Assembly (NCBI GenBank): GCA_947624375.1
Contig: CANQKD010000008.1
Span: forward strand, 1 to 64,000
Reading direction: 5' to 3'
Length of the DNA stretch: 64,000 nucleotides
From: an uncultured Clostridia bacterium
Lineage (GTDB): Bacteria; Bacillota; Clostridia; Oscillospirales; Ruminococcaceae
The notes under the pieces: model-generated
The model's input: the letters and a program-made list of their open reading frames with translations, nothing else
Told to the model about the DNA's origin: nothing
Databases searched by the model: none
Translations under genes and position numbers: made by a program
Shown: piece after piece, positions 1 to 64,000 of the stretch
Layout of the letters: each line of letters starts with the position of its first letter
How positions within the stretch are numbered: position 1 is the first letter of the stretch

Positions 1-19
1 AAAGAGCTATGCGCTACAA

Positions 20-540
20 CTAGGGAACGCACAGCTGCTAGAGGTTAGAGGTAAGAAGTTAGAGGTTAGAAACGGTTGTGCTCATTTTGAGCAAAGCCGT
101 TCTTTCTGCGGTTTATATCCAGAGGCAAGAAGCAAGAATTTGCTTATATATAGCTTTGCGCTAACTTATCAAAATGCTCGTCTTGCCTCTTGCTTCTAAT
201 CATCTTGCTTCTAATACCTACCCACCACTTTAACAACAGAAAGAATATAGCTGTAAGAATATTCTGCCAGCTATATTCTTTGTGGCGGATTGTGGGAGGG
301 ATATATTCTATTTCAATAATAATCTTATAATTAGCAGTACAGATAAGCCCTAATTTCTTGCCTCTTGCCTCTAGTTTTCTTGCTTCTGATACCCACAAAC
401 CACCCAACTTAAAAGAAATTTGATAGAAGAATATTCTGCCGACGAACTTCTTTGGGAGGCTAGGGTGAGGGGATTAGATTTAAGATTATTAGAGGTAAAA
501 TGTGCGGTATTTTCGCTTCGTTTGGCGTTCCATAATGGAA
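20..540. repeat. Mosaic intergenic repeat locus 1. It holds purine-rich 'agagg(c/t)(a/t)agaag' motifs in both orientations (38-76, 121-137, rc 181-213, rc 351-392) and two ~90-nt units of a 'ccaccc...gaagaatattctgc...ttctttg...gggagggtgagggg' hairpin element (214-305, 392-475)
   Basis: Read directly from the sequence. The same motifs recur at 42358-42840. Unit 1 has nested palindromes: agaatatagctg / cagctatattct around the self-palindromic agaatattct. Confidence 0.6.
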
Positions 541-895
541 CGCGGCAAAAGAGCATAGGTCTTTTTAAAGGAAAATCCCTCTCTTGCAGGGATTTTCCTC
601 TTGTGAAATAGTCCACCGGACTATTTCACAATTCACCTTTTGCGGAGCGCATGCTGTGTTTGTGGGGCTTTGCCCCACACCCCACGACCCTTTTGAAAAA
701 GGGTCGATCGAAAACTTTTAGTTTCTTGACAGGGCTTAATACTTTTGCGTACTGTGGATAGCAAAGGAAAAAAGCCCGTCACACCGTAAGGTGTGCGCCG
801 CCGACCGTTTTTGGCGGCGAGGGATTTTTTCTGCACTTGAACGACTGCTTGCAGGCGTTCAATGTGTGAGCTCCGCAGGCTTGCGCGACAGCGCA
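527..895. repeat. Palindromic-unit block A, copy 1. In order: gcgttccataatggaacgc; aggaaaatccctctcttgcagggattttcct; gtgaaatagtccaccggactatttcac; ggggctttgcccc; gacccttttgaaaaagggtc; then a TTGACA-containing 3' tail
   Basis: All hairpins can be read as perfect inverted repeats. The block is near-identical to 28501-29005, where the first ~105 nt are present as the exact reverse complement. Confidence 0.65.
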
Positions 896-899
896 ACAA

Positions 900-1676
900 T
901 CACGCCAGCTGCTCTTCCTTGTAATTGAGCCGTATCTTATCCGTTATCAGCGCGATGAACTCGCTGTTGGTGGGCTTGCCCTTGTTCGCGTTTATCGTGT
1001 ATCCGAAGTACGTGTTCAGCGTGTCAAGGTCGCCCCTGTCCCATGCTATCTCGATCGCGTGCCGTATCGCCCTCTCAACTCGCGAAGATGTCGTGTTGAA
1101 CTTTTTTGCAACAGTAGGGTAGAGCACTTTGGTTATGCTGTCAAGCATATCAACATCATGAACACTGAGCATTATCGCCTCTCGCAGATAGTGATACCCC
1201 TTTATGTGCGCAGGCACGCCTATTTTGTGTATTATGTCCGTAACTACTATCTCCAGACTGTATACCTTGCCGACTGCCGCCGGGTCTGAAATATCGCCTC
1301 CTGCGGTTGTGCCAAGCAGACTGTGTATCCTGTCACCGAGTATCGCGTAGTCAAACGGCTTGAGCATATACAAAGCCGCGCCCTCCTGCAATACAGACTT
1401 CTCAATAAAAGAATTGGGGTAGCTTGCCGTAACGATAAACATCGGCTTTTTGTAGCCCGAGCGGTTTATTTTCTTCAAAAGCTCAATGGCATCAATACCG
1501 GGCATCGAGGCATCAATTATCGCAACATCGGGCGTTTCGTCCTTTATCGCCTCGTAGATAACGTTGCCGTCGCTCACCCGAGTGATGACATAAAACCCCT
1601 GACTGCGAAGCATATTCGCGCATACGCCGCTTTCACTGCTTTCATCACCGATAAGAATTTTGATCTTACTGTTCAT
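900..1676 (-). CDS. spo0A: Sporulation master regulator Spo0A (receiver domain plus Spo0A C-terminal DNA-binding domain)
   Basis: 258 aa. The N-terminal CheY-like receiver has D-rich phospho-acceptor pockets. The C-terminus carries the Spo0A_C signature [20 protein letters not shown]...[24 protein letters not shown] lies upstream. Confidence 0.85.
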
Positions 1677-2038
1677 AGTTGTCGTCCTCCATTTGTTTTT
1701 TTGAGTGTTTTCAGTCTCTTACCATATATTACCATATTATACCACAAAATGCAATAGCAAAAGCCGTAAACTTTCAAAAAACTTTTCGACAAATATCGAT
1801 CAAGCCGTTATAATGCTTTAGTTCTTGTAATTATTTTATAATACGCCGAAAAAATATTCAAGTACCAAAGATATAACAAAATTCGACAAAATTACTTAAA
1901 AGACACGATAAATCGCCGTTTTAAGCCGTTTCAGCGGTTCTCTCATACAACAAATTGCAGTAAAATAAAACACACCTCACTAAAATAGTGAAGTGCGTTT
2001 TGTGTGGAGCGTGTGTCAGTACATCTATGTCAAGTGCC

Positions 2039-2752
2039 TCAAATGCGTACAACATGTATGCCCGATGCTCCGCAGCTTCCTGCCAGAACCAACGTTTTTG
2101 TGGTAACATCGCTCTCGGGCTTGCCGCTCTCGGTATATTCTCTAAAAACGGTGTGAAGCTCTTTTTTGATGTGCCAGTGGCAGGGTACATACAGCGTTAT
2201 GCCTGCCGCTGTGCTGTTTATGTTCACTACCGCCTCGTTGCCTGCCATATCGGCGTTGTCAAAATAAATCTTAGCGCCCGCGCATGAAACGTTTATGTTC
2301 ACTTCTTTCAGATTTTTTGAACGAATGTACCGCGTGACGCCGTTGCAGCGAGTGTTTATGTTGATTATAGATTCGTCCTCGCTTGTGCTGTCAAAGCTGC
2401 CCACGCCGCCAAAGTGTGCGCTGTTTTTGGTTCTGCTATTGTACCATGAACCTTTCTTCGGAAACAGTATCGTAAAGCCTATCGACAAGAACAGTGCGGT
2501 GAAAAGCGCAGGCCACGGCGTGAATTTTTCAAGACCCAGCACGTCGTCAAACAGTATCACTATTATAGCCAGCGGAAACATAATGCCTGCAAAGTTGCGT
2601 TTTATCGCGCTGCTTATTATAATAGGTATCAGCAGCAGCGAGAATACCGCGCTGAATATGCTTATGCCCTCTATCACGCCCGTGTAGTAGAGTATCAGCA
2701 GAAGACCTGCGGCAATGAACATTGTACCCCAGTAGTATTTTTTTGCTTTCAT
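2039..2752 (-). CDS. Membrane protein with 4-5 N-terminal TM helices and a beta-rich C-terminal domain. It is a putative partner of the adjacent LytTR regulator (LiaF/DUF2154-like)
   Basis: 237 aa ORF with a hydrophobic N-terminus and a repetitive C-terminal domain of the VNINV / ITLYV type. It sits 6 nt from the upstream LytTR gene. Confidence 0.5.
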   Translation of the reverse strand: MKAKKYYWGTMFIAAGLLLILYYTGVIEGISIFSAVFSLLLIPIIISSAIKRNFAGIMFPLAIIVILFDDVLGLEKFTPWPALFTALFLSIGFTILFPKKGSWYNSRTKNSAHFGGVGSFDSTSEDESIININTRCNGVTRYIRSKNLKEVNINVSCAGAKIYFDNADMAGNEAVVNINSTAAGITLYVPCHWHIKKELHTVFREYTESGKPESDVTTKTLVLAGSCGASGIHVVRI

Positions 2753-2758
2753 AAAAAT

Positions 2759-3229
2759 TTACCTGCCTTTCTGAAAATTCTCGTCCAGCCGCTGCTTGAA
2801 TGCCTTGTAGTAGCTGCGAGAAACGTATACCTGCTTGTGCGAGCCCTCAAACTTTACCAGACTTGACGAGGTTATGTTTTTCTCTATTGAGTATATCTTC
2901 GAGGTGTTTATTATCGTGGACTTGGATATCCTGATAAAGTTGTGCGGCAAAACGTCCTCCAGTTCGTAAAGCCGCAGTTTTATCTGAAAAATATCGTCAG
3001 CCGTGTGTGCATCTATCACCGAACCGCTCGTTTCAAAGAAAAGCACCTGATCTAAACCTATGAAAAACTCCGTGTTGTCTTTGAAAAACGACAGCCGCAG
3101 TTTGCCGTCATGCTCAGATATTTTCTTTTGCAGAGCCGTAACGCTCTCGTCAAGCTCGCGGCAGCGTATTATGACTTCGTTTTCCTGCAAGCTGTCATCA
3201 AGCTGTATCGTAACTTTCACGGCGTCCAC
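2759..3229 (-). CDS. LytTR-family DNA-binding protein (stand-alone, no receiver domain)
   Basis: 156 aa. The C-terminal motif FIRISKSTIINTSKI...VYVSRSY is typical of LytTR domains. Confidence 0.7.
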   Translation of the reverse strand: MDAVKVTIQLDDSLQENEVIIRCRELDESVTALQKKISEHDGKLRLSFFKDNTEFFIGLDQVLFFETSGSVIDAHTADDIFQIKLRLYELEDVLPHNFIRISKSTIINTSKIYSIEKNITSSSLVKFEGSHKQVYVSRSYYKAFKQRLDENFQKGR

Positions 3230-3404
3230 TCCCTCGCTCTGATAATAATATACACCAAGCCCTCAAAAAAGTAAATAGCTTTTAACTAACAGGTGAATTT
3301 TTAGACCTAAGAGGTAAATTTTATCTATCTAGATGTTATCATAAAAGTGAAGAAAAATCAAGTGCAAAAAATAAGCGACGGATCTTCTCCGCCGCCTGTG
3401 TTGT

Positions 3405-4001
3405 TTACTTGTCAAAGCTGGGGTTGAATGCATAGAAGTTTTTGGAGTCCAGCATATCCTGCACCATGCGCAAGCCCTCGCCGAAGCGCTGGAAGTGCAC
3501 TACCTCGCGCTCACGCAGAAACTTTATCGGCTCTCTTACGTCCGGGTCGTCAATAAGGCGAAGCAGATTATCATAGGTAAGGCGAGCTTTCTGCTCTGCG
3601 GCAAGGTCTTCTGAAAGATCGGCTATCGCATCGCCCGTAGACTGGAATATGCTTGCCGAGAATGGCACGCCCGTGGCAGCAACAGGGTAAATGCCCGTTG
3701 TGTGGTCTACAAAATATGCGTCAAAACCGCCCTCGCGTATCTCCTTTTCTGAAAGATCTCTCGTCAGCTGGAAAACTATCGCGCTTATCATCTCCATGTG
3801 GCCAAGCTCCTCTGTACCTATGTCGGTAAGTATGCCTTGCACCTCGCGGCAGGGGGCAGAGTAGCGCTGGCTGAGATACCGCAGCGACGCGCCAAGTTCA
3901 CCGTCAGGACCGCCCAGCTGCGTGATAATAAGCTTTGCAAGAGCAGGGTCGGGGTTCTTGATGTTTACAGGGTGTTCAAGCAGCTTCTGATATTTCCACA
4001 T
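3405..4001 (-). CDS. cotJC: Spore coat protein CotJC (manganese-catalase family)
   Basis: The start has been trimmed to MWKYQKLLEHP, which is the typical CotJC N-terminus. Ferritin-like Mn-catalase motifs are present (ELGHMEMI, REVVHF). It immediately follows cotJB. Confidence 0.85.
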   Translation of the reverse strand: MWKYQKLLEHPVNIKNPDPALAKLIITQLGGPDGELGASLRYLSQRYSAPCREVQGILTDIGTEELGHMEMISAIVFQLTRDLSEKEIREGGFDAYFVDHTTGIYPVAATGVPFSASIFQSTGDAIADLSEDLAAEQKARLTYDNLLRLIDDPDVREPIKFLREREVVHFQRFGEGLRMVQDMLDSKNFYAFNPSFDK

Positions 4002-4264
4002 TAGTTTTCGCTCCTTTCCCAAGGGAACGCGGTGGTAGCCCACGTCCACTTTTTCTCGTCATCGCAAACGCCCATAGCGGTGAGCGGACCGTAAGTTTTT
4101 TCGTATTCTGCTACTGCTTTTTCAAGCATAGCCTTGTGCTTGCGGTAGTATTCAAGACCATCGGGGCAGTTGGGGTGGCTGTCAAGATACAGAATAACAT
4201 CTGTCAGAGTAAACTCGCAAGCCTGGATCTTCTTCTGCATAAGCTGTTTGTCAGAGAGTGCCAT
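4001..4264 (-). CDS. cotJB: Spore coat protein CotJB
   Basis: 87 aa starting from MALSDKQLMQKK. It lies between cotJA and cotJC and has the conserved CotJB-like DSHPNCPDGLEYY region. Confidence 0.8.
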   Translation of the reverse strand: MALSDKQLMQKKIQACEFTLTDVILYLDSHPNCPDGLEYYRKHKAMLEKAVAEYEKTYGPLTAMGVCDDEKKWTWATTAFPWERSEN

Positions 4265-4499
4265 GCTTTGCAGCCTCCTTTCCGATGAACGGCAGATCAA
4301 GGCAGGGGAATATCGTGCCCCTCGTCAGCGCAAGATCGTCATCATACGGTGTTTCCCATTTCTGATAAGGCACATACATCATGCCTATAGGTGTGCTTGC
4401 AGGAAACTTCGATACAGGCTCCGGGCAGGGAGCGGCGGCATCTTCGGTGTCCTGCCTGCTAAATAGCTTTTTGGTTATTTCAGCAGCGTTTATGTCCAT
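4251..4499 (-). CDS. cotJA: Spore coat protein CotJA
   Basis: 82 aa starting from MDINAAE. The PYVPYQ...TIFP.LD.PF motif is present. A strong RBS (aaggagga) precedes the ATG; the upstream part of the longer ORF-track call is unsupported. Confidence 0.8.
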   Translation of the reverse strand: MDINAAEITKKLFSRQDTEDAAAPCPEPVSKFPASTPIGMMYVPYQKWETPYDDDLALTRGTIFPCLDLPFIGKEAAKHGTL

Positions 4500-4689
4500 T
4501 GTGTTTCCTCCTTGTGAAATGTTCGCCCTAAATAAGGCTAAAGTATAATATGTCATAAACGGGCGAAACGTGCAGGTGTATATATATTCACATATATAAA
4601 AATATTTTAAAAAGCCCTTGATTTTTGAGAAAGGATATGTTATAATACTGACGTATGTGAATGTTTTAAAGAAACCGGAGGGTAAGTAA

Positions 4690-4947
4690 ATGGGCATAGT
4701 TGAGTTTATAATGGGCGTGCTTCTTTTGATATCATGCCTTATAATAGTTGTTGTAGTCCTCATGCAGGACAGCAAAGACCAGGGGCTCACATCTGCAATA
4801 GGCGGCGGCTCTTCCGATACGTTCTTCAACAAGAACGAGTCGCGCACAAAAGAGGCAAGGCTCAACAGATGGACAAAATTCGCGGCATTTCTGTTTTTTG
4901 CAATAACACTTGCGGTAAACATAATAATACCGTTCTTGCATAAGTAA
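4690..4947 (+). CDS. secG: Preprotein translocase subunit SecG
   Basis: 85 aa with two TM helices and the SecG-type central GGGSS..F motif. Confidence 0.85.
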   Translation: MGIVEFIMGVLLLISCLIIVVVVLMQDSKDQGLTSAIGGGSSDTFFNKNESRTKEARLNRWTKFAAFLFFAITLAVNIIIPFLHK

Positions 4948-4955
4948 AAGATACA

Positions 4956-6251
4956 ATGTCAGACAAGCCCATGCACCTAAGCAGAGGGCTTGTATTTATT
5001 TTAAGGGAGGAAAGCGGCGTGGCTTACAGCGAGCTTATAAAGAATTTTGAGAAAATACGCAGCTACATGAGGGATTTTTATGTTTACGGCTTTAAGAGCC
5101 GCGACGACTATACCCAGAAAAGCGCGCGTTCATATGACGACGAGCGCCGCAGGATAGAGAGCTGGCTGGGCGACTGCATGGGCTTTCGGCAGACATCGGG
5201 CGGCAAAAACGTTTTTATATCTATAGACAGCCGACTGCAAAGGAGCAATCCGCTTTACAGAGCGTGGAAATCATGCAGCTTTACAGACGGCGATATAACG
5301 CTGCATTTTTTTATATTTGATATTCTTTATTCGCCCGAGGTCAGATGCTCTATGGCTGAAATTCACGAGGGCATAGAAAAGCGGCAGCAGCTGTTTTTGC
5401 AGGCAAGAGTGTTCGATGAATCCACCATACGCAAAAAGCTCAAGGAGTACGAAGCGCAAGGTATTGTAAAAAAAGAAAAAGTCGGTCATACGGTGCTTTA
5501 CAGCCGCTGTGAGAGCTGCGACTTTGACTTTCCCGATGCGCTTATGTTCTTCTCCGAGATCGCCCCGTGCGGCGTTATAGGCTCTTTTCTGCTGGATAAG
5601 CTGCCCACGATGCAAACGCCTTTTGCATTCAAGCACCATTATATTACCCATACTCTTGACAGCGATATTCTTTGCAGCCTGTTTGACGCCATAGACCGCC
5701 GATGCAGCGTTACGCTCGAGGTGCTAAACAGAAGAAAAACGCCGTTCACCATAACCACACTGCCGCTGAAGATATTTATAAGCGTGCAAAACGGCAGGCA
5801 GTACCTTATGTCTTACAGCGAGTATAACGGCAGGATTTTTTCCACAAGGCTTGATAATATTTTGTCCGTCAAGCCAGGCGATGTGTGCGAAAATTTTGAA
5901 GAGCACAGACAAAAGCTCGAAGATATGCAGCAGAATCTGTGGGGCGTAAGCACGGGCAGAGGCGGCAAAGTGCATATCGAGTTCACCGTGCGCTGCGTAA
6001 AAGGCGAGGAGTATATATTTGACAGAATGATGCGCGAAAAACGCTGCGGCAATGTTGTGCGGCTCGATGAAAACACCTGCCGCTTTTCAGCAGATGTTTA
6101 CGATGCAGGCGAGCTGGTGCCGTGGATACGCACGTTCATCTGCCGCATAACCCAGCTGAAATGCACGAATGAAGAAATAGTGCAGAGATTCAAAGAAGAC
6201 TTACAGCAGATGTACCGCCTTTACGGCATAAAAGAGGAGGCGCTCGTATGA
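4956..6251 (+). CDS. Putative transcriptional regulator: N-terminal winged HTH, central WYL-like domain and C-terminal WCX-like extension (paralogue A of a pair)
   Basis: 431 aa. The domain order resembles PafB/PafC, BrxR and CapW-type WYL regulators. Its stop overlaps the next gene's start (ATGA), so the two are translationally coupled. Confidence 0.5.
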   Translation: MSDKPMHLSRGLVFILREESGVAYSELIKNFEKIRSYMRDFYVYGFKSRDDYTQKSARSYDDERRRIESWLGDCMGFRQTSGGKNVFISIDSRLQRSNPLYRAWKSCSFTDGDITLHFFIFDILYSPEVRCSMAEIHEGIEKRQQLFLQARVFDESTIRKKLKEYEAQGIVKKEKVGHTVLYSRCESCDFDFPDALMFFSEIAPCGVIGSFLLDKLPTMQTPFAFKHHYITHTLDSDILCSLFDAIDRRCSVTLEVLNRRKTPFTITTLPLKIFISVQNGRQYLMSYSEYNGRIFSTRLDNILSVKPGDVCENFEEHRQKLEDMQQNLWGVSTGRGGKVHIEFTVRCVKGEEYIFDRMMREKRCGNVVRLDENTCRFSADVYDAGELVPWIRTFICRITQLKCTNEEIVQRFKEDLQQMYRLYGIKEEALV

Positions 6252-7156
6252 TTTTCAGCGAACTTTACGGTACATATTATAACGCAGTTGCAAAAATACT
6301 CAGCGCCGCCGTTGAAAGAGATGTGCCGCTTGCACAAATGCGAGAGATAATACGCTCGGCGGCGTTTGAAGAAAGCGTTTTTGAAATTGAGCCTGCAATA
6401 ACATCTCAGCGGTGGAATTTGATCTCAAAAGACGGCAAAACAAACATCGAGCACAAGCCAACCATGCCGCTGACCAGCTTGCAAAAACGCTGGCTGAAAG
6501 CAATATCTCTTGATAAGCGCATAAAGCTTTTTGATGTGAAGTTTGAAGGTCTTGAAGATGTTCAGCCGCTTTTCAGACCGGAAGATATCTGCGTTTTTGA
6601 CAGATATTCGGACGGCGACGACTACGAAAACGAGCAGTATATAAAAAACTTCCGCGTGGTGCTCGATGCCGTTAAAAATAACTACCCTCTTAAAATAAAG
6701 TATGTTGACCGCCGCGGCTATGCAAGCTTTATCGCGGCACGGCCTCTGCGGCTGGAGTATTCGGAAAAGGACGATAAATTCAGGCTGTATATCAGCGGCA
6801 GCAGGGGAATGAGCACTATCAACCTGGGCAGAGCGGAAAAGTGCGAAAGGCTCTCTGAAAATGTAAGCTTTACAGAGAAGAAGACATCGCCTGTTTCAAG
6901 AAATGTGACCATAGAGCTTGTAGATGAGCGCAATGCTCTGGAGAGGGTGATGCTGCACTTTGCGCATTTTGAAAAGCAAGCCGAGCGCATCGACGACACG
7001 CATTACCGCCTTACCATTACTTATGACGGCGACGACGAGAACGAAATGGTGATAAGGCTTTTATCGTTCGGACCGTTTGTAAAGGTAGTGCAGCCCGAAA
7101 GATTTGCAGAGCTTATCAAAGACAGACTATACAGACAACTTGACTGCGGACTGTAA
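6248..7156 (+). CDS. WYL-domain transcriptional regulator (paralogue B)
   Basis: 302 aa. Central KFRLYISGSRG...INLGRAEKCERL resembles the WYL core. The C-terminus RLLSFGPFVKVVQPERFAELIKDRL matches the canonical WCX tail (l.fGp.v.VleP..LRe). Confidence 0.55.
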   Translation: MIFSELYGTYYNAVAKILSAAVERDVPLAQMREIIRSAAFEESVFEIEPAITSQRWNLISKDGKTNIEHKPTMPLTSLQKRWLKAISLDKRIKLFDVKFEGLEDVQPLFRPEDICVFDRYSDGDDYENEQYIKNFRVVLDAVKNNYPLKIKYVDRRGYASFIAARPLRLEYSEKDDKFRLYISGSRGMSTINLGRAEKCERLSENVSFTEKKTSPVSRNVTIELVDERNALERVMLHFAHFEKQAERIDDTHYRLTITYDGDDENEMVIRLLSFGPFVKVVQPERFAELIKDRLYRQLDCGL

Positions 7157-7295
7157 AAAGTTCGCAGCTTTTTTTCCGTGAAAACACTTCTTGAAGATGA
7201 TATACTTATAATTGCTAAAGGGCGTTAAGCTGTAAGCAGGCGATTGAAATTCGCCGCGGTGCGCGTGGCAGTGCCTTTGCGTATGCCGGCTTTCT

Positions 7296-7356
7296 GACCT
7301 GAGGGCTATGGATCAGGGGTCCATCTTTTCGTGAGTTCGAATCTCACTGTATTGCA
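7296..7356 (+). other. tRNA-like fragment. It has a perfect T-arm (gtgag-TTCGAAT-ctcac) and a possible anticodon-like stem (atgga/tccat) but no complementary acceptor stem
   Basis: The GTTCGAATC T-loop consensus lies inside a 5+5 stem. A 6-bp hairpin (gtattg...caatac) follows. The 5' half does not fold as a tRNA. Confidence 0.25.
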
Positions 7357-7620
7357 ATTTAATTACAATACAACCTGTGGCTAGGAATTTATTGGAGCTT
7401 GTCAAAGCAAAACGATCAACAAACGCAGAATTATCGGTCAAAGGTGCAAAACCGCCCAGGGCGGCGCGCCTGAGACAATGTGCGGTAAGCCCTGTACACG
7501 GGCGGATACCGTAAGCGGCGATAAAAGCCAGAGCAAAGTCTTCCGCTTTTATATGCCTCTTGCTGAAACCTATGTCCGCTTGCCGTGCATGATAACTGCA
7601 ACATTTCAAGGAGGAGCATT

Positions 7621-8730
7621 ATGAAAAAAGTAATAATTAACGAAAACGAAAGAGGACTGCTTTTCAAAAACGGCAGATTTGTGGGCGTTCTCAGCGCAGG
7701 CAAATACCATACATACGGCGGAAAAACTATCGAGGTAGTCTCTGCTGATAAGCTGGTATCTTCTGCACACTGCACACTCAACGACCTGCTGAAAAATAAG
7801 CAGCTCGCCCAAATGGTTAAAGTCGTTGAAGTACCTGAGGAGCACATTCTGCTTCACTTTGCTGACGGCAATTTTGCAGGCGCGCTTCTAAGCGGCAGAT
7901 ATGCCTTCTGGGAAAACGGCAGAAAGCGCGAATTTCTTTTAGAAGATATGTCGCAGCCCGAGGTCTCGGATACCGTGCCAGAGTACATATTCCATCTGAA
8001 CAGGCTATCTGCGCAGCTTTACACCAGAGTAGAAGTCGCGCAGTACTGCAAAGCAAGGCTGTACTTTGACAAAAAATTCGTGAGGCTGCTAGAGCCCGGC
8101 ACATACTACTTCTGGCTGAGCAATACGAACGTAGAAGCCGAGCTTGTAGACACCCGTGCCACACAAATGACCATAACCGGTCAGGAAGTGCTGACACAGG
8201 ACAAAGTTTCACTGCGGCTGAATGTGGTCTGCACATACAAAATAACCGACTACATAAAAATACGCACCGAGATAGACGACTACACCGAGCAGATACGCAG
8301 CGCCGCACAGCTTGCCATGCGCGAGTACATCGGCAGAAACAGGCTCGATGATATTCTTGTGAGCAAGGACGACCTTTCAAAGTATGTGTTCGACCGCCTG
8401 AAAGAGCGCGAGAAGGATATGTACGTTGAGTTTTCCGAGGCGGCGGTCAAGGATATCATACTGCCCGGCGAGATACGCGATATAATGAACACCGTGCTCG
8501 TTGCTGAAAAGCGCGCGCAGGCAAACGTTATAACACGCCGTGAGGAAGTTGCTTCGACCAGATCGCTTCTGAACACCGCCAGACTTATGGAGGAGAACCA
8601 GACACTCTACAAGCTCAAAGAGCTGGAGTTTATAGAGCGCATCTGCGAGAACGTTGGCAATATAACCTTAAACGGCAGCGGCGATATCCTCACACAGCTG
8701 GTTTCGCTCACCGGCAAACACAACGGATAA
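7621..8730 (+). CDS. SPFH/band-7 (prohibitin/flotillin-like) domain protein with no obvious TM anchor
   Basis: Start trimmed to MKKVIINE, which has a perfect AAGGAGGAG RBS. The C-terminal 200 aa show the SPFH pattern (QEVLTQDKVSLRLNVVCTYKITD...IRSAAQLAMREYIG). The N-terminal 190 aa look like a duplicated SPFH beta-region. Confidence 0.75.
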   Translation: MKKVIINENERGLLFKNGRFVGVLSAGKYHTYGGKTIEVVSADKLVSSAHCTLNDLLKNKQLAQMVKVVEVPEEHILLHFADGNFAGALLSGRYAFWENGRKREFLLEDMSQPEVSDTVPEYIFHLNRLSAQLYTRVEVAQYCKARLYFDKKFVRLLEPGTYYFWLSNTNVEAELVDTRATQMTITGQEVLTQDKVSLRLNVVCTYKITDYIKIRTEIDDYTEQIRSAAQLAMREYIGRNRLDDILVSKDDLSKYVFDRLKEREKDMYVEFSEAAVKDIILPGEIRDIMNTVLVAEKRAQANVITRREEVASTRSLLNTARLMEENQTLYKLKELEFIERICENVGNITLNGSGDILTQLVSLTGKHNG

Positions 8731-8981
8731 CAAAGCATTTTGCCATAGTTTAATATACCTTCCCTTCTTTGCCTTGCCCGATACCCCCCCTTCGGGCAGG
8801 GCGCTTTTTTGTATATCTGAACGCGTTATCACTTTAGCAGAATGATTATTTGCACAAAAGCGCTTGCAATTTTTGAAAAAGTATGTTACAATATATACAA
8901 CATGAAGTATTTATTTGTTTAAAGAATGAATTATTTCATACACAAAGGCAACAGACAGCCGTGCAGACAGGTGGGGATAAT

Positions 8982-11087
8982 ATGAGCGGCAATAATATCA
9001 CAAGTACAAACAATCGGACAGATTCACTTACGGGACTCAAAAGCTATGCGGCATTCAGGCAGGAAGTTCAGGCGGTAATAGACAGCGACGAGCAGGGCAT
9101 TGTAAACGGCGGGTATGTTCTGATATACTTCGATATAATGCGCTTCAAGGTGATAAATGACCTGTTCGGCACGCAGGAGGGCGATAATTTTCTGGTCTTT
9201 ATGGCGCAGCAGATAACCGCTATCGGCGGCAAGGGCTGCATTGCCACGCGCATAAATTCCGACAGATTCGCGTTGTTTGCAAAAAAGGGCAGAGAAGAGA
9301 CCGATAGGGACGTTCAGACGTTTTTGCAAAATGTTGCAGAATACCCCCTGCCGTATGAGATAATATGCAACATGGGCATATATGTTACAAAGCGCGTTAT
9401 GAAAGCCGAGTTCATGCTGGACAGGGCAATTCTGGCATACTCTATAATCAAAGGCGACTATGTTAAACGCTATAATTATTACGATTCTTCGCAGCGTGAT
9501 GCAATGCTGGGCGAGCAGGAGATAACCAGCATGATGAGAGCCGCGCTGGCAGACAGGCAGTTTGTTGTATACTATCAGCCGCAGTATAATCATACTGACG
9601 GTTCTTTGGTGGGCGCTGAGGCGCTTGTGCGCTGGAAACACCCCAAGAGGGGTATAATACCTCCCGGCGTTTTCATACCCATTTTTGAAAAGAACGGCTT
9701 TATCACCGAGCTTGACCTTTATGTCTTTGATGAGGTGTGCGCTTTCATACGCCGATCGATAGATCATGGCAACAAGACCGTGCCAATATCGGTAAACATA
9801 AGCAGGCGCGATATCTACAAACCCGATATCGTCGGTGTAATGGAGAGCATTCGCCAAAAGTATGATGTGCCCGTTGATCTTTTGCGTATTGAAGTTACCG
9901 AAAGCGCGATAATCGACGGCGTGCAGCAGCTCAACGATGTTATAGACCAGCTGCACAAAAAGCATTATATCATAGAAATGGACGACTTCGGCAGCGCGTA
10001 TTCATCGCTCAATGCGCTGAAAAATATCGACCTTGACATACTGAAACTCGATCTGAAATTCCTTGCCGACGACAAGAAAGAGAGCGATAAAAAGCACGGC
10101 GGCATAATACTCAGCCACGTGGTAAGAATGGCAAAATGGCTGGGCTTTTCGGTAATTGCCGAGGGCGTTGAGCATATGGAGCAGGCGGACTATCTGCTCA
10201 GCATAGGCTGCTGCAATATACAAGGTTTTCTGTATGCCAGACCGATGCCTGAGAGCGATTATACCGACCTTTTGAAGACCGCACAGCTTAGCAAGACCAT
10301 GCCTGCAATGCACCTTATAAGCACTATGGACGCAGACAATTTCTGGGATCCAAAGTCGCTGGAAACGCTTATTTTCAACAACTATGTTGGCGGCGCGGTC
10401 ATATTTGAATACCGCAGCGGAGACATCGAGCCGCTCAGGATAAACAAAAAGTACATCAGAGAGATAGGCGGTCAGTTCACAGAAGATCATATTATGGCAA
10501 GTGAACCGCTGGGTATGCTTGACGATCTGAACAAGAAGATATACATCGATATGCTTGAAAGAGCCATCAAGAGCGAGCAGGAGGAAGAATGTGAAACGTG
10601 GCGCACTTATGAGGGCTGCAAAGAACCGATATGCGTGCGTTCTTCGGTGCAGCTCATAGGCAAAAGCGTTGACAGCTATCTTTTCTATGCGATGATTCGC
10701 AATATAACAGCCGAGAAGAAAGCTATGGAAGAAATAATCCACCGCGAAAAGCTGTTCAGGGCTGCCAGCGAACAGGTGAATATATACTACTGGGAATATG
10801 ATGTAAAGACCAAAAATATGTACCCTTGTTTTCGGTGTATAAGAGATCTGCACCTGCCCGATGTGGTCTGCAACTACCCCGAACCTGCCATAGAAATGGG
10901 TATTTTCCCGATCGAGGTGGCAGATGAGTACCGCGAGATACACAAGCGTATAGAAAACGGCGAAAAGGAGATAGAGACCGTTATGCCCCTTACCGCCGCG
11001 AGAGTGCCTTTCAAGGTGCGCTATACCACAGAATTTGATGAAAACGGCGTACCGATAAGAGCGTATGGCTCTGCGGCGAAGATATGA
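8982..11087 (+). CDS. Degenerate GGDEF (RINSDRFALF) plus EAL (GAEALVRW) domain protein with a ~270-aa C-terminal domain of unknown function
   Basis: Start set at MSGNNITS. The EAL signature and downstream catalytic motifs (DDFG, KLD, EGVE) are intact, while the GGDEF motif is replaced by SDRFA. A sigma-A-like promoter is at 8856-8885: TTGCAA, 17 nt, TACAAT. Confidence 0.8.
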   Translation: MSGNNITSTNNRTDSLTGLKSYAAFRQEVQAVIDSDEQGIVNGGYVLIYFDIMRFKVINDLFGTQEGDNFLVFMAQQITAIGGKGCIATRINSDRFALFAKKGREETDRDVQTFLQNVAEYPLPYEIICNMGIYVTKRVMKAEFMLDRAILAYSIIKGDYVKRYNYYDSSQRDAMLGEQEITSMMRAALADRQFVVYYQPQYNHTDGSLVGAEALVRWKHPKRGIIPPGVFIPIFEKNGFITELDLYVFDEVCAFIRRSIDHGNKTVPISVNISRRDIYKPDIVGVMESIRQKYDVPVDLLRIEVTESAIIDGVQQLNDVIDQLHKKHYIIEMDDFGSAYSSLNALKNIDLDILKLDLKFLADDKKESDKKHGGIILSHVVRMAKWLGFSVIAEGVEHMEQADYLLSIGCCNIQGFLYARPMPESDYTDLLKTAQLSKTMPAMHLISTMDADNFWDPKSLETLIFNNYVGGAVIFEYRSGDIEPLRINKKYIREIGGQFTEDHIMASEPLGMLDDLNKKIYIDMLERAIKSEQEEECETWRTYEGCKEPICVRSSVQLIGKSVDSYLFYAMIRNITAEKKAMEEIIHREKLFRAASEQVNIYYWEYDVKTKNMYPCFRCIRDLHLPDVVCNYPEPAIEMGIFPIEVADEYREIHKRIENGEKEIETVMPLTAARVPFKVRYTTEFDENGVPIRAYGSAAKI

Positions 11088-11129
11088 ATATACGGCGAAC
11101 GGTTTTTGTGACTTTACGGGAGGTGCTTT

Positions 11130-11573
11130 ATGGATAATACCACTATGTCCGGAAAATTTATGCGGTCAAAGCCGGTAAGAATGATCTTTCCGTTTTTAAA
11201 AAAGTATCGTGAAATACTGCTATACATTATCTTCGTGGGAGCAGCGCTCCTTTTGAATAACGCAATGGCTCTTCCTTTTGAAGATGGTATAATATCATTT
11301 TTGTATAGCAGGGCACATGGTTGGATAGTCTGTGTGGTCTTGCAGTTTATTGTGAACAAATACATTGTCTTTCGCAGAGAAGTCAAAGGCAATATATGGC
11401 TTCAGATGCTGAAGTTTGCGTTTTGCTGTCTGCTAACGCTTTCTGTTCAGATAATACTGATAGTGGAGCTGTATTTCACTTTTGTATTTTCGTGGAATAT
11501 GATAAGGCTGATCCTTTGTGCCTTTGCGGTAATAGTGAATTATCTGGTATGCAAGTTTTGGGTCTTCAAGTGA
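11130..11573 (+). CDS. GtrA-family membrane protein
   Basis: 4 TM helices. The C-terminus ...NYLVCKFWVFK is typical of GtrA-like proteins. Confidence 0.6.
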   Translation: MDNTTMSGKFMRSKPVRMIFPFLKKYREILLYIIFVGAALLLNNAMALPFEDGIISFLYSRAHGWIVCVVLQFIVNKYIVFRREVKGNIWLQMLKFAFCCLLTLSVQIILIVELYFTFVFSWNMIRLILCAFAVIVNYLVCKFWVFK

Positions 11574-11721
11574 TCCGCATATAGCAATATATGGGCGCGG
11601 CGGTGTTCGCGTCTGTATTTTTTTGAAAAAATTTTAATAGGCTCTTTACATTTTTATGGAATTACTATATAATATAAATATATGTATATTAAAAGTATTA
11701 AAAGCGCGAAAGGAAATATTT

Positions 11722-12840
11722 ATGCTGATATTAGATGACCTTAAACAAACGCTCGTGTCGTTCGAGCCCAAGCTGAAAGAGCTGTATACCGTTCTTGCTA
11801 TTGAAGATAAAAAGCAGCAGCTGAAAGAGCTTGAAGAGCAGTCGGCAGGGGCGGACTTCTGGAACGATGCGGATAATTCTCACAAGGTGCTCAAAAAGAT
11901 AAGCTCTTTGAAAAGCATCATAACCAAATACGATAAGCTTAAAGAAAAGTTTGACGACATAGGCGTTATGATAGAGCTTGCCGCCGAGGAGGACGACGAG
12001 AGCATACTTGCCGAGATAAAGACCGACCTTGACGAGTTTACCAAAAATGTAGATGAACTCACCTTAGCTACACTGCTTACCGGTCAGTATGATGCGAACA
12101 GCGTTATACTCACTTTGCACGCAGGCGCAGGCGGAACAGAGGCGCAGGACTGGACAGAAATGCTTATGCGTATGTATCAGCATTGGGCAGATGCTCACGG
12201 CTATAAAACGACCGTTTTAGATACCCTTGACGGCAACGATGCAGGCATTAAAATGGCTTCTATGATGATAGAGGGCGAGAACGCTTATGGCTATCTTAAA
12301 AGCGAGGCTGGTATTCACAGGTTGGTAAGGATTTCGCCGTTCGACGCTTCGGGTTCAAGGCATACCTCATTCGCGGCGGTAGACGTTATGCCTGAGATAG
12401 ACGACGATATAGAAGTTGAAATACGCCCCGAGGATATTAAAATGGACGTTTTCCGTTCAAGCGGCGCAGGCGGTCAGCATATAAACAAAACGTCGTCGGC
12501 GGTAAGGCTTACGCATATACCCACGGGAATAGTAACTTCCTGCCAGACACAGCGTTCGCAGGTGCAGAACAGAGATTTTGCGATGAAGATGCTCAAATCA
12601 AAGCTGATGGCTATTAAAGAAGCCGAGCACCTTGCGACTATCGCGGATATAAAGGGCGTTCAGAAAGAGATTGCGTGGGGCTCGCAGATACGTTCGTATG
12701 TGTTCATGCCGTATACGCTTGTTAAAGACCACAGAACAGGCTATGAGCAGGGCAACGTAAACGGCGTTATGGACGGAGACCTTGACGGCTTTATAAATGC
12801 GTACCTCAAAGCGCTTTCTTTGGGACAGATAGAAAAGTAA
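11722..12840 (+). CDS. prfB: Peptide chain release factor 2
   Basis: SPF tripeptide and GGQ motif are present. The ORF is contiguous from MLILDD, so there is no +1 frameshift site. A strong RBS is present. Confidence 0.9.
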   Translation: MLILDDLKQTLVSFEPKLKELYTVLAIEDKKQQLKELEEQSAGADFWNDADNSHKVLKKISSLKSIITKYDKLKEKFDDIGVMIELAAEEDDESILAEIKTDLDEFTKNVDELTLATLLTGQYDANSVILTLHAGAGGTEAQDWTEMLMRMYQHWADAHGYKTTVLDTLDGNDAGIKMASMMIEGENAYGYLKSEAGIHRLVRISPFDASGSRHTSFAAVDVMPEIDDDIEVEIRPEDIKMDVFRSSGAGGQHINKTSSAVRLTHIPTGIVTSCQTQRSQVQNRDFAMKMLKSKLMAIKEAEHLATIADIKGVQKEIAWGSQIRSYVFMPYTLVKDHRTGYEQGNVNGVMDGDLDGFINAYLKALSLGQIEK

Positions 12841-12862
12841 TATATGAAAGGGAGGCTGCATT

Positions 12863-13462
12863 ATGGCAGGCTACGGAGCGATAACTATTGAAAGGCAGTA
12901 TGCCAGCGGAGGCAGCGAGATAGGCAGGCTTATCGGCGAAAAGCTTGGCATACCGTATCACGACCACGAGATACTTGAAATGGCGGCAAAGAACATAGGC
13001 ATAAAAGAGGAAATGGCAGGCTTTGCGGAGGAGACCACCACAAATTCTCTGCTGTTCAATCTGTCGCTGCTGAGAAATAAAAGCGGCGAACTGCCTATCT
13101 CCGAGCGCATTTTCAACGAGGAAGCGGCTATAATCAGCGGTCTTGTTAAAAACGGCCCGTGTGTTATTGTCGGCAGATGCGCAGGATATATACTTAAAAA
13201 CCGCGTAAAAACGCTTAATGTTTATATCTATGCTGAGTATGAAACGCGCTTTGACAGAGCTATAAACAAGTATGGCGTTTCGCCCGATGAGGCAAAGGAC
13301 GTTATAAAGAAGTACGACAAAAAGCGCGGAGATTTCTATAACGCCAACACCAAGCTCAAATGGAGCGATAAGGAATGTTATCATCTGTGCTTAAACAGCG
13401 GCAAACTCGGCACAGAGCGCTGTGCGGACATCATCTGCGCGATATACGATATGGGGAAGTAA
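12863..13462 (+). CDS. Cytidylate-kinase-like family protein
   Basis: 199 aa with an N-terminal P-loop-like GGSEIG. Its length and pattern match the cytidylate kinase-like family. Confidence 0.65.
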   Translation: MAGYGAITIERQYASGGSEIGRLIGEKLGIPYHDHEILEMAAKNIGIKEEMAGFAEETTTNSLLFNLSLLRNKSGELPISERIFNEEAAIISGLVKNGPCVIVGRCAGYILKNRVKTLNVYIYAEYETRFDRAINKYGVSPDEAKDVIKKYDKKRGDFYNANTKLKWSDKECYHLCLNSGKLGTERCADIICAIYDMGK

Positions 13463-13469
13463 AATAAAG

Positions 13470-14081
13470 ATGGATACTAATGTTTTATTTGATCGTATAA
13501 TAAATGCGGTGCATACCGACGGTGTTAGCGTGATAGGTATCGACGGACTTGGAGGCGCAGGAAAGAGTACTATATCCGAAAAGCTGTGCCAGAATTTCTC
13601 AGAGCATGGTTTTCATACTGTTTTGCTTCATATAGACGATTTTATACATATGCGAAAATTAAGATATAATTCGGCATATCCTGATTGGCAGTGTTACTAT
13701 GATCTGCAGTGGAGATTTGATTATTTTTCAAATATAATAAACGAGATCAAGAGCAGACACGATGATCATGTTGATATTGAGTTGTACGATAAAGAGAACG
13801 ATACATATTATCAGCAGCGTTTTTCTGTCCTTGATAAAACTATCGTTATCGTGGAGGGCATATTCCTCCAAAGGGAAGAATACTGTAATATATTCGACTA
13901 TATGATATATATTGATATTCCCGAGCAGATAAGGCTTGATAGGGTGCTGAAAAGAGATACCTATATCGGTGATGAGCGGCAGATCATTGATAAATATAAA
14001 AGCAGATATTTCCCTGCCGAACATAGGTATATGGAGCAATTCTGCCCTCAGAATAATGCCGATCTTGTGATAAGTGAATAA
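13470..14081 (+). CDS. Uridine kinase/phosphoribulokinase-family P-loop kinase, in a low-GC segment
   Basis: Walker A GIDGLGGAGKST. Start set at MDTNV. The gene is visibly AT-rich compared with its flanks. Confidence 0.6.
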   Translation: MDTNVLFDRIINAVHTDGVSVIGIDGLGGAGKSTISEKLCQNFSEHGFHTVLLHIDDFIHMRKLRYNSAYPDWQCYYDLQWRFDYFSNIINEIKSRHDDHVDIELYDKENDTYYQQRFSVLDKTIVIVEGIFLQREEYCNIFDYMIYIDIPEQIRLDRVLKRDTYIGDERQIIDKYKSRYFPAEHRYMEQFCPQNNADLVISE

Positions 14082-14170
14082 TGGTTGTGTTATTTCCAAT
14101 TTATCGGGTTAATAGTGAAGCGGTAAACCGGGATCTACTATACATATTACATGAAAGGAATTGATCGAAC

Positions 14171-15085
14171 ATGGCGCTGCCGGAGTTTAGCAAGCTTACG
14201 CAAAACACAACAGCCGTTCCGCAGTGGGCAAAGTACATGAAAAACGGCGAGTTTATAAGCTATTACACCACATACCATAGCAAGATATATTTTGATCTGT
14301 TTGATAAGTATGTATACCCCTGCGAGAAGTCCGGCGATATTACATATTACGTCTACGACCCCGTAAAGCACGGCGCGCCTGACGATAAAAAATACCCCGT
14401 GCTCATGTGGCTGCACGGCGCAAGCAACGCACTTGACGGCGTGAAATGCATCATGTGCTGCGGCGCTGAGCAGTATGCCTCGCCAAAGTATCAAAGCGAA
14501 ATGGGCGGCGCGTATATCATCGTTCCCCTCGCCAACGAAAAACGCCTTGAAAACGGCAATATCGACGGCACTTGGTCGGAAGTTTATTCCGCACCGATAA
14601 AAGGCATATACGATAAAGTCTGCAAAGAGCACGAGGGAAACATAGGCAAAAAGTTCGTCATGGGCGCATCTTCGGGCGGCTATTTTACATGGCAGCTGCT
14701 GGAGGACTTTGGCGGATATTTTGACGGCGCTATACCTATATCATCGGGGTATGTTCCCGATGACGAAGCTCTTGACAGGATTTCCGACAGCGGCGTAAAC
14801 TTGCTTATCGCCCACGGCAGACATGACGAAATGGCTGACTTTGACGAGTGTATCTCACCGCGTATAGATAAACTTATGGGCATGAAAAACTGCATCTGCT
14901 TCTTCCCCGAGTGGGTGTATAATGGCGACGGCGGCATATCTTCGGTGCACTTCGGCATTGAAATGGGTCAGCACTGTATGATAAACTGGGTGCAGTCAAA
15001 CCTGATGTTCGATAACGGCACACCTGCCGATGAACGTCTCCCAAATGGCATAACCGGCTGGATAAAAAGCGTGTGCGAAAAGTAA
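14171..15085 (+). CDS. Alpha/beta-hydrolase-fold esterase/peptidase
   Basis: GxSxG nucleophile elbow (GASSGG), plus downstream Asp and His candidates (IAHGRHDE). Confidence 0.6.
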   Translation: MALPEFSKLTQNTTAVPQWAKYMKNGEFISYYTTYHSKIYFDLFDKYVYPCEKSGDITYYVYDPVKHGAPDDKKYPVLMWLHGASNALDGVKCIMCCGAEQYASPKYQSEMGGAYIIVPLANEKRLENGNIDGTWSEVYSAPIKGIYDKVCKEHEGNIGKKFVMGASSGGYFTWQLLEDFGGYFDGAIPISSGYVPDDEALDRISDSGVNLLIAHGRHDEMADFDECISPRIDKLMGMKNCICFFPEWVYNGDGGISSVHFGIEMGQHCMINWVQSNLMFDNGTPADERLPNGITGWIKSVCEK

Positions 15086-15095
15086 TAAAAAACAA

Positions 15096-15136
15096 ATAAG
15101 TACGAAAAAAGCCGTGCATCAAAGCGATGTACGGCT
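15096..15136. terminator. Bidirectional intrinsic terminator between the convergent hydrolase and SASP genes
   Basis: A GC-rich hairpin (gccgtgcatc...gatgtacggc) is flanked by an A-run and a T-run. Confidence 0.6.
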
Positions 15137-15152
15137 TTTGCTTGCAGTAAAA

Positions 15153-15341
15153 TTACTGTCTGTTTCCGCTCTTGTAAGCGTCGATCATTTTCTTAACCAT
15201 CTGACCGCCTACGGAACCTGCCTCGCGAGAAGTCAGGTCGCCGTTGTAGCCCTGCTTGAGGTTTACGCCGACTTCGTTGGCAGCCTCCATCTTAAATCTT
15301 TCGAGGGTCTGTCTGCCCTGATCTGTAGTAATACCTTTCAT
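15153..15341 (-). CDS. Small acid-soluble spore protein, alpha/beta type
   Basis: 62 aa. Contains EVGVNL and TSREAGSVGGQMVKKMI, which are the two conserved SASP motifs. Confidence 0.85.
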   Translation of the reverse strand: MKGITTDQGRQTLERFKMEAANEVGVNLKQGYNGDLTSREAGSVGGQMVKKMIDAYKSGNRQ

Positions 15342-15737
15342 TACTTACACTCCTTAAATAGAATCTGTTCGTTAGGGAACATACTGTTATTTTGTAAAAT
15401 ATCCGCGAATTTATTAGTGGAAATGCCTGGGGAAAAGTCTGCCGCAGTCCGGCGAGGCATTTGACCGCAGGCACTGAAGCCTTAAAATACAAACGCGGAA
15501 ATTTTTTGCCGCGCGATATTTCGCACAGCGATACAGTTCATATTTACCCCTGATATATTTGCGGTTTTTGCCGCTGAAAGTATTTTAACCGAAGCTTTCG
15601 CTAATATGTAATTTTCGCGTTGACAAATAATTGAAGATTTTTTGTAAGCAACAAGCATAAAAAACAAACCGAAGGGATTTAACGTTCCTTCGGCTTTTTG
15701 TAAAATGCCGGATCGCTCCGATTCGGCGTAATAAAAG

Positions 15738-18700
15738 TTACTCATCATCATTTTCCGATGCGTTTTTATTACCGTCATCTGATTTTTCTGAGGCTGCAAT
15801 ATCTCCCGATGCTGTGTAGATGCTGTTAAGCAGTTCTAACACACGGATGAACAGGGGATCGTTCTTTATTTCCGGTTTTTCAATAATGGCAATTTCTTTT
15901 TCAAAGCAACGTTTTACAGCGGCAATATCACCTTGCTTTAAAAAGCTCACGATCAGACCTGTAAAGCATATACAAAAACTATTGCAGCAAAGATCAAGCG
16001 CCACCTTGTTTATATTAGAGTCCTCATGTTCTGCCAGTTTCTCCCTGATGGGAATTTCCTTTTCATATAATTCTACTGCGTAAGCGTAGTCTTCCTGCTT
16101 TTGGCAGATGTCGCCAAGATCTCTGTAGCAATCAGCAAGTTTTTTCAGGTTATCGCCGTGATCATCATTTTCTGCCTTTTTTTCTAAAATGGCAATTGCT
16201 TTTTCAAAACAGATCTTAGCCTCGCCGTAGTCTTTCGTTTCTTTGCAGATGCTGCCAAGCACGCTTAACACAGTGATGTACATTGGCTTGTTCTTTATTT
16301 CCGGTTTTTCAATAATGGCAATTTCTTTTTCAAAGCAACGTTTTACAGCGGCAATATCACCTTGCTTTAAAAAGCTCACGATCAGACCTGTAAAGCATAT
16401 ACAAAAACTATTGCAGCAAAGATCAAGCGCCACCTTGTTTATATTAGAGTCCTCATGTTCTGCCAGTTTCTCCCTGATGGGAATTTCCTTTTCATATAAT
16501 TCTACTGCGTAAGCGTAGTCTTCCTGCTTTTGGCAGATGTCGCCAAGATCTCTGTAGCAATCAGCAAGTTTTTTCAGGTTATCGCCGTGATCATCATTTT
16601 CTGCCTTTTTTTCTAAAATGGCAATTGCTTTTTCAAAACAGATCTTAGCCTCGCCGTAGTCTTTCGTTTCTTTGCAGATGCTGCCAAGCACGCTTAACAC
16701 AGTGATGTACATTGGCTTGTTCTTTATTGCCGGTTTTTCAATAATGGCAATTTCTTTTTCATAGCAATTTTTTGCAGCAGCAAGATCACCTTGCTTTACA
16801 AAGCGTATGAGCAGACTAGTAAAGCATAAACAAAAACTATTGCAGCAAAGATCAAGTGCCACCTTGTTTATATAAGGGCCCTCATGTTCTGCCAGTTTTT
16901 CTCTGATGGGAATTTCTTTTTTATATAATTCTACTGCGTAAGCGTAGTCTTCCTGCTTTTGGCAGATGTCGCCAAGATCTCTGTAACAATCAGCAAGTAC
17001 TTTCAGCATTGCATCAGGATCATCAGGTCCCGCTAGTTTTTCTAAAATGGCAATAGCTTTTTCATATCGGTCTTTAGCAGTTATGTAGTCTTCCTGCTTT
17101 TTGCAGATGTCGCCAAGATCGCTGTAACAAACAGCGATATTTTTCTGTGTCTCGTCAGAATCATCATGCTCAGCCAGCCTTTCTAAAATGGCAAGCGCTT
17201 TTTCATAACGTTCTTCAGCGGTGAAGTAGTCTTGTTGTTTTTTGCTGACGTCACCAAGATCGCTGTAACAAACGGCGATATCTCTTTGTATATCGTCAGG
17301 ATCATAATGCTTTGCCGGTTTCTCTAAATATTTAAGCGCTAGTTTATACGATTCTTCAGCGTAGTCGTATTCTTTGTATTTTTTGTAGTACATCTGGGCA
17401 TTACCAACAAGTCGGTAACAAAGAGAGACTGCTTTTTGCGCATATTCACGCTCGTCATCTTTTTTTGATAGTTTTTTTGGAGCTTTGTCAAACCAAATTT
17501 CCGCTGCCCAAATATAGCCTTTTCTCACGCAAATGATACCGATCTCGTAAGCAGTTTTAAAATCATCGTTCAGATGTGAAGTGTCTAAGTTTTCTGTTTT
17601 TGCTATGTCTTCTAAGGTGGATCCTTTTTCTCTTAAAATTGCTTTGCTCTGTAAAAATTCTTTGCCAAGAGATCCATAGGTCATATCCAGAGACTCGATC
17701 CATTCTTTTGCACCAGCAATATCGCCCTGCCTGTCACAGTCGTCGGCATGCCTGAAACAACGTGTAACAAACTTTTCAAAGTGTTTTTCCTCGATCAGCT
17801 TATCGGTTGCAACAGCCTTTTCAAAATAGACTTTTGCAGCGTCATTATCGCCCAGCTTGTGACAGAACACATAAAGCTTTACATAAGTTTCAGAAAGCGT
17901 GAAAAATGACATCTCGGAATTTTTTTCTTCTGCCTCTTTTTCTCTGACTGTGACTACTTTTTCATACCATACTCTGGCATTTGAAATATCTCCGTTCTTC
18001 TCATGAAAATCACCGATATCACTGTACAAATAATAAAACCGATCATTTGCCTTGTCAACATCTTCGGTCGCAGCCAGTTTTTCAGTAGCTTCGGCAGCTC
18101 TTTCATACCACATTATTGCCATGGGCAGATCTTCAAGATGTTTTCGCCAAAAATCGCCGGAAAAATTATAGATGCTATACAGTTCGCGGTATTCTTCAGC
18201 AGTGCCGATATGATCCGGCAGTTTTTCTTTGACCTTGAATGCTTTTTCTGACCACTCTATTGATTCCTGCGTTTTGTTAAGCTGTAAATAAGAAAAGCTT
18301 ATATCTAACAGCGTCTTGAAAAGATGATTTTCAAACCAATCATCAGAAAACCGCTTCATCAGTTCTTCTAAAACAGCAAGTTCTTTTTTGTATAGTTCCA
18401 GCGCATCCCACCAATTTGCATAAATTATTTCCCAATAATCCCATGTTTGTGTGGTATCTGATGCCCATTGACGGTAATCGAGCATCCATTGTCTTGCATC
18501 GCTTTCTGCCCCTGTTTTTTTGTACTGCTCTTCTCTGAGCTGCACAAGGCGTTTTTGCCATTTGATAGCATTCGGGAAATCACGCTCAACGCCCTCGCCT
18601 TCATGATATAAACTTGCCAGCTTTGAAATTGCTTCGGGCAGGTCTTGCTCTGCTGCGGCGGTTATCATCTTCACGGCACGTTCACGGTCTACCTCAACAT

Positions 18701-19643
18701 CTATTCCCGAAAGATATGCCAGCCCTATAAAAAACAGGTGCTGAGGGTCGTTGTTTTCTGTGCTTTCAAGCCCTAGCGCCTGTCTGACAGTCTCGGCGAT
18801 GCATTTCGGGTCACCTGCTGATATGGGCGAGGGTATATCTTTATACTTCTCCTGCAGAGCTTGTTTATCGGTTTCTACAAGTTCTACCGGCATAACGGGC
18901 TTTTGGCTTCTGGCAGCCTCTGGGTATTCCGTCGTCATCACATAGTTGTTGTCTTCCAGCAGATTCGGCGTTACCGCAAGAGCAAAAAGTTCGCTTTTTT
19001 TCATTGCTTCTTCTATTGCCTCGTTAAAGTTTTCGCCCGGCACAAGAAATTCATCATACCATATAGCGATATCGCGGCAAAAATCATTGCTGTGTATCAG
19101 CCGCATAAGCTTCTGCGCATATTCTCTGTCTTTTTTGCGGTAGCTGAGAAACACATATGCATCAAATGCAGCACGTATTTTTTCGATCATTTCATCGCCT
19201 ATAAGCACCGAATCAAGATATTGCTTCAGCTTGTATTCATAGCTTATCTGTGTGCGGTCATGAGAGTTTCGGTTCAGCATTTGCAGATCGCCGCATTTTT
19301 TGTTGAACGCCTCTTCAATATCGCTGTCTTCCTGTATTGGCAGCACGGGGATATGAAGTTTCTGTGCTTTTCTGAACACCTCAGAAAACGCAAAGGTATC
19401 CTGCTTGACAAAATTTGTGGTCACAACAAGCACTATCAGCTGCATGGATCTCAGGTCGCCTTTAAATGTTTTCATGTCCTCGGGGCGCTCGGGGTCGGGG
19501 TCATAAAACACGGCGCAGTTGCTGAATTTCAGCAGGTCGTCGGCTATTTCGTGCAAATACTTTTCAAATCCTGCGCTGTGACCGGTCACATACACTTTGG
19601 GTATGCCCTGCGCACTTATGCCTTTTCTGGTTATATACTGCAT
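15738..19643 (-). CDS. 1301-aa protein: an N-terminal TIR-like domain, a canonical TIR domain (AYVFLSYRKKD...IAIWYDEF), Sel1-like repeats, and then a long TPR array of more than 25 repeats that contains three in-frame 143-aa tandem units
   Basis: The TIR-domain call comes from motifs seen directly (VFLSYR, WYDE..L.PGE, a SELFALAVTPN βD-like strand). The Sel1 repeat is LAYLSGIDVEVDRERAVKMITAAAEQ. The gene is monocistronic and flanked by terminators. Confidence 0.8.
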   Translation of the reverse strand: MQYITRKGISAQGIPKVYVTGHSAGFEKYLHEIADDLLKFSNCAVFYDPDPERPEDMKTFKGDLRSMQLIVLVVTTNFVKQDTFAFSEVFRKAQKLHIPVLPIQEDSDIEEAFNKKCGDLQMLNRNSHDRTQISYEYKLKQYLDSVLIGDEMIEKIRAAFDAYVFLSYRKKDREYAQKLMRLIHSNDFCRDIAIWYDEFLVPGENFNEAIEEAMKKSELFALAVTPNLLEDNNYVMTTEYPEAARSQKPVMPVELVETDKQALQEKYKDIPSPISAGDPKCIAETVRQALGLESTENNDPQHLFFIGLAYLSGIDVEVDRERAVKMITAAAEQDLPEAISKLASLYHEGEGVERDFPNAIKWQKRLVQLREEQYKKTGAESDARQWMLDYRQWASDTTQTWDYWEIIYANWWDALELYKKELAVLEELMKRFSDDWFENHLFKTLLDISFSYLQLNKTQESIEWSEKAFKVKEKLPDHIGTAEEYRELYSIYNFSGDFWRKHLEDLPMAIMWYERAAEATEKLAATEDVDKANDRFYYLYSDIGDFHEKNGDISNARVWYEKVVTVREKEAEEKNSEMSFFTLSETYVKLYVFCHKLGDNDAAKVYFEKAVATDKLIEEKHFEKFVTRCFRHADDCDRQGDIAGAKEWIESLDMTYGSLGKEFLQSKAILREKGSTLEDIAKTENLDTSHLNDDFKTAYEIGIICVRKGYIWAAEIWFDKAPKKLSKKDDEREYAQKAVSLCYRLVGNAQMYYKKYKEYDYAEESYKLALKYLEKPAKHYDPDDIQRDIAVCYSDLGDVSKKQQDYFTAEERYEKALAILERLAEHDDSDETQKNIAVCYSDLGDICKKQEDYITAKDRYEKAIAILEKLAGPDDPDAMLKVLADCYRDLGDICQKQEDYAYAVELYKKEIPIREKLAEHEGPYINKVALDLCCNSFCLCFTSLLIRFVKQGDLAAAKNCYEKEIAIIEKPAIKNKPMYITVLSVLGSICKETKDYGEAKICFEKAIAILEKKAENDDHGDNLKKLADCYRDLGDICQKQEDYAYAVELYEKEIPIREKLAEHEDSNINKVALDLCCNSFCICFTGLIVSFLKQGDIAAVKRCFEKEIAIIEKPEIKNKPMYITVLSVLGSICKETKDYGEAKICFEKAIAILEKKAENDDHGDNLKKLADCYRDLGDICQKQEDYAYAVELYEKEIPIREKLAEHEDSNINKVALDLCCNSFCICFTGLIVSFLKQGDIAAVKRCFEKEIAIIEKPEIKNDPLFIRVLELLNSIYTASGDIAASEKSDDGNKNASENDDE
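15861..17147. repeat. Three tandem 429-bp (143-codon) repeats inside the TIR-TPR gene. Units 15861-16289 and 16290-16718 are essentially identical; unit 3 (16719-17147) is diverged
   Basis: Shown by direct comparison of the sequence. The antisense ORFs 15820-16083 and 16243-16512 are mirror artefacts of these repeats. Confidence 0.85.
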
Positions 19644-19853
19644 ATATGTCCCTCCGTAGATCGAAAGTCTGATATTGCGCCCATATGATGGCGGGCTTTA
19701 TTTTATTGTAACACGATTTTCACAAATTGTCAACCGCGGGCTGCGAAAAATAAGTTTTATAACATTATCTTGTATCACCCTGTCGTATTGTGACATATTA
19801 TGTATCGGGAAATAAATTCCCCACTTATTCCGATACAGAAAGGCAGCGGCATA

Positions 19854-20363
19854 ATGAACGAAAAAACTTCGGGCAAGATGTCCGTCAGGAAAAAGATCCT
19901 TATCGTTATTATCCTGCTGGTGCTCATGCTGATATGCTTTCTGCTTGGTATGTTTACGCAGTCGCTGAAAAAGCCTAGCGGCGGCGGTATGCGCTTTGAG
20001 GCAGGCGTGGGAATTTCCTCAAGCATCGAAACACCTGCACAGCAGCAGGGTATCGCGGTCAAGGGCATGGCGCAGATGTTCATTCCCGCAGGCGAGAAGA
20101 CTGTAGCGGCAAGCTTTGAAAACCCTAAGGAAAACACAGGTCTTTACTACCTCACCTTTGAGCTGAAAGCCGATATAGGCGGCAAAAGCGAGACCCTCTA
20201 CACCTCCGGTCTTGTAAAAGCAGGCGAGCAGGTCAGCAGCATTACCCTTTCGCAGCCGCTTGAAAAAGGCAAGTACAGCGCGGTGCTGCACATACAGCCC
20301 TACAGTATCTCGCTTGCCCCCACAAACAACGCGGATATCCCCATAACACTAATAGTTTCATAG
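19854..20363 (+). CDS. Membrane-anchored (N-terminal TM) beta-rich extracellular protein
   Basis: Start set at MNEKTSG, which has an RBS. A single TM segment (ILIVIILLVLMLICFLL) is followed by a ~130-aa soluble domain. Confidence 0.5.
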   Translation: MNEKTSGKMSVRKKILIVIILLVLMLICFLLGMFTQSLKKPSGGGMRFEAGVGISSSIETPAQQQGIAVKGMAQMFIPAGEKTVAASFENPKENTGLYYLTFELKADIGGKSETLYTSGLVKAGEQVSSITLSQPLEKGKYSAVLHIQPYSISLAPTNNADIPITLIVS

Positions 20364-20369
20364 AAACGG

Positions 20370-20858
20370 GTGATCAATATGATGAAAAAACTTCTGACGG
20401 CTGCCGCAGTGCTGGCTCTTTTGCCGTTCACCGCATCGGCAGAAACGATAGACCAGTCGGCGGCGGACAAAACCGGCACGATAAGCGTAGACCACTATGT
20501 CGATGTTTCATATACGGTCACTATCCCTGCCGGCGTTACTTTTACAGACAGCGAAAAGGTAGTTGAAAGACCGCTTCAGGCAAGCGGCGTTTTTCTGAAT
20601 GAGGGCGAAAAGTTAAGTGTTTATGTCAGCAGCCAAAACGGCTTTAAAATGGTAAACAACAGCGGATATATCGACTATTATATGAAAGTCAATGCCGGTG
20701 AGCCCATAAGCGGCGACAACGTAAAAGTAATGACCGTCACCGCAGGAGATAACTCCGGCTGGGCGCTGCTGGAATTCGGCACGGCGCTGTCAGACGAGCA
20801 TCAGGCGTATGCAGGAATATATTCCGATACGCTTACCTTTACGGTAGCAGTTGAATGA
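20370..20858 (+). CDS. Secreted beta-rich protein, possibly a fimbrial/spore-surface-like fold (DUF4402-like)
   Basis: Signal peptide MMKKLLTAAAVLALLPFTASA. The mature domain is ~135 aa and ends in TLTFTVAVE. It starts 6 nt after the preceding gene. Confidence 0.5.
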   Translation: MINMMKKLLTAAAVLALLPFTASAETIDQSAADKTGTISVDHYVDVSYTVTIPAGVTFTDSEKVVERPLQASGVFLNEGEKLSVYVSSQNGFKMVNNSGYIDYYMKVNAGEPISGDNVKVMTVTAGDNSGWALLEFGTALSDEHQAYAGIYSDTLTFTVAVE

Positions 20859-20961
20859 ATCAAGCCCCGATATTTTGTCGGGGCATTATTTGTGCCCTGA
20901 TATTGACAAGCCGGCGGTAAGTGTGATAAAATTATATTAGTTTTAAGAAAGGGAATTTTTT

Positions 20962-21579
20962 ATGAAGGTACTTATCATAGGCGGCAGCCCGAGAAAGGGC
21001 GGTAACACTAGCATAGCTCTTGGCGAAATGGAGAAAATATTTGTACAGGAGGGCATAGAGTGCGAAACTTTGCAGATAGGCGGCAAGGATATCCGCGGCT
21101 GCATGGCGTGCGGCAGCTGCGCTGATCTCGGCAGATGCGTTTTTGACGATATAGTCAACGAGGCGGCGCAGAAGTTCGAGCAGGCTGACGGTCTTGTAAT
21201 TGCAAGCCCCGTTTACTATGCCTCGGCAAACGGTACGCTCATATCTTTCCTTGACAGACTGTTTTACAGCAGCGGTTTTGACAAGACTATGAAAGTCGGC
21301 GCAAGCGTTGTTTGTGCGCGGCGCGGCGGCTGTACGGCAACTTTTGACGAGCTGAACAAATACTTCACCATAACGGGTATGCCGGTAGCTTCAAGTCAGT
21401 ATTGGAACGATATTCACGGGCGTGAAAAAGGCGATGCCGAAAAAGACGACGAGGGCAAACAGACCATGCGCGCTCTTGCAAGAAACATGGCGTTTCTGAT
21501 AAAGAGCATAGCCCTCGGCAAGGAAAAATACGGTCTGCCCGAAAAAGAGGATTGGACACCAACTCACTTTATAAGATAA
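20962..21579 (+). CDS. NADPH-dependent FMN reductase / iron-sulfur flavoprotein-like
   Basis: MKVLIIGGSPRKGGNTS is a flavodoxin-like fold signature. A CxxC..C cluster follows. Confidence 0.7.
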   Translation: MKVLIIGGSPRKGGNTSIALGEMEKIFVQEGIECETLQIGGKDIRGCMACGSCADLGRCVFDDIVNEAAQKFEQADGLVIASPVYYASANGTLISFLDRLFYSSGFDKTMKVGASVVCARRGGCTATFDELNKYFTITGMPVASSQYWNDIHGREKGDAEKDDEGKQTMRALARNMAFLIKSIALGKEKYGLPEKEDWTPTHFIR

Positions 21580-21620
21580 CAAATAGGGACTGCTAGTAAC
21601 AGTCCCTTTTTATGTACACT

Positions 21621-22985
21621 TTATTCTTCTGTACTATCGTCAGGCTCATCTTCTTCCGCCTGCCGTATATCCAAAACCACGTCAGTCATGCCGCTTTCTT
21701 CTGCCAGCCAGTTTTTCAGCGTCTGCCTCTCATCTTCCGAAAAGTCCCCGTCCGCAGTACACGAAAACAGCAGGTATTGCGCGTTTCCATCGGTCATAAC
21801 ACCGCACTCGCAGCCGCGAAGCTTTGTAAATATGCCGCCTGCCTTCTTGGAAATATTCGCGCAGTCTATGTGATCTTTCAGATCGTTTTCAAGCTTGTCA
21901 ATGGTCTGTTGCTGCTGCTCTAAAATATCTTCAAGACCGTGTATCGTGTTTTCCTGAACCGCAATAGTCACCTTGTCGCTGTCCTCACCCTCGATGCTCT
22001 TGTTCTGCGTTACGTGTATCGTAAATCCGTCAAGGTCGTAATCGTCAAGGCGGCTCTCCAGCTCGGCAATTTTCTCGTCGGATACCTGCATACCCACCAG
22101 CGAGACTGAAATTTTCTTGTCTATCTTGTCAATACTGCTCTGCACCAGCTGCGTGTCAGAGAACACAAATTCGTTTGCAAGATAGTCTTCAATATTTCGC
22201 TCAACTACCGAAGAATATACCGTGTATGCGCCAACAAGTATGCTGGGTATAACTGTTATGATTATCAGCACCGTGATTATGCGGCTTATGCGCTTGTGCT
22301 TTTTCGCATCGAGTTCTTCGCGAACTGGCACGCCTAAAAGCTTTGTAACAATGAACGCCGAAAGCGCGATGAACAGCGTGTTTATAATGAACAAATACCC
22401 CGCGCCAAGCACGAAACTGAGCTGCCATGTGGCAATGCCGTAGCCAGCTGTGCAAAGGGGAGGCATAAGTGCCGTTGCAATAGCCACACCCGGGATAACA
22501 TTGCTTGCCTTTTTGCGCGTGTTGCCTATGCTGCCTGCAATACCGCCGAACAGCGCTATCATAACGTCCCAGAGGGTGGGGCTTGTTCGCGCGATCATCT
22601 CACTTGTCGCAACGGTCAGCGGCGAAAGCTTGAAGTATATCACGGAAGTTATCAGGCTTATTACCACCTGCGTTGCAAAGCGTGATGCGGCGTGCCTGAG
22701 CATAGGCAGGTCGCGTATGGCAAGCGAGTAACCCATTGTAAGTATACCGCTCATCAGCGGTGAAATAAGCATCGCACCGATTATTACCGCCGTTGAGTTG
22801 ACATTAAGACCTATAGATGCAATAAGTATCGCCATCATCAGTATCCACATATTCGCCCCGTGGATAACCGTGTTTTCCTCCATCATGTCGTGCAGCTCAT
22901 CATAATCCAGCATATTGCTGCGCATATCCAGAAGGCTGTGAAAATAGTCTTTCAGTGGGTGTTTTGTTTTGACTTCCTCGTTCAT
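21621..22985 (-). CDS. DUF389-family integral membrane protein with a C-terminal acidic cytoplasmic domain
   Basis: 454 aa. The first 240 aa contain 6-7 TM helices arranged as in DUF389/TIGR00341-like proteins. Confidence 0.65.
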   Translation of the reverse strand: MNEEVKTKHPLKDYFHSLLDMRSNMLDYDELHDMMEENTVIHGANMWILMMAILIASIGLNVNSTAVIIGAMLISPLMSGILTMGYSLAIRDLPMLRHAASRFATQVVISLITSVIYFKLSPLTVATSEMIARTSPTLWDVMIALFGGIAGSIGNTRKKASNVIPGVAIATALMPPLCTAGYGIATWQLSFVLGAGYLFIINTLFIALSAFIVTKLLGVPVREELDAKKHKRISRIITVLIIITVIPSILVGAYTVYSSVVERNIEDYLANEFVFSDTQLVQSSIDKIDKKISVSLVGMQVSDEKIAELESRLDDYDLDGFTIHVTQNKSIEGEDSDKVTIAVQENTIHGLEDILEQQQQTIDKLENDLKDHIDCANISKKAGGIFTKLRGCECGVMTDGNAQYLLFSCTADGDFSEDERQTLKNWLAEESGMTDVVLDIRQAEEDEPDDSTEE

Positions 22986-23131
22986 ATGTATTACCTCTGT
23001 AAAAATTTTTCTATATAATTATAATTATATCACCGCACCGTGCAAAATGCAACATAAATTTGTTTCTCTTGACATTATAAAAACAGGGTGATATAATTAT
23101 ATCAAATATTCAAGACGAAGAGGTGTTGTTT

Positions 23132-24217
23132 ATGAGCATCGGAGAATTTCAGCTCGGTGAGTATCTTTCGGGCGGCGTGCAGAGGCTGATCGCGAGGGCG
23201 ATAGTCATTGCAAAAGGCGACCGCAAAGAAAGCCGTTTTTTCGCAGACTTTCTGGTGTCTTCGGCGGCGGCATCTTTCAAACGCAGCACGCACGCCAAAA
23301 ACGGTGAGAACATACCGCCGTTTCTTATCGCGGCAATATCGGGCAGCTGTAATCTTCACTGCGAGGGCTGCTATTCGCGCAGCAACGGTTATTGCTCCGA
23401 CTGCGCCGCACCCGATGAACTTTCCGCCGAGGACTGGAAGAATATTTTCACGCAAGCCGAGGATCTCGGTATATGTTTTATACTGATCTCGGGCGGCGAA
23501 CCGCTTATGCGCAGAGATGTACTTAAAGTGGCATCGCAGTTTAGAAAAATACTTTTCCCGATATTCACAAACGGCATTCTGATAGATGATAAATACTTGG
23601 AATTGTTTATAAAAAAACGCAATCTTTTGCCTGTTTTCAGTATAGAGGGTGACAGCGCAAAGACCGACAGCCGCCGAGGCGAGGGCGTTTACGAAAACGT
23701 TAAAGAAACGATGAGAAAGCTGTGCGATGCGAGTGTGCCGTTCGGCGCGTCTATTACCGTTACGCATGAAAATCTGCAAGAGGTGACAAGCACGGAATTT
23801 GTGAATTCTTTGCAAGATGACGGATGCAAACTTGTGGTATATGTCGAAGTCGTGCCCGTAACTAAAGATATGCGCGCTTTAGAACTGACTGACAGCGACC
23901 GCGAGTATCTTAAACAGCGCGCTGATAGTTTGCAGGAAAACAACGGCAAGATGATATTTCTCTCTTTCCCCGGCGATGAGGATAAAACAGGCGGCTGTCT
24001 GGCGGCAGGCAGAGGCTTTTTCCATATTGATGCAGGCGGCAGCGCACAACCATGCCCCTTCTCGCCGTATTCTGATACGAACGTGAAAGAAACATCACTG
24101 CTGGGGGTGCTCCGGTCACCGCTGTTTACAAAACTTCGCGAAAGCGGTATGCTTGAAGATGAGAGCGGCGGCTGCGTGCTTTTTCAGAAAAAAGAAGAAG
24201 TTGAAAAAATGCTTTGA
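23132..24217 (+). CDS. Radical SAM protein with a C-terminal SPASM/twitch-like Cys cluster
   Basis: CNLHCEGCY fits the CX3CX2C radical-SAM cluster motif. C-terminal GGCLAAGRGFFHIDAGGSAQPCPFSP looks SPASM-like. The ATG at 23132 has an RBS (gaagagg). Confidence 0.75.
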   Translation: MSIGEFQLGEYLSGGVQRLIARAIVIAKGDRKESRFFADFLVSSAAASFKRSTHAKNGENIPPFLIAAISGSCNLHCEGCYSRSNGYCSDCAAPDELSAEDWKNIFTQAEDLGICFILISGGEPLMRRDVLKVASQFRKILFPIFTNGILIDDKYLELFIKKRNLLPVFSIEGDSAKTDSRRGEGVYENVKETMRKLCDASVPFGASITVTHENLQEVTSTEFVNSLQDDGCKLVVYVEVVPVTKDMRALELTDSDREYLKQRADSLQENNGKMIFLSFPGDEDKTGGCLAAGRGFFHIDAGGSAQPCPFSPYSDTNVKETSLLGVLRSPLFTKLRESGMLEDESGGCVLFQKKEEVEKML

Positions 24218-24313
24218 AAAACTGCGGCCGCTGAAAAATGCGGCTGTTTTTAAAGATAAGTATTGACAATATTTAAAATCCGGTGTATACTATCTTGAAA
24301 GGAGATGAAAAAT

Positions 24314-24856
24314 ATGAATTTTTATATAAGCGATCCGCACTTCGGGCATGAAAACATTATAAGGCTGTGTCAGCGACCTTTTTCAAGCGTTGAAGAAATG
24401 GACAGACAGATGATAGACAACTGGAACACGCGCGTGGGCAGTGAAGATACGGTCTACATCTTGGGCGATATGATGTTTCGCAACAAGGCAAGCGCGAGCA
24501 GCTATCTTGAAAAGCTAAACGGCAAAAAGCACCTGATTGTCGGCAACCACGACCGCACTTGGATGCCCCAGTGCCCTATGGATAAGTATTTTGAAAGTGT
24601 TGATAATCTGCTATATATATCAGACTGCGGCAGACAAATTGTTATGTGCCACTATCCTATGATGTCATGGCCGCATATGGAAAGGGGCAGTTATATGGTC
24701 TACGGGCATATACACAACAGCACGGGGCAGCCCTTCTGGCAGCTGATAAAGGAAAACCCGTATATGCTCAACGCCGGCGCCGATGTAAACAGCTATATGC
24801 CGGTAACTTTTGAAGAAATGGCCGCGTTTAATCAGGCTTTCAAGGCAGAAAGATAG
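24314..24856 (+). CDS. Calcineurin-like metallophosphoesterase
   Basis: DPHFGH, GDM, GNHD and CHYP motifs are present. Start chosen at MNFYISD for correct RBS spacing. Confidence 0.7.
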   Translation: MNFYISDPHFGHENIIRLCQRPFSSVEEMDRQMIDNWNTRVGSEDTVYILGDMMFRNKASASSYLEKLNGKKHLIVGNHDRTWMPQCPMDKYFESVDNLLYISDCGRQIVMCHYPMMSWPHMERGSYMVYGHIHNSTGQPFWQLIKENPYMLNAGADVNSYMPVTFEEMAAFNQAFKAER

Positions 24857-25265
24857 GCTCTCGGCAGTTGGTTATGCTGTCAGTCAGCAAAGCGGCTGCA
24901 AGCTGCGCCATGGCTGCAAGCGGCTGCGAAGTTTTCGGGTACAGCATAAATTCGCAGGGCTCGTAAACTTTTCCGCCAAAGCTTTTTATGCTTCTTTGTA
25001 AAGATACCATTAAACGCTCTTTTTGGCTGCTTGAAAGGCTGAATGTCGCCTTGTCTGTCGTGCCCAGAGTTATAAGCGGCATATTGCCGAGCCGCCGCAT
25101 TTTTTCACAAAGCGCGTGGTGGGGAGCTATCATGACCGCGCCCTCGCTTTTAAGCCGCCGCGGCAGGGAAGTGAGCATAACAGCGTTGCAGCCGCGCAGG
25201 TTTTTGATGTATTTTTGAAGATAAGTAAAACAGCCGCTGTCGTCAAAAAAGTAAATGCAGTTCAT
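24840..25265 (-). CDS. Hypothetical protein
   Basis: 141-aa ORF on the strand opposite the flanking genes. No motif recognised. Confidence 0.35.
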   Translation of the reverse strand: MNCIYFFDDSGCFTYLQKYIKNLRGCNAVMLTSLPRRLKSEGAVMIAPHHALCEKMRRLGNMPLITLGTTDKATFSLSSSQKERLMVSLQRSIKSFGGKVYEPCEFMLYPKTSQPLAAMAQLAAALLTDSITNCREPIFLP

Positions 25266-25394
25266 AATTTACCTCTTATCCGCGGTAATAGCCGCTGAAA
25301 ATATTTTAACCGCACCAAATGGCAATATGTATTTTCCGCGATGACAATATATTCAATTTTAGCTGATATACTCAAATTTTCGGAGGGATCAAAT

Positions 25395-25640
25395 ATGAAA
25401 AACAAAAGAACAGTCGTTACGATAAATGATTACGGAAGAATATCGGTATGTCTGAAAGGGATCATGGAGCAAAAGGGCTTTACAAGAAACAGCCTCGCCC
25501 ACGCGACAAACACGCGGTTCGAGGTCATAAATAAGTGGTATAACGACAACGTTGAGAAAATGGATCTTGACATTTTAGCGAGAATTTGTTATGTTCTTGA
25601 CTGCGCGCCCGATGAGATAATAAAATATATTGAAAAATAG
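25395..25640 (+). CDS. XRE-family helix-turn-helix transcriptional regulator
   Basis: 81 aa. GFTRNSLAHATNTRFEVINKW is a Cro/C1-type HTH. RBS GGAGGGA. Confidence 0.7.
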   Translation: MKNKRTVVTINDYGRISVCLKGIMEQKGFTRNSLAHATNTRFEVINKWYNDNVEKMDLDILARICYVLDCAPDEIIKYIEK

Positions 25641-25689
25641 CTGAAAGTGTGGTATAATATATACAACACAATTTATGGAGGTATGCTTT

Positions 25690-26259
25690 ATGAAAAAGAA
25701 TCTGGGAGTTTTGCCTGCGCTTATGCCTATGCCCGTCGCGATAGTCGCCGCATACGGTGAAGACGGCAATGTGTGCGCCATGAACGCCGCTTGGGCGCAG
25801 ATATGCGACATGGACAAAATTATGCTGTGCATCGATGAGGATCACAAGACCACTAAAAATATTCGGTACAGCAAGGCATTTACCGTAAGCATCGCGGACG
25901 TTGAAAACATGGCTGCTGCCGATTTCTTCGGTATCGCAACAGGCAACAAAATGCCCGATAAGTTTGAAAAGAGCGGCTGTCATGCCGTCAAGAGCGAGTT
26001 CGTAAACGCGCCCGTTATTACCGAGTTCCCCGTTACTATGGAGTGCGAGCTTGCCGAGATAGTAAGTACCGAAAACCTGCACGCAGTTGTAGGCAAGATA
26101 GTTAATGTCGCGGCAGATGAAAAGGTAGTCGGCGAGGACGGCAAGGTCTGCCCCGAAAAGATAAACGCCCTCATCTTCGATCAGTTCCGCTCGGGCTATT
26201 ATGCAGTAGGCGAAAAGGTCGGTCAGGCTTGGAATGCAGGCAAAGATCTGATGAAATAA
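25690..26259 (+). CDS. Flavin-reductase-like (FMN-binding split-barrel) protein
   Basis: The N-terminal P(A)(L)MP..VAIV..YGEDG..N.M..AW pattern is typical of the flavin reductase-like domain. Confidence 0.7.
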   Translation: MKKNLGVLPALMPMPVAIVAAYGEDGNVCAMNAAWAQICDMDKIMLCIDEDHKTTKNIRYSKAFTVSIADVENMAAADFFGIATGNKMPDKFEKSGCHAVKSEFVNAPVITEFPVTMECELAEIVSTENLHAVVGKIVNVAADEKVVGEDGKVCPEKINALIFDQFRSGYYAVGEKVGQAWNAGKDLMK

Positions 26260-26341
26260 TTTTGCAAAAGTGCGCCGCGCGGTCAAAAGCCGTGCGGTTT
26301 TTTGTATGTTAATAAAATGTTCATATATTTACGCGGCAAGT

Positions 26342-26469
26342 ATGTTATAATATAATCATAGATGATTATATTATAATCTTATGTCCTCGTCGATACGCAG
26401 ACCAAAGGGTCTGCTCCCGACGTATCGGACAATTATAACATAACGCTTTCGCTTTTATGTTATAATATA
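26342..26469 (+). promoter_or_regulatory. Two identical extended -10 boxes (ATGTTATAATATA at 26342-26354 and 26457-26469). The first is embedded in a perfect 32-bp palindrome (26345-26376). A stem-loop lies between them (26388-26430)
   Basis: TGnTATAAT motifs are read directly from the sequence, and the second lies 30 nt upstream of the M15 peptidase ATG. The palindrome arms are ttataatataatcat / atgattatattataa. Confidence 0.5.
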
Positions 26470-26499
26470 GGTAAGTATTTTTTTGCGAGGTGACACATC

Positions 26500-27477
26500 A
26501 TGGCGAAAAAGCCGCTTTATAAAAGACTGAAATACGGCAATATCCTTGCCGTGCTGGTCATCGTGGTGTTTGTGGCTGTAATGGTATCGGTCATAAAAAG
26601 CTCAAAAAATGAAGACGATTCTTCAAATGTCAGCGCACCTTCCACTGAAAGCTCTCAGAGCGGCGATGTATCGACCTCTGACGGCAGCAGCACGCTTGAG
26701 GGGCAGAACACTGACACGGTCTTAGGCAAAATAAACTATACTTACGATAAGTATTCAAAAGCTTCTATGTATGACGGCGTTCTTGCCGTTGTAGGTACGC
26801 AGGCGGCGTTTTCGGGCTCGTCTGTCAGCGATTGCGTTTCCTGCTATGATTTCATGTCTGACAGCGAGGGCAATAAGCTTTTTTCTGTACGCGACAACAG
26901 CGTTACCGCGCGCACTGTTACCCTCAATGCCGTAAAAAGCATGATGACCGATTTTTGCAAGCAGTATGGCGAGGCAGGTCTGGTGCTTATGAACGGCTAC
27001 GAAACGGGCGACAGCAGCAGCGATCTTTGCACGGGCTATACCGTAAATTTCCGTATGCTGGCAGCTGACGGCACTTATACCGATTTTTCGCCTATGGGCA
27101 GCTATCAGTGGCTTACAGAAAACGCCTATAAATACGGGCTTATTTTCAGATATCCTCAGGAAAAAGCAGGCGTTACGGGCGTTTCCGATAAAACGGGGTA
27201 TCTGCGATATGTAGGTCAGCCGCACGCGCAGATAATGAAAAACAACGATATGTGCCTTGAAGAATACGTTGAAATGCTGAAAAGCCACTCGTATGAAAAC
27301 GCGATCGGCTATACTACAGAAAACGGCAGCGACTACGCGGTGTATTACTGCCCGTCAGAAGGGGAGAGCACCAACATAAAAGTGCCGACTTCCAGCGATG
27401 GTACAAAATATAATTACGAAATTTCGGGGAATAATACCGATGGGTTTATAGTCACGGCTAAACTTCCCGACAGATAA
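26500..27477 (+). CDS. Membrane-anchored peptidase M15 (VanY-like D-alanyl-D-alanine carboxypeptidase)
   Basis: N-terminal TM anchor and a Ser/Thr/Asp-rich linker. YGLIFRYPQEK...GYLRYVG matches the VanY-family catalytic region. Confidence 0.7.
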   Translation: MAKKPLYKRLKYGNILAVLVIVVFVAVMVSVIKSSKNEDDSSNVSAPSTESSQSGDVSTSDGSSTLEGQNTDTVLGKINYTYDKYSKASMYDGVLAVVGTQAAFSGSSVSDCVSCYDFMSDSEGNKLFSVRDNSVTARTVTLNAVKSMMTDFCKQYGEAGLVLMNGYETGDSSSDLCTGYTVNFRMLAADGTYTDFSPMGSYQWLTENAYKYGLIFRYPQEKAGVTGVSDKTGYLRYVGQPHAQIMKNNDMCLEEYVEMLKSHSYENAIGYTTENGSDYAVYYCPSEGESTNIKVPTSSDGTKYNYEISGNNTDGFIVTAKLPDR

Positions 27478-27501
27478 AATATATAAGGTATGGTGAATAA
27501 A

Positions 27502-28326
27502 ATGAGCGAATGTACACATGATTGCTCCACTTGTTCGAGCAATTGCAGCGAAAGACAAGATTTTCACGAGCCGCCTCACGAGCTTTCAAAGATAAAGAAA
27601 GTTATAGGCGTAGTAAGCGGCAAAGGAGGAGTAGGCAAGTCGATAGTTACCTCAATGCTTGCAACTTTGGTAAACAGAAACGGTTTTGCAACTGCTATTC
27701 TTGATGCCGACGTTACAGGCCCTTCAATACCAAAAGCGTTCGGCGTGCATGAAAGAGCGCAGGGGAATGAAAACAGTATTTTTCCCGTGAAGACCACAAA
27801 GGGCATCGAGATCATGAGCGTAAATCTTTTGCTTGAAAACGAAAACGACCCCGTTGTGTGGCGCGGACCCGTTATAGCAGGCGTGGTAAAGCAGTTCTGG
27901 CAGGACGTTATATGGAACGACGTTGACTTTATGTTTGTAGATATGCCTCCCGGAACGGGTGACGTGCCGCTGACGGTATTTCAGACGATAAAGCTTGACG
28001 GCATAATAATAGTTGCATCGCCGCAGGAGCTTGTTTCGCTGATAGTAGAAAAAGCCGTAAAAATGGCGAATATGATGAATATACCCATTCTCGGAGTAAT
28101 CGAGAATATGAGCTATGTTGAGTGCCCTGACTGCCATAAACAGATAAAGCTCTACGGCGAGAGCAATATTGACAAGATAGCGCAGCAGTACGGTATGCCC
28201 GTGCTTGCAAAGCTGCCCGTAGTGCCCGAGCTTGCAAAGCAGGTCGATGCAGGGCTTATAGAGCTTTTCGAGGGCGACTGGCTTGACGACTGCGTAAACA
28301 GGCTGATCTCAATGCTTGAAGAATGA
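27502..28326 (+). CDS. Mrp/ApbC/NBP35-family iron-sulfur cluster carrier ATPase
   Basis: Deviant Walker A GKGGVGKS, an N-terminal Cys-rich motif and a CPxC-like CPDCHKQ motif. Confidence 0.85.
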   Translation: MSECTHDCSTCSSNCSERQDFHEPPHELSKIKKVIGVVSGKGGVGKSIVTSMLATLVNRNGFATAILDADVTGPSIPKAFGVHERAQGNENSIFPVKTTKGIEIMSVNLLLENENDPVVWRGPVIAGVVKQFWQDVIWNDVDFMFVDMPPGTGDVPLTVFQTIKLDGIIIVASPQELVSLIVEKAVKMANMMNIPILGVIENMSYVECPDCHKQIKLYGESNIDKIAQQYGMPVLAKLPVVPELAKQVDAGLIELFEGDWLDDCVNRLISMLEE

Positions 28327-28500
28327 AAGCTGCTTTTGCACGTAATAATGTCGCTGCTTTCGCAGCAAGCCTGCGGAGCTGTTCGACGACCCACCAAAGT
28401 TGCCTCGCCAAAACGGAAAAGTTTTCGGTCAAGCCTTTTTCAAAAGGCTTGCGGGGAGTGGGGCAGCGCCCCACAAGGACACAGCGTGCGCTCCGAAAAA

Positions 28501-29005
28501 GGTGAATTGTGAAATAGTCCGGTGGACTATTTCACAAGAGGAAAATCCCTGCAAGAGAGGGATTTTCCTGTGAGAAGTTATCGCTCTCTTGTCGCGTTCC
28601 AGAATGGAACGCCGTGCTGTATGTGAAGTTTTAGCTGGCTCATAGGCGCAAACTTTTAACAATGCTGTTGCGCACGCAAGCGCGCGCAGAAAATATAGTC
28701 GGGTCTTTTCAAAGGGAACGCCCTCTCTTGCATGGGCGTAGCGTTCCCTTTGGGAACGCCTGAAGAATTATTTCGCCGCAAAAACTAAAAGCGAAATAAT
28801 TCTTCCCTCGCGGTCGTTTACGACCGCTACACCCATTTGCGGAGCGCCTGCCGCGTTTTCGGGGGCTCTGCCCCCATACCCCCGTGACCCTTTTGAAAAA
28901 GGGTCAATCGAAAACTTTTATTTTCTTGACAAGGCTTAAAACTTTAGTGTACTGGGGAGCGTTGAACAGCTCCACAGGCTGCGCGTAAGCGCAACTATTA
29001 CACTT
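28501..29005. repeat. Palindromic-unit block A, copy 2, in the convergent intergenic region. Positions 28501-28570 are the exact reverse complement of 564-633. Additional hairpin modules occupy 28586-28830. The direct-orientation module 28833-29005 matches 634-895
   Basis: Read directly from the sequence. There are many perfect hairpins, for example gaagaattatttcgc...gcgaaataattcttc and gcggtcgtttacgaccgc. Confidence 0.65.
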
Positions 29006-29059
29006 ATGCATAAGCAAGATAACAAAAAAGCCGTCTTTTTCAAGGCGGTCTTTTCTTTG

Positions 29060-30301
29060 TTAATTTGCCCTTTTTGCGTTTGCAAGCATAAGCTTTATGC
29101 GGTTTTCCTGGTTTACCTTGGTCGCGCCGGGGTCGTAATCTATCGCAACTATGTTTGCCTCGGGGTATGCCTCTTTTATAACGCGCATCATACCCTTTGC
29201 AACAATGTGGTTGGGCAGACACCCGAACGGCTGCGTGCAGATTATATTTTCTGTGCCGCTCTCGGCAAGAGCCGCCATTTCAGCAGTTATCAGCCAGCCC
29301 TCACCCATTTTTACGCCCTGGTTTATGTACTTGTCGGCGTAGCGGCGAAGCTCCTCAAAATCGTGAGGAGGGAAGAACACCCCGTGCTCTTTCACTGCCT
29401 TTATCTGCTGCTTCTGATAAGTGTACAACGCCTTGTAACCCACCGCATAGCCGTAATATCCGCTGTCCTTGCGGTCGTAAAGCTTGCCGTCGTTTATCCT
29501 GTCGGTCGCGCAGTACATTACAAAGTCTAAAAGCCCGGGCACATTCGGCTCGCACCCCTCCGAGATAAGAAACTCATTCAGATGATTGTTAGCCAGCGGC
29601 GAGTATTTTACATAAATCTCGCCCACAATGCCCACACGCGGCTTTTTTTCTTTGGTGCGCTCTATCGAGGCAAAGTCGTTAAGTATAGCTCTGTAGTGCC
29701 GCTTGGTGTCAAAAAACTTGTTCTCCGCGAACATCTTTCCCAGCCGTTTTTCCCACTTTTCAAGCATCTTGTCGGTGTCACCCTTGTTCACCTCATACGG
29801 CACGCACTGGTTGTAAAGCAGCATAAGCAGGTCGCCGTAAAGTACGCCGTATATAAGCTTTACCATTATGGGCACGGTTATCTTGAACGCAGGGTTTTTC
29901 TCCAGTCCGCTGAAATTGAGTGATATAACAGGCACCTGCGGAAACTCAGCTGAGATAGCCTTTCTTATCAGATGGATGTAGTTTGAAGCACGGCAGCCGC
30001 CGCCCGTCTGCGACATAAGCAGAGCCGTTTTGTTCACATCATACTTGCCGCTTTTCAGTGCATCCATAAACTGCCCTATGACCAGCAGAGCAGGGTAGCA
30101 GGTGTCGTTGTGTGTATTTTTCAGACCCTCGTCAACAACATTTCGCGAGGTGTTCGTCAGCAGCTCCATGTGGTAGCCGTAATTTTCAAATATCTGCATT
30201 ATCAGCCGGAAATGAATAGGCAGCATATCGGGCACAAGTATCGTGTAGTCCTTTTTCATTTCCTCGGTAAATACAGTTTGTTCAACTCTTTCAGAAGCCA
30301 T
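29060..30301 (-). CDS. 2-hydroxyacyl-CoA-dehydratase-associated uncharacterised domain protein (DUF2229-like partner of the upstream activase)
   Basis: 413 aa, with conserved pairing to the BadF/BcrAD-type activase gene immediately upstream. Confidence 0.65.
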   Translation of the reverse strand: MASERVEQTVFTEEMKKDYTILVPDMLPIHFRLIMQIFENYGYHMELLTNTSRNVVDEGLKNTHNDTCYPALLVIGQFMDALKSGKYDVNKTALLMSQTGGGCRASNYIHLIRKAISAEFPQVPVISLNFSGLEKNPAFKITVPIMVKLIYGVLYGDLLMLLYNQCVPYEVNKGDTDKMLEKWEKRLGKMFAENKFFDTKRHYRAILNDFASIERTKEKKPRVGIVGEIYVKYSPLANNHLNEFLISEGCEPNVPGLLDFVMYCATDRINDGKLYDRKDSGYYGYAVGYKALYTYQKQQIKAVKEHGVFFPPHDFEELRRYADKYINQGVKMGEGWLITAEMAALAESGTENIICTQPFGCLPNHIVAKGMMRVIKEAYPEANIVAIDYDPGATKVNQENRIKLMLANAKRAN

Positions 30302-30328
30302 ATTCCTCAGTTCCTTAACTTTAATATG

Positions 30329-33280
30329 TTATACAGCCGCGGTCTGGCGCTCTTTTTCTTCCAGAGCAGCCACCAGACTGCGCAGCCTTATCCTTGCCGC
30401 ACCAAGATTATTTATTTCGTCTATCTTCAGCTGCGTGTAAAGCTTGCCTTTTTCCTCTAAGATAGCCCTTACCTCATCGGTAGTTATCGCATCTATGCCG
30501 CAGCCGAACGACACCAGCTGAACCAGCTGCATATCGGGCTGAGTGCATACATATTCTGCCGCCCTGTAAAGCCGCGAGTGGTAAGTCCACTGGTTGAGCA
30601 CATCAAGCGGCGGCACACCCACAAGTTCTGAAACGCTGTCCTCGGTTATGACCGCCAGCCCCAGCGAGGCAATGAGCTTGTGTATACCGTGATTTATCTC
30701 GGGGTCTATGTGGTAAGGTCTGCCTGCCAGCACGATTATTTTCTTGCCGTTTTCGCGCGCGTTCGCAATTATTTCAAGAGCCTTGTTCTTTATGTCTTTT
30801 CTGTATGCCCTCTCCGCCGCGAATGCCTCGTCAAGAACCGCATATATCTGCTTGTAGCCGATGCCGTAGCGCTCCAGCGCCCTTGCAAGAGCTTTAGCAG
30901 TGTGGTTCTTTCTGTTTATATCAATGTAAGGAGCAATGAAGTTTTCGTCATTCAGCAGCTCGTTGTTGGCTTTCAGAAGCTCGGGGTAGTAAGCAACAAC
31001 AGGGCAGTTGTAGTGGTTGTCGCTGCCGCCCTCGTCAATGTTGTAGCTCATGCAGGGGTAGAATATAAAGTCCACGCCCTTTTCAAACAGGCTCTCAATG
31101 TGCCCGTGACAGAGTTTCGCAGGGTAACAAACCGTGTCTGACGGTATAGTCTGCTGACCCTTGTAGTATGTGTCGCGGGTAGATTCTTCCGAGATAACCA
31201 CTTCAAAACCAAGCTTTGTAAACATAGTAGAGAAGTAGGGAAGAAGATCATAAAAACTCAGCGCCAGCGGCAGACCTACTTTCGCTATCGGCTCTCCCTG
31301 CGGCTTTTGCTCTGCGAAGCTGAGAAGTTTTTTGTACTTGTATTCGTAAAGATCTTCATTTTCGGTATCGATCTTTATGCCGGCGCCCTTTTCACATCGA
31401 TTGCCCGAAATAAACTTGTGACCGTCATTGAACCTTATTATCGTAAGATTGCAGTGCGCACCGCAGCCGCCGCATTGTGCCGCAGTAGAGCGGTAACTGA
31501 ACTGCTCCAGCTGCTGAGCCGAAAGCAGAGAGCTTTTATCGCCCTTTGCGTTTTCTTTGGCGTATAAAGCGCAGCCGAACGCACCCATAAGCCCTGCAAT
31601 GGCAGGTCTGATAACGTTTCTGCCAAGCTCTGTTTCAAACGAGCGCAGTACTGCATCATTGAGAAACGTGCCGCCCTGAACGACAATATTCTGCCCCAGC
31701 TCGTCAATGCTCTTTGCCCTTATTACCTTGTATACCGCATTTTTTATGATAGACGACGAAAGTCCTGCCGATATGTCTGCGACCTCCGCACCGTCTTTCT
31801 GCGCCTGCTTTACCGAGCTGTTCATAAACACCGTGCAGCGCGAGCCCAGCTCAACAGGCTTTTTGGCAAACAGACCAAGCCGCGCAAAATCGGCAATGTC
31901 GTAGCCCAGCGCCTGCGCAAACGTCTGTATGAACGAGCCGCAGCCCGATGAGCACGCCTCGTTGAGCATTATGCTGTCAATGGCGTTGTTTTTTATCTTG
32001 AAGCACTTTATATCCTGTCCGCCTATGTCTATAATGAAGTCAACATCGGGGCAGAAGTATGCCGCCGCCTTAAAGTGCGCCACCGTCTCAACAATGCCGA
32101 AATCCACGCCAAGACCGGTGCGTATAAGGTCCTCGCCGTATCCCGTAACAGCCGAAGAAACAATATTCAGCTTCGGTGTTGCAATTCTGTATATTTCCTT
32201 TATCTTGTCGGCAATAATGTCAAGCGGCTGACCCATATTTGAGCAGTAGTGGCGGTACAGAAGTTTTCCGTCAGGCGTTATAAGAACCAGCTTTGTCGTC
32301 GTCGAGCCTGCATCAATGCCAAGATACGCATCACCCTCATAGGTATGTATATCTTCATATTTCAGATCGCTCTGTTTGTGCCTTTCAACAAATTCGTGGT
32401 ATTCATCTTGATTTTGAAAAAGCGGCTTGCCTATCACAATATTATCGTTGGTTTTCGCGTTTTTCAGCTTTTCTATTGCCTCGTCAATGCTCGTATCCTG
32501 CGATATTTCTTTAGCCTGCAATGCGCAGCCGTATGCCATAAACACAGGCGCAAGCTCGGGCAGAACAGCGTGCTGCTCATCTAGCTTCAGCGTTTCTTTG
32601 AAAGCGTTTCTCAAAGCCGGCAAAAACGACAGCGGACCGCCGAGAAACAGCACTTTGCCTTCAATTTTTCTTCCCTGCGCCAAGCCCGAAACAGTCTGGT
32701 CTACCACCGCCTGAAAGATAGAAGCCGCAATGTCCTCTTTTTTCGCGCCCTGATTGAGAAGCGGCTGGATATCAGACTTTGCAAAAACGCCGCAGCGCGA
32801 GGCTATGGGGTATATCTTTTCATGCCGCAGAGCCATGTCGTTGAGCATATCGGGAGTAACTCCGAGAAGCGTTGCCATCTGGTCTATGAATGCGCCCGTG
32901 CCTCCTGCGCATGAGCCGTTCATACGCTGCTCAACGCCGCCCGTCAGAAAGATTATCTTAGCATCTTCGCCGCCGAGTTCAACAACAACATCGGCATCGG
33001 GGTATGTCTTTTCCACCGCCACAAACGCCGAATAAACCTCCTGCACGAACGAAATTCCCGAAGCATCAGCAAGCCCCAGCCCTGCCGAGCCCGTGATAGC
33101 TATGCGAAAATCGCACTCGCCGTAAGAGCGCTTTATCACTTCAAGCTGATCTATAACAGTTTCGCGCACTTTAGAAAAATGCCGTTCATATTTTGTGTAT
33201 ATAATGTCATCGCCGTCTAAAATAACGGTCTTTACCGTAGTAGAGCCTACGTCTATACCCAAGTCATAAATTTTTTTCAT
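30329..33280 (-). CDS. CoA-substrate-specific enzyme activase with two BadF/BadG/BcrA/BcrD-type ATPase domains fused to a dehydratase-like domain
   Basis: 983 aa. Both halves contain the DxGST(T)xK acetate/sugar-kinase-fold signatures (LGIDVGSTTVK and LGIDAGSTTTK). A Cys cluster sits between the ATPase units. Confidence 0.8.
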   Translation of the reverse strand: MKKIYDLGIDVGSTTVKTVILDGDDIIYTKYERHFSKVRETVIDQLEVIKRSYGECDFRIAITGSAGLGLADASGISFVQEVYSAFVAVEKTYPDADVVVELGGEDAKIIFLTGGVEQRMNGSCAGGTGAFIDQMATLLGVTPDMLNDMALRHEKIYPIASRCGVFAKSDIQPLLNQGAKKEDIAASIFQAVVDQTVSGLAQGRKIEGKVLFLGGPLSFLPALRNAFKETLKLDEQHAVLPELAPVFMAYGCALQAKEISQDTSIDEAIEKLKNAKTNDNIVIGKPLFQNQDEYHEFVERHKQSDLKYEDIHTYEGDAYLGIDAGSTTTKLVLITPDGKLLYRHYCSNMGQPLDIIADKIKEIYRIATPKLNIVSSAVTGYGEDLIRTGLGVDFGIVETVAHFKAAAYFCPDVDFIIDIGGQDIKCFKIKNNAIDSIMLNEACSSGCGSFIQTFAQALGYDIADFARLGLFAKKPVELGSRCTVFMNSSVKQAQKDGAEVADISAGLSSSIIKNAVYKVIRAKSIDELGQNIVVQGGTFLNDAVLRSFETELGRNVIRPAIAGLMGAFGCALYAKENAKGDKSSLLSAQQLEQFSYRSTAAQCGGCGAHCNLTIIRFNDGHKFISGNRCEKGAGIKIDTENEDLYEYKYKKLLSFAEQKPQGEPIAKVGLPLALSFYDLLPYFSTMFTKLGFEVVISEESTRDTYYKGQQTIPSDTVCYPAKLCHGHIESLFEKGVDFIFYPCMSYNIDEGGSDNHYNCPVVAYYPELLKANNELLNDENFIAPYIDINRKNHTAKALARALERYGIGYKQIYAVLDEAFAAERAYRKDIKNKALEIIANARENGKKIIVLAGRPYHIDPEINHGIHKLIASLGLAVITEDSVSELVGVPPLDVLNQWTYHSRLYRAAEYVCTQPDMQLVQLVSFGCGIDAITTDEVRAILEEKGKLYTQLKIDEINNLGAARIRLRSLVAALEEKERQTAAV

Positions 33281-33449
33281 TCAATAATACCTCCATCTTG
33301 AGTATAAGAATATCGTCATATCGTCAGATAGAATAATTATAACATATTTTTTATAAAAATGGAAGAGCTTTTGAACAACTTTTTTCAAGAAATTTTAATA
33401 TATAAAGATTTCCTGCAAAAAATATAGTGTAAAGAAAAGCTCTTTCCCT

Positions 33450-33484
33450 TGATTTTTACTGTATGATGTGTTATAATTACCATT
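33450..33484 (+). promoter_or_regulatory. Sigma-A type promoter for rnpB: TTGATT, 17 nt, TATAAT
   Basis: Near-consensus hexamers lie 6-8 nt upstream of the predicted P1 start. Confidence 0.6.
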
Positions 33485-33489
33485 GTGAG

Positions 33490-33838
33490 TATGTGAGCAG
33501 ACTATGCGATAGCGTAAACGTTTAGTTTATGAGGAAAGTCCGGGCATCACAGAGCAGGGTAGCTGATAACGTCAGCCGAGGGTGACCTCAGAGCAAGTGC
33601 AACAGAGATATACCGCCGCTTTATGCGGTAAGGGTGGAAAGGTGCGGTAAGAGCGCACCGGACGGCATGAGAATGCCGTGCCATGTAAACCTTACCCGAT
33701 GCAACTCCAATGGTAGGCAGAAAGCCAATGTCTGCTCGGCAGGCTGATGCCTATAGGGGGCTGGAGCCTTGCGGCGACGCAGGGCGCAGATAGATTATCG
33801 CACACGACAGAACCCGGCTTATCGGTCTGGTCACAGCA
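33490..33838 (+). ncRNA. rnpB: RNase P RNA, bacterial type A
   Basis: P4 strands GAGGAAAGUCCGGGC and ACAGAACCCGGCUUA. Internal segments AGGGUAGCUGAUAACGUCAGCC..., GUGCAACAGAGA, GGUAAGGGUGGAAAGGUGCGGUAAGAGCGCACC and UGUAAACC align with E. coli M1 RNA. P1 pairs ~33490-33510 with ~33818-33838. Confidence 0.85.
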
Positions 33839-34072
33839 AAGCGCATCGACAAAGTCGATGCTTCACGGGGACACCCCGAACTGGTTTCCCTGCGGTTTTA
33901 CCTAAAAGGTAAAACCGTGTTCCTGACGTCGGCTTCGTTACCCTCACGCTAAAAAATTCACATAAAGATGTTCATTTTTTAGCTGCGCCGACAGAGGTGT
34001 TAAATTCTGACATTCTGATGACTGTGGGGAGTTTACGCTCCCCTTTGATTTATATTTTTTGGAGGGATCAAT

Positions 34073-35461
34073 TTGAATTATTCCGAGAAGATAAACAAAT
34101 ATATAGATGAGCATACAGATGATATGCTGCGCGACCTCAAAGGTCTTATGCAGATAAACAGCGCGGCTGAAATAAATGCTGACGGTCTGCCGTTTGGCAA
34201 GGGCTCGGCGCAGGCGCTTGAATATATACGCAAACTTTCGGAAAATATCGGCATGACTACCGAAAACTTTGAAAACTATGCCGTTACCGCAGATTATGGC
34301 AGCGGCGCGCCCACACTTGGCATACTCGCGCACGTTGATGTCGTTCCTAAGGGTGAGGGCTGGACTAAACCGTGCTTTGACCTTACCGTAGAAAACGGCA
34401 AAGTTTACGGCAGGGGAGCGATAGATGACAAAGGCCCTGCGGTAGCTTCTTTGTACGCAGTGAAAGCGATAAAAGAACTCGGCATACCGCTGAAATGCTC
34501 TGTCAGATATATCTTTGGCGGCGGCGAAGAACTTGGCTGCGAGGATATTGAATACTACTGCCAAAGAAAGCAGCTGCCGCAGTGCGTTATCACCCCAGAC
34601 GGCGAATTTCCTATAGTAAACGCCGAGAAAGGCATGGCGCACATCACCGCGAAAAAGTCTTTCACAAAAGATACTGCCGTAAACGCAAAAATAACCTGCA
34701 AAGGCGCGGTAAATGCTGTTCCTGCAAAGGCGCAGGCAACGCTTTGCGGCTATTCGGCAGGCGATATTAACAAGGCAATAGAAGCCGCCCAAACCTCTGC
34801 CGAATTTACCGTTTCTGAAAGCGGCGGCACGGTAGAAATAACATCGCACGGCAAGTCGGCGCACGGATCACGGCCGCAGCTTGGCGTAAATGCCCTTACT
34901 GCTCTTGTAAAGGTGCTGGGTATTCTGGGTATAAAAGAATGTGCAGTGTTATCGTGTCTTTTCCCGTTTGAAGAAACAGACGGCGCGAGCCTTGGCATAA
35001 ACTTTGCAGATGAAGTTTCCGGCAGTACAACGCTTGCTTTCACGGTGTGCGAGATGAACGAAAACGGCTGCGAGATAAGCCTTGACTGCCGCTTCCCTGT
35101 TAGCAGAACGGTGAAAGAAGTAGTCGGCGGCATTGAAAAAGCGCTCTGTGCAAGCGGCTATGAGATAGTACACAAACAGACGATGGAAGCCCACCACGTT
35201 GACGAAAGCACCCCGTTTATCGATGCTCTTAAACGCGCGTATGAAAAAGTCACGGGAGATGCGGCTAAGTGCGTATGCGAAACGGGCGTTACCTATGCGC
35301 ACAATATGCCGCAGGGCGTGGCGTTCGGCGCTGCCCCTGGGGGAGAGGACTGCAATATGCACTCGGCTGATGAATATATAAGCATAGAGCAGCTAAAAAA
35401 TGTTGCAAAAATATATGCAAATGCTATTATAGAGATATGTAAAACGGAGGAAAACTTATGA
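34073..35461 (+). CDS. Peptidase M20 family dipeptidase (PepV/Sapep-like), TTG start
   Basis: Has HVDVVP, GRGAIDDKG and a GGGEE metal-binding motif. RBS GGAGGGA lies 4 nt upstream of TTG. Confidence 0.8.
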   Translation: MNYSEKINKYIDEHTDDMLRDLKGLMQINSAAEINADGLPFGKGSAQALEYIRKLSENIGMTTENFENYAVTADYGSGAPTLGILAHVDVVPKGEGWTKPCFDLTVENGKVYGRGAIDDKGPAVASLYAVKAIKELGIPLKCSVRYIFGGGEELGCEDIEYYCQRKQLPQCVITPDGEFPIVNAEKGMAHITAKKSFTKDTAVNAKITCKGAVNAVPAKAQATLCGYSAGDINKAIEAAQTSAEFTVSESGGTVEITSHGKSAHGSRPQLGVNALTALVKVLGILGIKECAVLSCLFPFEETDGASLGINFADEVSGSTTLAFTVCEMNENGCEISLDCRFPVSRTVKEVVGGIEKALCASGYEIVHKQTMEAHHVDESTPFIDALKRAYEKVTGDAAKCVCETGVTYAHNMPQGVAFGAAPGGEDCNMHSADEYISIEQLKNVAKIYANAIIEICKTEENL

Positions 35462-36312
35462 AAATAGCTGTTGTAGGTCTGGGGCTTATAGGCGGCTCTA
35501 TCGCTAAAACTTTAAAAAAGAACACAAATCACAGCGTATATGCTATAAACCGCAGCCAGCAAACGCTGAAAACAGCCCTTTCGGAAGAAGCGATAGACGG
35601 CGCGATTACCGCAGAAGAAATTAAAGACATGGACGTTGTGTTTATAGGTCTGTATGCAGGGCTGACAATAGATTTTGTTATGAAAAATGCCGATAATTTC
35701 AAAAAAGGCGCGGTGGTTGCCGATACCTGCGGCGTAAAGACTGAGATTGTCAAGGCTCTCACTCAGCCTCTTGCCGAAAAGGGCGTGCATTTTGTGGGCT
35801 GCCACCCAATGGCAGGCAGAGAGTTTTCGGGTTACCGCTATTCACTCGATAACCTTTTTGACAACGCAAGTTTTATAATCACTCCCGATGAAGACACCGA
35901 CCAGGGCGCGGTTCAGCTGCTTTCGGACTTAGCGCACGAGATGCGTTTTCGCAAGACTGTTATAAGCACTCCGCAGGAGCACGACAGAGTGATAGCGTTC
36001 ACATCACAGCTGGCGCATATAGTTTCGGCTTCGTATGTAAAAAGCCCCTCGCTTTTGAAGCAGGCAGGTTTTTCGGCAGGCAGTTTTAAAGATATGACCA
36101 GAGTTGCATACCTTAACGAGGATATGTGGACGGAACTTTTTATGCTGAATAAAGATGCTCTCTCGTTTGAGATAGGCTGCGTAATAAACGCTTTGCAGGA
36201 TTATAAAAATGCCCTTGACAGCGGCGACAGTGAAAAACTTCATGAGCTTTTGAAAGAGAGCCGCGAGCTTAAAGAACGCAGCGACGAAAACACCGCCAAG
36301 CAGGGCGGCTGA
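35458..36312 (+). CDS. tyrA: Prephenate dehydrogenase
   Basis: Rossmann fold MKIAVVGLGLIGGS and a GCHPMAG catalytic-His motif. Confidence 0.8.
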   Translation: MKIAVVGLGLIGGSIAKTLKKNTNHSVYAINRSQQTLKTALSEEAIDGAITAEEIKDMDVVFIGLYAGLTIDFVMKNADNFKKGAVVADTCGVKTEIVKALTQPLAEKGVHFVGCHPMAGREFSGYRYSLDNLFDNASFIITPDEDTDQGAVQLLSDLAHEMRFRKTVISTPQEHDRVIAFTSQLAHIVSASYVKSPSLLKQAGFSAGSFKDMTRVAYLNEDMWTELFMLNKDALSFEIGCVINALQDYKNALDSGDSEKLHELLKESRELKERSDENTAKQGG

Positions 36313-36338
36313 AACATCTGTACGGAGGTATACATATT

Positions 36339-37541
36339 ATGAACATAGCAGTCGCACAGTCAGGCGGCCCAACCTGCGCTATAAACGCATCTTTGGTAGG
36401 CGTGTTCCGCGAGGCGCTGAAAACCCCCGAAATTGATACGGTCTTCGGCTCTATCAACGGCATTGAGGGCATTATAGGCGACGACCTTATTATCCTCAAC
36501 GCCGCTATTTCTACAAATGAAGATATGGAGCTTCTGCGGCAAACACCGTCTACTATTTTAGGTTCTTGCAGATATAAACTGCCCGATGCAGAGACCGATG
36601 AAACGCCGTATATAAAGGCTTTAAAGACTTTTGACAAGCACAGGATACAGAAATTTGTGTATATCGGCGGCAACGATTCTATGGATACCGTTGTAAAGCT
36701 GTCAAAGTATTTTGAAAGCATAGGCAGGAGCGATATAAAAGTAATAGGCGTACCCAAGACCATTGATAACGACCTTTGTGTTACCGACCACACTCCGGGC
36801 TTTGGCTCGGCGGCTAAGTATGTTGCCTCAACCGTGCAGGAAATTATCCGCGACAGCAGAGTTTACAGTATAGAAAGCGTTACAATAATCGAGATAATGG
36901 GCAGAAACGCCGGCTGGCTGGCGGCATCTACCTGTATGCTTCGTGCCAACGGCGAAATTGCGCCGCACCTTATCTATCTGCCCGAGGGCGATTTCAGCGT
37001 GAGCCGTTTTGTAGAAGACGTAAAATGCCAGCAGGCTAAACATCAGGCTGTAATAGTCGCGGTCTCCGAGGGCGTAAAGCTTGACGAGAACGAGCAGGGC
37101 AGCAGCACCGATGCGTTCGGTCACATACAGCTTTCCGGCATAGGCAAACGCTTAGAGCGCATTATCGCAAAGGAGATAAACTGCAAAGTGCGCTCAATTG
37201 AACTGAACGTAATGCAGAGATGCTCCAGCCATATATGCTCAAAAACCGATATTGACGAAGCCGAGCTTATAGGCGCGTGCGGTCTGAAAGCGGCTATGAA
37301 CGGCGAGAGCGGCAGAATGATGTATTTTAAGCGCCTTAGCGATATACCGTATGTTGTCACGGTAGATTCGGTAGATGCAAACGAGGTCGCCAACACCGAA
37401 AAGCCGTTCCCCAAAAAGTGGATAACCGACAGCGGTAATAACGTCTCCGATGAAGCGCTCAGGTATTTTCTTCCGCTTATTCAGGGCGAGGTAAAGATCG
37501 CTATGAAAAACGGTATGCCGCTGCATTTTATGCTAAAATAA
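36339..37541 (+). CDS. 6-phosphofructokinase, long (400 aa) form, possibly PPi-dependent
   Basis: PFK signatures are MNIAVAQSGGPTCAINA, GGNDS, PKTIDND and MGR. Confidence 0.8.
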   Translation: MNIAVAQSGGPTCAINASLVGVFREALKTPEIDTVFGSINGIEGIIGDDLIILNAAISTNEDMELLRQTPSTILGSCRYKLPDAETDETPYIKALKTFDKHRIQKFVYIGGNDSMDTVVKLSKYFESIGRSDIKVIGVPKTIDNDLCVTDHTPGFGSAAKYVASTVQEIIRDSRVYSIESVTIIEIMGRNAGWLAASTCMLRANGEIAPHLIYLPEGDFSVSRFVEDVKCQQAKHQAVIVAVSEGVKLDENEQGSSTDAFGHIQLSGIGKRLERIIAKEINCKVRSIELNVMQRCSSHICSKTDIDEAELIGACGLKAAMNGESGRMMYFKRLSDIPYVVTVDSVDANEVANTEKPFPKKWITDSGNNVSDEALRYFLPLIQGEVKIAMKNGMPLHFMLK

Positions 37542-37553
37542 CAAGGTAATATT

Positions 37554-38717
37554 ATGACAAAACTTTTATTGAAAATGTTTGTCCGCGGCGATGTGAAAGA
37601 AACCGCCAACCGCCGCAAGGTAGGGTATGTAGGCTCTTTTACCGGCATTGCGGTAAATGTTATGCTCTTTCTGGGTAAGCTGCTGGCAGGGCTTGTGGCA
37701 GGCTCTGTATCTGTAATGGCAGATGCCTTCAACAACCTTTCCGATGCAGGCTCATCGCTGCTTACGTTCGTGGGCTTCAAATTTGCGGGCAGACCGGCAG
37801 ATAAAGAGCACCCGTTCGGTCACGGCAGAATGGAGTACGTAACGGGTCTTATCATATCTTTTATAATAATGGTAATGGGCTTAGAGCTTGCCGAAAGCTC
37901 CGTCACAAAAATAATACACGCCGAAAAAACGGCGTTCAGCGCCCTTGCCCTTGCAATACTTATAATATCCGTTGCCGTAAAACTGTGGCTGTTTTTCTTC
38001 TACCGCAGGCTCGGCAGGCTTATAAATTCGGGCACTCTAACAGCCGCCGCCATGGACAGCCTGAGCGACACTGTTTCTACCGCGGCGGTAATAATTTCAA
38101 TGCTTGTTGCAAAATTTGCTGGCATAAATACCGACGGCTATGCAGGCGTGCTGGTCTCGCTGTTTATAATGTATACCGGCGTTATGACCTTTCGCGACAG
38201 CCTTACGCCGCTTCTGGGCACACGCCCCGATAAGCAGCTGGTGTGCGAGATACGAGACAGGGTGTGCAGCTACCCGAATATAAAGGGCGTGCATGATCTT
38301 CTGGTACACGATTACGGCGCAGGCAATATGATGATATCGCTGCACGCCGAAGTGCCCGTGACCATGAATTTTGCAGATGCCCACGAGCTTATTGATATTA
38401 TAGAAGACGATCTGAAAACCGAGTATAATTGCTCCGTCACCATTCATGTTGACCCTATAGCAGATACCGATGAAGAAACAATAGAACTGCGAAAACTGTG
38501 CGAAAAAACGGTCAAAGAGATAGACAGCGAAATATCTATCCACGACTTTCGCATAACAAAAGGCACGCAGCATATAAATCTTATCTTCGATGCCGCCGTG
38601 CCGTATGGGTTTAAGTATTCCAACGAAAAAACCGCAGAGCTTATCAGGGAAAAGCTCCGCGCCGAAGATGAAAAGTATTTTACCGTTGTAAATGTAGAAA
38701 ACGATATGTCAATGTAA
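37554..38717 (+). CDS. Cation diffusion facilitator family transporter
   Basis: 6 TM helices with an ADAFNNLSD motif and an HPFGHGR loop. The C-terminal cytoplasmic domain is CDF-type. Confidence 0.85.
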   Translation: MTKLLLKMFVRGDVKETANRRKVGYVGSFTGIAVNVMLFLGKLLAGLVAGSVSVMADAFNNLSDAGSSLLTFVGFKFAGRPADKEHPFGHGRMEYVTGLIISFIIMVMGLELAESSVTKIIHAEKTAFSALALAILIISVAVKLWLFFFYRRLGRLINSGTLTAAAMDSLSDTVSTAAVIISMLVAKFAGINTDGYAGVLVSLFIMYTGVMTFRDSLTPLLGTRPDKQLVCEIRDRVCSYPNIKGVHDLLVHDYGAGNMMISLHAEVPVTMNFADAHELIDIIEDDLKTEYNCSVTIHVDPIADTDEETIELRKLCEKTVKEIDSEISIHDFRITKGTQHINLIFDAAVPYGFKYSNEKTAELIREKLRAEDEKYFTVVNVENDMSM

Positions 38718-38768
38718 AAAAGGCTGCATGAACTTCTTGCTCATGCAGCCTTGGTTTTTGTAATAAGA

Positions 38769-39185
38769 TCAGAACGGGTGGTCGTCGATGCTGTCATCGT
38801 CCATGTCCGGGTGAGGGTGCGCACCGCCAACCATGTCTCTGCCGCGAATGTTGTACTTGTCGCGCTCGGCGTTCACACTGTCTTCAAGCAGCTTCATAAA
38901 CTGCCTCGGATTTTTTATCGCGTGTACCTCTTTAACAGGGGTGTCGGCATCGTTCTTAACGTGCAGATAAACCGTTCCGCACTTGAAAAGCCTCTGCATA
39001 AACGGCAGTTTCAGCCTCTTGTCGGTAATGCGGTAAAGCTCGCACTCGTCTTCCGAAACGCTGAGAAAACCTCTGCGAGTGATAAACTTATCCTTCGTCA
39101 GAAAATACTTGGTGAACGAAAGCGGCAGTCCAAAAAGTGTCCGCTTCTTGTCAGACCATATATAATCAAAGTCCTCTTTTTTCAT
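38769..39185 (-). CDS. Hypothetical small cytoplasmic protein (possibly a bacterial PH-domain-like fold)
   Basis: Start trimmed to MKKEDFDY, which has a GGAGGAG RBS. No strong motif. Confidence 0.4.
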   Translation of the reverse strand: MKKEDFDYIWSDKKRTLFGLPLSFTKYFLTKDKFITRRGFLSVSEDECELYRITDKRLKLPFMQRLFKCGTVYLHVKNDADTPVKEVHAIKNPRQFMKLLEDSVNAERDKYNIRGRDMVGGAHPHPDMDDDSIDDHPF

Positions 39186-39299
39186 GCTCTTTCTCTCCTC
39201 CGTCAAAGCGAGTGATGAAATCTAACAGTATAATTATATCATATTATGAGAAAATGTCAAGCCGTTTTTTGCACAAAATTGCCTTAGCGTTTTAGCGAT

Positions 39300-42281
39300 T
39301 TAGTGTTTCACGCTGTCTTTTTCGTCAAGTATCTTGCTAAGCTCCGATACCGTCTCCATAGGCGCGGTGCCGTCAGCGATCATATCAAGCATATGCGGCA
39401 CAATTGTCGGGTCAAGCTGGCTGCCGCTCACGCGCTTCAGCTCTTCGGTTATTGCCTCTTGTGTAAGCGCCTTGCGGTAGCACCTTGTGCTGCTCATAGC
39501 ATCGTATGTATCTGCTACACCTATAATACGCGCCTCAAGCGGTATTTCCTCACCAGCCAGCTTTTCGCAGTAGCCGTTGCCGTCAAAGCGCTCGTGGTGG
39601 TAGCGCGCCCCCTGCGAAATGCCGTCTATCGCCGTGAAATTCTCAAGTATCTTGCCGCCGATAGCAGGGTGAGTGCGTATTATGTCCATTTCCTCGTCGG
39701 TAAGCTTGCCCGGCTTTGTAAGAATGTTATCCGGTACGCCTATTTTGCCTATGTCGTGCAGAAGCGCAATGTAGTATATCCTCTCCTGCTCAGCCGCCGA
39801 AAGCCCCATTCTTCGTGATAACTCACGCGAGTATGCCGCAACTCTCAGCGAGTGACCCGTGGTGTACTTGTCTTTTGCATCTATAGTTTCCGCGAATGTC
39901 TTCAGTGACTGCTCAACTATCTTTTTGTATGCTTCCTGTCTGTGCCGTGCAGCCCTCAGCCGCGCCGCCGCGATTATCGAGATTATCACCGCAACAACTA
40001 TCAGCATCAGCACAACTATCAGTATCCAGAAAAGCGGATATTCCCTCAGCCGCTTTGTTTTGTTCACCGTCATCGTGTAGACCTGTGCATTGTCGGGGTC
40101 TTCGGTCGAATATACCCTTACAACAAATCTGTATTCGCCGCCCGGCAGGTTGGTGTAGCTTACAATATCACTGTTAGAGCCCGTCAGCACGGTCTCGCTG
40201 TCTTCAAAGCCTTCAAGACGGTAAGCTACGGTAAAATCGCTTCCGCCAACGTATGAAAGCGCCGCAAAATCTATCGTTATACGCTGCGCACCGCCGGGGA
40301 TAGTCATCTCTTTCGGCTGCTCGTATACCTTGCCGTCGACTGTCACGCTGTTTATTGCTATCCTCGGCAGATCTGCGCTTGCCTCCTCAAAGCCGAAAAC
40401 GCTAATGCCGTGCCGCGTAGAAATATATAGTTTTCCGTCCTCGTCGGTGTAGTTCCATGTGTTAGCGTTGAGCGAGCCCGTAAGTCCGCTGTCAAAACTG
40501 TATACCGAGCTTTTTGCAGTCTCACCGCTCAGAAGCTGCTGTTTGTCAAGCGCAATAAGACCGTTGTTTTGCAATAGCCACAGCTTTCCGCCGCGGTCTA
40601 CAAAATCAAAAATGCTGCCTGCGCCTTTCAGAAAATTCTCCAGCTTGCGAAACTCTTTTTTATCCCAGTAGTACAGGTTGCTGCCCGCGCTTACAAAATA
40701 GCCGTCGCCGTCCTCCTCGGGTATCATTCGCAGAACAACGCCTTCTTCCAGCTTCTGCTCAAAACCGTAGTTGGTTATCTTGCCGTCTTTAAGAGCATAA
40801 ATTCCGCCGCCGTCGCTGCCCATGTAAAGCGTGCCGTCCTTGTCCTGAGCCAGACACAGTATCGCAGAGACCGTCAGCCCGTCCTTCGATTCGTAGCTTT
40901 CATAAGCTTCGCCGTCCTTTATTATGTTTACGCCCTCCTGCGTTGCCACCGCGTATGAGCCGTCAGAGAGCTGTATAACCATTCTGACGCGGTTGCTTAT
41001 CAAGCCGTTTTCGGTGTTGTATGTCGTGATGTCGCCGCTTTCCGGCTCGTACTTCACCAGCCCGAAGTCAGAGTATGTAGATATCCATACATCCCCCGAA
41101 CTGTCGGTCATTATGTGCCTTATCCTTATGCCGTCAAGCATCTGCGTAAGGCCGTTTTGTATGGCATTTCCGCCGCCGTCAACAATAGAAATGCCGTTGT
41201 CGTGCGCCGCGTATATGTTGCCGTCCGCCTTTGTGACAGCATTTATTGCAATATCAGAGATACCCTCTCCGCCAAGCGCAGAAATGCAGCCCACGGTGTA
41301 CTTTATTGCACCGTATGTAGAAGATGCGAACCATATGTTTCCCTCATAGTCTATCACCGCATCATTTGTCGGCAGTGACTGCTCAGTGTCGTCAAGCATA
41401 AGTATCCTGCCGTCTTGATCCATTACCGCAAACCCGTGTTCACCGCATATAACTATCCTGCCGTCAGGGGCTATCTCAATGCTGTTGTGGGTGACTATCG
41501 GGTAGGCAGAGTAAACCTTTGTAACGTAATTTCCGCCCTCGTCAAACGTCAGCACCGCCACCTTGTCTTCCGAAGAACCAAGATAGATTCTGCCGTCTTT
41601 GTCGGACGCCACGCAGTATATCTCAGCCGTTTCAAAAATATCTGTCGGGTCAAGAATTTTTTCAGCAGCGCCGTTTGATACCACCGCGCACTTGCCCGAG
41701 TTCATAGCAGCCCATACTCTGCCCAGAGGGTCGCACGCTATAGAATACACCGTCTCGCCTGCAAGCCCCTCGCCCGAGTATACCTTTATTTCACCGTCTG
41801 CGATCTCGCCAATGCCCGAAGTTGAAGCTATGTAAATCCTGCCGTCCTTGTCCTCGGCAAAATCTCTTATGCATAAAAATGAGTAGTCCCCCGGGCTCTT
41901 TATCGTGCTGAACGAGCCGTTTTCATACAGATAAACGCCTGCATCGTTGGTGCCTATCCACAGCCTGCCCTTGCTGTCCTCAAAAAGCGAGCGTATTGAA
42001 GACGACGAAACAGAGCCGTCGGTGCTGTAATTGCGGAAATTGCTGCCGTCGTAGCGTATAAGTCCGCCGTAGCTGCCTATCCATATGTAGCCGTCGGAAG
42101 TTTGCAAAACAGTGTTCGCCTCGCCAGTGGGCAAGCCATTTTGTTCGTTGTATATGGTCTTTACGTATGTGGTGTCAGCGTCCGCGCGAGTAAAACCGCC
42201 ACAGTCTGTGAAAATTATGCACAAAGACAAACACACAGCCGCCGCAGCAGCGGTCAGCCGCCTGAGTATTGAAACGTTCAT
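39300..42281 (-). CDS. Sensor protein: signal peptide, periplasmic two-component-regulator-propeller (Y_Y_Y-type) repeats, one TM helix and a cytoplasmic HD-GYP phosphodiesterase domain
   Basis: Start set at MNVSILRR (RBS GGAGG). The periplasmic region has repeated GxxxGLxxYDG motifs. TM is LFWILIVVLMLIVVAVIISIIAAA. HD-GYP motifs are HDIGKIGVPD and HHERFDGNGYC, the latter being a GYP-to-GYC variant. Confidence 0.8.
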   Translation of the reverse strand: MNVSILRRLTAAAAAVCLSLCIIFTDCGGFTRADADTTYVKTIYNEQNGLPTGEANTVLQTSDGYIWIGSYGGLIRYDGSNFRNYSTDGSVSSSSIRSLFEDSKGRLWIGTNDAGVYLYENGSFSTIKSPGDYSFLCIRDFAEDKDGRIYIASTSGIGEIADGEIKVYSGEGLAGETVYSIACDPLGRVWAAMNSGKCAVVSNGAAEKILDPTDIFETAEIYCVASDKDGRIYLGSSEDKVAVLTFDEGGNYVTKVYSAYPIVTHNSIEIAPDGRIVICGEHGFAVMDQDGRILMLDDTEQSLPTNDAVIDYEGNIWFASSTYGAIKYTVGCISALGGEGISDIAINAVTKADGNIYAAHDNGISIVDGGGNAIQNGLTQMLDGIRIRHIMTDSSGDVWISTYSDFGLVKYEPESGDITTYNTENGLISNRVRMVIQLSDGSYAVATQEGVNIIKDGEAYESYESKDGLTVSAILCLAQDKDGTLYMGSDGGGIYALKDGKITNYGFEQKLEEGVVLRMIPEEDGDGYFVSAGSNLYYWDKKEFRKLENFLKGAGSIFDFVDRGGKLWLLQNNGLIALDKQQLLSGETAKSSVYSFDSGLTGSLNANTWNYTDEDGKLYISTRHGISVFGFEEASADLPRIAINSVTVDGKVYEQPKEMTIPGGAQRITIDFAALSYVGGSDFTVAYRLEGFEDSETVLTGSNSDIVSYTNLPGGEYRFVVRVYSTEDPDNAQVYTMTVNKTKRLREYPLFWILIVVLMLIVVAVIISIIAAARLRAARHRQEAYKKIVEQSLKTFAETIDAKDKYTTGHSLRVAAYSRELSRRMGLSAAEQERIYYIALLHDIGKIGVPDNILTKPGKLTDEEMDIIRTHPAIGGKILENFTAIDGISQGARYHHERFDGNGYCEKLAGEEIPLEARIIGVADTYDAMSSTRCYRKALTQEAITEELKRVSGSQLDPTIVPHMLDMIADGTAPMETVSELSKILDEKDSVKH

Positions 42282-42357
42282 TATGTTCCTCCGTTCGTAA
42301 TGAGCGAAAATTTCTGTATAAATTATAGCACAAAACGCCCGGCAAGTCAATATAGAT

Positions 42358-42840
42358 GCAAGAAGTAAGAGGTCAGAAGTCAGAAATGTTTATTACGAGC
42401 TTTGCGGCAGTTTTTCATACCTGCGGTTTACAAGAGGCAAGAATGCGCCCCACAGCCTCTGTTCACCGCTCCACATTCTCTGCTTCTCTCTAAAACTCCG
42501 TGCCACCCCCTACATCACTAGAAGAATATACTGTCAGTCGCATTTCTTTGAATGTCCGCAGGGTGGGGGATAGTATTTATTATTTTAGAACAACTAAGTA
42601 TAAGCGGTGAACGCGCTCCTGCGCCGCGCGTAAGCGCAAACCAACAACAGCTGACCGCCGTACTTTTCCGCGCCCCTCACCCAGATAATAGCACATTTCC
42701 CCTCACGTCACCGGAAGAATATTCTGCTAACGCACTTTTTTGAAGACGTGTGGAGGGTGGGGGATAGTATTTATTATTTTAGAACAACTAAGTATAAGCG
42801 GTGAACGCGCTCCTGCGCCGCGCGTAAGCGCAATAAAAAA
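42358..42840. repeat. Mosaic repeat locus 3. Purine-rich agaggcaagaa motifs (42358-42450) are followed by a ~195-bp tandem duplication (42519-42638 and 42712-42833) of the 'gaagaatattctgc...gggtggggg' element, which includes an exact 80-nt duplicate
   Basis: The 80-nt core agggtgggggatagtatttattattttagaacaactaagtataagcggtgaacgcgctcctgcgccgcgcgtaagcgcaa occurs at 42559-42638 and 42754-42833. Confidence 0.7.
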
Positions 42841-42866
42841 GACCCGTGGGGGTCTCTTGATTCATT
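42841..42866 (-). terminator. Intrinsic terminator downstream of tRNA-Arg
   Basis: On the minus strand, gagacccccacgggtc is followed by TTTTTT. Confidence 0.6.
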
Positions 42867-42987
42867 AAAAGCAAAAGTTATTGATAACGTCCATTATTCA
42901 CTGAGCCTTTGCACAAAATTATTTTCACGGGAACAAAAAAGGGACACATCGCTCTGTGTCCCGAAATTGGGTGCAGCGTCACGCTGC

Positions 42988-43064
42988 TGGTGCGCCAGAA
43001 GGGATTCGAACCCCCGACCTTTTGGTTCGTAGCCAAACACTCTATCCAACTGAGCTACTGGCGC
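42988..43064 (-). tRNA. tRNA-Arg (anticodon ACG) with encoded CCA
   Basis: The reverse complement folds as a cloverleaf: GCGCCAG acceptor, AGCUCAGUUGGAUAGAGU D-arm, anticodon loop CUACGAA and GGUUCGAAUCC T-arm. Confidence 0.9.
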
Positions 43065-43122
43065 TTGTTTGTCGAGCCTTCCGCCCGACAATTTCATATT
43101 ATAACACACTCAAAGCGGTTTG

Positions 43123-43593
43123 TCAATAGCTAATTTTGCTTTTGCACAAAAATTCAAGCAGCCCCTCGCAGCCTTCGGTGATGTCGTTGTACGTCAGGTC
43201 AAAATCGCCTGTGTACCATGGGTCTGCAATGTCCTCGCCCGCGCGGTCGGTAAAATCCAGCAGCCTGCATATCTTGCCTTTGGGGTCAGAGCGTATTATC
43301 CTGCGGATATTGCGCATATTATTGCCGTCCATAACTATTATGTAGTCAAACGCGGCGTAGTCGTCAGTGCACACCTGCCGCGCGCTTCGCCTTGTGAAAG
43401 GTATACCTGCCTCGCGCAGGCGCGCCTTGCTGCCGTGGTGCATATCGCTGCCAAGCTCCTCGGTGCTCGTCGCCGCCGATTCAACGTAAATTTCGCGCTC
43501 CAGACCGCTCTTTCTCACCATGTCTTTCATAACAAATTCAGCCATCGGCGAGCGGCATATGTTGCCGTGACATACAAAAAGTATCGAGATCAT
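43123..43593 (-). CDS. Low-molecular-weight protein-tyrosine phosphatase / arsenate-reductase-fold protein
   Basis: Start set at MISILFVCHGNICRSPMAE (a CX5R P-loop), with an AGGAG RBS. The DPWY motif is present. Confidence 0.8.
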   Translation of the reverse strand: MISILFVCHGNICRSPMAEFVMKDMVRKSGLEREIYVESAATSTEELGSDMHHGSKARLREAGIPFTRRSARQVCTDDYAAFDYIIVMDGNNMRNIRRIIRSDPKGKICRLLDFTDRAGEDIADPWYTGDFDLTYNDITEGCEGLLEFLCKSKISY

Positions 43594-43663
43594 GTTGCTT
43601 CTCCTAAGTATATTTATATATAGTATATCACGTTCCGGGCAGTTTTTCAAGCAAAAATATGTG

Positions 43664-44167
43664 TCACCCTGCCGTTACAAGCTTTTTGAAGTACTTGTTT
43701 TTCTCCATTATTGTGAATATCACCACGCCAAGTACCGTTACGCACACTGCCTCGCCTATAGCTACCTCAGCCGCCGATAGCCAGAAAGGCAGATGCACAA
43801 ATACTTTCAGCTCCATGCCAACTATCAGAGCATTGCTTATAACAGGCATAAGCGATGCCGCTATCATCTTCGGCAGACGGTTTTTCTCAGCGTTCCTGCC
43901 TATTAAATACATCGGTATCGCCGCCGCCAGCGTTGCCAGAGTGCCGAATACCATGTCAAGCGCCATAGGGCTGAATATGTTCGCTATAAAGCACCCGACC
44001 GTAAGCGCCGCGCAGTACCTCTTTTTGTAAAAACACAGCATCATCAGCGCCTCCGCTATCCTGAACTGTATGTTACCGTATGATAAACTGCTCAGTGCTA
44101 CCGTCAGTGCCGCGTATGCCGCCGCTACCAATCCTGCCGTCGCTATCGCTTTTGTGTCTATCTTCAT
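43664..44167 (-). CDS. QueT-family (queuosine precursor) transporter-like small membrane protein
   Basis: 167 aa with 5 TM helices. Its size and topology are typical of QueT/ECF-S-like proteins. An AGGAGG RBS is present. Confidence 0.6.
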   Translation of the reverse strand: MKIDTKAIATAGLVAAAYAALTVALSSLSYGNIQFRIAEALMMLCFYKKRYCAALTVGCFIANIFSPMALDMVFGTLATLAAAIPMYLIGRNAEKNRLPKMIAASLMPVISNALIVGMELKVFVHLPFWLSAAEVAIGEAVCVTVLGVVIFTIMEKNKYFKKLVTAG

Positions 44168-44610
44168 CTTCTATTCCTCCTGCTTTTAGTATTTCAGACC
44201 GCAGTTTTGCTTGCTGTTATTACGTTGCTTTTGGGGGAGACCCTTTTGGAAAAGGGTCGTCCCCCAAGCCCCCTCACTAAAACTTCCATATTTTTTGCGA
44301 GGGGTAATTATCATTGAAAAAGAAATTAAAAGCTTGTCTTTTTGCGTTCTTTCTAAAACGAATTACCCCTCGCAAAAAACAATATAAAAGTCTTTGGAAA
44401 GGGGTATGGGGAATAACCTTTCTTCAGAAAGGTTTTCCCCAGAGGCAGTATAGTAACAGCAGGCAGACCGTGATCTGCAAATTACAAAACAGAAAGGCAA
44501 CAAAAAGGTGCGGCTGCAGGGAACAGACGCACCTTGTAAAAACACAGTAATTGCCGTTCCTGTTTTTATTAACGAGTGGTTTCCCGGAATACACTCGGTG
44601 AAGGCTGAAA

Positions 44611-45474
44611 TTACGCCTTATTTACGCTGCCGAACAGTTCCATTTTCTCCTTGACCTTAGCCTTGATAGCCTCAAAGCCGGGAGCGAGGAGCTTTCTCGG
44701 GTCAAAGCCCTTGCCCTGAAGATCCTTGCCTGCCTCGATGTAAGCTCTTGTAGCTTCCTGGAAAACAAGCTGGCACTCGGTGTTTACGTTAATCTTAGCA
44801 ACGCCGAGGGATATAGCTTTCTTTATCATGTCGTCGGGAATGCCCGTGCCGCCGTGCAGAACGAGGGGCATATCACCGACCTTTTCTTTAACAGCCGCAA
44901 GCGTTTCAAAAGACAGACCTGCCCAGTTTTCGGGGTATTTGCCGTGAATGTTGCCGATGCCTGCCGCAAGCATGGTCACGCCGAGGTCAGCAATAGCCTT
45001 GCATTCGTCGGGGTCAGCGCATTCGCCCATGCCTACAACGCCGTCTTCTTCGCCGCCGATAGCGCCTACCTCAGCCTCGAGCGAGATGCCCAGAACGTCG
45101 CAGGTGTTTACCAGAGCGGTAGTTTTGGCGATGTTTTCTTCAATGGGGTAGTGAGAGCCGTCAAACATTATTGACGAGAAGCCTGCGTTGATACAAGCCT
45201 TAGCGCCCTCAAATGTGCCGTGGTCAAGGTGCAGAGCAACGGGAACAGTGATGTTCAGCTCGTTTATCATACCCTTTACCATGCCAACAACAGTTGTGTA
45301 TCCGCACATATACTTTCCCGCACCTTCGGAAACACCGAGAATAACGGGGGAATTGCACTCCTGAGCCGTGAGGAGTATAGCCTTTGTCCATTCGAGATTG
45401 TTGATGTTGAACTGACCTACGGCATACTTGCCCTCTCTTGCCTTGTTGAGCATATCCTTTGCAGAAACTAACAT
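44611..45474 (-). CDS. fba: Fructose-bisphosphate aldolase, class II
   Basis: 287 aa. Has LHLDHG plus the conserved class-II Zn ligands and GGTG. Confidence 0.9.
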   Translation of the reverse strand: MLVSAKDMLNKAREGKYAVGQFNINNLEWTKAILLTAQECNSPVILGVSEGAGKYMCGYTTVVGMVKGMINELNITVPVALHLDHGTFEGAKACINAGFSSIMFDGSHYPIEENIAKTTALVNTCDVLGISLEAEVGAIGGEEDGVVGMGECADPDECKAIADLGVTMLAAGIGNIHGKYPENWAGLSFETLAAVKEKVGDMPLVLHGGTGIPDDMIKKAISLGVAKINVNTECQLVFQEATRAYIEAGKDLQGKGFDPRKLLAPGFEAIKAKVKEKMELFGSVNKA

Positions 45475-45718
45475 AAAAAAACCTCCTGTATGTCTTTTTA
45501 AAAATGTTCATAAATATATTATAACGTATCTTTCTGAAAATTGCAATCCTTTCAGAAGATTTTTTTGTGATAAATTTCTAATATACGACAAATAATTTTG
45601 TACAAGTTTGTTATTTCTTTTATTTAAAAAGCTATTGAAATTTTCAGCAGACTGTGTTATAATCTTATAGTAAACCATATTTAATAGATGAATTTAAACA
45701 ATGTTTGGAGGAAAATTT

Positions 45719-47341
45719 ATGTTTGACAGATATTACCGCCCGTCAAAGCGCTTTTCCGCGTTGGGCATGATAAGCCTTATCGTGGCTTATATCGCGCTGG
45801 GCACCGCGCTTGCGTGGGTCTACCTGTGGATAAACAGAAAATGTACCATAGTTATGCTCAACGTTTTGGCCGCACTCGGCTATGGCGCAGTCATGGGCTT
45901 TGCCGGCAAGATGATAGTCAAGAAATTCAAGCTGCGCAACCCGACTATGGTGCTTTTAGCGCTCATCATCGGCATACTCGGCGCAACTTATGTAAAGTGG
46001 GCTATGTATGACTACTATGATTATAAGATGATAGCCGATCAGTATAATGAATATACAGACAGCGACATAAAATCTGATATGAGATCAGAAAAGGCTTATG
46101 AGCTTTTTGGAATGGCAGTTTTTGAAGAAGAGGGATATACATTTGATGAGAACTGGGATTTCCTCCAAAACAACGCATACGATTATATGAATCTGAAGGC
46201 TTTGTATAGTGGTACTACTTTGGAGGACGACGGATATACTGACGACGATATAAAAGAAATGAAAGACAGCACTCTTTATGAATGGTATTATTTTGACAAG
46301 GTCATGGGAAAAACTAAGGAAGAGTGTAAAAAGAACCTTGAAAAAGGCAAGGAGCTCAACGGTGTTGATTATGTTGAGTATAGAGGACTTGACTTGGACG
46401 ACTTTATTGAAGAATATTTTGGCGCTTACAGCGTGCCTTCATTTATTGAAGTCATTGCACACCCCGGCAATCTGTGGACAGATATAAAGCAGATAAATAA
46501 AGAGGGCAGATGGTCGTATTCTTCTTCGCCATCATATTCATCCACAACCACAAACAGCGAGTCTGTAAAGGGCGTTATGCTGTGGATAGTATGGATAGCC
46601 GAGCTGTTTGTAATAAACTTCTTCGCGCTCACCATAGCATATTCGCAGGCTAAAGAGATATTTATAGAGCAGGATAACGACTGGGCGCAGACCTACGACG
46701 GCAACAGGCTCACATTCAACCCCGTGGGCGGCAATCAGCTCAGATCGATGCTTGAAATGTCGGGCGACAATGTATCGAACCTTGTGCCTGTGGCAGCTTC
46801 CAGCCTCAGCGGCAGACCGTATCTGAAGCTTACCTTCTCGCACGCAAGAGATTTCTCTGAAGTGTACCTCAATGCCTACAGCATGACCTACAACCACAAG
46901 AACAGAAACTATGTGTCTTCCAAGGTGTTCACGGGCTTGAAGATAACCCCCAAGCAGGCAGGAATAGTTTTGTCAATGTTCAATATACCGCCTCAGGGCA
47001 GAATAGCTTCCGACCCCGAGTTTATAGAGTGGCAGAGAAGCGGCGGCGCTTACGGCGGCACTCAGCAGACAAGCGCAGCACCTCAGCAGGCTGCTGCCAA
47101 CATGGACGAAGCTGTAGAGACCTGCGGCAGCTGCGGCGTTCAGATACCTGCCGGCAAGAAGTTCTGCCCCAACTGCGGCGCACCCGTTGAAAGAACAGCA
47201 GCTTCCGAGCTTGACGGCGCACTTGATAAGCAGTCGTTTGAGGCGTGGAAGAAAGCCAGAAGCGGCGGCGTTGTTCACAGCGACGACCCCAATGAAATGG
47301 ACAGCATTTCTACCGACGATATAGATACTACAAATCTTTAA
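45719..47341 (+). CDS. Membrane protein with a C-terminal zinc-ribbon (CxxC...CxxC)
   Basis: 3 N-terminal TM helices, a long acidic D/E/Y-rich soluble region, a further TM helix, and C-terminal CGSCGVQIPAGKKFCPNCG. The ATG at 45719 follows the GGAGGA RBS. Confidence 0.5.
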   Translation: MFDRYYRPSKRFSALGMISLIVAYIALGTALAWVYLWINRKCTIVMLNVLAALGYGAVMGFAGKMIVKKFKLRNPTMVLLALIIGILGATYVKWAMYDYYDYKMIADQYNEYTDSDIKSDMRSEKAYELFGMAVFEEEGYTFDENWDFLQNNAYDYMNLKALYSGTTLEDDGYTDDDIKEMKDSTLYEWYYFDKVMGKTKEECKKNLEKGKELNGVDYVEYRGLDLDDFIEEYFGAYSVPSFIEVIAHPGNLWTDIKQINKEGRWSYSSSPSYSSTTTNSESVKGVMLWIVWIAELFVINFFALTIAYSQAKEIFIEQDNDWAQTYDGNRLTFNPVGGNQLRSMLEMSGDNVSNLVPVAASSLSGRPYLKLTFSHARDFSEVYLNAYSMTYNHKNRNYVSSKVFTGLKITPKQAGIVLSMFNIPPQGRIASDPEFIEWQRSGGAYGGTQQTSAAPQQAAANMDEAVETCGSCGVQIPAGKKFCPNCGAPVERTAASELDGALDKQSFEAWKKARSGGVVHSDDPNEMDSISTDDIDTTNL

Positions 47342-47406
47342 AAAACCACTGTGGCGGTACTGAACGTGCCGTCACTGTCTTTAGTATATTGACAGGAGGT
47401 AAACTT

Positions 47407-48057
47407 ATGGATAACAACGTAAAAACCATCATCAAAAAACGATTGGAGCGCACCGCAGAGGCACTTCGTAAAAACAATATGGCAGCGTATGTGTGCGATA
47501 CCAAAGAAGACGCTCTTAAACTTGTAGAGCAGCTTATGCCTCAGGGCTCGTCTGTCGGCTGCGGCGGCACGATGAGTATGCAGGAATGCGGCGTTACAGA
47601 CCTTGTGAAATCCGGCAAATATAACTTTATTGACCGCACAAAGTGGGAGAATACAGACGATTGCTATAAAGAAATGTACGGCGCCGACTTCTTCATTTCC
47701 TCGTCAAATGCCGTTACTGAGAGCGGCTTGCTCTATAACGTTGACGGCAACTCAAACCGTGTTTCAATGATAGCATACGGTCCTAAAAAAGTCATAATGC
47801 TGGTAGGTTATAATAAAATAGTCCACAGCCTCGATGATGCTGTAAGGCGCGTTAAAGAGATCGCCGCGCCTGCAAACTGCGTAAGGCTGGGCTGCAATAC
47901 ATACTGTGCCGAAAAAGGGGAGTGCATGGGGATAGACGGCGGCATGACCGACGGCTGCAAAGGCGATACCATATGCTGCAACTTCCTTATCAGCGCAAAA
48001 CAAAAGTTCAAAGACCGCATAAACGTTATACTCGTTGCCGAAGAGCTGGGGTATTAA
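47407..48057 (+). CDS. LUD-domain (lactate-utilisation LutC / YkgG-like) protein
   Basis: 217 aa. The overall pattern matches DUF162/LUD proteins. RBS AGGAGG. Confidence 0.65.
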   Translation: MDNNVKTIIKKRLERTAEALRKNNMAAYVCDTKEDALKLVEQLMPQGSSVGCGGTMSMQECGVTDLVKSGKYNFIDRTKWENTDDCYKEMYGADFFISSSNAVTESGLLYNVDGNSNRVSMIAYGPKKVIMLVGYNKIVHSLDDAVRRVKEIAAPANCVRLGCNTYCAEKGECMGIDGGMTDGCKGDTICCNFLISAKQKFKDRINVILVAEELGY

Positions 48058-48227
48058 AACCGCATAAAATAAGAGCCGAGGCTGCTGTGACTATTTAACG
48101 AAAAAGATGAAAATGCAACAAGAATTACGGTTTTGTTTTCCGAAAGGCTTCTGACTTTCAGAAAACAAAATCGCCGACCCAATAAAGTCGGCGAAGTAAT
48201 TTTTGTGCACTACTAACTTTAAAAAAC

Positions 48228-48290
48228 GTGGAAAAAGACCCTTTAGGGTCTTTTTTGGCACTTTGACCGATGAAAGCGGTCAAAGTGTGC
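48228..48290. terminator. Bidirectional terminator: two hairpins (agaccctttagggtct and ggcactttgaccg...cggtcaaagtgtgcc)
   Basis: Perfect stems with flanking T/A runs, sitting between convergent genes. Confidence 0.6.
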
Positions 48291-48305
48291 CGTGGCTCTT
48301 TCTTT

Positions 48306-48629
48306 TTATATTTTTTCAATGTCTTTTGTGAATATGTCGGGCACGCCCCGCGCCGAAAGCTCCGACCGCTGCTGCGGCGTAAGCGGCAGTGTGCACCCTT
48401 TGCCGCTGACAGGGTATTTTCCGCTTTCAATATCTGCGTAAAGACTGCCAACATATTCAAGCCAGCGGCTCGCGTATTTTTCGGGGTCGATCACCTCAAA
48501 AAAATCATATCCGCCTGCGCTGTAAAATGCCGTCAGCGCATCTTCAAGACTGTCAAAGCAGCCGCTCGGAAGTGCAAGATCTTCGTCGTCCCACTGTGCA
48601 TACCCTACTTTATCCGCAGTTTCGAGCAT
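48306..48629 (-). CDS. Hypothetical acidic protein co-transcribed downstream of pepF
   Basis: 107-aa ORF beginning 4 nt after the pepF stop. No motif recognised. Confidence 0.45.
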   Translation of the reverse strand: MLETADKVGYAQWDDEDLALPSGCFDSLEDALTAFYSAGGYDFFEVIDPEKYASRWLEYVGSLYADIESGKYPVSGKGCTLPLTPQQRSELSARGVPDIFTKDIEKI

Positions 48630-48632
48630 TTT

Positions 48633-50435
48633 TTACTCCTCCATAAGGCTTTCCATTTCGTCAAGCAGCTCGCCCATAAGCGCAATTGCCTCGTTTATCG
48701 GCTGCGCCGTAGCCATGTCAACACCTGCACCGCGCAAAAGCTCAATAGGCGTTTTGCTGCACCCACCTTTCAGAAACTCCTTGTAATGCTCTGCCGCCTC
48801 TTTGCCGCCTTGCAGAATCCTTTGCGAAAGCGCAATGGCAGCCGCATAGCCGGTAGAATACTGATACACATAAAAGTTGTAGTAAAAATGCGGAATCCTA
48901 GCCCACTCCATGGCAATTTCTTCGTCGATAACTATGTCGTCGCCAAAGTACAGCTTGTTGAGTTCTCTGTAAATGTCGCGCAGAACTTCTTCTGTCAGGC
49001 TCTCGCCGCGCTGTGTCATCTCGTTTATTTTCAGCTCAAACTCCGCAAACATCGTCTGCCTGAAAAGCGTCGTGCGAAACTGCTCCAGGAAGTAGTTTAT
49101 CAGAAACGCCCTGCGCTTTTTGTCTGTTGACTTTTTCAGAAGATACTGCATAAGCAGCGCCTCGTTGCAGGTAGATGCCACTTCCGCCACAAAAATAACA
49201 TAGTCGCTGTATGTCACAGGCTGATTTTTGTTTGAAAGATATGAGTGTATCGCGTGACCCATTTCGTGCGCCACGGTAAATTCGCTGTCAAGCGTTCCGC
49301 TGTAGTTGAGAAGCACGAACGGGTGAACGCGCGCCCCTGCCGAGTAAGCCCCTGAGCATTTTCCCTCGTTTTCGTAAACATCGCACCAGCCCGAAGAAAA
49401 TCCCTCGTCAAGTATCGCGATATAGTCCTCGCCAAGCACCGATAGCGCATCTTTTATCTCTTTTTTCGCATCTTCGTAAGATATCTTCACATCACACTCG
49501 GGCACGATAGGCGTGTAAAGGTCGTAAAAATGCAGTTCGTCAACGCCAAGCAGCTTCTTTCTCAGCCGCACATATCTGTACATCTGCCCCATATTCGCGT
49601 GTACGGCTTCTATCAGATTTTTGTACACCGAAACAGGTATCTCGTTGCCGTCAAGCGCCGCCTCCAGCGCAGAGGGGTACTTTCTCGCTTTTGCAATAAA
49701 GTCAAGCTTTTTGGTCTGCGCACTAAGCGTTGCAGCCATGGTATTCTTAAAAGAAGTATACGTGCTGTACATTGATTTGAACGCACTTTCGCGCAGCTTT
49801 CTGTCGGGCGACTGCATGAGCGAAATATATGTGCCGTGCGTTACCTGATGCGCCTTGCCCTCGCTGTCTGTAGCATCCGGGAATTTCAGATCGGCATCTG
49901 AGAACATATTGAATATATTTTCGGGCGCCTGCCCAAGCTCAGCTGAAAGCGAAAGTATGCGCTCCTCGGCATCTGAAAGTATGTGCTCTCTCTGCCTGCG
50001 TATGCGTGAGAGCGCCAGCCTGTAAAGCTCCAGCCTCGGCTCTTGCTTGTAAAAGCTTTCAAGCGTTTCATCACTGATAGATACTATCTCCGGCGACATA
50101 AACGAACAGCGGCTATTCAGCTGCACTATCACAGACATCAGTCTGCCGCACAGATCCTGATACTTTGAAACGCGCGTGTCCTCGTCCGATTTCCTTTGCG
50201 CGTAGTTTATCAGCGAATCGGCAACAACGCTTATTTTGTCATCGCACTGCAAACAGTCATATAAAGCCTGTGCACTCTGTGAAAGTTTTCCTTTGTAGCT
50301 TTCAAGCTCCTCGCCGTATGCCGCCAGCTTTTTAAGGTCTTCCTCCCATGCCTCATCAGTGGGGTATAGGTCATTTATCGCCCATTTTGTTTCATCGGGC
50401 AATTCACTTCTCTGCGGTACTCTGTTTTCAGCCAT
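48633..50435 (-). CDS. pepF: Oligoendopeptidase F (M3B)
   Basis: HEMGH zinc motif within VAHEMGHAIHSYL. Length is 600 aa. Confidence 0.9.
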   Translation of the reverse strand: MAENRVPQRSELPDETKWAINDLYPTDEAWEEDLKKLAAYGEELESYKGKLSQSAQALYDCLQCDDKISVVADSLINYAQRKSDEDTRVSKYQDLCGRLMSVIVQLNSRCSFMSPEIVSISDETLESFYKQEPRLELYRLALSRIRRQREHILSDAEERILSLSAELGQAPENIFNMFSDADLKFPDATDSEGKAHQVTHGTYISLMQSPDRKLRESAFKSMYSTYTSFKNTMAATLSAQTKKLDFIAKARKYPSALEAALDGNEIPVSVYKNLIEAVHANMGQMYRYVRLRKKLLGVDELHFYDLYTPIVPECDVKISYEDAKKEIKDALSVLGEDYIAILDEGFSSGWCDVYENEGKCSGAYSAGARVHPFVLLNYSGTLDSEFTVAHEMGHAIHSYLSNKNQPVTYSDYVIFVAEVASTCNEALLMQYLLKKSTDKKRRAFLINYFLEQFRTTLFRQTMFAEFELKINEMTQRGESLTEEVLRDIYRELNKLYFGDDIVIDEEIAMEWARIPHFYYNFYVYQYSTGYAAAIALSQRILQGGKEAAEHYKEFLKGGCSKTPIELLRGAGVDMATAQPINEAIALMGELLDEMESLMEE

Positions 50436-50503
50436 AATATCACTCCTAAAAGGTTACTAATAACAGTATACCACGCTTTTTTCAAAACTTCAATACCGAG
50501 GCG

Positions 50504-50665
50504 TTATTTTTTGTTTTCGTGGCAGGCGGAGCAGTTCGGGCAGCAGCCGCAGTTGCAGCCGCAGCTTTTCTTGCCTTTTTTCTTGTCCTTTACTATTGAT
50601 ATTATTATGCCTATAACTATCGCGGCTATCACGATAAGCACAGCCACAGTTCCTAAGTATTCCAT
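50504..50665 (-). CDS. FeoB-associated Cys-rich small membrane protein
   Basis: 53 aa from MEYLG. One TM helix and a C-terminal CGCNCGCCPNCSACH. RBS GGGAGA. It lies immediately downstream of feoB. Confidence 0.65.
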   Translation of the reverse strand: MEYLGTVAVLIVIAAIVIGIIISIVKDKKKGKKSCGCNCGCCPNCSACHENKK

Positions 50666-50777
50666 AATACGCATCTCCCGTTTGTATAGTGTTATAACGC
50701 CCTCTGCCATTGCGACAGAAGACGTCATAACTGCTGTTTTGTTTTGTATGATGAAGAGATCTTTTAGCTTTATGATG

Positions 50778-53279
50778 TTACGCTTTTACCCTTACGCTTC
50801 TTGTAAGTTTTGTACTTTCTTTGTACGGTCTGAAAAGCATATAGAGCAGTGCAATAATTATCGCGCAGGCGGCTATCATGCCTATAACGCTGCCGTCACC
50901 TGCGATAAGCGAACCTATCTGGTATACGCACAGTGAAATTATGTATGCAAAACCACATTCATAACCAATGGCGAACCAAGTCCACTTTGCGCTGTTCATC
51001 TCACGCTTTATAGCGCCTATCGCAGCAAAGCAGGGTGCGCACAGCAGGTTGAATATCAGAAATGATAGTCCGCTTGCCGCCGTGAAAGCCGCCGCCATGT
51101 TGGTGTAAGCCATTTCGCCGCCGTAAAGTATGCCCATAGTGCCGACGATGTTTTCTTTCGCCACAAGACCTGTTACCGCCGCAACGGTCGCCTGCCATGT
51201 GCCCCAGCCCAAGGGTTTGAATACCCACGCAAACGCGCTGCCTATGTATGCAAGTATGCTGTGCTGCATCTCGTCCTCGCTGAGCATTCTGAAGCTGCCG
51301 TCAACAAAGCCGAAGAACGATGTGAACCATACAAGTATCGTAGAGAGAAGTATTATAGTACCTGCCCTCTTTATGAACGACCAGCCTCTCTCCCACATCG
51401 AGCGAAGAACGTTTGAAACCGTAGGCATATGGTAAGCAGGAAGCTCCATAACAAACGGCGCAGGGTCGCCCGAGAAAGGCTTTGTTTTTTTGAGGATTAT
51501 TCCCGAAATGATTATCGCCGCAACACCTATGAAGTATGAAGAAGTTGCCACCCAGGGTGAGCCGCCGAACAGCGCACCTGCTATCATGCCTATGAACGGC
51601 ACTTTCGCACCGCAGGGGATAAACGTGGTAGTCATTATCGTCATGCGGCGGTCGCGCTCGTTCTCTATTGTGCGGCTTGCCATAATGCCCGGTACGCCGC
51701 AGCCCGTGCCTATCAGCATGGGTATGAAGCTCTTTCCCGAAAGCCCGAATTTTCTGAATATCCTGTCCATTACGAATGCTATTCGCGCCATGTAGCCGCA
51801 CGCTTCCAAAAATGCAAGGAATATGAACAGTACAAGCATTTGCGGCACAAAGCCCAGCACCGCGCCAACACCTGCAACTATTCCGTCCAGTACCAGCCCT
51901 TTCAGCCAGTCTGCGCAGTTTATCGCATCAAGACCGCTTTCTATAAGCACAGGTATTCCCGGTACCCATACGCCGTAGTTGGCAGGGTCTGGCGCGCCGC
52001 CGTATTTTGCGTAAAGCTCTATTGCCCCTGCAAGGTCAGCCCCCGTGAAAGTCGCATCTTCCGTCTGCAAAGTTTCCTCGTCTTGCAGCGTTACTACCGC
52101 CGTGTCAGCTTCTGCGAACATTGCCGACAGATCATTCAGAGCCTTGTTTGCTTCTTCTGTGCTGTAGCCCTCAGCCTCGGCGTCAACCGCGCTTTCTATC
52201 GCAGAAACGTCTTTGCCGTCTTCCTGCGCCTTTGCAATAAATCCGCTTATTATCGCATCACTGTCGCCGTATTCTTCCGCGGCTTCTTCATAAGCGGCAG
52301 AGCCTATGCCCAGCAGATGCCAGCCGTCGCCGAAAAGCCCGTCGTTTGCCCAGTCGGTCGCCGCCGAGCCTACCGTCACCATTGAAACATAGTAAACTAT
52401 GAACATCACAAGCGCAAATATCGGCAGCCCCAGAAACCTGTTGGTAACTATCTTGTCTATCTTGTCAGAGACCGTCGCCGCGCCTGCGCTCTTCTTTTTA
52501 AGGCACGCGCCCGTAATAGATGCTATGTATGTGTATCTCTCGTTTGTTATAATGCTCTGCGAGTCGTCGTCAAGCTGCTGTTCAACGCCCGAAATGCAGC
52601 TCTCTATGCTTTCAAGGTCGGCAGCACTCAGCGACATACTCTCCATTACCTTTTCGTCGCGCTCGAAAAGCTTTACAGCATACCAGCGGCGAATGTTTTC
52701 CTCCATACCGCCTAGGCATATGTTTTCTATCTGCGATATAGCGTTCTCAATGCTTTCAGAAAAATCTTTTGTAGAGGGCTTTGCTTTACCTGTTTGCGCC
52801 TCTTCCACAGCCATATCAGCTGCCGCCGAAACGCCCGTGCCTTTCAGTGCCGATATCTCGACTACCTTGCAGCCAAGCCGCTGTGAGAGCTTTTTTATGT
52901 CGATCTTGTCGCCGTTTTTGCGAACTATGTCTATCATGTTCACCGCCGCCACAACGGGTATGCCAAGTTCCAGCAGCTGCGTTGTAAGATACAGATTTCT
53001 CTCCAGATTCGTGCCGTCTATAATGTTAAGAATAGCATCGGGCTTTTCCTCTATAAGATAATTTCTCGCCACTACCTCCTCCAGAGTGTAAGGGGAGAGC
53101 GAGTAGATCCCCGGAAGGTCGGTCAGAGTTACATCCTCGTGACCTTTCAGCTTGCCCTCTTTTTTCTCTACAGTAACGCCCGGCCAGTTGCCTACGTACT
53201 GATTCATTCCGGTAAGCGCGTTGAAAAGCGTAGTCTTGCCGGTGTTGGGGTTTCCTGCAAGAGCTATTTTTATCGCCAT
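50778..53279 (-). CDS. feoB: Ferrous iron transporter FeoB
   Basis: N-terminal G-domain GNPNTGKTTLFNALTG, followed by a large polytopic membrane domain. Confidence 0.9.
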   Translation of the reverse strand: MAIKIALAGNPNTGKTTLFNALTGMNQYVGNWPGVTVEKKEGKLKGHEDVTLTDLPGIYSLSPYTLEEVVARNYLIEEKPDAILNIIDGTNLERNLYLTTQLLELGIPVVAAVNMIDIVRKNGDKIDIKKLSQRLGCKVVEISALKGTGVSAAADMAVEEAQTGKAKPSTKDFSESIENAISQIENICLGGMEENIRRWYAVKLFERDEKVMESMSLSAADLESIESCISGVEQQLDDDSQSIITNERYTYIASITGACLKKKSAGAATVSDKIDKIVTNRFLGLPIFALVMFIVYYVSMVTVGSAATDWANDGLFGDGWHLLGIGSAAYEEAAEEYGDSDAIISGFIAKAQEDGKDVSAIESAVDAEAEGYSTEEANKALNDLSAMFAEADTAVVTLQDEETLQTEDATFTGADLAGAIELYAKYGGAPDPANYGVWVPGIPVLIESGLDAINCADWLKGLVLDGIVAGVGAVLGFVPQMLVLFIFLAFLEACGYMARIAFVMDRIFRKFGLSGKSFIPMLIGTGCGVPGIMASRTIENERDRRMTIMTTTFIPCGAKVPFIGMIAGALFGGSPWVATSSYFIGVAAIIISGIILKKTKPFSGDPAPFVMELPAYHMPTVSNVLRSMWERGWSFIKRAGTIILLSTILVWFTSFFGFVDGSFRMLSEDEMQHSILAYIGSAFAWVFKPLGWGTWQATVAAVTGLVAKENIVGTMGILYGGEMAYTNMAAAFTAASGLSFLIFNLLCAPCFAAIGAIKREMNSAKWTWFAIGYECGFAYIISLCVYQIGSLIAGDGSVIGMIAACAIIIALLYMLFRPYKESTKLTRSVRVKA

Positions 53280-53340
53280 AATATCAGTCCTTTCAAAAAT
53301 ATTGTTAGCCTATGCTAACTCACACCGCAAAAAAAATAAG

Positions 53341-53562
53341 TCATTCAACTTCAATGCTTTCGGCATCAGCCTTGCGAAGTGAAAGCTCGTATCCGCGCAC
53401 GGTAACTTCAATGGGGTCGCCCAGCGGTGCTACCTTGCGAACATAAACGCTCACGCCTTTGGTTATGCCCATGTCCATTATCCTGCGCTTTACAGCGCCC
53501 TCGCCGCCAAGCTTTTTCACCCTTACGGTGTCGCCTATCTTAGCTTCTTTAAGTGTCGGCAT
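53341..53562 (-). CDS. feoA: FeoA (copy 2)
   Basis: 73 aa with an SH3-like FeoA pattern (G..V.V..L....RR.MDMGI..G..V). Confidence 0.8.
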   Translation of the reverse strand: MPTLKEAKIGDTVRVKKLGGEGAVKRRIMDMGITKGVSVYVRKVAPLGDPIEVTVRGYELSLRKADAESIEVE

Positions 53563-53585
53563 AAAATTACCTCCCTTTATATCTG

Positions 53586-53804
53586 TTATATCATTATCTT
53601 TATCGCCATTTCTTTTGAAACGGCAACGCGGCTGTCCTTAACGCTTACGATGACATTGCCGCCCACTTCGCTCACTATCGTCACCGTGCCGCCCACAACG
53701 AACCCTAAGCTTTCAAGAAACTTTCTCGTCTGAGGGTTTCCGCCTATCTTCTTTATAACGCAGCTTGTGCCTGTCTGTGCAAGCGTAAGAGGCATAAATA
53801 TCAC
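53586..53804 (-). CDS. feoA: FeoA (copy 1)
   Basis: 72 aa with the FeoA pattern (G....I.KI.G...RKFLESLGFV.G..V). Confidence 0.8.
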   Translation of the reverse strand: MIFMPLTLAQTGTSCVIKKIGGNPQTRKFLESLGFVVGGTVTIVSEVGGNVIVSVKDSRVAVSKEMAIKIMI

Positions 53805-53814
53805 TCCTTGTCGT

Positions 53815-53940
53815 TTTGGTTAGCCTTGCCTAACTCTAATATAAATATACACCGCCGCGCCGCCGTTGTCAACAAAAATATGCCGCGTATTCTTAAAAAT
53901 TGTATACGTAAACAAATCTCGGTTAGCTTTTGCTAACTAT
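53815..53940. promoter_or_regulatory. feo promoter region with two GTTAGC-N4-GCTAAC-type palindromes (53818-53833 and 53921-53936). A third sits inside the operon at 53309-53324
   Basis: The three sites are ttagccttgcctaa, ttagcttttgctaa and ttagcctatgctaa. They resemble DtxR/IdeR-type half-sites but with a different spacing. Confidence 0.4.
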
Positions 53941-54047
53941 TTTTGTACATAAGCACAATAGGTGTAAACCTCTCATTTGCTCTTGCAAAATGCCGCGCCC
54001 TGTGTTATAATAGGTATGACAAAATTTTTGCAAAGGGTGTTTTTAAT

Positions 54048-54710
54048 ATGCAAGAGCTTTCTTACAAGGAGAAATTCATAAAGTTTATGGTTGACAGCGG
54101 TGTTCTGATGTTCGGCGAGTTTACGCTCAAAAGCGGAAGGATCGCGCCGTATTTTATGAACGCGGGCAACTATAAAACAGGCGCACAGCTTGCAAGACTG
54201 GGCGAATTTTATGCCGACTGTATACACGAGAACAATATTGAAGTGCAAACACTTTTCGGTCCTGCCTATAAGGGCATACCCCTCGCGACTGCCGCTTCTG
54301 TTGCTCTTTATAATAAGTATGGCATAGATGCTTCCTATTGTTTTGACCGCAAGGAAGTCAAAGATCACGGCGAGGGCGGAATGTTCGTCGGCGCGCAGCT
54401 GGGTGACGGCGATAAGGTAGTTATTATAGAAGACGTTATGACCTCCGGCAAGGCGCTGAGAGAGGTGCTGCCAAAGCTGAAAGGCGCGGCAAATGTTGAT
54501 ATAACCGCCATGATAATTACCGTTGACAGAATGGAAAAAGCCCTCGGCAGCGATAAAAGCGCGGTGCAGGACGCATATGACGAGTTCGGCGTCAAGGTGT
54601 ACCCGATAGTTACCGTAAAGGATATTATAAAAGCTATAGAAGACGGCGTTATAGGGGGCAGGGAATATCTCGGCAAAATGCGCGATTACCTCGATTCCTA
54701 CGGCGCATAA
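54048..54710 (+). CDS. pyrE: Orotate phosphoribosyltransferase
   Basis: PRPP-binding motif VVIIEDVMTSG. Start at MQELSYKE. Confidence 0.9.
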   Translation: MQELSYKEKFIKFMVDSGVLMFGEFTLKSGRIAPYFMNAGNYKTGAQLARLGEFYADCIHENNIEVQTLFGPAYKGIPLATAASVALYNKYGIDASYCFDRKEVKDHGEGGMFVGAQLGDGDKVVIIEDVMTSGKALREVLPKLKGAANVDITAMIITVDRMEKALGSDKSAVQDAYDEFGVKVYPIVTVKDIIKAIEDGVIGGREYLGKMRDYLDSYGA

Positions 54711-55165
54711 TGAAAGTCGAATATGCAAAGCAGGAGTATATCTCCTCTTGGATGAAACTTGTGCAGCAAGTCCGCTTAAGCTTTCCGGGGCTTGAAACGG
54801 ATCAGGGTCTTAACGAATATAAAGATACCGTACTGCGGTTTATGTCTGATGACCGCGCTCTGTGTGTAAGAAAAGGGACGGATATAGTCGGCGTTTTGCT
54901 TTTTTCAAAAAAGCATAATATGATCTGCTGTCTTGCGGTCGCTTCCGATCTTCGCAGACAAGGTATAGCTTCTGCGCTTCTTTCCGAGGCGATAAATAAT
55001 TTGGATAAATCGCAGGATATTACCGTTTCCACTTTCCGCGAGGGCGACCCGAAAGGCATTGCACCGCGCGCTCTGTATCGGGCTTTTGGCTTTGTAGAGG
55101 GTGATCTAATAGAAGAATTCGGTTATCCTAATCAGCGGTTTATTCTGCCGGCAACAATGAAATAA
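54710..55165 (+). CDS. GNAT-family N-acetyltransferase
   Basis: Acetyl-CoA-binding motif RRQGIASALL (Q/RxxGxA/G). Confidence 0.7.
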   Translation: MKVEYAKQEYISSWMKLVQQVRLSFPGLETDQGLNEYKDTVLRFMSDDRALCVRKGTDIVGVLLFSKKHNMICCLAVASDLRRQGIASALLSEAINNLDKSQDITVSTFREGDPKGIAPRALYRAFGFVEGDLIEEFGYPNQRFILPATMK

Positions 55166-55208
55166 AATACGGAGCTGAATCAAAATCAGTATCTGCGGAG
55201 GTTAGCGA

Positions 55209-55766
55209 ATGGGCACGGGCATACTTGTCTGCGGTCTGAACGGCAGCGGTAAAAGTACACTGGGCAAAGCTCTGGCGAAAGCTCTTGAACTTCATTTTAT
55301 AGATAATGAAGATATGTTCTTCCCCAAAACAGACCCCGATCATATCTATGCTTCTCCTCGCCCCAAAAGTGAAGTTGAACGGCTTCTTATGAGCGAGGTC
55401 ACAGCGCATGAAAACTTTGTATTTGCAGCCGTTCATGGTGATTACGGCAAAGATATAATCGCACTTTACGATCTTGCAATACTTGTTGAAGTCCCCAGAG
55501 ATATCAGAATGCAGAGGGTGAGAGACCGCTCTTTTCAAAAGTTCGGCAGCAGAATGCTCAGTAGCGGCGATCTGTATGAGCAGGAGGAGCAGTTTTTTCA
55601 GCTTGTAAGCAGCAGACCCGAAGATATGACCGAAAAATGGCTGCAAACTCTGCAATGCCCCATTATAAAGGTAGACGGCACTAAGCCGGTGGAAGAAAAT
55701 ATAAACATCATTCAAAGGCACTTACACAAAGAAAAAAAGGACTACATAAAGCAGTCCTTTAAATAA
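55209..55766 (+). CDS. P-loop NTPase / kinase-like protein (shikimate/adenylate-kinase fold)
   Basis: Walker A GLNGSGKST. Confidence 0.55.
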   Translation: MGTGILVCGLNGSGKSTLGKALAKALELHFIDNEDMFFPKTDPDHIYASPRPKSEVERLLMSEVTAHENFVFAAVHGDYGKDIIALYDLAILVEVPRDIRMQRVRDRSFQKFGSRMLSSGDLYEQEEQFFQLVSSRPEDMTEKWLQTLQCPIIKVDGTKPVEENINIIQRHLHKEKKDYIKQSFK

Positions 55767-55904
55767 AACAATTTATATTTGGAGAGGATGAAACGAGTAT
55801 AATTACTCTTCACTTATTATTATACTCATTTTTCACCGCAACGCAACAACAATTCCGTTACAATTTATGACAATTTGATTACATTATGAAAAGGGTGATG
55901 AGGC

Positions 55905-56852
55905 ATGGAACTTGCGTGGCTGCTTTTTCAGAAAGTGGTCGTGATGCTGATATTTCTTGCAGCAGGCGTAATAAGCTATAAATGCAAGCTGATTACCGAT
56001 ATCGGCAACAAAAGCATAACCAACGTCGTGATGTATGTATTCACCCCGATGATGATACTTGTTTCCTTCTGCCAGGATTTTTCAATGAAGCTGCTCAAAG
56101 GGCTTTTCATAACGCTCGGCATCAGCTTTCTCGGGTTCGTCATAGTCATCACGCTTGCCTGCCTTTTGATTCGCAAAAAGGGCATTACCGGCAAAGAAGA
56201 CCCCGACTATATAATAGAGAGATTTTCGGCTATATACACAAACTGCGGCTTTATGGGCATACCCCTTGCAGATGCCCTTTTCGGCGCTGAGGGCGTTTTC
56301 TACATAACAGCGTTTCATTCGGCGTTTATGATACTCGTCTGGACGCACGGCGTGTACATGATAACCGGCGACAAAAAAGAGATATCCATAAAAAAAGTTC
56401 TGCTCAATCCCTCAATAATCGCAACATTTCTCGGCATGATACTCTTTACCGTCCGCTTTGAGTACCCTGAAGTCGTCATGAGCGCCATGGTCTCCATGAA
56501 AGAAACGGTCGCGCCCCTTGCCATGATAATAGCAGGCGTTTCAATATCGCAGTCAAATCTTTTAAAGGCAATAAAAAATGTCAGGCTGTACCGCACCTGC
56601 GCCGTAAGGCTTGTGATAATACCTCTCGTGCTGGTGTTCTTCCTGACATGGATATTCCGTTTTCTCGGGGTAAGCGAGACCGCCCTGCTGACAACGATAC
56701 TCGCGTTTTCCTGCCCCACCGCAACAATGGGTACTATGATGTCCATACGTTTTGGCAAGAACGCCGAGGCGGCATCGCAGCTTTTCGCGCTTACTACCGT
56801 TCTTTCGGTAATTACAATGCCGCTGCTTATTTATGTGCAGAGCCTTCTATGA
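55905..56852 (+). CDS. AEC (auxin efflux carrier) family transporter
   Basis: 315 aa with ~10 TM helices in a 5+5 arrangement typical of the AEC/malate-permease-like family. Confidence 0.7.
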   Translation: MELAWLLFQKVVVMLIFLAAGVISYKCKLITDIGNKSITNVVMYVFTPMMILVSFCQDFSMKLLKGLFITLGISFLGFVIVITLACLLIRKKGITGKEDPDYIIERFSAIYTNCGFMGIPLADALFGAEGVFYITAFHSAFMILVWTHGVYMITGDKKEISIKKVLLNPSIIATFLGMILFTVRFEYPEVVMSAMVSMKETVAPLAMIIAGVSISQSNLLKAIKNVRLYRTCAVRLVIIPLVLVFFLTWIFRFLGVSETALLTTILAFSCPTATMGTMMSIRFGKNAEAASQLFALTTVLSVITMPLLIYVQSLL

Positions 56853-57708
56853 TGCTCTCCAGAATAAGGCACTTGTTTCCTCTTTGTTCAAAAATGCGTT
56901 CAAACTTCGGCTTGGCGCATTTTATTATGCCTGCAATCGGGTCGGCAATGGTAACGGTATCTTCGTCATACCCTATAAGCACAGCCCCATGGTCGCTGTG
57001 GCTCCAGTCCATAAAAATCCCGTCATCTCTGTACCAGCCGTATACAGCGCCGCGTTCTGTCATGCTGACTGTTACCCATACCATAACGGGCGTGCCGCTG
57101 CTCACCAGAGCGTAAAGATCCTGTGGAGTGCTGCCGCTTATGTTTTTCGGCTTCATGTCAGCATTTATATCCGAAAGATAGCCGTTCAGTGCCGTCATTA
57201 TCGCAGGCACTCCGCAAATTATTCCGTCACTTGTGGTCGGGTCGCCTATAAAGTAATGCTCCATATCCGCGCCGTATGTCCTGCCGTCACTGCCCGTATG
57301 CAGAGAGGGGCTTGGCAGCGTGGGCAGATACTTCACCGCTAACGTCTTTTTGTCGATTTCAAAACCTGCATATCTGAGCAGCATAGCCGCCGCGGTTATC
57401 TCGCACCCTGTCGGCAGCTCCGGGTCTTGGTATATCAAAGGAAAATTATTTATATAAGCGCTTTCGTGCACCAGCTGATGAATTACTGTATCAGCCGCAG
57501 GCGTTTCAGTCGTCACAGCCGTGCCTGTATCGGTCGTTTCGGGCTTTGCGGCAGTGGCAGGCGAAGTCGTAGGTTTGTCAGCCTGAGCGTACCGCACGCT
57601 TTCTTCGGCTTCGTATTCGACCACTGTGTCAGCCTTCACGCATGAGGTCATCGCTGCCGCCATTACAGCCGCCGCTGCAGCGGTCATTATCTTTTTTGTA
57701 TGTATCAT
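56827..57708 (-). CDS. Secreted or lipoprotein cysteine-peptidase-like protein (C39-like / BtrH-like domain)
   Basis: Start set at MIHTKK. Signal peptide is followed by a Cys. A Thr/Pro/Ala-rich linker precedes a C-terminal domain with conserved Cys...His in a papain-like arrangement. Confidence 0.45.
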   Translation of the reverse strand: MIHTKKIMTAAAAAVMAAAMTSCVKADTVVEYEAEESVRYAQADKPTTSPATAAKPETTDTGTAVTTETPAADTVIHQLVHESAYINNFPLIYQDPELPTGCEITAAAMLLRYAGFEIDKKTLAVKYLPTLPSPSLHTGSDGRTYGADMEHYFIGDPTTSDGIICGVPAIMTALNGYLSDINADMKPKNISGSTPQDLYALVSSGTPVMVWVTVSMTERGAVYGWYRDDGIFMDWSHSDHGAVLIGYDEDTVTIADPIAGIIKCAKPKFERIFEQRGNKCLILESIIEGSAHK

Positions 57709-57743
57709 TAAGCTGCTTATCCTCCCCAAGTTCAGCGTAATGT

Positions 57744-58982
57744 TCATATCCTGTATTCTTCAAATATATATGCCGTTGTGTTGTCTATAAGCGCGTCAAG
57801 CAAAATTCCGCTTTCTGTGTATTCCTGCGAAAATATCTTGCCATCGCAGCTGAGTATCTTGTTTACAAGTCCGCTCTTGTCATAAGGCAGCATAACTTTC
57901 ATTCGCTGCGCCGTCGGTCTCAGAGCCCTTTGCAGAGCGTGCAGCATATTGTCAATGCCCTCGCCCGTTTTTGCGGATATCTTTATTACCTCTGAGCCGC
58001 TTTCAAAACCGCCCTGTTTATCGCACTTGTTAAGCACCGTAACTATCGGTATTCCCTCGCAGCCAAGCTCTTTCAGAAGATTTAAAGTGACCTGCGCTTT
58101 TTCACTCATCGCCTCGTCAGAAGCATCACAAAGATGTATTATCACATCGGCAGAGGCAGCCTCCTCCAGTGTCGAGCGAAACGCCTCGACCAGCTGATGC
58201 GGCAGGCGGCTTATAAGCCCTACCGTGTCTATCAGCGTAACACTTCTGCCGTCGGGCAGTTCTATCGCGCGCGAGGTCGTTTCCAGCGTTGCGAACAGCT
58301 TGTCCTCAGCCAGCACCCCTGCTTGAGTCATGGTGTTAAGTAACGTAGATTTTCCCGCATTTGTGTAGCCCACTATCGCGCAGGTCAGCACGCCGTCTTT
58401 CTTTCTCTTTCCGCGAAGCAAAGCTCTGCGCTTTTCTATTTCTTTAAGCTCCCGTGAAAGAGTCTGTATCCTCGCCCTGATGTGCCTCTTGTCTACTTCC
58501 AGCTTGCTCTCGCCCGGTCCTCGCGTGCCAATGCCGCCGCCCAGACGTGAAAGCTTAACACCCATGCCCGTAAGCCTTGCAAGGCGGTATTTGTTCTGCG
58601 CAAGCTCTACCTGCAAACGCCCCTCGTGTGTTACCGCTCGCTGAGCGAAAATGTCAAGTATCAGCATGGTGCGGTCGATCGTGAAAACGCCGCAAACGCT
58701 CTCTATGTTTCTTATCTGCGTGGCGGTCAGCTCGTGGTCGAATACTATCATGTCAGCATCGAGAGAGCGGCAAAGCTGAGCCATCTCCTCCAGCCTGCCC
58801 GAGCCTATGCAGGTCGCCGCATCAAAAGAGGGTCGCTTTTGTATTATGCTAGCCACTGCCTCTCCGCCTGCGGTGTCAATAAGGCTGCAAAGCTCCTCCA
58901 TCGAGCGCTCGGCATCAAATTCGCCCGTATCAACGCAAACCGCCACTATTTTCGACCTGTTTTCGGTGTTATCATGCATCAC
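57744..58982 (-). CDS. hflX: GTPase HflX
   Basis: HflX N-domain plus G-domain GYTNAGKSTLLN, DTVG and NKCD. Confidence 0.85.
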   Translation of the reverse strand: MMHDNTENRSKIVAVCVDTGEFDAERSMEELCSLIDTAGGEAVASIIQKRPSFDAATCIGSGRLEEMAQLCRSLDADMIVFDHELTATQIRNIESVCGVFTIDRTMLILDIFAQRAVTHEGRLQVELAQNKYRLARLTGMGVKLSRLGGGIGTRGPGESKLEVDKRHIRARIQTLSRELKEIEKRRALLRGKRKKDGVLTCAIVGYTNAGKSTLLNTMTQAGVLAEDKLFATLETTSRAIELPDGRSVTLIDTVGLISRLPHQLVEAFRSTLEEAASADVIIHLCDASDEAMSEKAQVTLNLLKELGCEGIPIVTVLNKCDKQGGFESGSEVIKISAKTGEGIDNMLHALQRALRPTAQRMKVMLPYDKSGLVNKILSCDGKIFSQEYTESGILLDALIDNTTAYIFEEYRI

Positions 58983-59048
58983 TTAAAGAGCTCCTTAAAA
59001 AATAAGACGAGCCGCCATTGTGACAGCGGCCCGTCTATGCCGATCTTT

Positions 59049-59309
59049 TTACTTTAGAAATCTTACCACAGACATTATTATTCCGCCAAGAACGTAGATC
59101 TCAACGAGCGCTCCGATTATGCCGAAGATAATCCCCACAACGGGAATAGAGCTCAGCACGCCTATCAGCACGCCTATTATCGCGCCTACAACAACATAGA
59201 TAACTATCGCTATTACAAGCGACATAACGTTATCTTTAGATATAGGTGCAATGGTATCTCCTATCGGGAACAATTTTTCAAGCTGATCCATGTCTTTCAC
59301 CCTCCGCAA
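59049..59309 (-). CDS. Small membrane protein (2 TM, Gly/Ile-rich)
   Basis: 86-aa ORF with two hydrophobic helices. Confidence 0.45.
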   Translation of the reverse strand: MRRVKDMDQLEKLFPIGDTIAPISKDNVMSLVIAIVIYVVVGAIIGVLIGVLSSIPVVGIIFGIIGALVEIYVLGGIIMSVVRFLK

Positions 59310-59519
59310 AAAATTTACTGCTTTAATTATAAACCATTTTTTTCTTTTTGTAAATAGATTTGTTGACTTTTAGGAGCGTTTTTATATATTCTAAACATAT
59401 TGCGTGAAAATAATTCGTATAAAATATAGCAAAACACTATAGAAATCTTTGAAAAAATGTTGTATAATATAATAAGTATGTTCTTTCAGAAATTCAGCAT
59501 TATGAACGGAGCGGCTTTT

Positions 59520-61010
59520 ATGGAAAAATATGACGTCGTTGTAGTAGGCGCGGGGGCAGCAGGGCTTTCCGCGGTGATAAATCTTTCAAGAGAGCGCAGG
59601 GTGCTTATGATATGCAAAGGCGATCTTGAGCTTTGCAATTCAAACCTCGCGCAGGGCGGTATAGCAGGCGTTTATAATTCGCCCGGCGACAGCCCCGAGC
59701 TTCACGAGCACGATACCTTTGTTGCAGGCGGCTTTGAAAATAACCCTATCACTACCGATATCCTTGTAAACGAAGCGAAGATAGATATAGCAAGGCTTAT
59801 AGAGTACGGCGTGGAGTTTGACAAGACACCCGACGGCGACTACCACAGAACGCTGGAGGGCGGTCACGGCAGGCACAGGATATTCCACCATGCCGATGCC
59901 ACGGGTCATGAGATAGTTATCAAGCTGCAAAAGGTAGTAAAGGGGCTTGAAAATGTTGATATCCTCGATAACGCGCTGCTTTGCGGCATAAAGAGGATAA
60001 ACGGCGGCTTTGTGTTCGATATACTTAAAGACGGCGAGTATAAAACATATGCCTCGCAGTATGCCATACTTGCAACGGGCGGCATAGGCAGGGTTTATGA
60101 ATATACCACCAACTCCGCTATTGCAACGGGTGACGGCATTGCCTTTGCATACGGCATGGGCGCGGTGATAAAGAATTTAAGCTATATACAGTTTCACCCA
60201 ACCGCTTTCAACAACAGGCAGACAAGAGAGTGCTTTCTTATCTCCGAGGCGGTAAGGGGCGAGGGCGCGTATCTGCGCAACTGCCATAAAGAACGCTTTA
60301 TGCAGGACTATGACAAACGTTTAGAGCTCGCGCCGAGAGATGTGGTCTCGCATTCGATAATTTTTGAGGCAAAGAAAACCGGCAGCGACGACTTTTATAT
60401 AGACATCACCCACAAAGACCCAGAGTTTATCAAAAAGCGCTTCCCTATGATATATTCAAATCTGCTTGAAGCAGGCTACGATATGACCAAAGACTTAGTG
60501 CCGATATTCCCCTGCCAGCATTACCTTATGGGCGGCATAAACGTTGACAGCCACTCGCAAACTTCTATAGACGGTCTGTATGCCTGCGGAGAGTGCTCGC
60601 ATACGGGCGTTCACGGCAATAACAGGCTCGCTTCAAATTCTCTGCTTGAAGCGCTGGTGTTCTCTCGCAGAGCGGCTATGCAGATAAACGGCAGAAGATT
60701 TTCTAATTCTTTCGATCCGCAGGACTGCTTTACCCACGACCTTAACGCGCCGCATATCCCGAAAGGTCTGCGTACCGAGATTCGCGCCATTATGCAGAAA
60801 GCTTACTTTGTAATGCCCAACGTAAACGCCATTTTTGAGGGATATGAAAGAGTAAAAGAGATAAAAGAGTTTTTAGATAAGGGCAATTTCAAGGTCGATA
60901 AAGACTACGTTGAGGCAAGGAGCCTTGCAACGGTGGCGTTCATAATTTTGAAAGAAACAAAGGCTATAGCCAGCGAAAACGCCGAGATAACGCGCAATAA
61001 TGTCAGGTAA
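59520..61010 (+). CDS. nadB: L-aspartate oxidase
   Basis: FAD-binding YDVVVVGAGAAGLSA, RAEGG-like NLAQGGIA, and His/Arg active-site residues of the fumarate-reductase flavoprotein family. It lies adjacent to nadC. Confidence 0.8.
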   Translation: MEKYDVVVVGAGAAGLSAVINLSRERRVLMICKGDLELCNSNLAQGGIAGVYNSPGDSPELHEHDTFVAGGFENNPITTDILVNEAKIDIARLIEYGVEFDKTPDGDYHRTLEGGHGRHRIFHHADATGHEIVIKLQKVVKGLENVDILDNALLCGIKRINGGFVFDILKDGEYKTYASQYAILATGGIGRVYEYTTNSAIATGDGIAFAYGMGAVIKNLSYIQFHPTAFNNRQTRECFLISEAVRGEGAYLRNCHKERFMQDYDKRLELAPRDVVSHSIIFEAKKTGSDDFYIDITHKDPEFIKKRFPMIYSNLLEAGYDMTKDLVPIFPCQHYLMGGINVDSHSQTSIDGLYACGECSHTGVHGNNRLASNSLLEALVFSRRAAMQINGRRFSNSFDPQDCFTHDLNAPHIPKGLRTEIRAIMQKAYFVMPNVNAIFEGYERVKEIKEFLDKGNFKVDKDYVEARSLATVAFIILKETKAIASENAEITRNNVR

Positions 61011-61395
61011 GAGAAAATTTTATTACCTCGCCCTGTTCATAATATCCATGTCGTGGTATATACTGTGGGCTTTTGTAATAGAAGCACGGTTTTACGGTCA
61101 GTGGCCTGCCTATGCCCTGGCAGGGTATCTTTCTTGTTTTCTTGAAGTAGGAATAGAGAAGTTTTTCTATGTAAGAACATATAGGAGCGACGAGGTAATA
61201 AGCAAGTTCAGCACCGCGCTTTTCTCTGTAGCAATACCTGCCTATATAGCCGAGTGCTTTGGCAGCATAGCGCGCTTGAACGGCATGATCGACGACCGCA
61301 CATTATGCTTTTGCTGCGTTACAGCGTGTACGCTGTGGATAAGGCTGGTATTCTGGGTAGTAGAAAAACTCATAGACAAACTTAAACGTAAATGA
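61000..61395 (+). CDS. Hypothetical 4-TM membrane protein between nadB and nadC
   Basis: 131-aa hydrophobic ORF overlapping the nadB stop. Confidence 0.45.
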   Translation: MSGKRKFYYLALFIISMSWYILWAFVIEARFYGQWPAYALAGYLSCFLEVGIEKFFYVRTYRSDEVISKFSTALFSVAIPAYIAECFGSIARLNGMIDDRTLCFCCVTACTLWIRLVFWVVEKLIDKLKRK

Positions 61396-61413
61396 TTTTT
61401 GGAGGTATGTTTT

Positions 61414-62253
61414 ATGCGCCTTATGCAGTTCCAGATCGACGATATTATAAAGACCGCCCTTTTGGAAGATATAAATTATGTCGATGTTTCGACAGACTAT
61501 CTTGTTGAAGAAAACAGCGTTTCAACCGCGCGCTATGTCGCCAAGGCAGACGGCGTTCTGTGCGGTGTAGATATCGCCGCAAGAGTGTTTGAGCTGCTTG
61601 ACAGCGAAGCTGAAAGCGAGATATACATCCACGACGGCGAGAGCGTTAAAAAAGGCGATATCATAGCAAGGTTCACGGCAAAAACGCGCGCCCTGCTCAA
61701 AGGCGAAAGAACGGCTCTCAACATAATACAGCATATGTCGGGTATAGCTACCGCAACAAACAGGTGTGTAAAGCTCGTAGAGGGCACAAAGGCAAGTATA
61801 GCAGACACAAGAAAGACACTCCCGGGGCTGAGGGTGCTGCAAAAGTATGCGGTAACTGTAGGCGGCGGCAAGAACCACAGATATAACCTTTCCGATTGTG
61901 CCATGCTGAAAGATACCCATATAGATGCCTACGGCTCGATAACCGCGGCGGTAAACAAGCTGCGCGAAAGCGTGGGTCATACCACCAAGATAGAAGTTGA
62001 GGTAGGAAATTTAGAGCAGCTGAAAGAGGCTTTAGATCTTGATGTAGAGATAATAATGCTCGATAATATGAGCGTTGACGATATGAAAAAAGCCGTTGAA
62101 ATAACAAACGGCAAGAGCCTGCTGGAGGCTTCGGGCAACGTTACCGAGGAGAATATAAAAGAGATAGCGCAAACGGGCGTTGACATAATCTCCCTCGGCG
62201 CGCTTACACATTCGGTAAAGGCTTTTGATATCTCGATGAAAATGGATAAGTAA
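61414..62253 (+). CDS. nadC: Nicotinate-nucleotide pyrophosphorylase (quinolinate phosphoribosyltransferase)
   Basis: Start at MRLMQFQ with a GGAGG RBS. Has a TRKT.PG-type motif and the C-terminal (β/α) barrel pattern of QPRTase. Confidence 0.85.
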   Translation: MRLMQFQIDDIIKTALLEDINYVDVSTDYLVEENSVSTARYVAKADGVLCGVDIAARVFELLDSEAESEIYIHDGESVKKGDIIARFTAKTRALLKGERTALNIIQHMSGIATATNRCVKLVEGTKASIADTRKTLPGLRVLQKYAVTVGGGKNHRYNLSDCAMLKDTHIDAYGSITAAVNKLRESVGHTTKIEVEVGNLEQLKEALDLDVEIIMLDNMSVDDMKKAVEITNGKSLLEASGNVTEENIKEIAQTGVDIISLGALTHSVKAFDISMKMDK

Positions 62254-62264
62254 GAGGTGCTTTT

Positions 62265-63056
62265 ATGGCAAGCATAATGGACGGCGAAAGACAATTCCAT
62301 ATACAAACGCTGCCCGAGGAGGTCGGCAGGTATGTAATACTGCCCGGCGACCCCGGCAGAGTACCCAAGATAGCGCAGTATCTGCAAAACGCAAAGCATG
62401 TGGCGTGCAACCGCGAGTATAACGTGTATACCGGCACGCTTGACGGCGAAAAAGTCACCGTGTGCTCCACCGGCATAGGCGGTCCTTCGGCTGCAATAGC
62501 CGTTGAGGAGCTTATAAAATGCGGCGCTGATACATTTATACGCATAGGCACCAGCGGCGGCATGGATATAGAAGTTTCGGGCGGCGACCTTATAATTGCG
62601 TTAGCTTCCGTCAGGGGAGAGGGCACTTCGTATGAGTATCTTCCCAAAGATTACCCCTGCACCGCAAGTTTTGAGGTGGTAGAGGCTCTCAAACAGGCTG
62701 CCGAGAAAACATCTTCCGAAAAGATCGGCAACAGATATCATATAGGCGTAGTACACTCAAAAGACAGCTTTTACGGCGAGGTAGAGCCGCAGTCATCACC
62801 AATGTCTGCCGATATTACGCAGCGGTGGGACAGCTATCTTCGCTGCGGCTGCCTTACAAGCGAGATGGAAAGCTCGGCGGTGTTCGCGGTGTGTACCGCA
62901 CATAAAAAGCGCAGAGGCGCGGTGTTCACAGCCCTATGGAACGTTGAACGCTCAAAACAGGGGCTTGAAGACAATATAACCTATGATTCTACAAGAGCGA
63001 TAGAATGTGCAGTAGATGCTATAAAAATTCTGATACAGCAGGATAAAAAACGCTGA
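62265..63056 (+). CDS. udp: Uridine phosphorylase (PNP/UDP family 1)
   Basis: YVILPGDPGRV...VCSTGIGGPSAAIAVEELI...FIRIGTSGG aligns closely with E. coli Udp. EMESSAVF corresponds to the EMES motif. Confidence 0.8.
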   Translation: MASIMDGERQFHIQTLPEEVGRYVILPGDPGRVPKIAQYLQNAKHVACNREYNVYTGTLDGEKVTVCSTGIGGPSAAIAVEELIKCGADTFIRIGTSGGMDIEVSGGDLIIALASVRGEGTSYEYLPKDYPCTASFEVVEALKQAAEKTSSEKIGNRYHIGVVHSKDSFYGEVEPQSSPMSADITQRWDSYLRCGCLTSEMESSAVFAVCTAHKKRRGAVFTALWNVERSKQGLEDNITYDSTRAIECAVDAIKILIQQDKKR

Positions 63057-63057
63057 T

Positions 63058-63801
63058 ATGGGCAAAGAAGAATTTGCCAGAGCCTGTGAAAAGGTCATGG
63101 GCGGCGAGAGGGTAACGGGCGGCATTGGCACGCTGGGCGAAAAAACGCTCCATGCAGTGCTTAAAAACTATTATGAACCATACGGCGGCAATCAAGAGGT
63201 TAAAGTCGGCAGCTTTGTAGCAGATATAGTCGGCGAGAGGGGCATAATAGAGATACAGACCGCAAATTTCGGCAATCTTATAAAAAAGCTCGATGTGTTT
63301 TTGGAATACTGCGATGTAACGGTCGTTTACCCTATGGCGGCGGTAAAATATCTTCGCTGGCTCGACTTAGAAACAGGCGAGCTGTCGGATAGAAGAAAGT
63401 CGCCGCAAAAGCTCACTATGTATGACTGCGCAAGAGAGCTTTATGTAATACGCTACGCGCTGGATAATCCACGGTTTCATTTAAGGCTGTGCCTTTTAGA
63501 GCTTGAAGAGATACGCTTTTTAAACGGCAGGCGCAGCAGAAAGAACAAGAAAAAAGGCTCTACGCGGTGTGACAGGATACCAATATCGCTTGTAGACGAG
63601 ATAGAGTTTGACAGCATAGACGACTATAGGCAGTTTATACCGCAGGGGCTGCAAGATGAGTTTACAAACAAAGATTTTGCCGCCCTTGCCCATACAGATA
63701 CTGAAACTTCGCGCAGGATAATAAATATGCTGGTATACTTAGGCATAGCCGAAAATATCGGCAAAAAAGGCAACGCATTCGTTTACAGAATAAACAGGTA
63801 A
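63058..63801 (+). CDS. Hypothetical protein, possibly a PD-(D/E)xK-like nuclease fold
   Basis: 247 aa. The VADIVGERGIIEIQ segment resembles a D...E.K/Q core. The C-terminus is basic. Confidence 0.4.
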   Translation: MGKEEFARACEKVMGGERVTGGIGTLGEKTLHAVLKNYYEPYGGNQEVKVGSFVADIVGERGIIEIQTANFGNLIKKLDVFLEYCDVTVVYPMAAVKYLRWLDLETGELSDRRKSPQKLTMYDCARELYVIRYALDNPRFHLRLCLLELEEIRFLNGRRSRKNKKKGSTRCDRIPISLVDEIEFDSIDDYRQFIPQGLQDEFTNKDFAALAHTDTETSRRIINMLVYLGIAENIGKKGNAFVYRINR

Positions 63802-63823
63802 GGAGACGTAAAATGAAAGTAAA

Positions 63824-64000
63824 GAAAAGAATTTTTTCATTTGTATCGCTGCTGACGGCGGTGGTAATAATTATCGCAATAATGCCAGTGCAGATGACCG
63901 CCGAGGCAATAACCTTTGATAACGACCTCGAGATACATTCCGAGGCGGTGTATATGATAAGCCTTGATACCGATGATGTAGTGTATTCCAAGAATTCCGA
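63824..64000 (+). CDS. D-alanyl-D-alanine carboxypeptidase (PBP5/DacF-like), N-terminal fragment truncated by the window end
   Basis: Signal peptide MKVKKRIFSFVSLLTAVVIIIA, followed by AVYMISLDTDDVVYSKN, which is typical of the S11 N-terminus. Confidence 0.5.

Follow-up and report, generated by a model that had tools for sequence, protein, structure and literature searches.

What kind of element is the set of perfect palindromes that occurs at two places in this DNA, one of them directly beside the 3′ end of spo0A? An earlier reading, made from the letters alone (here, the sequence-only reading), had described a BIME-like mosaic of palindromic units at two loci, with one module inverted at the second. 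In the 64-kb stretch of DNA analyzed here (the window), we found three copies of a modular element of 260 to 370 nt and a remnant of a fourth. These copies, which are built from hairpin modules (HP1, HP2, HP3, a core, and a 3′ module; see below), lie as follows.

1 to 30, plus strand: truncated fourth long-form copy, comprising the HP1-HP2 linker and the 5′ arm of HP2, identical to those parts elsewhere
525 to 896, plus strand: copy A, complete long form of 372 nt, oriented toward the 3′ end of spo0A (nhmmer against the long-form profile, E = 3.9e-61)
28351 to 28612, minus strand: copy B, complete long form of 262 nt (nhmmer, E = 1.9e-56)
28668 to 28994, plus strand: copy C, diverged long form of 327 nt, head to head with copy B (profile search and three-way alignment)

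Copy A stops 3 nt from the stop codon of spo0A, which occupies positions 900 to 1676 on the minus strand. Copies B and C, whose 5′ ends are about 55 nt apart, sit between convergent genes at 27490 to 28326 (plus strand) and 29060 to 30301 (minus strand), and the 3′ module of copy B (28351 to 28379) lies 24 nt past the stop of a ParA-like gene. This context, a gene 3′ end for one locus and a convergent intergenic region for the other, is the one that the sequence-only reading had given. The copy at 1 to 30 is interrupted by a purine-tract repeat, which is a different repeat; at a related locus, L001, the same copy continues as an alternative HP1.

BLAST aligned copy A with copy B in inverted orientation (524 to 719 against 28613 to 28417, 88% over 199 nt) and with copy C in direct orientation (636 to 758 against 28833 to 28958, 84% over 126 nt), the latter match corresponding to the shared nonpalindromic tail that had been reported. 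The inverted similarity between B and A spans the core and tail and runs onward to the 3′ module at 28351 to 28379 on the minus strand. Because this match continues through the core, tail, and 3′ module, the second locus consists of two full copies placed head to head, and the proposal of one inverted module there has to be replaced. An exact reverse complement had also been claimed between 28501 to 28570 and 564 to 633; the inverted match is real, but its register was off by 4 to 5 nt, and only 15 of the 70 positions agree in the register given. After a shift of four bases, approximately 569 to 637 is the reverse complement of 28501 to 28569, with one mismatch at the first position (by eye), and a repeat finder scored 561 to 659 and 28479 to 28577 as 95% complementary over 99 nt. 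The hairpin modules were present where they had been placed at both loci, and dinucleotide shuffles of the window gave an expectation of 0.00 to 0.03 chance matches per hairpin module.

The modules of copy A, with their counterparts in the other copies and elsewhere in the window, are the following.

525 to 543, plus strand: HP1, GCGTTCCA-TAA-TGGAACGC (gcgttcca-taa-tggaacgc); the copy B counterpart, 28594 to 28612, has one loop mismatch
569 to 599, plus strand: HP2, aggaaaatccct-ctcttgc-agggattttcct, a 12-bp perfect stem with the invariant loop CTCTTGC; in copy B, 28539 to 28569 on the minus strand
603 to 629, plus strand: HP3, a 12-bp perfect stem with the conserved apex AGTCC-ACN-GGACT; in copy B, 28509 to 28535 on the minus strand
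630 to 661, plus strand: conserved linker, AATTCACC...GCGGAGCGC, whose alignment columns are invariant
662 to 685, plus strand: GTGGGGC-TTT-GCCCCAC hairpin followed by a second C-tract, ACCCCAC (alignment and module coordinates)
686 to 719, plus strand: core, the hairpin GACC-CCTTTTGAAAAAGG-GGTC and the tail GATCGAAAACTTTT, the most conserved part of the family
726 to 755, plus strand: TTGACA, an 18-nt spacer, and TACTGT, a weak promoter-like motif read from the sequence and limited to the long-form clade
766 to 862, plus strand: optional insert of copy A, with GC hairpins at 780 to 795 and 796 to 819 between an A-run and a T-run and a further hairpin at 837 to 862
870 to 896, plus strand: 3′ module, a hairpin with CUCC in its loop, a GCGC-GACA-GCGC hairpin, and then AA (module coordinates)
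28668 to 28689, 28714 to 28739, 28886 to 28919, and 28969 to 28994, plus strand: alternative HP1, degenerate HP2-like hairpin, core, and 3′ module of copy C
28741 to 28759, 28762 to 28805, and 28810 to 28827, plus strand: three extra hairpins of copy C
42615 to 42639 and again 42809 to 42833, plus strand: the same 3′ module joined to another repeat family, family B (repeat finder and coordinates)

Several of these modules vary between copies in a patterned way. HP1 is swapped in other copies for GCGTTCTC-TGA-GAGAACGC or for the alternative hairpin TTGCGCACGCAAGCGCGCGCAG. The GGGGC hairpin is found at 662 to 678, 28458 to 28474, and 28860 to 28876; since their loops differ, these three are not identical copies, and the second C-tract tracks the 5′ arm, with GTGGGG accompanied by CCCCAC and CGGGGG by CCCCCG (by eye). 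The core can be written as a pattern of 25 bases, CCTTTTGAAAAAGG-N6-CGAAAACTTTT, in which the base of the hairpin covaries and the tail is CGAAAACTTTT; 125 of the 138 detectable copies match it exactly. The string gacccttttgaaaaagggtc is exact at 686 to 705 and 28886 to 28905 and appears as a compensated variant (aagcc...ggctt) at 28431 to 28450 on the minus strand. The part of the optional insert at 780 to 831 resembles a bidirectional terminator, and the insert is missing in copies B and C. The extra hairpin modules of copy C recur in other genomes, at five loci (L034, L040, L041, L044, and L048).

For the 3′ module, a regular expression anchored after GCTCC returned 85 candidate hairpins, 54 of which were module-like by stem and loop type. 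The loops of these 54 were GTAA (28 hairpins), GACA (14), GAAA (10), and GCAA (2), so that all are of the form GNNA and 40 of them GNRA; a UGCG loop occurs in a different module. The stems of the 3′ module covary between GCGC and GCTGC. We also found a widespread short form of about 75 to 110 nt, which consists of one or two GC hairpins, the C-tract, the core hairpin, and the tail. The long form (40 distinct copies found) has HP1 to HP3 5′ of these parts and in many cases also carries the TTGACA segment and the 3′ module. The sharp end of the short form falls right after CGAAAACTTTT and that of the long form after GCGCAA.

A degenerate pattern scan of a species-representative genome collection found the core pattern in more than 106 stretches from at least about 48 MAGs; Lapin-002__bin94 contributes at least 17 copies, Lapin-023__bin13 at least 13, and Lapin-018__bin88 at least 11. 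Among the matches listed, nearly all hosts are uncultured Clostridia, Oscillospiraceae, or ‘Ruminococcus’ MAGs, and other phyla are represented by a Cloacimonadota MAG with two stretches and a Rikenellaceae MAG with one; the gut sources of the host MAGs are rabbit, ruminant, chicken, and human. Several contigs break off within a copy, as contigs with dispersed repeats are expected to do. The element had no matches in viral contigs, PLSDB plasmids, or INPHARED phages, and on this basis we rejected a phage or plasmid origin. When the whole window was searched against Rfam 15 at the gathering threshold, only RNase P and one tRNA passed, and in E-value searches the best match within the element was tfoR, which scored 24.9 bits where the threshold is 70. 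Searching the literature for sequence strings and for the topic returned nothing on such repeats in this clade, which agrees with the earlier opinion that the family is undescribed for Clostridia. The full copies in the window are restricted to the spo0A flank (A) and the second locus (B and C), the arrangement that a simple segmental duplication confined to these loci would leave; because the core recurs in so many other assemblies and has no recurrent flanking gene, we regard that explanation as refuted. Thus, neither confinement to two loci nor membership in a known Rfam family, the two outcomes that would have spoken against a new repeat family, was found.

The copies differ from one another in ways that indicate exchange of modules. 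Core and 3′ module are separated by one of a few discrete spacings (37, 49, 90, 150, and 209 nt), which correspond to alternative inserts, and the 3′ module follows 28 of the 125 cores. There are 51 3′ modules in the data set; 23 have no core upstream within the spacing range, and both window modules among those 23 follow family B. Across 26 copies, no 5′ variant is tied to a particular 3′ variant. Five loci carry head-to-head dimers, each with a different module content, and the genes that flank the second locus of the window were not found beside the other four. Copies are also nested or truncated, and either orientation of a module is found. At the second locus, the one contig with the same ParA-like protein is identical to the window and so reveals no strain difference. 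For spo0A, related loci could be compared, and the 3′ flanks were as follows.

Window and L003: copy A and two family-B units
L001 (Spo0A identical, same upstream synteny): no copy A; one family-B unit inverted; a long-form copy pointing the opposite way
L002: copy A, with its 5′ flank changed
L059 (Spo0A identity 92.6%): other modules
L083 (Spo0A identity about 96%, for the portion of the protein that the locus contains): plain terminator only

The last of these is an element-free flank in a related species. Flanks that differ in this manner show the behavior of dynamic repeated DNA and not that of a conserved gene or regulatory site.

With crude ORF calls of at least 100 amino acids, 104 of 125 copies lie outside any such call, and the remaining 21 overlap one that may be spurious. 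A neighboring gene turns its 3′ end toward the element in 103 cases and its start in 68; convergent regions are over-represented (21 of the 67 copies for which both neighbors were called), and of the copies between co-directional genes, 14 are sense and 22 antisense. The short form is often found between co-directional genes, immediately upstream of a ribosome-binding site. There was no recurrent neighboring protein, as clustering of 706 ORFs gave generic families only, and a cis-regulatory leader was rejected on the grounds that orientation and downstream genes are inconsistent. The GC skew profile, examined for copy orientation relative to replication, was flat.

Terminator-like structures were called at 796 to 819 followed by a T-run, at 29030 to 29049 outside copy C, and at 28748 to 28765 inside copy C, where the tail is weak. 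None of the conserved modules was called as a terminator, and none has a U-tract on either strand; the terminator role suggested by the sequence-only reading therefore holds for the optional insert (796 to 831) and fails for the modules. The promoter scan found no conserved promoter upstream of HP1. An outward sigma-70 promoter, TTGACA-N18-TACTGT, was considered and is a weak possibility, as the scan makes no call there and the −10 hexamer is broken in several copies.

Pfam searches of 59 window ORFs, including three that overlap copy A and its flank, identified ordinary chromosomal genes (Spo0A, RF-1, FeoB, PFK, NadB/NadC, etc.) and no transposase, integrase, or RAYT, and the small ORFs that overlap the element had no Pfam match. 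A crude regular expression for a Y1/HUH-like motif gave no matches in 833 kb of related loci plus the window. The RAYT/IS200-like gene envisaged in the sequence-only reading thus did not appear in either search, and the failure to find a mobilizing enzyme in the window or the 833 kb of loci counts against the reading that we prefer below. By eye, we saw no terminal inverted repeats and no target-site duplications, which likewise counts against it.

Covariation was scored over 42 pairs in 33 long-form copies, with slid pairings and 500 shuffles as controls. We found that 98.3% of the cells were paired, that double changes occurred in 19 of the 42 pairs compared to 2 to 5 in the slid controls, and that none of the 500 shuffles reached the observed covariation score. 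In HP2, 5 of 11 pairs had double changes, none had one-sided changes, and 99.4% of the cells were paired (33 copies); in HP3, double changes were found in 8 of 14 pairs, with no G-U pairs. One-sided (G-U) changes were likewise absent from the core hairpin, whose base covaries across 121 copies with no G-T and three A-C pairs. Within one genome, the stems vary at several positions together, as discrete types (for example, GGAAAATCCC, GGGAACGCCC, and GGGGAGGCTC), while the loops remain constant.

Folding energy favored one strand in 50 copies and the other in 58, and neither the comparison of G-U with A-C pairs nor the asymmetry of folding energy gave a signal for strand assignment. For copy A as RNA, the plus strand has a folding energy of −174.9 kcal/mol (z = −11.2) and the minus strand one of −165.7 kcal/mol (z = −9.6). 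RNAfold predicts a long-range helix, GCGGAGC...GCTCCGC (870 to 876), on both strands, yet its two sides do not covary in 26 copies, and we rejected it. With no long-range helix supported, the structure is one of beads on a string. So the property under selection is intra-strand complementarity, and the data do not imply RNA as the selected molecule. Correction of quasi-palindromes by template switching at the DNA level yields perfect palindromes without wobble intermediates. The restricted loops of the 3′ hairpins and the UGCG loop are hints of RNA on one strand; loops of the GNNA and UGCG types stabilize DNA hairpins as well.

Taken together, the family is multi-copy and modular, its palindromes are perfect, it is polymorphic between strains and species, and it carries no gene in cis. 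The explanation that we prefer, with moderate confidence, is a non-autonomous family of mosaic hairpin repeats that would be spread by a putative trans-acting factor, by template switching, or by both and tolerated at gene 3′ ends. Its hairpins would form in single-stranded DNA and equally in RNA of either strand. A putative factor encoded elsewhere in the genome, which we assume to be a structure-specific nuclease or recombinase, either HUH/RAYT-like or analogous, may recognize the near-invariant 25-base core and the invariant loops. Spread and reshuffling would proceed through this putative factor together with template switching at palindromes during replication, and template switching would account for the perfect complementarity of the stems and the lack of G-U intermediates. 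Copies would persist where they are least harmful, at gene 3′ ends and in convergent intergenic regions, and the hairpins there probably impede RNA decay or read-through as a side effect. We obtained no clean filled-versus-empty junction, so that transposition itself is putative.

The strong covariation, with loops that stay invariant as the stems vary, could also be that of a multi-copy structured noncoding RNA gene, transcribed in the plus orientation, whose CUCUUGC, CUCC-containing, and GNRA loops would bind protein or other RNAs. Such a gene would account for the very stable folds (z = −11) and for 3′ loops that are limited to GTAA, GACA, GAAA, and GCAA and accompanied by a UGCG loop, all on one strand; these loops fit RNA-level selection on that strand and to this extent count against the preferred reading. 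We nevertheless regard an RNA gene as rather unlikely, since three helices are free of any G-U pair, the strands are equal in folding energy, no long-range helix is supported, and no conserved promoter precedes HP1. In addition, the copies are truncated, nested, and reshuffled, their orientation relative to the neighboring genes is not fixed, and Rfam holds no relative. A bolder proposal, which we consider similarly doubtful, is that the core and loops are the sites of a new, non-RAYT enzyme system of Gram-positive anaerobes that moves and reshuffles hairpin modules and reaches other phyla or, alternatively, that the long form is a new multi-copy structured RNA with wobble-free stems. Room for it is left by stems that differ within a genome yet contain no wobble pairs, by the invariant loops, and by a 25-base core retained across genera.

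Enrichment at gene 3′ ends and in convergent regions, together with 3′ modules at distances of 3 and 24 nt from the stops of spo0A and the ParA-like gene, respectively, would suit a host system of RNA punctuation, that is, 3′-end stabilizers, insulators, or terminators that became repeated through duplication and selection and not through mobility. Perfect palindromes would work either way round in this role, and one optional insert resembles a bidirectional terminator. Against this, the modules have no U-tract on either strand, the short form often occupies a co-directional context just upstream of a ribosome-binding site, and a plain terminator suffices after spo0A in a related species; punctuation alone also leaves unexplained a 25-base sequence that is invariant across genera, and we consider it improbable. 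That sequence might be read differently, with the near-palindromic core, CCTTTT-GA-AAAAGG plus GAAAACTTTT, as a stretch of duplex DNA to which a nucleoid-associated protein or a regulator would bind and the hairpins as incidental. The A-tract/T-tract symmetry of the core and its extreme conservation, in at least about 48 MAGs that include two from other phyla, are as such a site would have them. However, the four pairs that flank the core covary, keeping complementarity rather than sequence, which means that intra-strand pairing is selected and not two identical half-sites, and the neighboring genes have no common function, so that we hold a duplex site to be very improbable. Conservation of the core across genera could also reflect a host function as opposed to selfish spread, an observation that weighs against the mosaic repeat family preferred here.

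To our knowledge, a mechanism for interspersed hairpin repeats is known almost only for Proteobacteria (REP/RAYT) and a few pathogens. The family described here inhabits abundant uncultured gut Clostridia and breaks their metagenome assemblies, and it is unusual in that stems vary within a genome around fixed loops, modules are freely exchanged, and a core is conserved across genera. If a dedicated enzyme exists, it could provide a new tool for single-stranded or hairpin DNA and would explain the genome plasticity of the hosts; if the repeats act on RNA, the 3′ ends of very central genes, spo0A among them, would be altered. For work on strain-level rearrangements in these MAGs, the core motif can already serve as a marker.

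How does this family compare to known systems? REP sequences are imperfect palindromes of about 35 nt with a GT(A/G)G head, and REPINs are mobilized by RAYT transposases (Nunvar et al. 2010, PMC2817692). Like REP/BIME, the element described here is extragenic, multi-copy, and hairpin forming and tends to occur at gene 3′ ends; its units form mosaics in both orientations, with variable linkers and inverted doublets, and complementary changes preserve its palindromy. In this respect, the sequence-only reading, which had proposed a multi-copy, extragenic mosaic of palindromic units in either orientation with variable inserts, was right. In contrast to REP/BIME, the units of this family are perfect palindromes of 10 to 14 bp with invariant loops, there are many unit types compared to two or three, the copies apparently number in the tens per genome (by lower-bound counts) compared to hundreds, the family inhabits a Gram-positive anaerobe, and neither Pfam in the window nor the motif scan of 833 kb revealed a RAYT. 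In the alignments, we saw no GT(A/G)G head 5′ of HP1, HP2, HP3, or the core hairpin, where the bases vary (by eye), and despite the dimers and the use of both orientations, the units have no regular alternation or fixed spacing. Because the head is absent, the palindromes are long and perfect, and a RAYT was not found, the family lies outside REP/BIME as defined in PMC2817692, and the membership in the enterobacterial class that had been proposed has to be given up.

Two other classes of small elements share some of its features. Like the PATEs derived from IS200/IS605, the family has hairpins near its ends, a sharp 3′ boundary, and no terminal inverted repeat or target duplication that we could see; unlike PATEs, its left and right hairpins are unrelated, we identified no conserved target tetranucleotide, TnpA, TnpB, and IscB are not nearby, and there was no Rfam match of the omega-RNA or HEARO type. 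Like the MITEs (Correia, RUP, and ERIC), it is short, noncoding, dispersed, and intergenic and sometimes has promoter-like hexamers. It differs from MITEs in being a modular mosaic and not a fixed unit and, by inspection, in having no terminal inverted repeat and no TA or other duplication; the ends of the short form (CAGAGGGGAC... and ...CGAAAACTTTT) are not inverted repeats of each other, and its flanks contain no duplication (by inspection).

Pneumococcal BOX elements are modular repeats of the type boxA-boxBn-boxC, with a fixed A...C frame and complementary ends. As BOX is generally known, the likeness is one of organization only: both are intergenic repeats of Firmicutes with a varying number of modules, strongly folded, noncoding, and with no dedicated transposase identified. 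Unlike in BOX, the order of modules here is free, and a strongly conserved core and a 3′ module are present. On these comparisons, the closest systems in organization would be the enterobacterial BIMEs/REPINs and pneumococcal BOX, and the best reading of the elements beside spo0A and at the second locus appears to be a new repeat family that would work, by a mechanism we infer, in the manner of REP/BIME or BOX.

In some copies of the long form of the element, we found that the arms of two of its 5' perfect-hairpin modules, HP1 and HP2, could pair with each other as well as within each module. The arms of the GGGAACGCCC variant of HP2 are complementary to those of HP1 (GGCGTTCC/GGAACGC), as in the long-form copies at loci L006, L025, and L031, for example, and at 28714-28759 in the window. 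Copy C, the plus-strand window copy at 28668-28994, carries three consecutive arms of this kind. Because the HP1 arms are complementary to the HP2 arms, alternative pairings or exchange between the modules would be possible, as judged from base complementarity.

We also compared the spo0A flank, which adjoins copy A in the window, across loci from other assemblies. At L083, from a related species whose Spo0A is ~96% identical over the part of the protein contained in the locus, spo0A is followed by a plain terminator alone (7560-7640, minus strand), so that the site where the window carries a 900-nt mosaic is empty here. Two further loci, L001 and L002, come from one sample and one metagenome assembly (ERZ27060014) and encode an identical 258-aa Spo0A in two differing gene neighbourhoods. 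This discrepancy reflects either two coexisting strains with rearranged flanks or an assembly that is chimeric at the repeats.

A second repeat family, which we call family B, is present at 31-520 and 42351-42840. Its unit runs from cccaccac through a agaagaatattctgc hairpin, gtgggaggg, and an AT-rich stretch to a 3' module that is common to this unit and the main hairpin element, and its tracts are purine (AGAGG[CT][AT]AGAAG) and pyrimidine (CTTGCCTCTTGCTTCT). We counted 110 occurrences of the purine motif, spread over 32 of the 109 sources, and an 80-nt stretch is duplicated exactly within the window (42560-42639 and 42754-42833).

Over the window, Rfam returned nothing above threshold besides the two RNAs listed here with queT:

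33494-33837, plus strand: RNase P RNA class A (Rfam, 268.6 bits)
42991-43064, minus strand: one tRNA (Rfam, above threshold)
43664-44167, minus strand: queT

Upstream of queT lies a ~260-nt palindrome (44205-44468), at which no preQ1 riboswitch was detected. Its Rfam matches were all subthreshold and to plant microRNA precursors, a sign of a very long hairpin, and one stretch of the palindrome (44239-44258) nearly duplicates the core palindrome of the element. Elsewhere, a minus-strand gene (15738-19643) for a 1,301-aa protein with TIR_2 and TPR domains contains internal tandem repeats of 429 nt, some of which match at 100% identity.

Copies of the element can also lie close together, with three short-form copies in a tandem array of period ~168 nt at L093 (1112-1480) and two copies 208 nt apart at L043. 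The core hairpin and tail extend beyond Firmicutes, to L046 and L068 (both from a Cloacimonadota metagenome-assembled genome [MAG]) and L047 (Rikenellaceae MAG), where the stem base is compensated (GCTCG/CGAGA and GTCG/CGAC). These copies suggest that the element has spread horizontally, that the family is much wider, or that the MAGs were binned incorrectly.

Follow-up and report, generated by a model that had tools for sequence, protein, structure and literature searches.

A probable lineage-specific REP/BIME- or NIME-like palindromic repeat in the intergenic regions of uncultured gut Clostridia

Palindromic intergenic repeats are well studied in the Proteobacteria and in Neisseria, and are poorly documented in the Clostridia. 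REP elements are short extragenic palindromes that are present in many copies at the 3' ends of genes, are assembled into mosaics with linker motifs, and can form hairpins in single-stranded DNA or mRNA; they are also sites of duplication and the join-points of rearrangements. Several other families, including the pneumococcal BOX and RUP elements, bcr1 of B. cereus, and the Correia elements, are ~100–150 bp long, foldable and modular, and can act as terminators or influence the expression of neighboring genes. The Correia elements of Neisseria are covered in the same account as the NIMEs, in which a 20-bp inverted repeat, dRS3 (ATTCCC-N8-GGGAAT), separates varied RS segments of ~50–200 bp (PMC1797815). 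Arrays of NIMEs occupy intergenic regions, where other repeats and now and then an IS are interspersed; the number of repeats in them varies from strain to strain and from species to species, and a role as substrates for recombination has been proposed (PMC1797815). REPINs are defined by a pair of conserved arms that enclose a spacer of lower conservation, and compensatory changes in them are frequent (PMC3116915).

The repeat described here occurs as four units (A to D) in the window, which is the whole 64,000-nucleotide stretch of DNA that was analyzed. We consider it to be, probably though by no means certainly, a lineage-specific palindromic DNA repeat of ~100–120 bp with a REP/BIME- or NIME-like mosaic organization, the core of which is a recombination joint. 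The family appears to be undescribed, and to be of a kind already known in bacteria. The neisserial NIME arrays match it most closely in behavior: here too, a ~20-bp inverted-repeat core is combined with diverse segments, in arrays that vary between strains and species. This likeness is one of working, and common descent is not established. The core of the present family (CTGGAAGAATATTCTGCCAG) is unrelated to the dRS3 sequence, its host is a Gram-positive anaerobe, and its flanks, unlike those of the NIMEs, are strongly asymmetric (C-rich on one side, G-rich on the other) and carry a T-tract; in addition, the NIME core is characterized as the place where a phage-borne or IS110-type recombinase integrates, and no phage or IS110 was seen integrated in the present core: the one IS110-family transposase gene encountered, at locus L015, lies beside the units and not inside a core.

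With REP elements and BIMEs the family shares short, hairpin-forming palindromes in many copies, a position at gene 3' ends, and an arrangement in mosaics. Compared with REPINs, however, the pattern of conservation is reversed, in that the apex is conserved and the arms are variable, without covariation; compared with REP elements, there is no GTAG-type 5' motif, and the arrays are direct instead of alternating. No RAYT (Y1 HUH transposase) was found among the 30 ORFs adjoining units or the ~20 window ORFs scanned. The BOX/RUP, bcr1, and Correia elements have defined ends or inverted repeats, in some cases target duplications, and copies that can be aligned end to end, whereas the units here share only the apex and a base composition, and no ends or duplications were found. 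Consensus units also resemble intrinsic terminators, with a GC-rich stem closed by the apex and a T-tract within 2–8 nt, but intrinsic terminators share no 12-nt loop sequence, skewed arms, or arrays. Integron attC sites, CRISPR, and dif/Xer sites were set aside for lack of their sequence features: the outer ends of the unit are C-rich and G-rich and without R''/R' boxes (RYYYAAC ... GTTRRRY), the array spacing of 140–260 nt is too short for cassette ORFs, no integrase was found among the neighboring genes, and, to our knowledge, the apex has none of the features of dif.

The features of the window to which the following text refers are, in order of position:

38-139, + strand: separate co-resident repeat, made up of a TAGAGGT heptamer array, a variable hairpin, CTGCGG, and then AGAGGCAAGAAGCAAGAA
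179-215, − strand: purine-rich motif copies (AGAGGCAAGA..., read on the − strand), immediately 5' of unit A
217-312, + strand: unit A, profile match at E=8e-15, 20-mer apex CTGTAAGAATATTCTGCCAG at 251-270
354-392, − strand: purine-rich motif copies, immediately 5' of unit B; direct repeat of 181-228
390-480, + strand: unit B, profile match at E=1e-10, apex ATAGAAGAATATTCTGCCGA at 423-442
900-1676, − strand: spo0A, with units A and B in its 3' flank and hairpin/T-run terminators of its own at ~775-835
33494-33837: RNase P RNA (Rfam match)
39300-42281, − strand: HD-GYP sensor gene (Pfam and exact-protein look-up)
42322-42350, − strand: predicted sigma-70-type promoter of the HD-GYP gene, TTGACT-17-TATAAT with TG extension
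42354-42444, + strand: second heptamer-hairpin-AGAGGCAAGAA composite, 5' of unit C
42485-42580, + strand: unit C, profile match at E=8e-12, apex CTAGAAGAATATACTGTCAG at 42518-42537
42560-42639, + strand: 80-nt module, copy 1, 100% identical to copy 2
42674-42775, + strand: unit D, profile match at E=2e-16, apex CCGGAAGAATATTCTGCTAA at 42711-42730
42754-42833, + strand: 80-nt module, copy 2, beginning inside the G-rich arm of unit D
42988-43064, − strand: tRNA-Arg(ACG), followed by a terminator at 42962-42941 and a second hairpin/T-run at ~42854-42832

An initial annotation of this DNA had proposed four units of common architecture, and these were borne out, all on the same strand. Across the 64 kb, a whole-unit profile HMM matched only at 217-312, 390-480, 42485-42580, and 42674-42775 (E-values between 1e-10 and 2e-16); the core GAAGAATATTCTGC, with at most two mismatches, occurs at 254, 426, 42521, and 42714, each time on the + strand, and the window contains seven matches to it (palindromic double hits included), far above the 0.77 expected by chance. 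Common to all four units are the near-palindromic apex CTGG-A-AGAATATTCT-G-CCAG and a T-tract, together with a 5' half that is G-poor and C/A-rich and a 3' half that is C-poor and G/T-rich. The C-rich 5' arm, T-rich box, and G-rich 3' arm ascribed to the units are all present, although the G-rich 12-mer by itself is not above chance (four matches, 2.2 expected). Two further details do not extend to every copy: the palindrome is replaced in unit C by AGAATATACT, and the TTCTTTG box reads TTTTTTG in unit D. The apex of unit C is a variant core with two substitutions, and the same ATACTG core variant is also found in L030. A stem that is both long and nearly perfect (AAGAATATAGCTG/CAGCTATATTCTT) exists in unit A alone among the window units, with an inverted repeat at 237-284. 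Unit A folds at −35.5 kcal/mol (z=−6.7), and it is the only one with a significant fold; the z-score is −1.4 for unit B (not significant), −0.8 for unit D, and +0.75 for unit C, which is thus without a stable hairpin.

The window is ordinary Clostridia chromosome. Genes for LiaF-like, LytTR, and CotJC proteins are found alongside spo0A, and the other genes include those for an EAL/GGDEF protein, a peptide release factor, a radical-SAM enzyme, PFK, and cation efflux, with a LMW phosphatase, QueT, and FBP aldolase beyond the tRNA-Arg. Units A and B occupy the gap downstream of spo0A, on the other side of which a convergent CotH-like gene is seen in contig L001. Units C and D are flanked by the tRNA-Arg terminators and the HD-GYP gene, both of which are on the other strand; as previously noted, repeats fill the interval (42282-42940) from the start of the HD-GYP gene at 42281 to the tRNA-Arg terminator, and because all of them are upstream of the predicted HD-GYP promoter, units C and D are not part of the HD-GYP leader. 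The two repeat loci had also been taken to bracket a 41-kb accessory stretch. This did not hold: among the core genes in the interval are spo0A, PFK, RNase P RNA, and the release factor, and a cation-efflux gene is also present, so that it is not an accessory island. There was no integrase among the window ORFs scanned, and a genomic-island boundary at the tRNA was rejected on the basis of the core gene content and the occurrence of the same repeats at many unrelated core loci; the repeat does not appear to be an island boundary.

The units do not occur by themselves. The purine motif AGAGGYWAGAAG is present 10 times, against one expected, on both strands and only at the two window loci, in agreement with the purine-rich motifs in both orientations that had been said to accompany the units. 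TRF reports these motifs as heptamer tandem repeats (TAGAGGT ×4.6 at 39-70 and AGAAGTC ×3.6 at 42361-42385). Heptamers, followed by a hairpin, also make up the separate co-resident repeat (the "first family" of the initial annotation), a composite whose layout is conserved in seven copies from four species, and whose orientation relative to the units is not fixed. The purine motifs were considered as outer inverted arms of the unit, and this was rejected since all four combinations of orientation and side exist. An exact tandem duplication had been described for the whole of 42519-42833; what is exact is the 80-nt module (42560-42639 equals 42754-42833), and in the other ~114 nt of each 194-nt period, where the apex and 5' arm of units C and D are located, identity is only ~46%. 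No 194-nt repeat was called by TRF. In copy 1 of the module, the G-rich arm of unit C is combined with an AT-rich stretch and with a mini-hairpin rich in GC (GCGC-GTAA-GCGC), and related modules are found in L002 and L030, in either orientation.

For copies beyond the window, the pattern GAAGAATATTCTGC-N6-12-TTYTTTG was scanned in one genome per species across 185,579 species, and 32 stretches matched. The stretches with the architecture of the family all derive from four "uncultured Clostridia" rabbit-gut MAGs (Lapin-002_bin94, Lapin-023_bin13, Lapin-018_bin88, and Lapin-027_bin31), with several contigs from each; the other matches are single, fall in coding-looking sequence from unrelated phyla, and are without the family flanks. 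Further copies therefore exist: the profile search identified 41 units in 188 kb, a count drawn from the window and from 8-kb stretches around seeded matches, and these ~41 units belong to five species, namely that of the window and those of the four rabbit MAGs. Eight of the 41 have diverged cores (e.g., GGAAGTATATTCTGCC, GGATGAATATTCTGCC, GGAAGAATATTCCGCC). Most copies were found via the exact core, so the apparent invariance of the core is partly a matter of ascertainment; in orthologous pairs, the core is conserved no better than the flanks. Searches with the consensus 20-mer gave no matches in IMG/VR and seven in JGI metagenomes, all unrelated, apparently coding, and without family flanks; BLASTN of both loci against plasmids and phages gave no match, and in the literature, full-text searching for AGAATATTCT yielded nothing beyond primers and unrelated sequences. 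Within the collections searched, the family is confined to one group of uncultured gut Clostridia.

In the consensus, the left part of the unit reads CC.CC.AAAA..CA...C..C....A.G..GCTGG, followed by AAGAATATTCTG and then CCAGC, after which comes ...TTTTTTTT..GGG.G..TTGTGGG.GGG....TATT. At the apex is a near-palindrome of 20 bp in which an A/G asymmetry is fixed; folded into a hairpin, it reads CUGG / A·G mismatch / AGA-AUAU-UCU / CCAG. The T-tract is present in the consensus on the 3' side of the apex only. Counting from the start of the core, G amounts to 5–11% at −60 to −13, and C to 5–10% at +24 to +59; because this polarized composition spans −60 to +59, the unit is taken to be ~120 nt long. 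Between copies the arms are ~41% identical, whereas the apex is invariant. The mean folding z-score of the family is −1.9, with values below −2 in 16 of 35 units, which points to a palindrome at the level of the family with many decayed copies; the + strand folds marginally better than the − strand (p=0.04). The persistence of G-poor and C-poor halves in copies that have otherwise diverged is not explained by passive decay and hints at selection. This asymmetry is the main loose end of our reading.

Comparison of related loci shows that half-units reassort at the core. Contigs encoding an identical Spo0A have three different downstream arrangements (L001 to L003): L003 has two units, as in the window; L001 has one unit, which is inverted, and lacks ~340 nt of other modules; and L002 has no unit, and carries the GC-rich part of the 80-nt module in inverted orientation. 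Three contigs that cover the HD-GYP locus do not differ from the window and are thus uninformative on variation, and two of them end inside the repeats. The orthologous arrays L007 and L013, from two species, lie between PGA_cap and zinc-ribbon genes and are ~90% identical at both ends, with rearranged interiors; homology is lost at the first core and regained at the last one. Across 703 unit pairs, the identities of the left and right flanks are nearly uncorrelated (r=0.11); no pair is at least 80% identical on both flanks, and six pairs combine one flank of at least 80% with another below 55%. Several breakpoints in these ungapped comparisons fall within a few bases of the core, and unit 1758 of L007 is a composite that matches unit 1196 in its left half and unit 1390 in its right half. 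For the C/D pair, the right flank is 86% identical as scored (100% from the G-rich arm on), the left flanks are unrelated, and the switch occurs in the G-rich arm. Related copies, such as those of a ~80–85% identity subfamily at three loci of one genome (L015, L022, and L030), begin and end their similarity at differing points and take in neighboring modules. Neither a target-site duplication nor a clean empty site was seen in the Spo0A strain variants or in L007/L013, and no mobilizing enzyme was found in the fetched sequence. Since half-units and neighboring modules reassort, the unit is not what is inherited or moved, and with the conserved apex as the commonest joint, the left and right halves reassort independently.

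Under the favored interpretation of a REP/BIME- or NIME-like mosaic, units would accumulate where insertion harms least, that is, downstream of genes and especially between convergent genes, and would mix there with purine heptamer arrays and GC-rich mini-hairpins to form mosaic intergenic regions. These regions turn over fast by recombination, with the apex as the favored joint. The exchange itself would be driven by homology or by hairpins (unequal crossing-over, ectopic gene conversion, or template switching), presumably joining at the only perfectly conserved 16–20-mer, although a dedicated recombinase may act instead.

The surroundings of the units were examined in the 30 ORFs that adjoin them, nearly all of which are housekeeping genes (among them those for ArgS, an aminotransferase, Pth, GlnA, RecR, Maf, DapF, Jag, and TsaD-family, NifH-like, and ANTAR regulator proteins). 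The IS110-family transposase at L015, beside two units, is the sole mobile gene among them; it does not interrupt a core, the fetched DNA contains no second copy of it, and it was rejected as the mobilizing enzyme as a single copy for which the core is not the insertion site. A manual ORF-map tally of 13 independent, scorable intergenic regions gave six with convergent, five with tandem, and two with divergent genes. Units are found in either orientation relative to the neighboring genes, and no consistent relation to replication-strand bias, judged by local GC skew, was observed. Same-orientation arrays of 5–6 units, at a spacing of 140–260 nt, occur in L007, L013, and L030, and units are also found singly. 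A crude criterion for terminators (a hairpin with dG of −7 or lower, and at least five T in the next 9 nt) assigned terminator form to 11 of 31 hairpin-giving core-pattern sites on the unit strand, compared with 2 of 31 on the opposite strand; an example is GCCGCTGG-AAGAATATTCTG-CCAGCGGC-TCTTTTTTGG. All four window units fall short, both in a tool scan and under this criterion. Judging from these sequence features, about one third of the copies may provide the gene upstream with a terminator or a 3'-end hairpin, and the four window copies are probably passive.

A transcribed structured RNA or riboregulator had been proposed for the repeat, with the complementary arms of each unit as its pairing partners. 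RNAalifold retained only the 4-bp invariant apical stem, with no compensatory pairs. In an ungapped, core-anchored alignment of 39 units, evaluated against column-preserving shuffles, the 11-pair apical helix is paired at 76.0% compared with 74.6% in the shuffles, and its covariation score was reached by 44 of 500 shuffles; the initial annotation had itself named a lack of compensatory changes as what would refute the proposed arms, and none were found beyond the level of the shuffles. Duplex energies between the 5' and 3' flanks are −8.8 kcal/mol for a unit's own inner segments versus −7.8 kcal/mol for those of other units (p=0.09), and −15.3 versus −15.9 kcal/mol for the outer segments (p=0.66). 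Own arms thus pair no better than foreign ones, and the arm complementarity is therefore a generic outcome of C/A-rich facing G/T-rich composition, and not a pairing specific to each unit. A pseudoknot or alternative pairing (A-run/T-run versus C-arm/G-arm), as suggested by single copies, is not supported by the same comparison of own and foreign arms. Mismatches in the units are G:T in 31 cases and A:C in 34, and with such similar frequencies neither strand is favored as RNA. At the gathering threshold, Rfam matched only RNase P and tRNA in the window; permissive thresholds gave only sub-threshold chance matches at both repeat loci, and 109 kb of related sequence (13 loci) gave none. The repeat seems not to represent a novel regulatory RNA, and nothing indicates that the units encode a structured one.

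These results bear on the possibility that each unit is an sRNA gene or cis riboregulator, with a C-rich 5' seed, an apical hairpin with a U-tract terminator, and arrays of "sibling" sRNAs. Firmicute sRNAs have C-rich single-stranded motifs and a terminator-like 3' hairpin, which the unit resembles; the array spacing of 140–260 nt would suit the size of sRNA genes, the T-tract is limited to the 3' side, and the + strand folds slightly better (p=0.04). Set against this are the lack of covariation, of a G:U excess, and of any Rfam match to the units, as well as the lack of + strand promoter-like sites at either window locus or before the array units. In addition, many copies do not fold, the units take either orientation relative to neighboring genes, and units C and D are situated upstream of the HD-GYP promoter on the opposite strand, and we regard an RNA role as improbable. 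The same low standing is given to a classical MITE, a non-autonomous element with terminal inverted repeats that is moved whole by a transposase encoded elsewhere. The initial annotation had raised a miniature mobile element as its other option, and one part of this stands, as the family is dispersed, intergenic, and multi-copy in multiple species; the other does not, as neither terminal inverted repeats nor target-site duplications were found, nor any full-length copies that are nearly identical. A length of ~100 nt, palindromic and dispersed intergenic copies, the ~80–85% identity subfamily at L015, L022, and L030, and C-rich/G-rich ends that could serve as inverted repeats are what a MITE would offer. 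However, no unit pair reaches 80% on both sides and the halves are uncorrelated, and these unlinked histories make the unit unlike a MITE that moves in one piece; the edges of similarity vary and include neighboring modules, the arm complementarity is one of generic composition, and the strain and species comparisons, a small sample, contain no target-site duplication or clean empty site.

Slightly less doubtful, and still unlikely, is that the apex is the crossover site of a dedicated recombinase or transposase, with the ~150–250-bp segments between apices as exchangeable, non-coding cassettes, in the manner of dRS3 in neisserial NIME arrays or of a HUH/Y1 enzyme acting on a hairpin. The apex is indeed built like a recombinase core site, with 7-bp inverted arms (CTGGAAG/CTGCCAG) flanking AATATT; the units of an array share one orientation, the reassortment of half-units has its breakpoints at the edges of the core, orthologous arrays have their interiors swapped between two cores, and an IS110-family transposase adjoins two units at L015. 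Yet that transposase is the only such gene among the 30 neighboring ORFs, lies outside the cores, and is absent from the other loci; homology-driven exchange equally predicts breakpoints at a conserved 16–20-mer; and some breakpoints are off-core, including the C/D switch in the G-rich arm and the L001/L002 replacements, which end in other modules. The fuller version, in which the apex is a bona fide site-specific recombination site, the NIME-like cassettes are exchanged by a recombinase or HUH enzyme, and the C-rich/G-rich asymmetry is selected, for instance in bidirectional Rho-loading or terminator insulators between convergent genes, is accorded the same small chance. The least plausible of the alternatives, and a very improbable one, is that AGAATATTCT is the operator of a dimeric regulator or nucleoid protein and the units its binding sites. 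The near-perfect 20-bp dyad is the best conserved part of the unit, as expected of an operator, but most sites are at gene 3' ends or between convergent genes instead of at promoters, arrays of 5–6 sites with ~100 nt of skewed sequence would be unexpected, and we know of no Firmicute operator consensus that the apex resembles.

The repeat family described here shows that an uncultured gut lineage carries mosaic, fast-rearranging intergenic arrays, and these could supply terminators or recombination hot spots. Should a dedicated enzyme exist after all, the family would represent a second, independent case of NIME-type organization. The arrays create strain-level variation beside core genes such as spo0A, and offer markers for strain typing. 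They also break metagenome assemblies, as seen in contigs L037 and L038, both of which end inside them.

The purine-rich motifs that the initial annotation had listed as accompanying the palindromic intergenic units are part of a separate, well-conserved composite of ~105 nt, distinct from these units and found in the window and in related contigs (L numbers):

Window 38-139, purine-heptamer composite
Window 42354-42444, purine-heptamer composite
L015:462-578, purine-heptamer composite
L022:4530-4650, purine-heptamer composite
L001:5995-6112, minus strand, purine-heptamer composite
L002:6212-6330, minus strand, purine-heptamer composite
L030:3045-3172, minus strand, purine-heptamer composite

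The composite consists, in order, of five TAGAGGT-like heptamers, a variable hairpin of ~25 nt, TTTCTGCGGTTYA, and AGARGCAAGARGCAAGAA. UAG/AAG is spaced at 7-nt intervals, a periodicity reminiscent, by analogy, of the sites of multimeric RNA-binding proteins, and we consider the composite a better candidate for a structured RNA than the palindromic units.

Additional modules occur in the window. A GC-rich mini-hairpin (GCGCTCCTGCGCCGCGCGTAAGCGCAA-like; stem-loop GCGC-GNRA-GCGC) is present in both orientations among its copies, one of which is directly preceded by the spo0A stop codon; it is also found in L002, L030, L015, and L022:

Window 866-893, GC-rich mini-hairpin
Window 42612-42639, GC-rich mini-hairpin
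Window 42806-42833, GC-rich mini-hairpin

A third mosaic intergenic locus (28417-28577 and 28880-28958), in which no AAGAATATTCTG unit is present, has other repeat modules in common with the 561-758 part of locus 1, the repeat region 3' of spo0A: a 99-nt inverted repeat (95% identity) and repeats of 65 and 79 nt (83-89% identity).

In L015, an IS110-family transposase adjoins two palindromic units, and downstream of it are three tandem repeats of ~140 nt (~77% identity), each containing TTATTATACACCAAA:

L015:830-1250 and 1411-2574 (minus strand), IS110-family transposase (domains DEDD_Tnp_IS110 and Transposase_20) and nearby tandem repeats

In each of the orthologous arrays L007 and L013, the terminal ~30 nt of the PGA_cap gene lying upstream, stop codon included, recur as two extra diverged copies:

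L007:920-952, 1487-1510, and 1850-1876, PGA_cap gene-end copies
L013:5090-5116, 5378-5414, and 6070-6106, PGA_cap gene-end copies

The original bidirectional terminator of this gene lies beyond the last copy. These observations suggest that the array was enlarged through duplications taking in the gene end.

Contigs L037 and L038, from two independent assemblies, both end within the repeats preceding the HD-GYP gene, 527 and 162 nt upstream of its start, respectively, which is consistent with fragmentation of short-read assemblies by these repeats. An identical 258-aa Spo0A is encoded by L002 (ERZ27060014 NODE_520) and L001 (NODE_51) from the same sample, although the flanking genes differ on both sides.

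The repeat-finder family D4/D13 does not represent a mobile repeat; its members are strong sigma-70-type promoters (TTGACA-N17-TGTTATAAT) preceding different genes:

Window 8860-8892, 23065-23097, 33445-33477, 45631-45663, 53979-54011, and others, sigma-70-type promoters

Tandem repeats also occur within a coding region:

Window 15738-19643, minus strand, 1301-aa ORF with a TIR domain and many TPR repeats

Its DNA contains tandem repeats of 429 and 141 nt, some 100% identical, which suggests that repeats within this defence-like protein have expanded recently.

Follow-up and report, generated by a model that had tools for sequence, protein, structure and literature searches.

A coupled pair of predicted HTH-WYL-WCX proteins associated with RNA-repair operons and a near-invariant 21-nt promoter motif in Clostridia

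RtcB and Pnkp/Hen1 RNA-repair operons are widespread, and to our knowledge their switching-on is known only for RtcR in Proteobacteria. A 64-kb stretch of clostridial DNA (the whole stretch analysed, here called the window) contains two overlapping genes, A and B, that encode putative regulators and stand before a gene for an SPFH/Band-7 protein. The locus raises the question of what kind of regulator the two genes encode and what it controls. In the reading set out below, A and B are probably the subunits of a heteromeric transcription factor of the HTH-WYL-WCX type, with an RNA-repair operon as its dedicated target.

Both ORFs of the original prediction, which placed two adjacent genes with a stop/start overlap here, are present. 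Gene A (5019..6251, + strand) encodes 410 aa from GTG 5019 and gene B (6248..7156, + strand) encodes 302 aa, the start of B overlapping the stop of A as ATGA at 6248-6251. Counted from its first ATG, the A reading frame spans 4956..6251 on the + strand, with the in-frame ATG 4956 upstream of GTG 5019. The true start is very probably GTG 5019, because the homologues of A, all ~410-417 aa long, begin with MAYSEL at this position; the GTG sits 8 nt past AAGGGAGG (5003-5010).

Protein A comprises a conserved N-terminal domain (aa 1-91), a predicted basic winged helix (~92-163), a WYL domain (~215-289) and a WCX-like domain (~318-401), the last three delimited in an AlphaFold2 model of low overall confidence (mean pLDDT 61.6, pTM 0.37). 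The C-terminal unit 318-401 was modelled as beta-alpha-beta-beta-alpha-beta-alpha. Protein B comprises a helical N-domain (aa 1-95), a WYL domain (129-201) and a WCX domain (217-299), the latter two delimited in an AlphaFold2 model with mean pLDDT of 81.8. A WYL domain with the Sm-like beta barrel, followed C-terminally by a WCX domain, was found in both proteins, and the PADLOC profile PDLC01652, which covers WYL and WCX, matched A at aa 209-398 (E 3e-13) and B at aa 128-294 (E 1.7e-9). Pfam WYL matched 24/27 members of the A family and Pfam WCX 2/27; B scored 23.2 bits against Pfam WCX, slightly below the cutoff of 23.9, and 23/28 members of the B family matched this model. The tail LSFGPxVxVxxPxxF, which had been ascribed to both proteins, is literal only in B, as LSFGPFVKVVQPERF; A ends in a looser equivalent, PWIRTFICRITQL, yet is matched by the same PADLOC profile.

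Foldseek/fold searches returned PafBC, DriD, BrxR and CapW as the best structural matches of both proteins, with PafBC among the top matches for each and WYL1 (6oaw) also among the matches. Searched with phmmer and with profiles, PDB sequences yielded weak matches only (PafC, E 0.13; PafBC, E 0.79-1.5), and a search of NCBIfam returned nothing for either protein. The AlphaFold2 models and fold searches support the shared HTH-WYL-WCX order that had been proposed, and A and B are predicted to belong to the HTH-WYL-WCX regulators, class A of Mueller et al. 2019. The predicted winged helix of A carries a conserved basic helix, STIRKKLKEY, and helix 134-146 together with the wing is net positive across the A family; A gave a weak profile match to the ArsR-type NmtR, and no Pfam HTH model matched A or its family. 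The N-domain of B aligned structurally with full-length DriD, and its helix at the recognition position is acidic. The extra N-terminal domain of A (aa 1-91) is the most conserved part of the protein and is unmodelled in the AlphaFold2 structure.

The description of A and B as paralogues stood at long range only. BLASTP of A against B was not significant (best E 0.25), and profile-profile comparison with hhalign aligned them over WYL and WCX with E 3.7e-4 and a probability of 37%; by sequence they appear to be distant paralogues only. Their pairing is much better conserved. A lies directly upstream of B wherever the locus has room, and stop and start overlap by 1-14 nt in 73/82 loci (4 nt in 56, 14 nt in 12 and 11 nt in 4), as expected of the translational coupling originally proposed. 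Each protein has >7000 homologue clusters, so that the conserved coupling is far above chance. Natural A-linker-B fusion proteins were found in three independent cases, including P0297, of which residues 449-763 match B (E 3e-57), and P0369, of which residues 457-784 match B (E 6e-55). The fusions support a PafBC-like A-B heteromer, which had been suggested for this locus and is plausible. The hosts of the pair are Clostridia, among which it is distributed class-wide.

RNA-repair genes come next on the same strand in 54 of the 56 non-redundant species-level loci. The sets found after the pair were Band-7/SPFH or DUF2828 plus RtcB, sometimes with RlaP; RtcB alone; and Hen1-Pnkp, an unrelated system carried by two of the 54 loci. 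RtcB and RlaP were confirmed among the downstream genes by Pfam. Within the window, the next protein gene is SPFH/Band-7 (7621..8730, + strand; 369 aa from ATG 7621, RBS AAGGAGG; Pfam Band_7, E 2e-26), already pointed out as the nearest potential target, and Band-7 orthologues recur at the same position in at least 20 loci. In the operon proposed to be under A:B control it comes first among the protein genes. RtcB is present in 14/21 Band-7-type species loci; RtcB, DUF2828 and RlaP were absent from the entire 64-kb window, and because the ligase RtcB is missing the local system may be degenerate. The original prediction had also looked to a DNA-damage or phage-defence target, in place of which the conserved partner proved to be the RNA-repair operon. 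The GGDEF-EAL gene was rejected as a further target for want of conservation alongside the pair: outside the window it was seen in the closest relative (L007) only, and a promoter-like site precedes it. The secG neighbourhood is likewise not conserved and was found only in the window and in L008.

A 21-nt motif, TTCGCAGCTTTTTTTCCGTGA (7161..7181, + strand), lies directly after B. It is asymmetric, covers approximately -52 to -32 of the promoter downstream and is proposed as the operator of A:B. The promoter (7178..7206, + strand) is of the sigma-A type, with a -35-like GTGAAA (7178-7183), a 17-nt spacer, TG at 7198-7199 and a -10 TATACT (7201-7206); the motif overlaps the weak -35 (GTGAWA). 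The window contains a single copy of the motif, where 0.02 copies would be expected. Among 86 loci examined it follows B in most, and 78 non-redundant instances gave a near-invariant consensus although the proteins are only 50-60% identical; the -10 hexamer, TAnnnT, stands at a fixed 19 nt past the motif in 76 of the 78. The motif stays with the repair operon where an insertion separates it from B (two loci), is doubled in one locus with a copy before each of two repair modules, and precedes RtcB-DUF2828 or Band-7 in contigs with no A-B upstream. Because the pair precedes repair operons together with this near-invariant motif in hundreds of gut Clostridia, A-B is, on the comparative sequence evidence, most likely a dedicated RNA-repair switch in these bacteria.

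The same stretch can be read as an intrinsic terminator of A-B and nothing more, the downstream genes being regulated independently. A hairpin resembling a terminator, CTGCGGAC-loop-GTTCGCAG with a T7 run behind it (7144..7175, + strand; fold -15.4 kcal/mol, z -2.7), is indeed predicted, its 5' arm encoding the conserved C-terminus of B and its 3' arm and T-run forming the 5' part of the motif, so that conservation of the motif could partly serve termination. As the whole explanation this is extremely improbable: the motif is kept in three loci where the 5' arm is missing or distant, the CCGTGA past the T-run is near-invariant, the spacing to the -10 is fixed, and repair operons lacking A-B upstream carry the motif as well.

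The single copy of the motif also bears on whether A:B might be a master regulator like PafBC, sensing ssDNA and activating many DNA-repair genes genome-wide, with the SPFH gene incidental. PafBC and DriD are the best matches of both proteins, the two genes form a single operon, ssDNA is the signal of the known WYL activators, and the Salmonella rtcBA operon responds to DNA damage too. The motif, however, is found once in the 64 kb and in 200 loci is tied to a single operon type, RNA-repair genes accompany the pair in nearly all species loci, the Pup-proteasome context is absent and A is no close homologue of B. Such a genome-wide role is considered highly unlikely.

Lying over the -35, the motif would suit either an activator or a repressor. 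In a repressor of the BrxR/CapW type, the pair would hold the operon off until ssDNA from phage attack released it; the fold matches to BrxR and CapW, the overlap of the proposed operator with the -35 and the role of RNA repair in countering ribotoxins in biological conflicts all agree with this. BrxR and CapW are homodimers, however, whereas the site here is asymmetric and the protein a two-gene pair or fusion; the Band-7 protein had no PADLOC match; and the -35 (GTGAWA) is poor, as is typical of activated promoters. Nor is there an operator common to the promoter of the regulator itself. A shared operator ahead of A and behind B, as the earlier reading envisaged, came out at chance level (3 shared 9-mers between 4500-5030 and 7157-7625 against 2.2 expected), and the 21-nt motif was not found upstream of A in any locus except as degenerate matches with 4 mismatches in two. 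Repression of this kind is therefore judged unlikely, and activation is retained as the preferred reading.

Between the promoter and the Band-7 gene lies a conserved structured RNA of ~390 nt (7213..7600, + strand), either a leader or a separate ncRNA. It contains a hairpin (7258-7287), a tRNA-like T-arm (GTGAG-TTCGAAT-CTCAC, 7331-7347) and a long nested 3' stem (7427-7599). RNAalifold on the alignment gave 63 pairs, 51 of them with compensatory changes; paired cells made up 90.8% against 70.7% in shuffled and ~40% in slid alignments (0/500 shuffles). Rfam holds no family for this RNA, and scans of 1..20000 and of the A-B/Band-7 gap with ARAGORN and Rfam found no tRNA, tmRNA or family; the tRNA model reached only 14.5 bits, in one other locus. 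On the negative ARAGORN/Rfam results, the idea of a tmRNA or tRNA remnant next to secG was given up. Other loci carry a different, Y-RNA-like RNA or almost no leader (gaps of 76-106 nt before RtcB).

A conserved RNA next door, the extra N-terminal domain of A and the fold match to WYL1 (6oaw), a protein that assists Cas13d, might together indicate that A and B are RNA-binding accessory proteins, not transcription factors, and take part in repair alongside Band-7/RtcB by holding on to damaged RNA or to the structured RNA beside them. This is rated highly improbable, given that the pair and motif are equally conserved beside a Y-RNA-like RNA or almost no leader, that A has a basic winged helix, and that the DNA motif lies upstream of the transcript at a fixed distance from the -10.

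For the transcription factor preferred here, the observations to be explained are the domain architecture, the gene coupling, the fusions, the geometry of the promoter and the three-way co-occurrence of the pair with the motif and the repair genes; from these we infer binding of A:B to the motif, the DNA-reading subunit, activation rather than repression, and the ligand. The A:B complex would recognise the asymmetric 21-bp site overlapping the weak -35. A would read the DNA through its basic winged helix, with B, acidic at the equivalent helix, in a non-equivalent partner role like that of PafC towards PafB; a non-palindromic motif fits a heteromer with a single DNA-reading HTH, as in PafBC. 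The WYL domains would bind a single-stranded nucleic-acid damage signal and turn the promoter on. In the window this promoter would drive the structured tRNA-like RNA and the SPFH/Band-7 gene, and in most other species also RtcB with or without RlaP, the DUF2828 protein with its Y-RNA-like RNA, or Hen1-Pnkp. The pair would then be the clostridial functional counterpart of RtcR. Broken RNA would be the most likely signal, with ssDNA a possible one; against an RNA signal, the WYL transcription factors characterised so far respond to ssDNA rather than RNA. A more specific version, in which the WYL domains of a heteromeric activator bind broken RNA ends, for example tRNA halves with a 2',3'-cyclic phosphate, and switch on whichever RNA-repair module is carried, is put forward tentatively, as a possibility on the doubtful side. 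If true, an RNA-damage sensor of the WYL type would have arisen convergently with the CARF-based RtcR, WYL transcription factors would be extended to RNA ligands, and the uncatalogued ~390-nt RNA would serve this circuit as cofactor or decoy.

The analysis puts forward a candidate regulator, open to testing, for gut and rumen Clostridia of at least 576 species; protein pair, 21-bp site and promoter geometry are each defined, and one regulator is placed before three mechanistically different repair modules. It would be the second heteromeric WYL regulator after PafBC and would allow a direct test of RNA-damage sensing by the WYL domains of transcription factors. It also brings to light a large covarying RNA beside SPFH/Band-7 genes that is absent from Rfam. 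Experiments are feasible in cultured carriers, namely Anaerotignum lactatifermentans DSM 14214, Ruthenibacterium lactatiformans 585-1 and Anaerofilum hominis BX8.

Among known systems, the downstream genes resemble the Band-7/b7a-tRNA/RtcB and Ro(TROVE)-Y RNA-RtcB repair systems of Burroughs & Aravind 2016, as these are relayed in bioRxiv 10.1101/312249. As far as that account goes, the former likewise places Band-7 beside a tRNA-like RNA and RtcB, unlike the window, where the RNA is ~390 nt long, its tRNA likeness is confined to the T-arm and RtcB is absent; the latter parallels the loci with a DUF2828 protein beside Y-RNA-like RNAs with tRNA-like modules. Burroughs & Aravind 2016 is also cited elsewhere for WYL transcription factors in RNA-repair pathways. 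No description of the A-B pair with its 21-nt motif was found in the literature searched, in which that paper was represented by citations of it only.

Of the regulators, BrxR and CapW have the same three-domain fold and are encoded beside the system they control, but each represses its BREX or CBASS locus as a homodimer encoded by one gene, whereas A-B is a two-gene pair with an asymmetric motif, RNA-repair neighbours and no defence system. DriD, a WYL activator of Caulobacter, is a homodimer responding to DNA damage, with only 11-16% identity to A and B. PafBC, the DNA-damage activator of mycobacteria and Arthrobacter, resembles what is predicted for A-B: two HTH-WYL-WCX subunits encoded together and naturally fused in some species, with non-equivalent HTH domains and a non-palindromic site that keeps a fixed spacing to a canonical -10. 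In sequence, however, PafB is closely related to PafC, whereas A and B can barely be aligned. PafBC is actinobacterial and linked to the Pup-proteasome locus, and it controls a DNA-repair regulon of ~150 genes via a -26 (RecA-NDp) element. A-B belongs to Clostridia and is tied to one operon, an RNA-repair target; its element at -52..-32 differs from that of PafBC in sequence and position, with a single copy per locus, and A has an extra N-domain of 90 aa. RtcR, a CARF-AAA+-HTH sigma-54 activator of rtcBA or rsr-yrlBA-rtcBA, senses tRNA halves ending in a 2',3'-cyclic phosphate. It shares no homology with A-B, in which searches of Pfam, NCBIfam and PADLOC found no CARF, AAA+ or sigma-54 features and whose promoter is of the -35/-10 type; the likeness is one of analogy, a sensor-regulator encoded beside an RtcB RNA-repair operon with tRNA-like ncRNAs.

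Gene A and gene B were located as two plus-strand ORFs upstream of the SPFH/Band-7 gene, at 4956..6251 (A, from its first ATG) and 6248..7156 (B), and the overlapping stop and start claimed in the original prediction is present as ATGA, the start codon of B overlapping the stop codon of A. The true start of A is probably GTG 5019 instead of the ATG at 4956, because A homologues are 410–417 aa in length with the N-terminus MAYSEL, this GTG is preceded at 8 nt by a strong ribosome-binding site (AAGGGAGG), and the closest relative (locus L007) keeps the GTG start, its upstream sequence being different. Homologue searches returned more than 7000 clusters each for A and for B. Across loci the genes were ordered A then B without exception, and the overlap was kept at 4 nt in 56/82 loci, 14 nt in 12/82 and 11 nt in 4/82. 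Upstream, secG (4690–4947) is preceded by a strong promoter-like site (TTGATT-17-TATAAT with TG, 4618–4646); no terminator is present between secG and gene A, so that A-B may be co-transcribed with secG in this genome. As a conserved upstream context secG was rejected, this neighbourhood not being conserved among loci. Just 5' of A-B in the Caproiciproducens locus L001 lie a HipA/HipB-like toxin-antitoxin pair and a separate single-gene WYL+WCX protein of 195 aa (3846–4433, minus strand), which is an unrelated WYL regulator.

By profile matches and predicted folds, A and B are assigned to the HTH-WYL-WCX class, known as common in Firmicutes. The window copies by themselves are thin sequence evidence (Pfam WYL in A at E 0.09; WCX in B at 23.2 bits, the cutoff being 23.9), whereas the family level is solid, with Pfam WYL in 24/27 members of the A family (best E 1.6e-10) and WCX in 23/28 members of the B family. 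The PADLOC WYL+WCX profile PDLC01652 matched window A at aa 209–398 (E 3e-13) and window B at aa 128–294 (E 1.7e-9). The AlphaFold2 model of A (mean pLDDT 61.6) was confident in parts only and contained a winged helix (92–163), a helix plus five-strand barrel (215–289) and a beta-alpha-beta-beta-alpha-beta-alpha unit (318–401); that of B (mean pLDDT 81.8) contained a helical N-domain, a WYL barrel (148–201) and a WCX domain (217–299). The two proteins were originally described as paralogues, which holds for a distant relationship at best (hhalign E 3.7e-4, probability 37%, over WYL+WCX) and fails for close homology, no match being returned by BLASTP. Protein A is extended at its N-terminus by about 90 residues (aa 1–91; window 5019–5291), the most conserved part of its family, with invariant runs such as SYDDE, ESWLGD and DSR; this domain is always N-terminal in A-type proteins and was matched by 688 clusters at E ≤ 1e-3, no Pfam model matched it, and it was poorly modelled by AlphaFold2, in effect left unmodelled. 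The first helices of A and B are similar (xxSELxxxY). The recognition-position helix and wing of A are net basic in the whole family, and the corresponding helix of B is acidic.

When each species was represented by one genome, relatives of B were found in at least 576 species, and among the matches listed the carriers were almost all Clostridia (Oscillospiraceae, Ruminococcaceae, Lachnospiraceae, Anaerotignum, Ruthenibacterium, Anaerofilum, Caproiciproducens); rabbit-gut MAGs have 92–95% identity to the window. Downstream context was counted in 56 non-redundant species loci, each with at least 3 kb of downstream sequence, and same-strand RNA-repair genes came next after A-B in 54 of them: RtcB in 43 (with Band-7, DUF2828 and/or RlaP, or alone), Band-7 only, as in the window, in 6, DUF2828 only in 2, Band-7 plus RlaP in 1 and Hen1-Pnkp in 2. 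The downstream genes were matched by Pfam to RtcB (E 2e-57), RlaP ("RNA repair pathway DNA polymerase beta family", 4e-94), Hen1_L (8e-99) and PNKP_ligase (2e-168). The occurrence of one pair before two unrelated ligase systems argues for a tie to RNA repair as a process and not to one partner protein. In the two Hen1-Pnkp loci (L080, 10964–16202; L077, 1402–6738), A-B and the motif described below are followed by Hen1-Pnkp, the second of the bacterial RNA-repair systems, and then by a conserved protein of 410–415 aa with no Pfam match. Band-7 without RtcB after it was observed in the window (7621–11087) and in L007, L008, L012, L017 and L046, and just a 92-aa RtcB fragment is left in L001. 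RtcB, DUF2828 and RlaP are absent from the entire 64-kb window, where a GGDEF-EAL gene follows Band-7 in place of RtcB; the repair module here may be decaying, or its ligase may be encoded elsewhere. This GGDEF-EAL gene was rejected as a co-target of the pair: outside the window it was seen in the nearest relative alone, and a promoter-like site of its own (8864–8892) precedes it.

Directly 3' of the B stop codon lies a non-palindromic 21-nt motif (TTCGCAGCTTTTTTTCCGTGA, 7161–7181), of which the window holds 1 copy where chance predicts 0.02. Of the 86 loci examined, most have it after B, in every operon type and with 0–3 mismatches, and 78 non-redundant instances gave the consensus aGTTCGCAgCTTTTTTTCCGTGAtaA-N13-tggTAnaAT, with a TAnnnT hexamer exactly 19 nt 3' of the motif in 76. 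The window promoter (GTGAAA-17 nt-TATACT with an upstream TG, 7178–7206) was also found by a generic promoter scan, and its geometry places the motif at about -52 to -32, overlapping a poor -35. A terminator-like hairpin (terminator scan and folding) has its 5' arm in the sequence that encodes the conserved B C-terminus, and its 3' arm and T-run coincide with the 5' part of the motif; terminator and putative operator thus overlap. An exact-motif search gave 120 metagenome contigs, 78 with enough room to judge the downstream genes, and repair genes followed the motif in 69. In L155, ordered B-motif-Band7-motif-DUF2828-RtcB, there are two motifs (1212–1232 and 3007–3027), so that its Band-7 and DUF2828-RtcB modules appear to be transcribed independently, each from its own copy of the element. 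Since the motif is also kept where an insertion parts it from B (L042, L009, L058, L078, L082) and stands before RtcB-DUF2828 or Band-7 without A-B upstream (L123, L144, L168, L181, L187, L204), it belongs with the downstream promoter and is not merely the end of gene B.

Between this promoter and the Band-7 ribosome-binding site, about 390 nt (7213–7600, plus strand) are conserved at full length in 25–30 loci. RNAalifold predicted 63 pairs, 51 with compensatory double changes; in this structure 90.8% of cells pair, against 70.7% when shuffled and about 40% with partners slid. The corresponding covariation scores are 0.614, 0.237 and ≤ 0.145, and 0/500 shuffles reached the observed values. Mapped from the alignment to the window, the plus-strand elements are a hairpin (7258–7287), a tRNA-like T-arm (GTGAG-TTCGAAT-CTCAC, 7331–7347) and a long nested covarying 3' stem (7427–7599). 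No Rfam 15 family matches this RNA, and in the L014 copy the T-arm alone scores against the tRNA model (14.5 bits). DUF2828-type loci instead carry, between the motif promoter and DUF2828, Y-RNA/YrlA-like RNAs (AAAGGCnCC...CAGCAA...GGTTCGAATCC...GGnGCCTTG) with tRNA-like modules that exceed the Rfam tRNA threshold (L048, 39.7 bits, 11088–11147; L061, 30.9 bits, 9016–9085); L048 apparently has two such modules. These Band-7/tRNA-like RNA and DUF2828/Y-RNA loci fit two repair modules credited to Burroughs & Aravind (2016), "Band-7 with b7a-tRNA" and "Ro with Y RNA", except that the RNA at the window locus is far larger than a tRNA. A ZMP/ZTP riboswitch upstream of a radical-SAM gene in L004 (16419–16502, plus strand, 56.6 bits) is unrelated to A-B.

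Three independent natural A-linker-B fusion proteins were found, P0297 (763 aa), P0343 (756 aa) and P0369 (796 aa), with linkers of 40–50 residues; the B-parts of P0297 and P0369 match B by BLASTP at E 3e-57 and 6e-55, respectively, and in P0343 the WYL region of the A-part is truncated. From strict co-inheritance, translational coupling, these fusions and the asymmetric site, which fits a complex whose HTH domains are not equivalent, we infer that A and B form a heteromer. The architecture, coupling, fusions, promoter geometry and the three-way link between pair, motif and repair genes are established. In the proposed mechanism, A:B would bind the 21-bp site via the winged helix of A, its WYL domains would bind a single-stranded nucleic-acid signal, and binding would switch on the promoter with its weak -35; it is possible that A:B represses this promoter rather than activating it. 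For the proposed activator, the signal may be broken RNA, by analogy with RtcR, the proteobacterial RtcB-operon regulator, whose CARF domain recognises tRNA halves with a 2',3'-cyclic phosphate end; RtcR and A:B would be functional, non-homologous analogues. A statement from the Aravind laboratory suggests that RNAs of this kind may be the signal for WYL and CARF transcription factors and that these may control RNA-repair pathways, and the comparative genomics of Burroughs & Aravind (2016) is cited by others for WYL transcription factors in an RNA-repair context. As PafBC, DriD and CapW, the characterised members among WYL transcription factors, sense ssDNA, this too is a possible signal.

No published description of the A-B pair, the motif or WYL control of RtcB/Pnkp operons was found in the literature searched. 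A:B would represent a widespread and uncharacterised WYL regulator, presumably heteromeric and devoted to RNA repair, with a sharply defined putative operator, and an uncatalogued structured RNA adjoins its locus. The PafBC subunits are encoded together and fused in some species, with WCX domains that form the dimer; their site is non-palindromic and is read only by the PafB HTH, the PafC HTH contacting sigma domain 4. Joint encoding, natural fusion and a non-palindromic site are shared with A:B, a close parallel given the heteromer proposed here. A and B differ from PafBC in that they are not close homologues of each other, and host clade, locus, motif and target are all other than in PafBC; A:B would work most like PafBC, yet is not PafBC.

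Follow-up and report, generated by a model that had tools for sequence, protein, structure and literature searches.

A stand-alone tandem-TIR protein with a Sel1/TPR solenoid from an uncultured Clostridia bacterium: a candidate single-chain immune or conflict sensor

The window analysed here, a 64,000-nucleotide stretch of DNA from an uncultured Clostridia bacterium (GCA_947624375.1 CANQKD010000008.1:1-64000), carries a complete coding sequence (15738..19643, minus strand) for a protein of 1301 amino acids (aa), in which a tandem TIR head is followed by Sel1 repeats and a TPR-like solenoid. The best reading of this protein is a cytoplasmic single-protein sensor and effector. We put at about even the chances of a TIR NADase that is held in check by autoinhibition, switches when a ligand binds to the solenoid and most likely serves conflict or defence. 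According to this model, the second TIR domain (aa 160–290) would be the effector, a predicted NAD(P)+ glycohydrolase or cyclase with a pocket formed by the invariant SYRKK loop, the WYDE-x-L-x-PGE BB-loop and Glu239, and the solenoid (aa ~296–1290) would act as both sensor and autoinhibitor, keeping the head inactive. Binding of the ligand, most likely a protein or peptide of a phage or other mobile element, would release or oligomerise the TIR pair, and the infected cell is predicted to lose its NAD+ and stop growing, an abortive-infection outcome.

The ORF list and the translation revealed a single unbroken ORF of 1301 codons. The product length given in the initial annotation was thus borne out, and the minus-strand orientation is a detail absent from it; the motifs quoted there (AYVFLSYRKKD, IWYDEFLVPGEN and SELFALAVTPN) were all found in the translation. 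An exact-sequence look-up found the window protein not on record. A putative ribosome-binding site, GGAGG, was read 7 nt before the ATG (19651..19655, minus strand), and a sigma-A-type promoter-like site, TTGACA-17-TACAAT with a TG extension, which is a consensus match only, lies 62 nt upstream of the ATG (19705..19733, minus strand). A predicted intrinsic terminator, consisting of a hairpin with a 10-bp stem (15693–15669) followed by TTTGTTTTTT, was found 45 nt past the stop codon (15659..15693, minus strand) by a hairpin scan and inspection of the sequence; the scan placed the hairpin on the plus strand, and the T tract is visible in the minus-strand reading. These signals support the earlier proposal of a monocistronic gene, which looks to have its own sigma-A-like promoter, ribosome-binding site and terminator. 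Terminators had been proposed on both sides; one is present on the 3′ side, while a divergent promoter region lies 5′ of the gene. The low G + C content of the gene (0.40 versus about 0.47) fits the Lys/Glu/Asp/Tyr/Ile-rich composition of its repeats, and was not used as a sign of transfer.

Within the head, the Pfam TIR_2 profile (PF13676) scored 46.2 bits over aa 164–259, where the cut-off is 28. The canonical TIR_2 domain was placed at aa 160–290 (18774..19166, minus strand) by Pfam, PADLOC, conservation among 184 sequences, AF2 and Foldseek, of which the PADLOC profile matches were weak (ThsB, 18.2 bits, E 2.6e-4; TIR-SAVED also weak). The N-terminal TIR-like domain (aa 1–156; 19176..19643, minus strand) was below the cut-off of every TIR profile in Pfam, and a PDB sequence search with a profile of this domain gave chance matches only. 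Foldseek with a two-domain AF2 model (pTM 0.57) was swamped by tandem Rossmann-like proteins, EngA and periplasmic binding proteins, and the N-terminal domain was therefore modelled alone. Both head domains have TIR beta-alpha topology in AF2, their best structural matches in Foldseek are TIR structures, and the flavodoxin-like five-strand beta-alpha fold agrees with solved TIR structures. The two consecutive TIR-type domains of the initial annotation are thus supported, by the TIR_2 profile and by the AF2/Foldseek fold for both.

The N-terminal domain profile matched a second stretch in almost all family members, and this stretch is the TIR_2 domain. We conclude from these profile matches that the TIR head arose by internal duplication, the N-terminal domain being the divergent duplicate. 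In the window protein it has Val89 at the Glu-equivalent position, where most relatives carry Glu, and is therefore most likely non-catalytic here; it would serve as a partner providing the second half of a TIR:TIR interface. TIR enzymes need such an interface for opening of the active site.

Conservation of the TIR_2 domain points to a pocket. Sixteen pocket residues in all are invariant in 184/184 sequences (F165, S167, Y168, R169, K170, R173, W195, Y196, D197, E198, F206, T225, P226, N233, Y234 and E239), and K171, P202 and G203 are 99% conserved. Glu239 (codon at 18927..18929, minus strand), located in helix alpha-C and present in all 184 distinct sequences, is the candidate catalytic glutamate. 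In an hhalign alignment with SARM1, FLSYRK was aligned with FISYRR and Glu239 with E642, so that WVHKE642 pairs with YVMTTE239, with a spacing of 13 residues from the Glu to beta-D in both; in IL-1RAcPb, too, it is the conserved Glu that pairs with Glu239. Among solved structures, the closest in sequence is AbTir of Acinetobacter baumannii (PDB 7UWG/8G83), a coiled-coil plus TIR protein which, unlike the window protein, has no repeat array; it shares the WYDEF start of the BB-loop and the NY motif before helix alpha-C. HMMER and hhalign, however, put the catalytic Glu208 of AbTir on Val/Ile235, and Glu239 lies one helical turn later. This means a different catalytic register or a shift in the alignment, and a non-canonical or inactive site is thus possible. 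Glu239 is an invariant candidate for the catalytic glutamate sought, with a register that differs between the SARM1 and AbTir alignments.

The hydrophobic residue which the AbTir register puts at the catalytic position would fit a non-enzymatic scaffold, in which both TIR domains, like those of animal TLR adaptors, serve only protein–protein interaction, the solenoid assembles a complex and Glu239 is structural. We regard such a scaffold as highly unlikely: the SYRKK, WYDE, PGE, NY and E239 pattern conserved over the 184 sequences is typical of an active site rather than an interface, the SARM1 and IL-1RAcPb alignments put Glu239 at the canonical Glu position, and characterised bacterial TIR proteins are mostly enzymes (PMC11350192). 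We infer NADase activity of the TIR_2 domain, with Glu239 as the candidate catalytic Glu.

Downstream of the head, Sel1-like repeats (aa ~296–372; 18528..18758, minus strand) are strongly conserved in the family. The Pfam Sel1 profile matched aa 336–362 with 38 bits, in agreement with the Sel1-like linker first suggested behind the TIR head. Many TPR families of Pfam (TPR_12, TPR_10, TPR_2 and others) matched over roughly aa 760–1290. Together with a self-trained repeat HMM, these delimit a TPR-like hairpin array at aa 486–1257 (15873..18188, minus strand) with about 16–17 units, many with a 47-residue period. The array is thus long as claimed, but in place of the more than 25 repeats first counted, the HMM gave about 16–17 clear hairpins plus three to four weak ones, or roughly 17–20 TPR-like hairpins altogether. 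In the 1301 aa, no match above a Pfam cut-off points to an ATPase, a kinase or another enzyme, as had been stated. The architecture is therefore supported by the profile matches as a TIR effector head with a Sel1/TPR solenoid and without an NTPase.

The array changes fast. Column conservation in the 184 sequences is 0.85 over aa 301–320 and 0.27–0.6 beyond aa 360, and TRF found 2.9 tandem copies of a 429-bp unit (143 aa, three hairpins) with 93% matches (15818..17064, no strand assigned). Comparison with the sibling contig L080 by blastn and MAFFT revealed a 288-bp in-frame indel in the array; the strains are 98% identical, and their TIR_2 domains differ by no non-synonymous change. The pN/pS between repeat units is 0.6–0.96, comes from few sites and is not informative.

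Known systems were compared with this architecture. SARM1, an ARM-SAM-TIR NADase, also has an alpha-solenoid and a TIR domain in the same chain, and its solenoid regulates the TIR NADase; unlike SARM1, the window protein has the reversed domain order, two TIR domains, TPR/Sel1 instead of ARM repeats and no SAM octamerisation domain. TIR-carrying Avs/STAND (NLR-like) proteins bind phage proteins through a C-terminal TPR sensor, which is joined to an N-terminal TIR effector. The window protein has the same N-terminal TIR and C-terminal TPR arrangement but lacks the STAND NTPase, with no NB-ARC, AAA or P-loop match in the 1301 aa.

The initial annotation regarded the single-protein concept as uncharacterised. 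This does not hold, since E. coli TIR-II, a single TIR plus TPR protein, has been shown to guard E. coli against phages, for which it needs the TIR active-site residues (Nat Commun 2024, PMC11350192); of the new TIR systems, it is reported to be the most widespread (PMC11350192). Like TIR-II, to which it is likened by description, the window protein joins TIR and TPR in one chain with no obligatory partner gene. The window family lacks the ATPase present in about 30% of TIR-II relatives, and differs further by its tandem TIR head, its Sel1 repeats and an array that is much longer. Its members come from gut Clostridia and hardly occur in phage collections; TIR-II, by contrast, also occurs in Caudoviricetes. 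The BcTir/BcTpr pair, whose NADase activity is tuned by the TPR domain of BcTpr (bioRxiv 10.1101/2023.05.26.542521), and Thoeris type VII/VIII, in which a TIR protein acts with ThsI, a CMP-hydrolase-like domain fused to TPR, have the parts predicted for the window protein: a catalytically degenerate TIR, an NAD-cleaving TIR-superfamily domain and a tuning TPR. By this analogy the window protein resembles the BcTir/BcTpr theme put into one chain. As the theme is known from TIR-II, SARM1 and BcTir/BcTpr, the protein is plausibly a variant of it and not a new kind of system.

The Thoeris comparison raises the alternative of a signal-generating TIR, in which the solenoid senses a cue and the head makes a cADPR-type or related nucleotide signal for an unlinked effector or for its own TPR, a feedback of the kind put forward for BcTpr/ThsI, with no killing by bulk NAD+ depletion. 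The weak ThsB and TIR-SAVED profile matches are consistent with this, as are the proposal that the TPR domains of ThsI and BcTpr are cADPR receptors and the CARF-nuclease (Card1-like) genes adjoining 3/80 related loci. Thoeris systems, however, are operons, while neither ThsA nor another effector gene is conserved alongside the family genes in the 80 loci, and the ThsB match is only 18 bits; we consider this alternative rather improbable. The window protein also differs from RRNPP-type TPR peptide receptors in having no HTH or phosphatase domain in Pfam and no conserved propeptide gene: no ORF of 18–75 aa within 450 nt was common to more than three syntenic loci.

The DUF389, radical SAM and secreted-protein genes described near the gene are present in the window, the last as two exported or membrane-anchored small proteins. 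The stretch had been described as accessory-looking; strain comparison instead placed the gene in a strain-conserved flank and not in an accessory block. A 116-aa plus-strand ORF at 15114–15464 was rejected as spurious, the true gene there being a 62-aa SASP on the minus strand. In the sibling contig L080, restriction-modification and SLFN-helicase genes beside the TIR-TPR gene looked like a defence island. Comparison of L080 with L083 showed instead that a serine-recombinase element has inserted into the SASP gene and that these genes are its cargo; the TIR-TPR gene is outside this element, and the defence-island argument was therefore dropped. Across the 80 related loci, none of the neighbour genes is conserved and their orientation is random, with a median intergenic gap of about 100 nt. 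Ordinary families such as BioY, sigma factors, ABC transporters and peptidyl-tRNA hydrolase make up the immediate (±1) neighbours, 137 in all. PADLOC matches at E ≤ 1e-10 were few and about equally frequent among these and among 137 control genes 5–9 positions away. Thus there is no defence-island signal, the neighbours being no more defence-like than these controls.

These ordinary chromosomal neighbours, without enrichment of defence genes over controls, would suit a physiological rather than an immune regulator: a TIR NADase or NAD(P)/nucleotide-binding switch under TPR/Sel1 control by endogenous proteins or peptides, tuning NAD pools, dormancy, stress or development in spore-forming gut Clostridia. 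In line with this, a sigma-70-family gene adjoins the family gene in five loci, the window gene lies in its strain-conserved flank beside the SASP gene, and the family seldom occurs on phages or plasmids. Against it stand the patchy distribution, variable copy number and variable array length of the family, the array indel between near-identical strains, a promoter that is sigma-A-like and not of a sporulation sigma type, and the lack of a conserved metabolic or developmental partner gene in the loci compared. We think such a regulator unlikely, though worth keeping in view; if the protein is not immune, it would be a rare example of a TIR NADase serving bacterial physiology. The idea of a sporulation scaffold, suggested by the adjacent SASP gene, was rejected, since the SASP gene is not conserved beside family members and the promoter is sigma-A-like.

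The family comprises about 2000 clusters at 50% identity, with members of about 600 to 1300 aa, all from uncultured MAGs of gut Oscillospiraceae and Lachnospiraceae. A contig scan with the single protein confirmed no relative; when repeated with the family alignment, it found 416 loci among 185,579 species genomes, with several paralogues per MAG. At least 11/65 assemblies have two or more copies, some of them in tandem. With this patchy, often multi-copy distribution the family is not a core gene, contrary to the universal conservation that would have spoken against an immune role. If the model of an autoinhibited NADase is right, the family would be among the largest groups of single-chain TIR sensors, in bacteria of which, to our knowledge, hardly any immune system has been tested. 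Its tandem head would then offer a simple system for the opening of an active site by a partner TIR within one polypeptide, and its fast-changing array a natural series for mapping the recognised phage or mobile-element proteins.

Paralogues with differing arrays in one genome would, under the same model, form a repertoire of specificities. A bolder and doubtful extension is that tandem-TIR receptors without an NTPase have expanded into a repertoire in gut Clostridia, each paralogue combining a near-invariant two-TIR head with a TPR array of its own, the arrays diversifying by gain and loss of tandem repeats. The built-in second TIR would provide an asymmetric TIR:TIR pair, allowing single-chain switching without a STAND, SAM, STING or SAVED assembly module; other TIR systems obtain such a pair only by ligand-driven oligomerisation. 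If true, this would be a bacterial counterpart of the plant TNL repertoire with another activation logic. Against the conflict or defence reading, the head gave no match in tblastn searches of a phage collection and a plasmid collection, and of 2.9 million viral contigs only 2 carry the family. In favour of this reading, one family member adjoins an Xis/Int pair on a viral contig.

The TIR-TPR open reading frame identified from the ORF list and translation comprises 1301 codons (15738-19643, minus strand), a length that could not have arisen by chance, and all motifs cited for its product in the initial annotation were found in the translation. The gene has its own promoter-like, GGAGG and hairpin signals: sequence matching located a near-consensus sigma-A-type promoter with a TG extension (TTGACA-17-TACAAT; 19733-19705, minus strand), GGAGG lies 7 nt ahead of the ATG, and a hairpin with a 10-bp stem, followed by TTTGTTTTTT, is located 45 nt past the stop codon. 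Pfam analysis revealed a TIR_2 domain (aa 164-259; 46.2 bits, cut-off 28), a Sel1 repeat (aa 336-362) and matches to TPR_12, TPR_10, TPR_2, TPR_1 and TPR_8 over about aa 760-1290. Above the Pfam cut-offs there was no ATPase, kinase or other enzyme, as first read from the sequence, and NCBIfam made no specific addition. PADLOC gave weak TIR matches (ThsB, 18 bits; TIR-SAVED, 19 bits) and repeat matches, and nothing else.

Two consecutive TIR-type domains had been proposed for the N-terminus, and both were borne out, the second as Pfam TIR_2 and the first by modelling. Residues 1-156 (the N-domain) had no match among Pfam families or PDB sequences; the AF2 model built from a 27-sequence alignment has a pLDDT of 90.5, a pTM of 0.87 and the beta-alpha-beta TIR topology. 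The head is a tandem TIR. Across 184 distinct family sequences, 16 residues of the TIR_2 domain were invariant (F165, S167, Y168, R169, K170, R173, W195, Y196, D197, E198, F206, T225, P226, N233, Y234 and E239), and K171, P202 and G203 were 99% conserved. In an hhalign alignment with the TIR domain of SARM1, FLSYRK fell on FISYRR and E239 on E642, with 13 residues to the beta-D proline in both proteins. Comparison with IL-1RAcPb by phmmer likewise placed E239 on a conserved Glu. HMMER and hhalign alignments with AbTir, the Acinetobacter baumannii TIR NADase, were anchored on a common NY motif and placed AbTir E208 on V235, one helical turn ahead of E239. E239 is a probable candidate for the catalytic residue of the TIR_2 domain. 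The N-domain column aligned with it (column 89) is occupied by Glu in 64% of family members and by Asp in 12%; the window protein has Val there.

With a repeat HMM built from the protein's own sequence, 16-17 clear TPR-like hairpins (aa 486-1257) and 3-4 weak ones were found, many with a 47-residue period; the array is therefore long, but shorter than the more than 25 repeats initially counted. A Cys-rich hydrophobic stretch (ALDLCCNSFCICFTGLIVSF) occurs in every one of three copies of a 143-aa repeat unit (window 15818-17064, aa ~860-1275); a buried TPR helix and a metal or redox site are two possible roles.

Comparison with L080, a sibling contig 98% identical to the window, found a 1205-aa allele (P0001) that is 91% identical and differs by a 288-bp in-frame indel within a 429-bp tandem repeat. 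Identity falls to 92.8% at window 19000-19499, within the N-terminal TIR-like domain, against about 99% in the flanks. Of the changes in this N-domain hot spot, 28 are non-synonymous and 11 synonymous; at the amino-acid level, the TIR_2 domain is identical in the two alleles. Since synonymous divergence is raised as well, the hot spot points to recombination, and the likeness of the L080 N-domain to those of two related proteins, P0003 and P0004, suggests exchange between alleles or paralogues.

More than 2500 relatives of the full-length protein were found at E<=1e-5; all 120 listed have TIR_2 and TPR, most of them Sel1 too, and the few source-named among the matches listed are Oscillospiraceae or Ruminococcaceae MAG proteins. 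Searching with the N-domain profile gave 2336 clusters at 50% identity, 1359 of them at E<=1e-30; in almost all cases the match was N-terminal in a protein of 600-1300 aa. A search with two conserved peptides, using one genome per species, confirmed 416 family loci; those listed are all from gut MAGs (rabbit, goat, deer, sheep, chicken, mouse and human) of Lachnospiraceae, Oscillospiraceae, Acutalibacteraceae and related groups. The window host is an uncultured Oscillospiraceae-like bacterium, its RF2 being at most ~70% identical to that of any named relative. Among the best 79 of the 416 loci, 11 of 65 assemblies were seen more than once, one of them four times. Tandem copies, two or three together, occur at four loci (L006, L016, L036 and L040). 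P0016 (1903 aa) has two complete heads, visible as four N-domain profile stretches, and so represents two tandem genes that are fused or read through.

The ORFs of 80 family loci included no conserved neighbour, and no conserved small ORF was found beside the family genes. The largest neighbour cluster, from five loci, is a 345-aa sigma-70-family protein (L035:666-1700 and four other loci), usually directly adjoining, whose recurrence may stem from a functional link or from shared gene order in related genomes. Neighbours are randomly oriented, with a median intergenic distance of about 100 nt. The 137 immediate neighbours matched 148 Pfam families, each at most three times and mostly of ordinary function. 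The PADLOC neighbourhood comparison proposed in the initial annotation found no defence excess, the immediate neighbours being matched no more frequently than 137 control genes 5-9 positions away. The head had no match in 50,697 phage records and 72,556 plasmids, and was matched by two viral contigs out of 2.9 million. The invariant pocket, variable array, stand-alone gene and patchy multi-copy spread fit a sensor-effector. Because the family shows no tie to defence islands and is rare on mobile elements, a physiological regulatory role stays viable as the main rival explanation.

In one of the viral contigs (L081:8072-17039, IMG/VR), an 834-aa member comes directly after genes for a tyrosine integrase and a Tn916-type Xis. 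DUF5688, DnaD-like, IstB-like and ParA genes, with functions in replication and partition among them, come after it, and genes for tail proteins and endolysin lie upstream. The member may lie within a prophage, in an adjoining element or in host DNA.

As a sensor-effector, the protein would have its TIR NADase kept inactive by the solenoid until a ligand is bound. TIR enzymes need a partner TIR surface, as established from structures of SARM1, TIR-STING, TIR-SAVED, SPARTA and plant TNLs; by analogy, the additional TIR domain (aa 1-156) probably provides it here. SARM1 also couples a solenoid to a TIR, as the window protein does. In the TIR-II system of E. coli, a single protein with TIR and TPR in one chain, as here, has antiphage activity dependent on the TIR (PMC11350192). 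In the BcTir/BcTpr (bioRxiv 10.1101/2023.05.26.542521) and ThsI systems, a regulatory TPR is found together with a degenerate TIR and an NAD-cleaving domain of the TIR superfamily. The theme of TIR with TPR or solenoid is thus already known from TIR-II, SARM1 and BcTir/BcTpr, and the single-protein concept is not uncharacterised as initially supposed. What sets this protein apart is its head of two TIR domains, its Sel1 segment and an array that is both very long and unstable, together with the family's expansion in uncultured gut Clostridia. It is not Avs/STAND, because it has no NTPase, nor Thoeris, because it has no effector partner. An RRNPP assignment was rejected.

On the 5′ side of the gene, the flank is collinear with L080 to the end of that locus (window 29636). 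On the 3′ side it is adjoined by an alpha/beta SASP gene (62 aa; 15153-15341, minus strand), and homology with the sibling contigs stops within the 3′ end of the latter (window 15187-15194). Past the break, L080:14168-23618 encodes an N6 methyltransferase, two DpnII genes and a D12 methyltransferase (DpnII-type R-M), two SLFN-like helicases and a 784-aa unknown protein; L083:13505-15205, a second sibling coming from the opposite side, encodes a 566-aa large serine recombinase. It follows from the break and these differing continuations that the SASP gene of the relatives is occupied by a mobile element and that the window has the empty site. The SASP gene is thus the attachment site, and the TIR-TPR gene lies outside the inserted element. 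A 116-aa ORF overlapping the SASP gene on the opposite strand (15114-15464, plus), without family match, is almost certainly no gene.

Divergent from the TIR-TPR gene, 19800-20858 (plus strand) encodes a 187-aa protein with an N-terminal membrane anchor and a 162-aa protein with a signal peptide, both kept in L080 and neither with a Pfam match. A 304-aa protein at 14171-15085 (plus strand), kept in L083 and likewise without Pfam match, has a GASSGG motif reminiscent of the alpha/beta-hydrolase nucleophile elbow.
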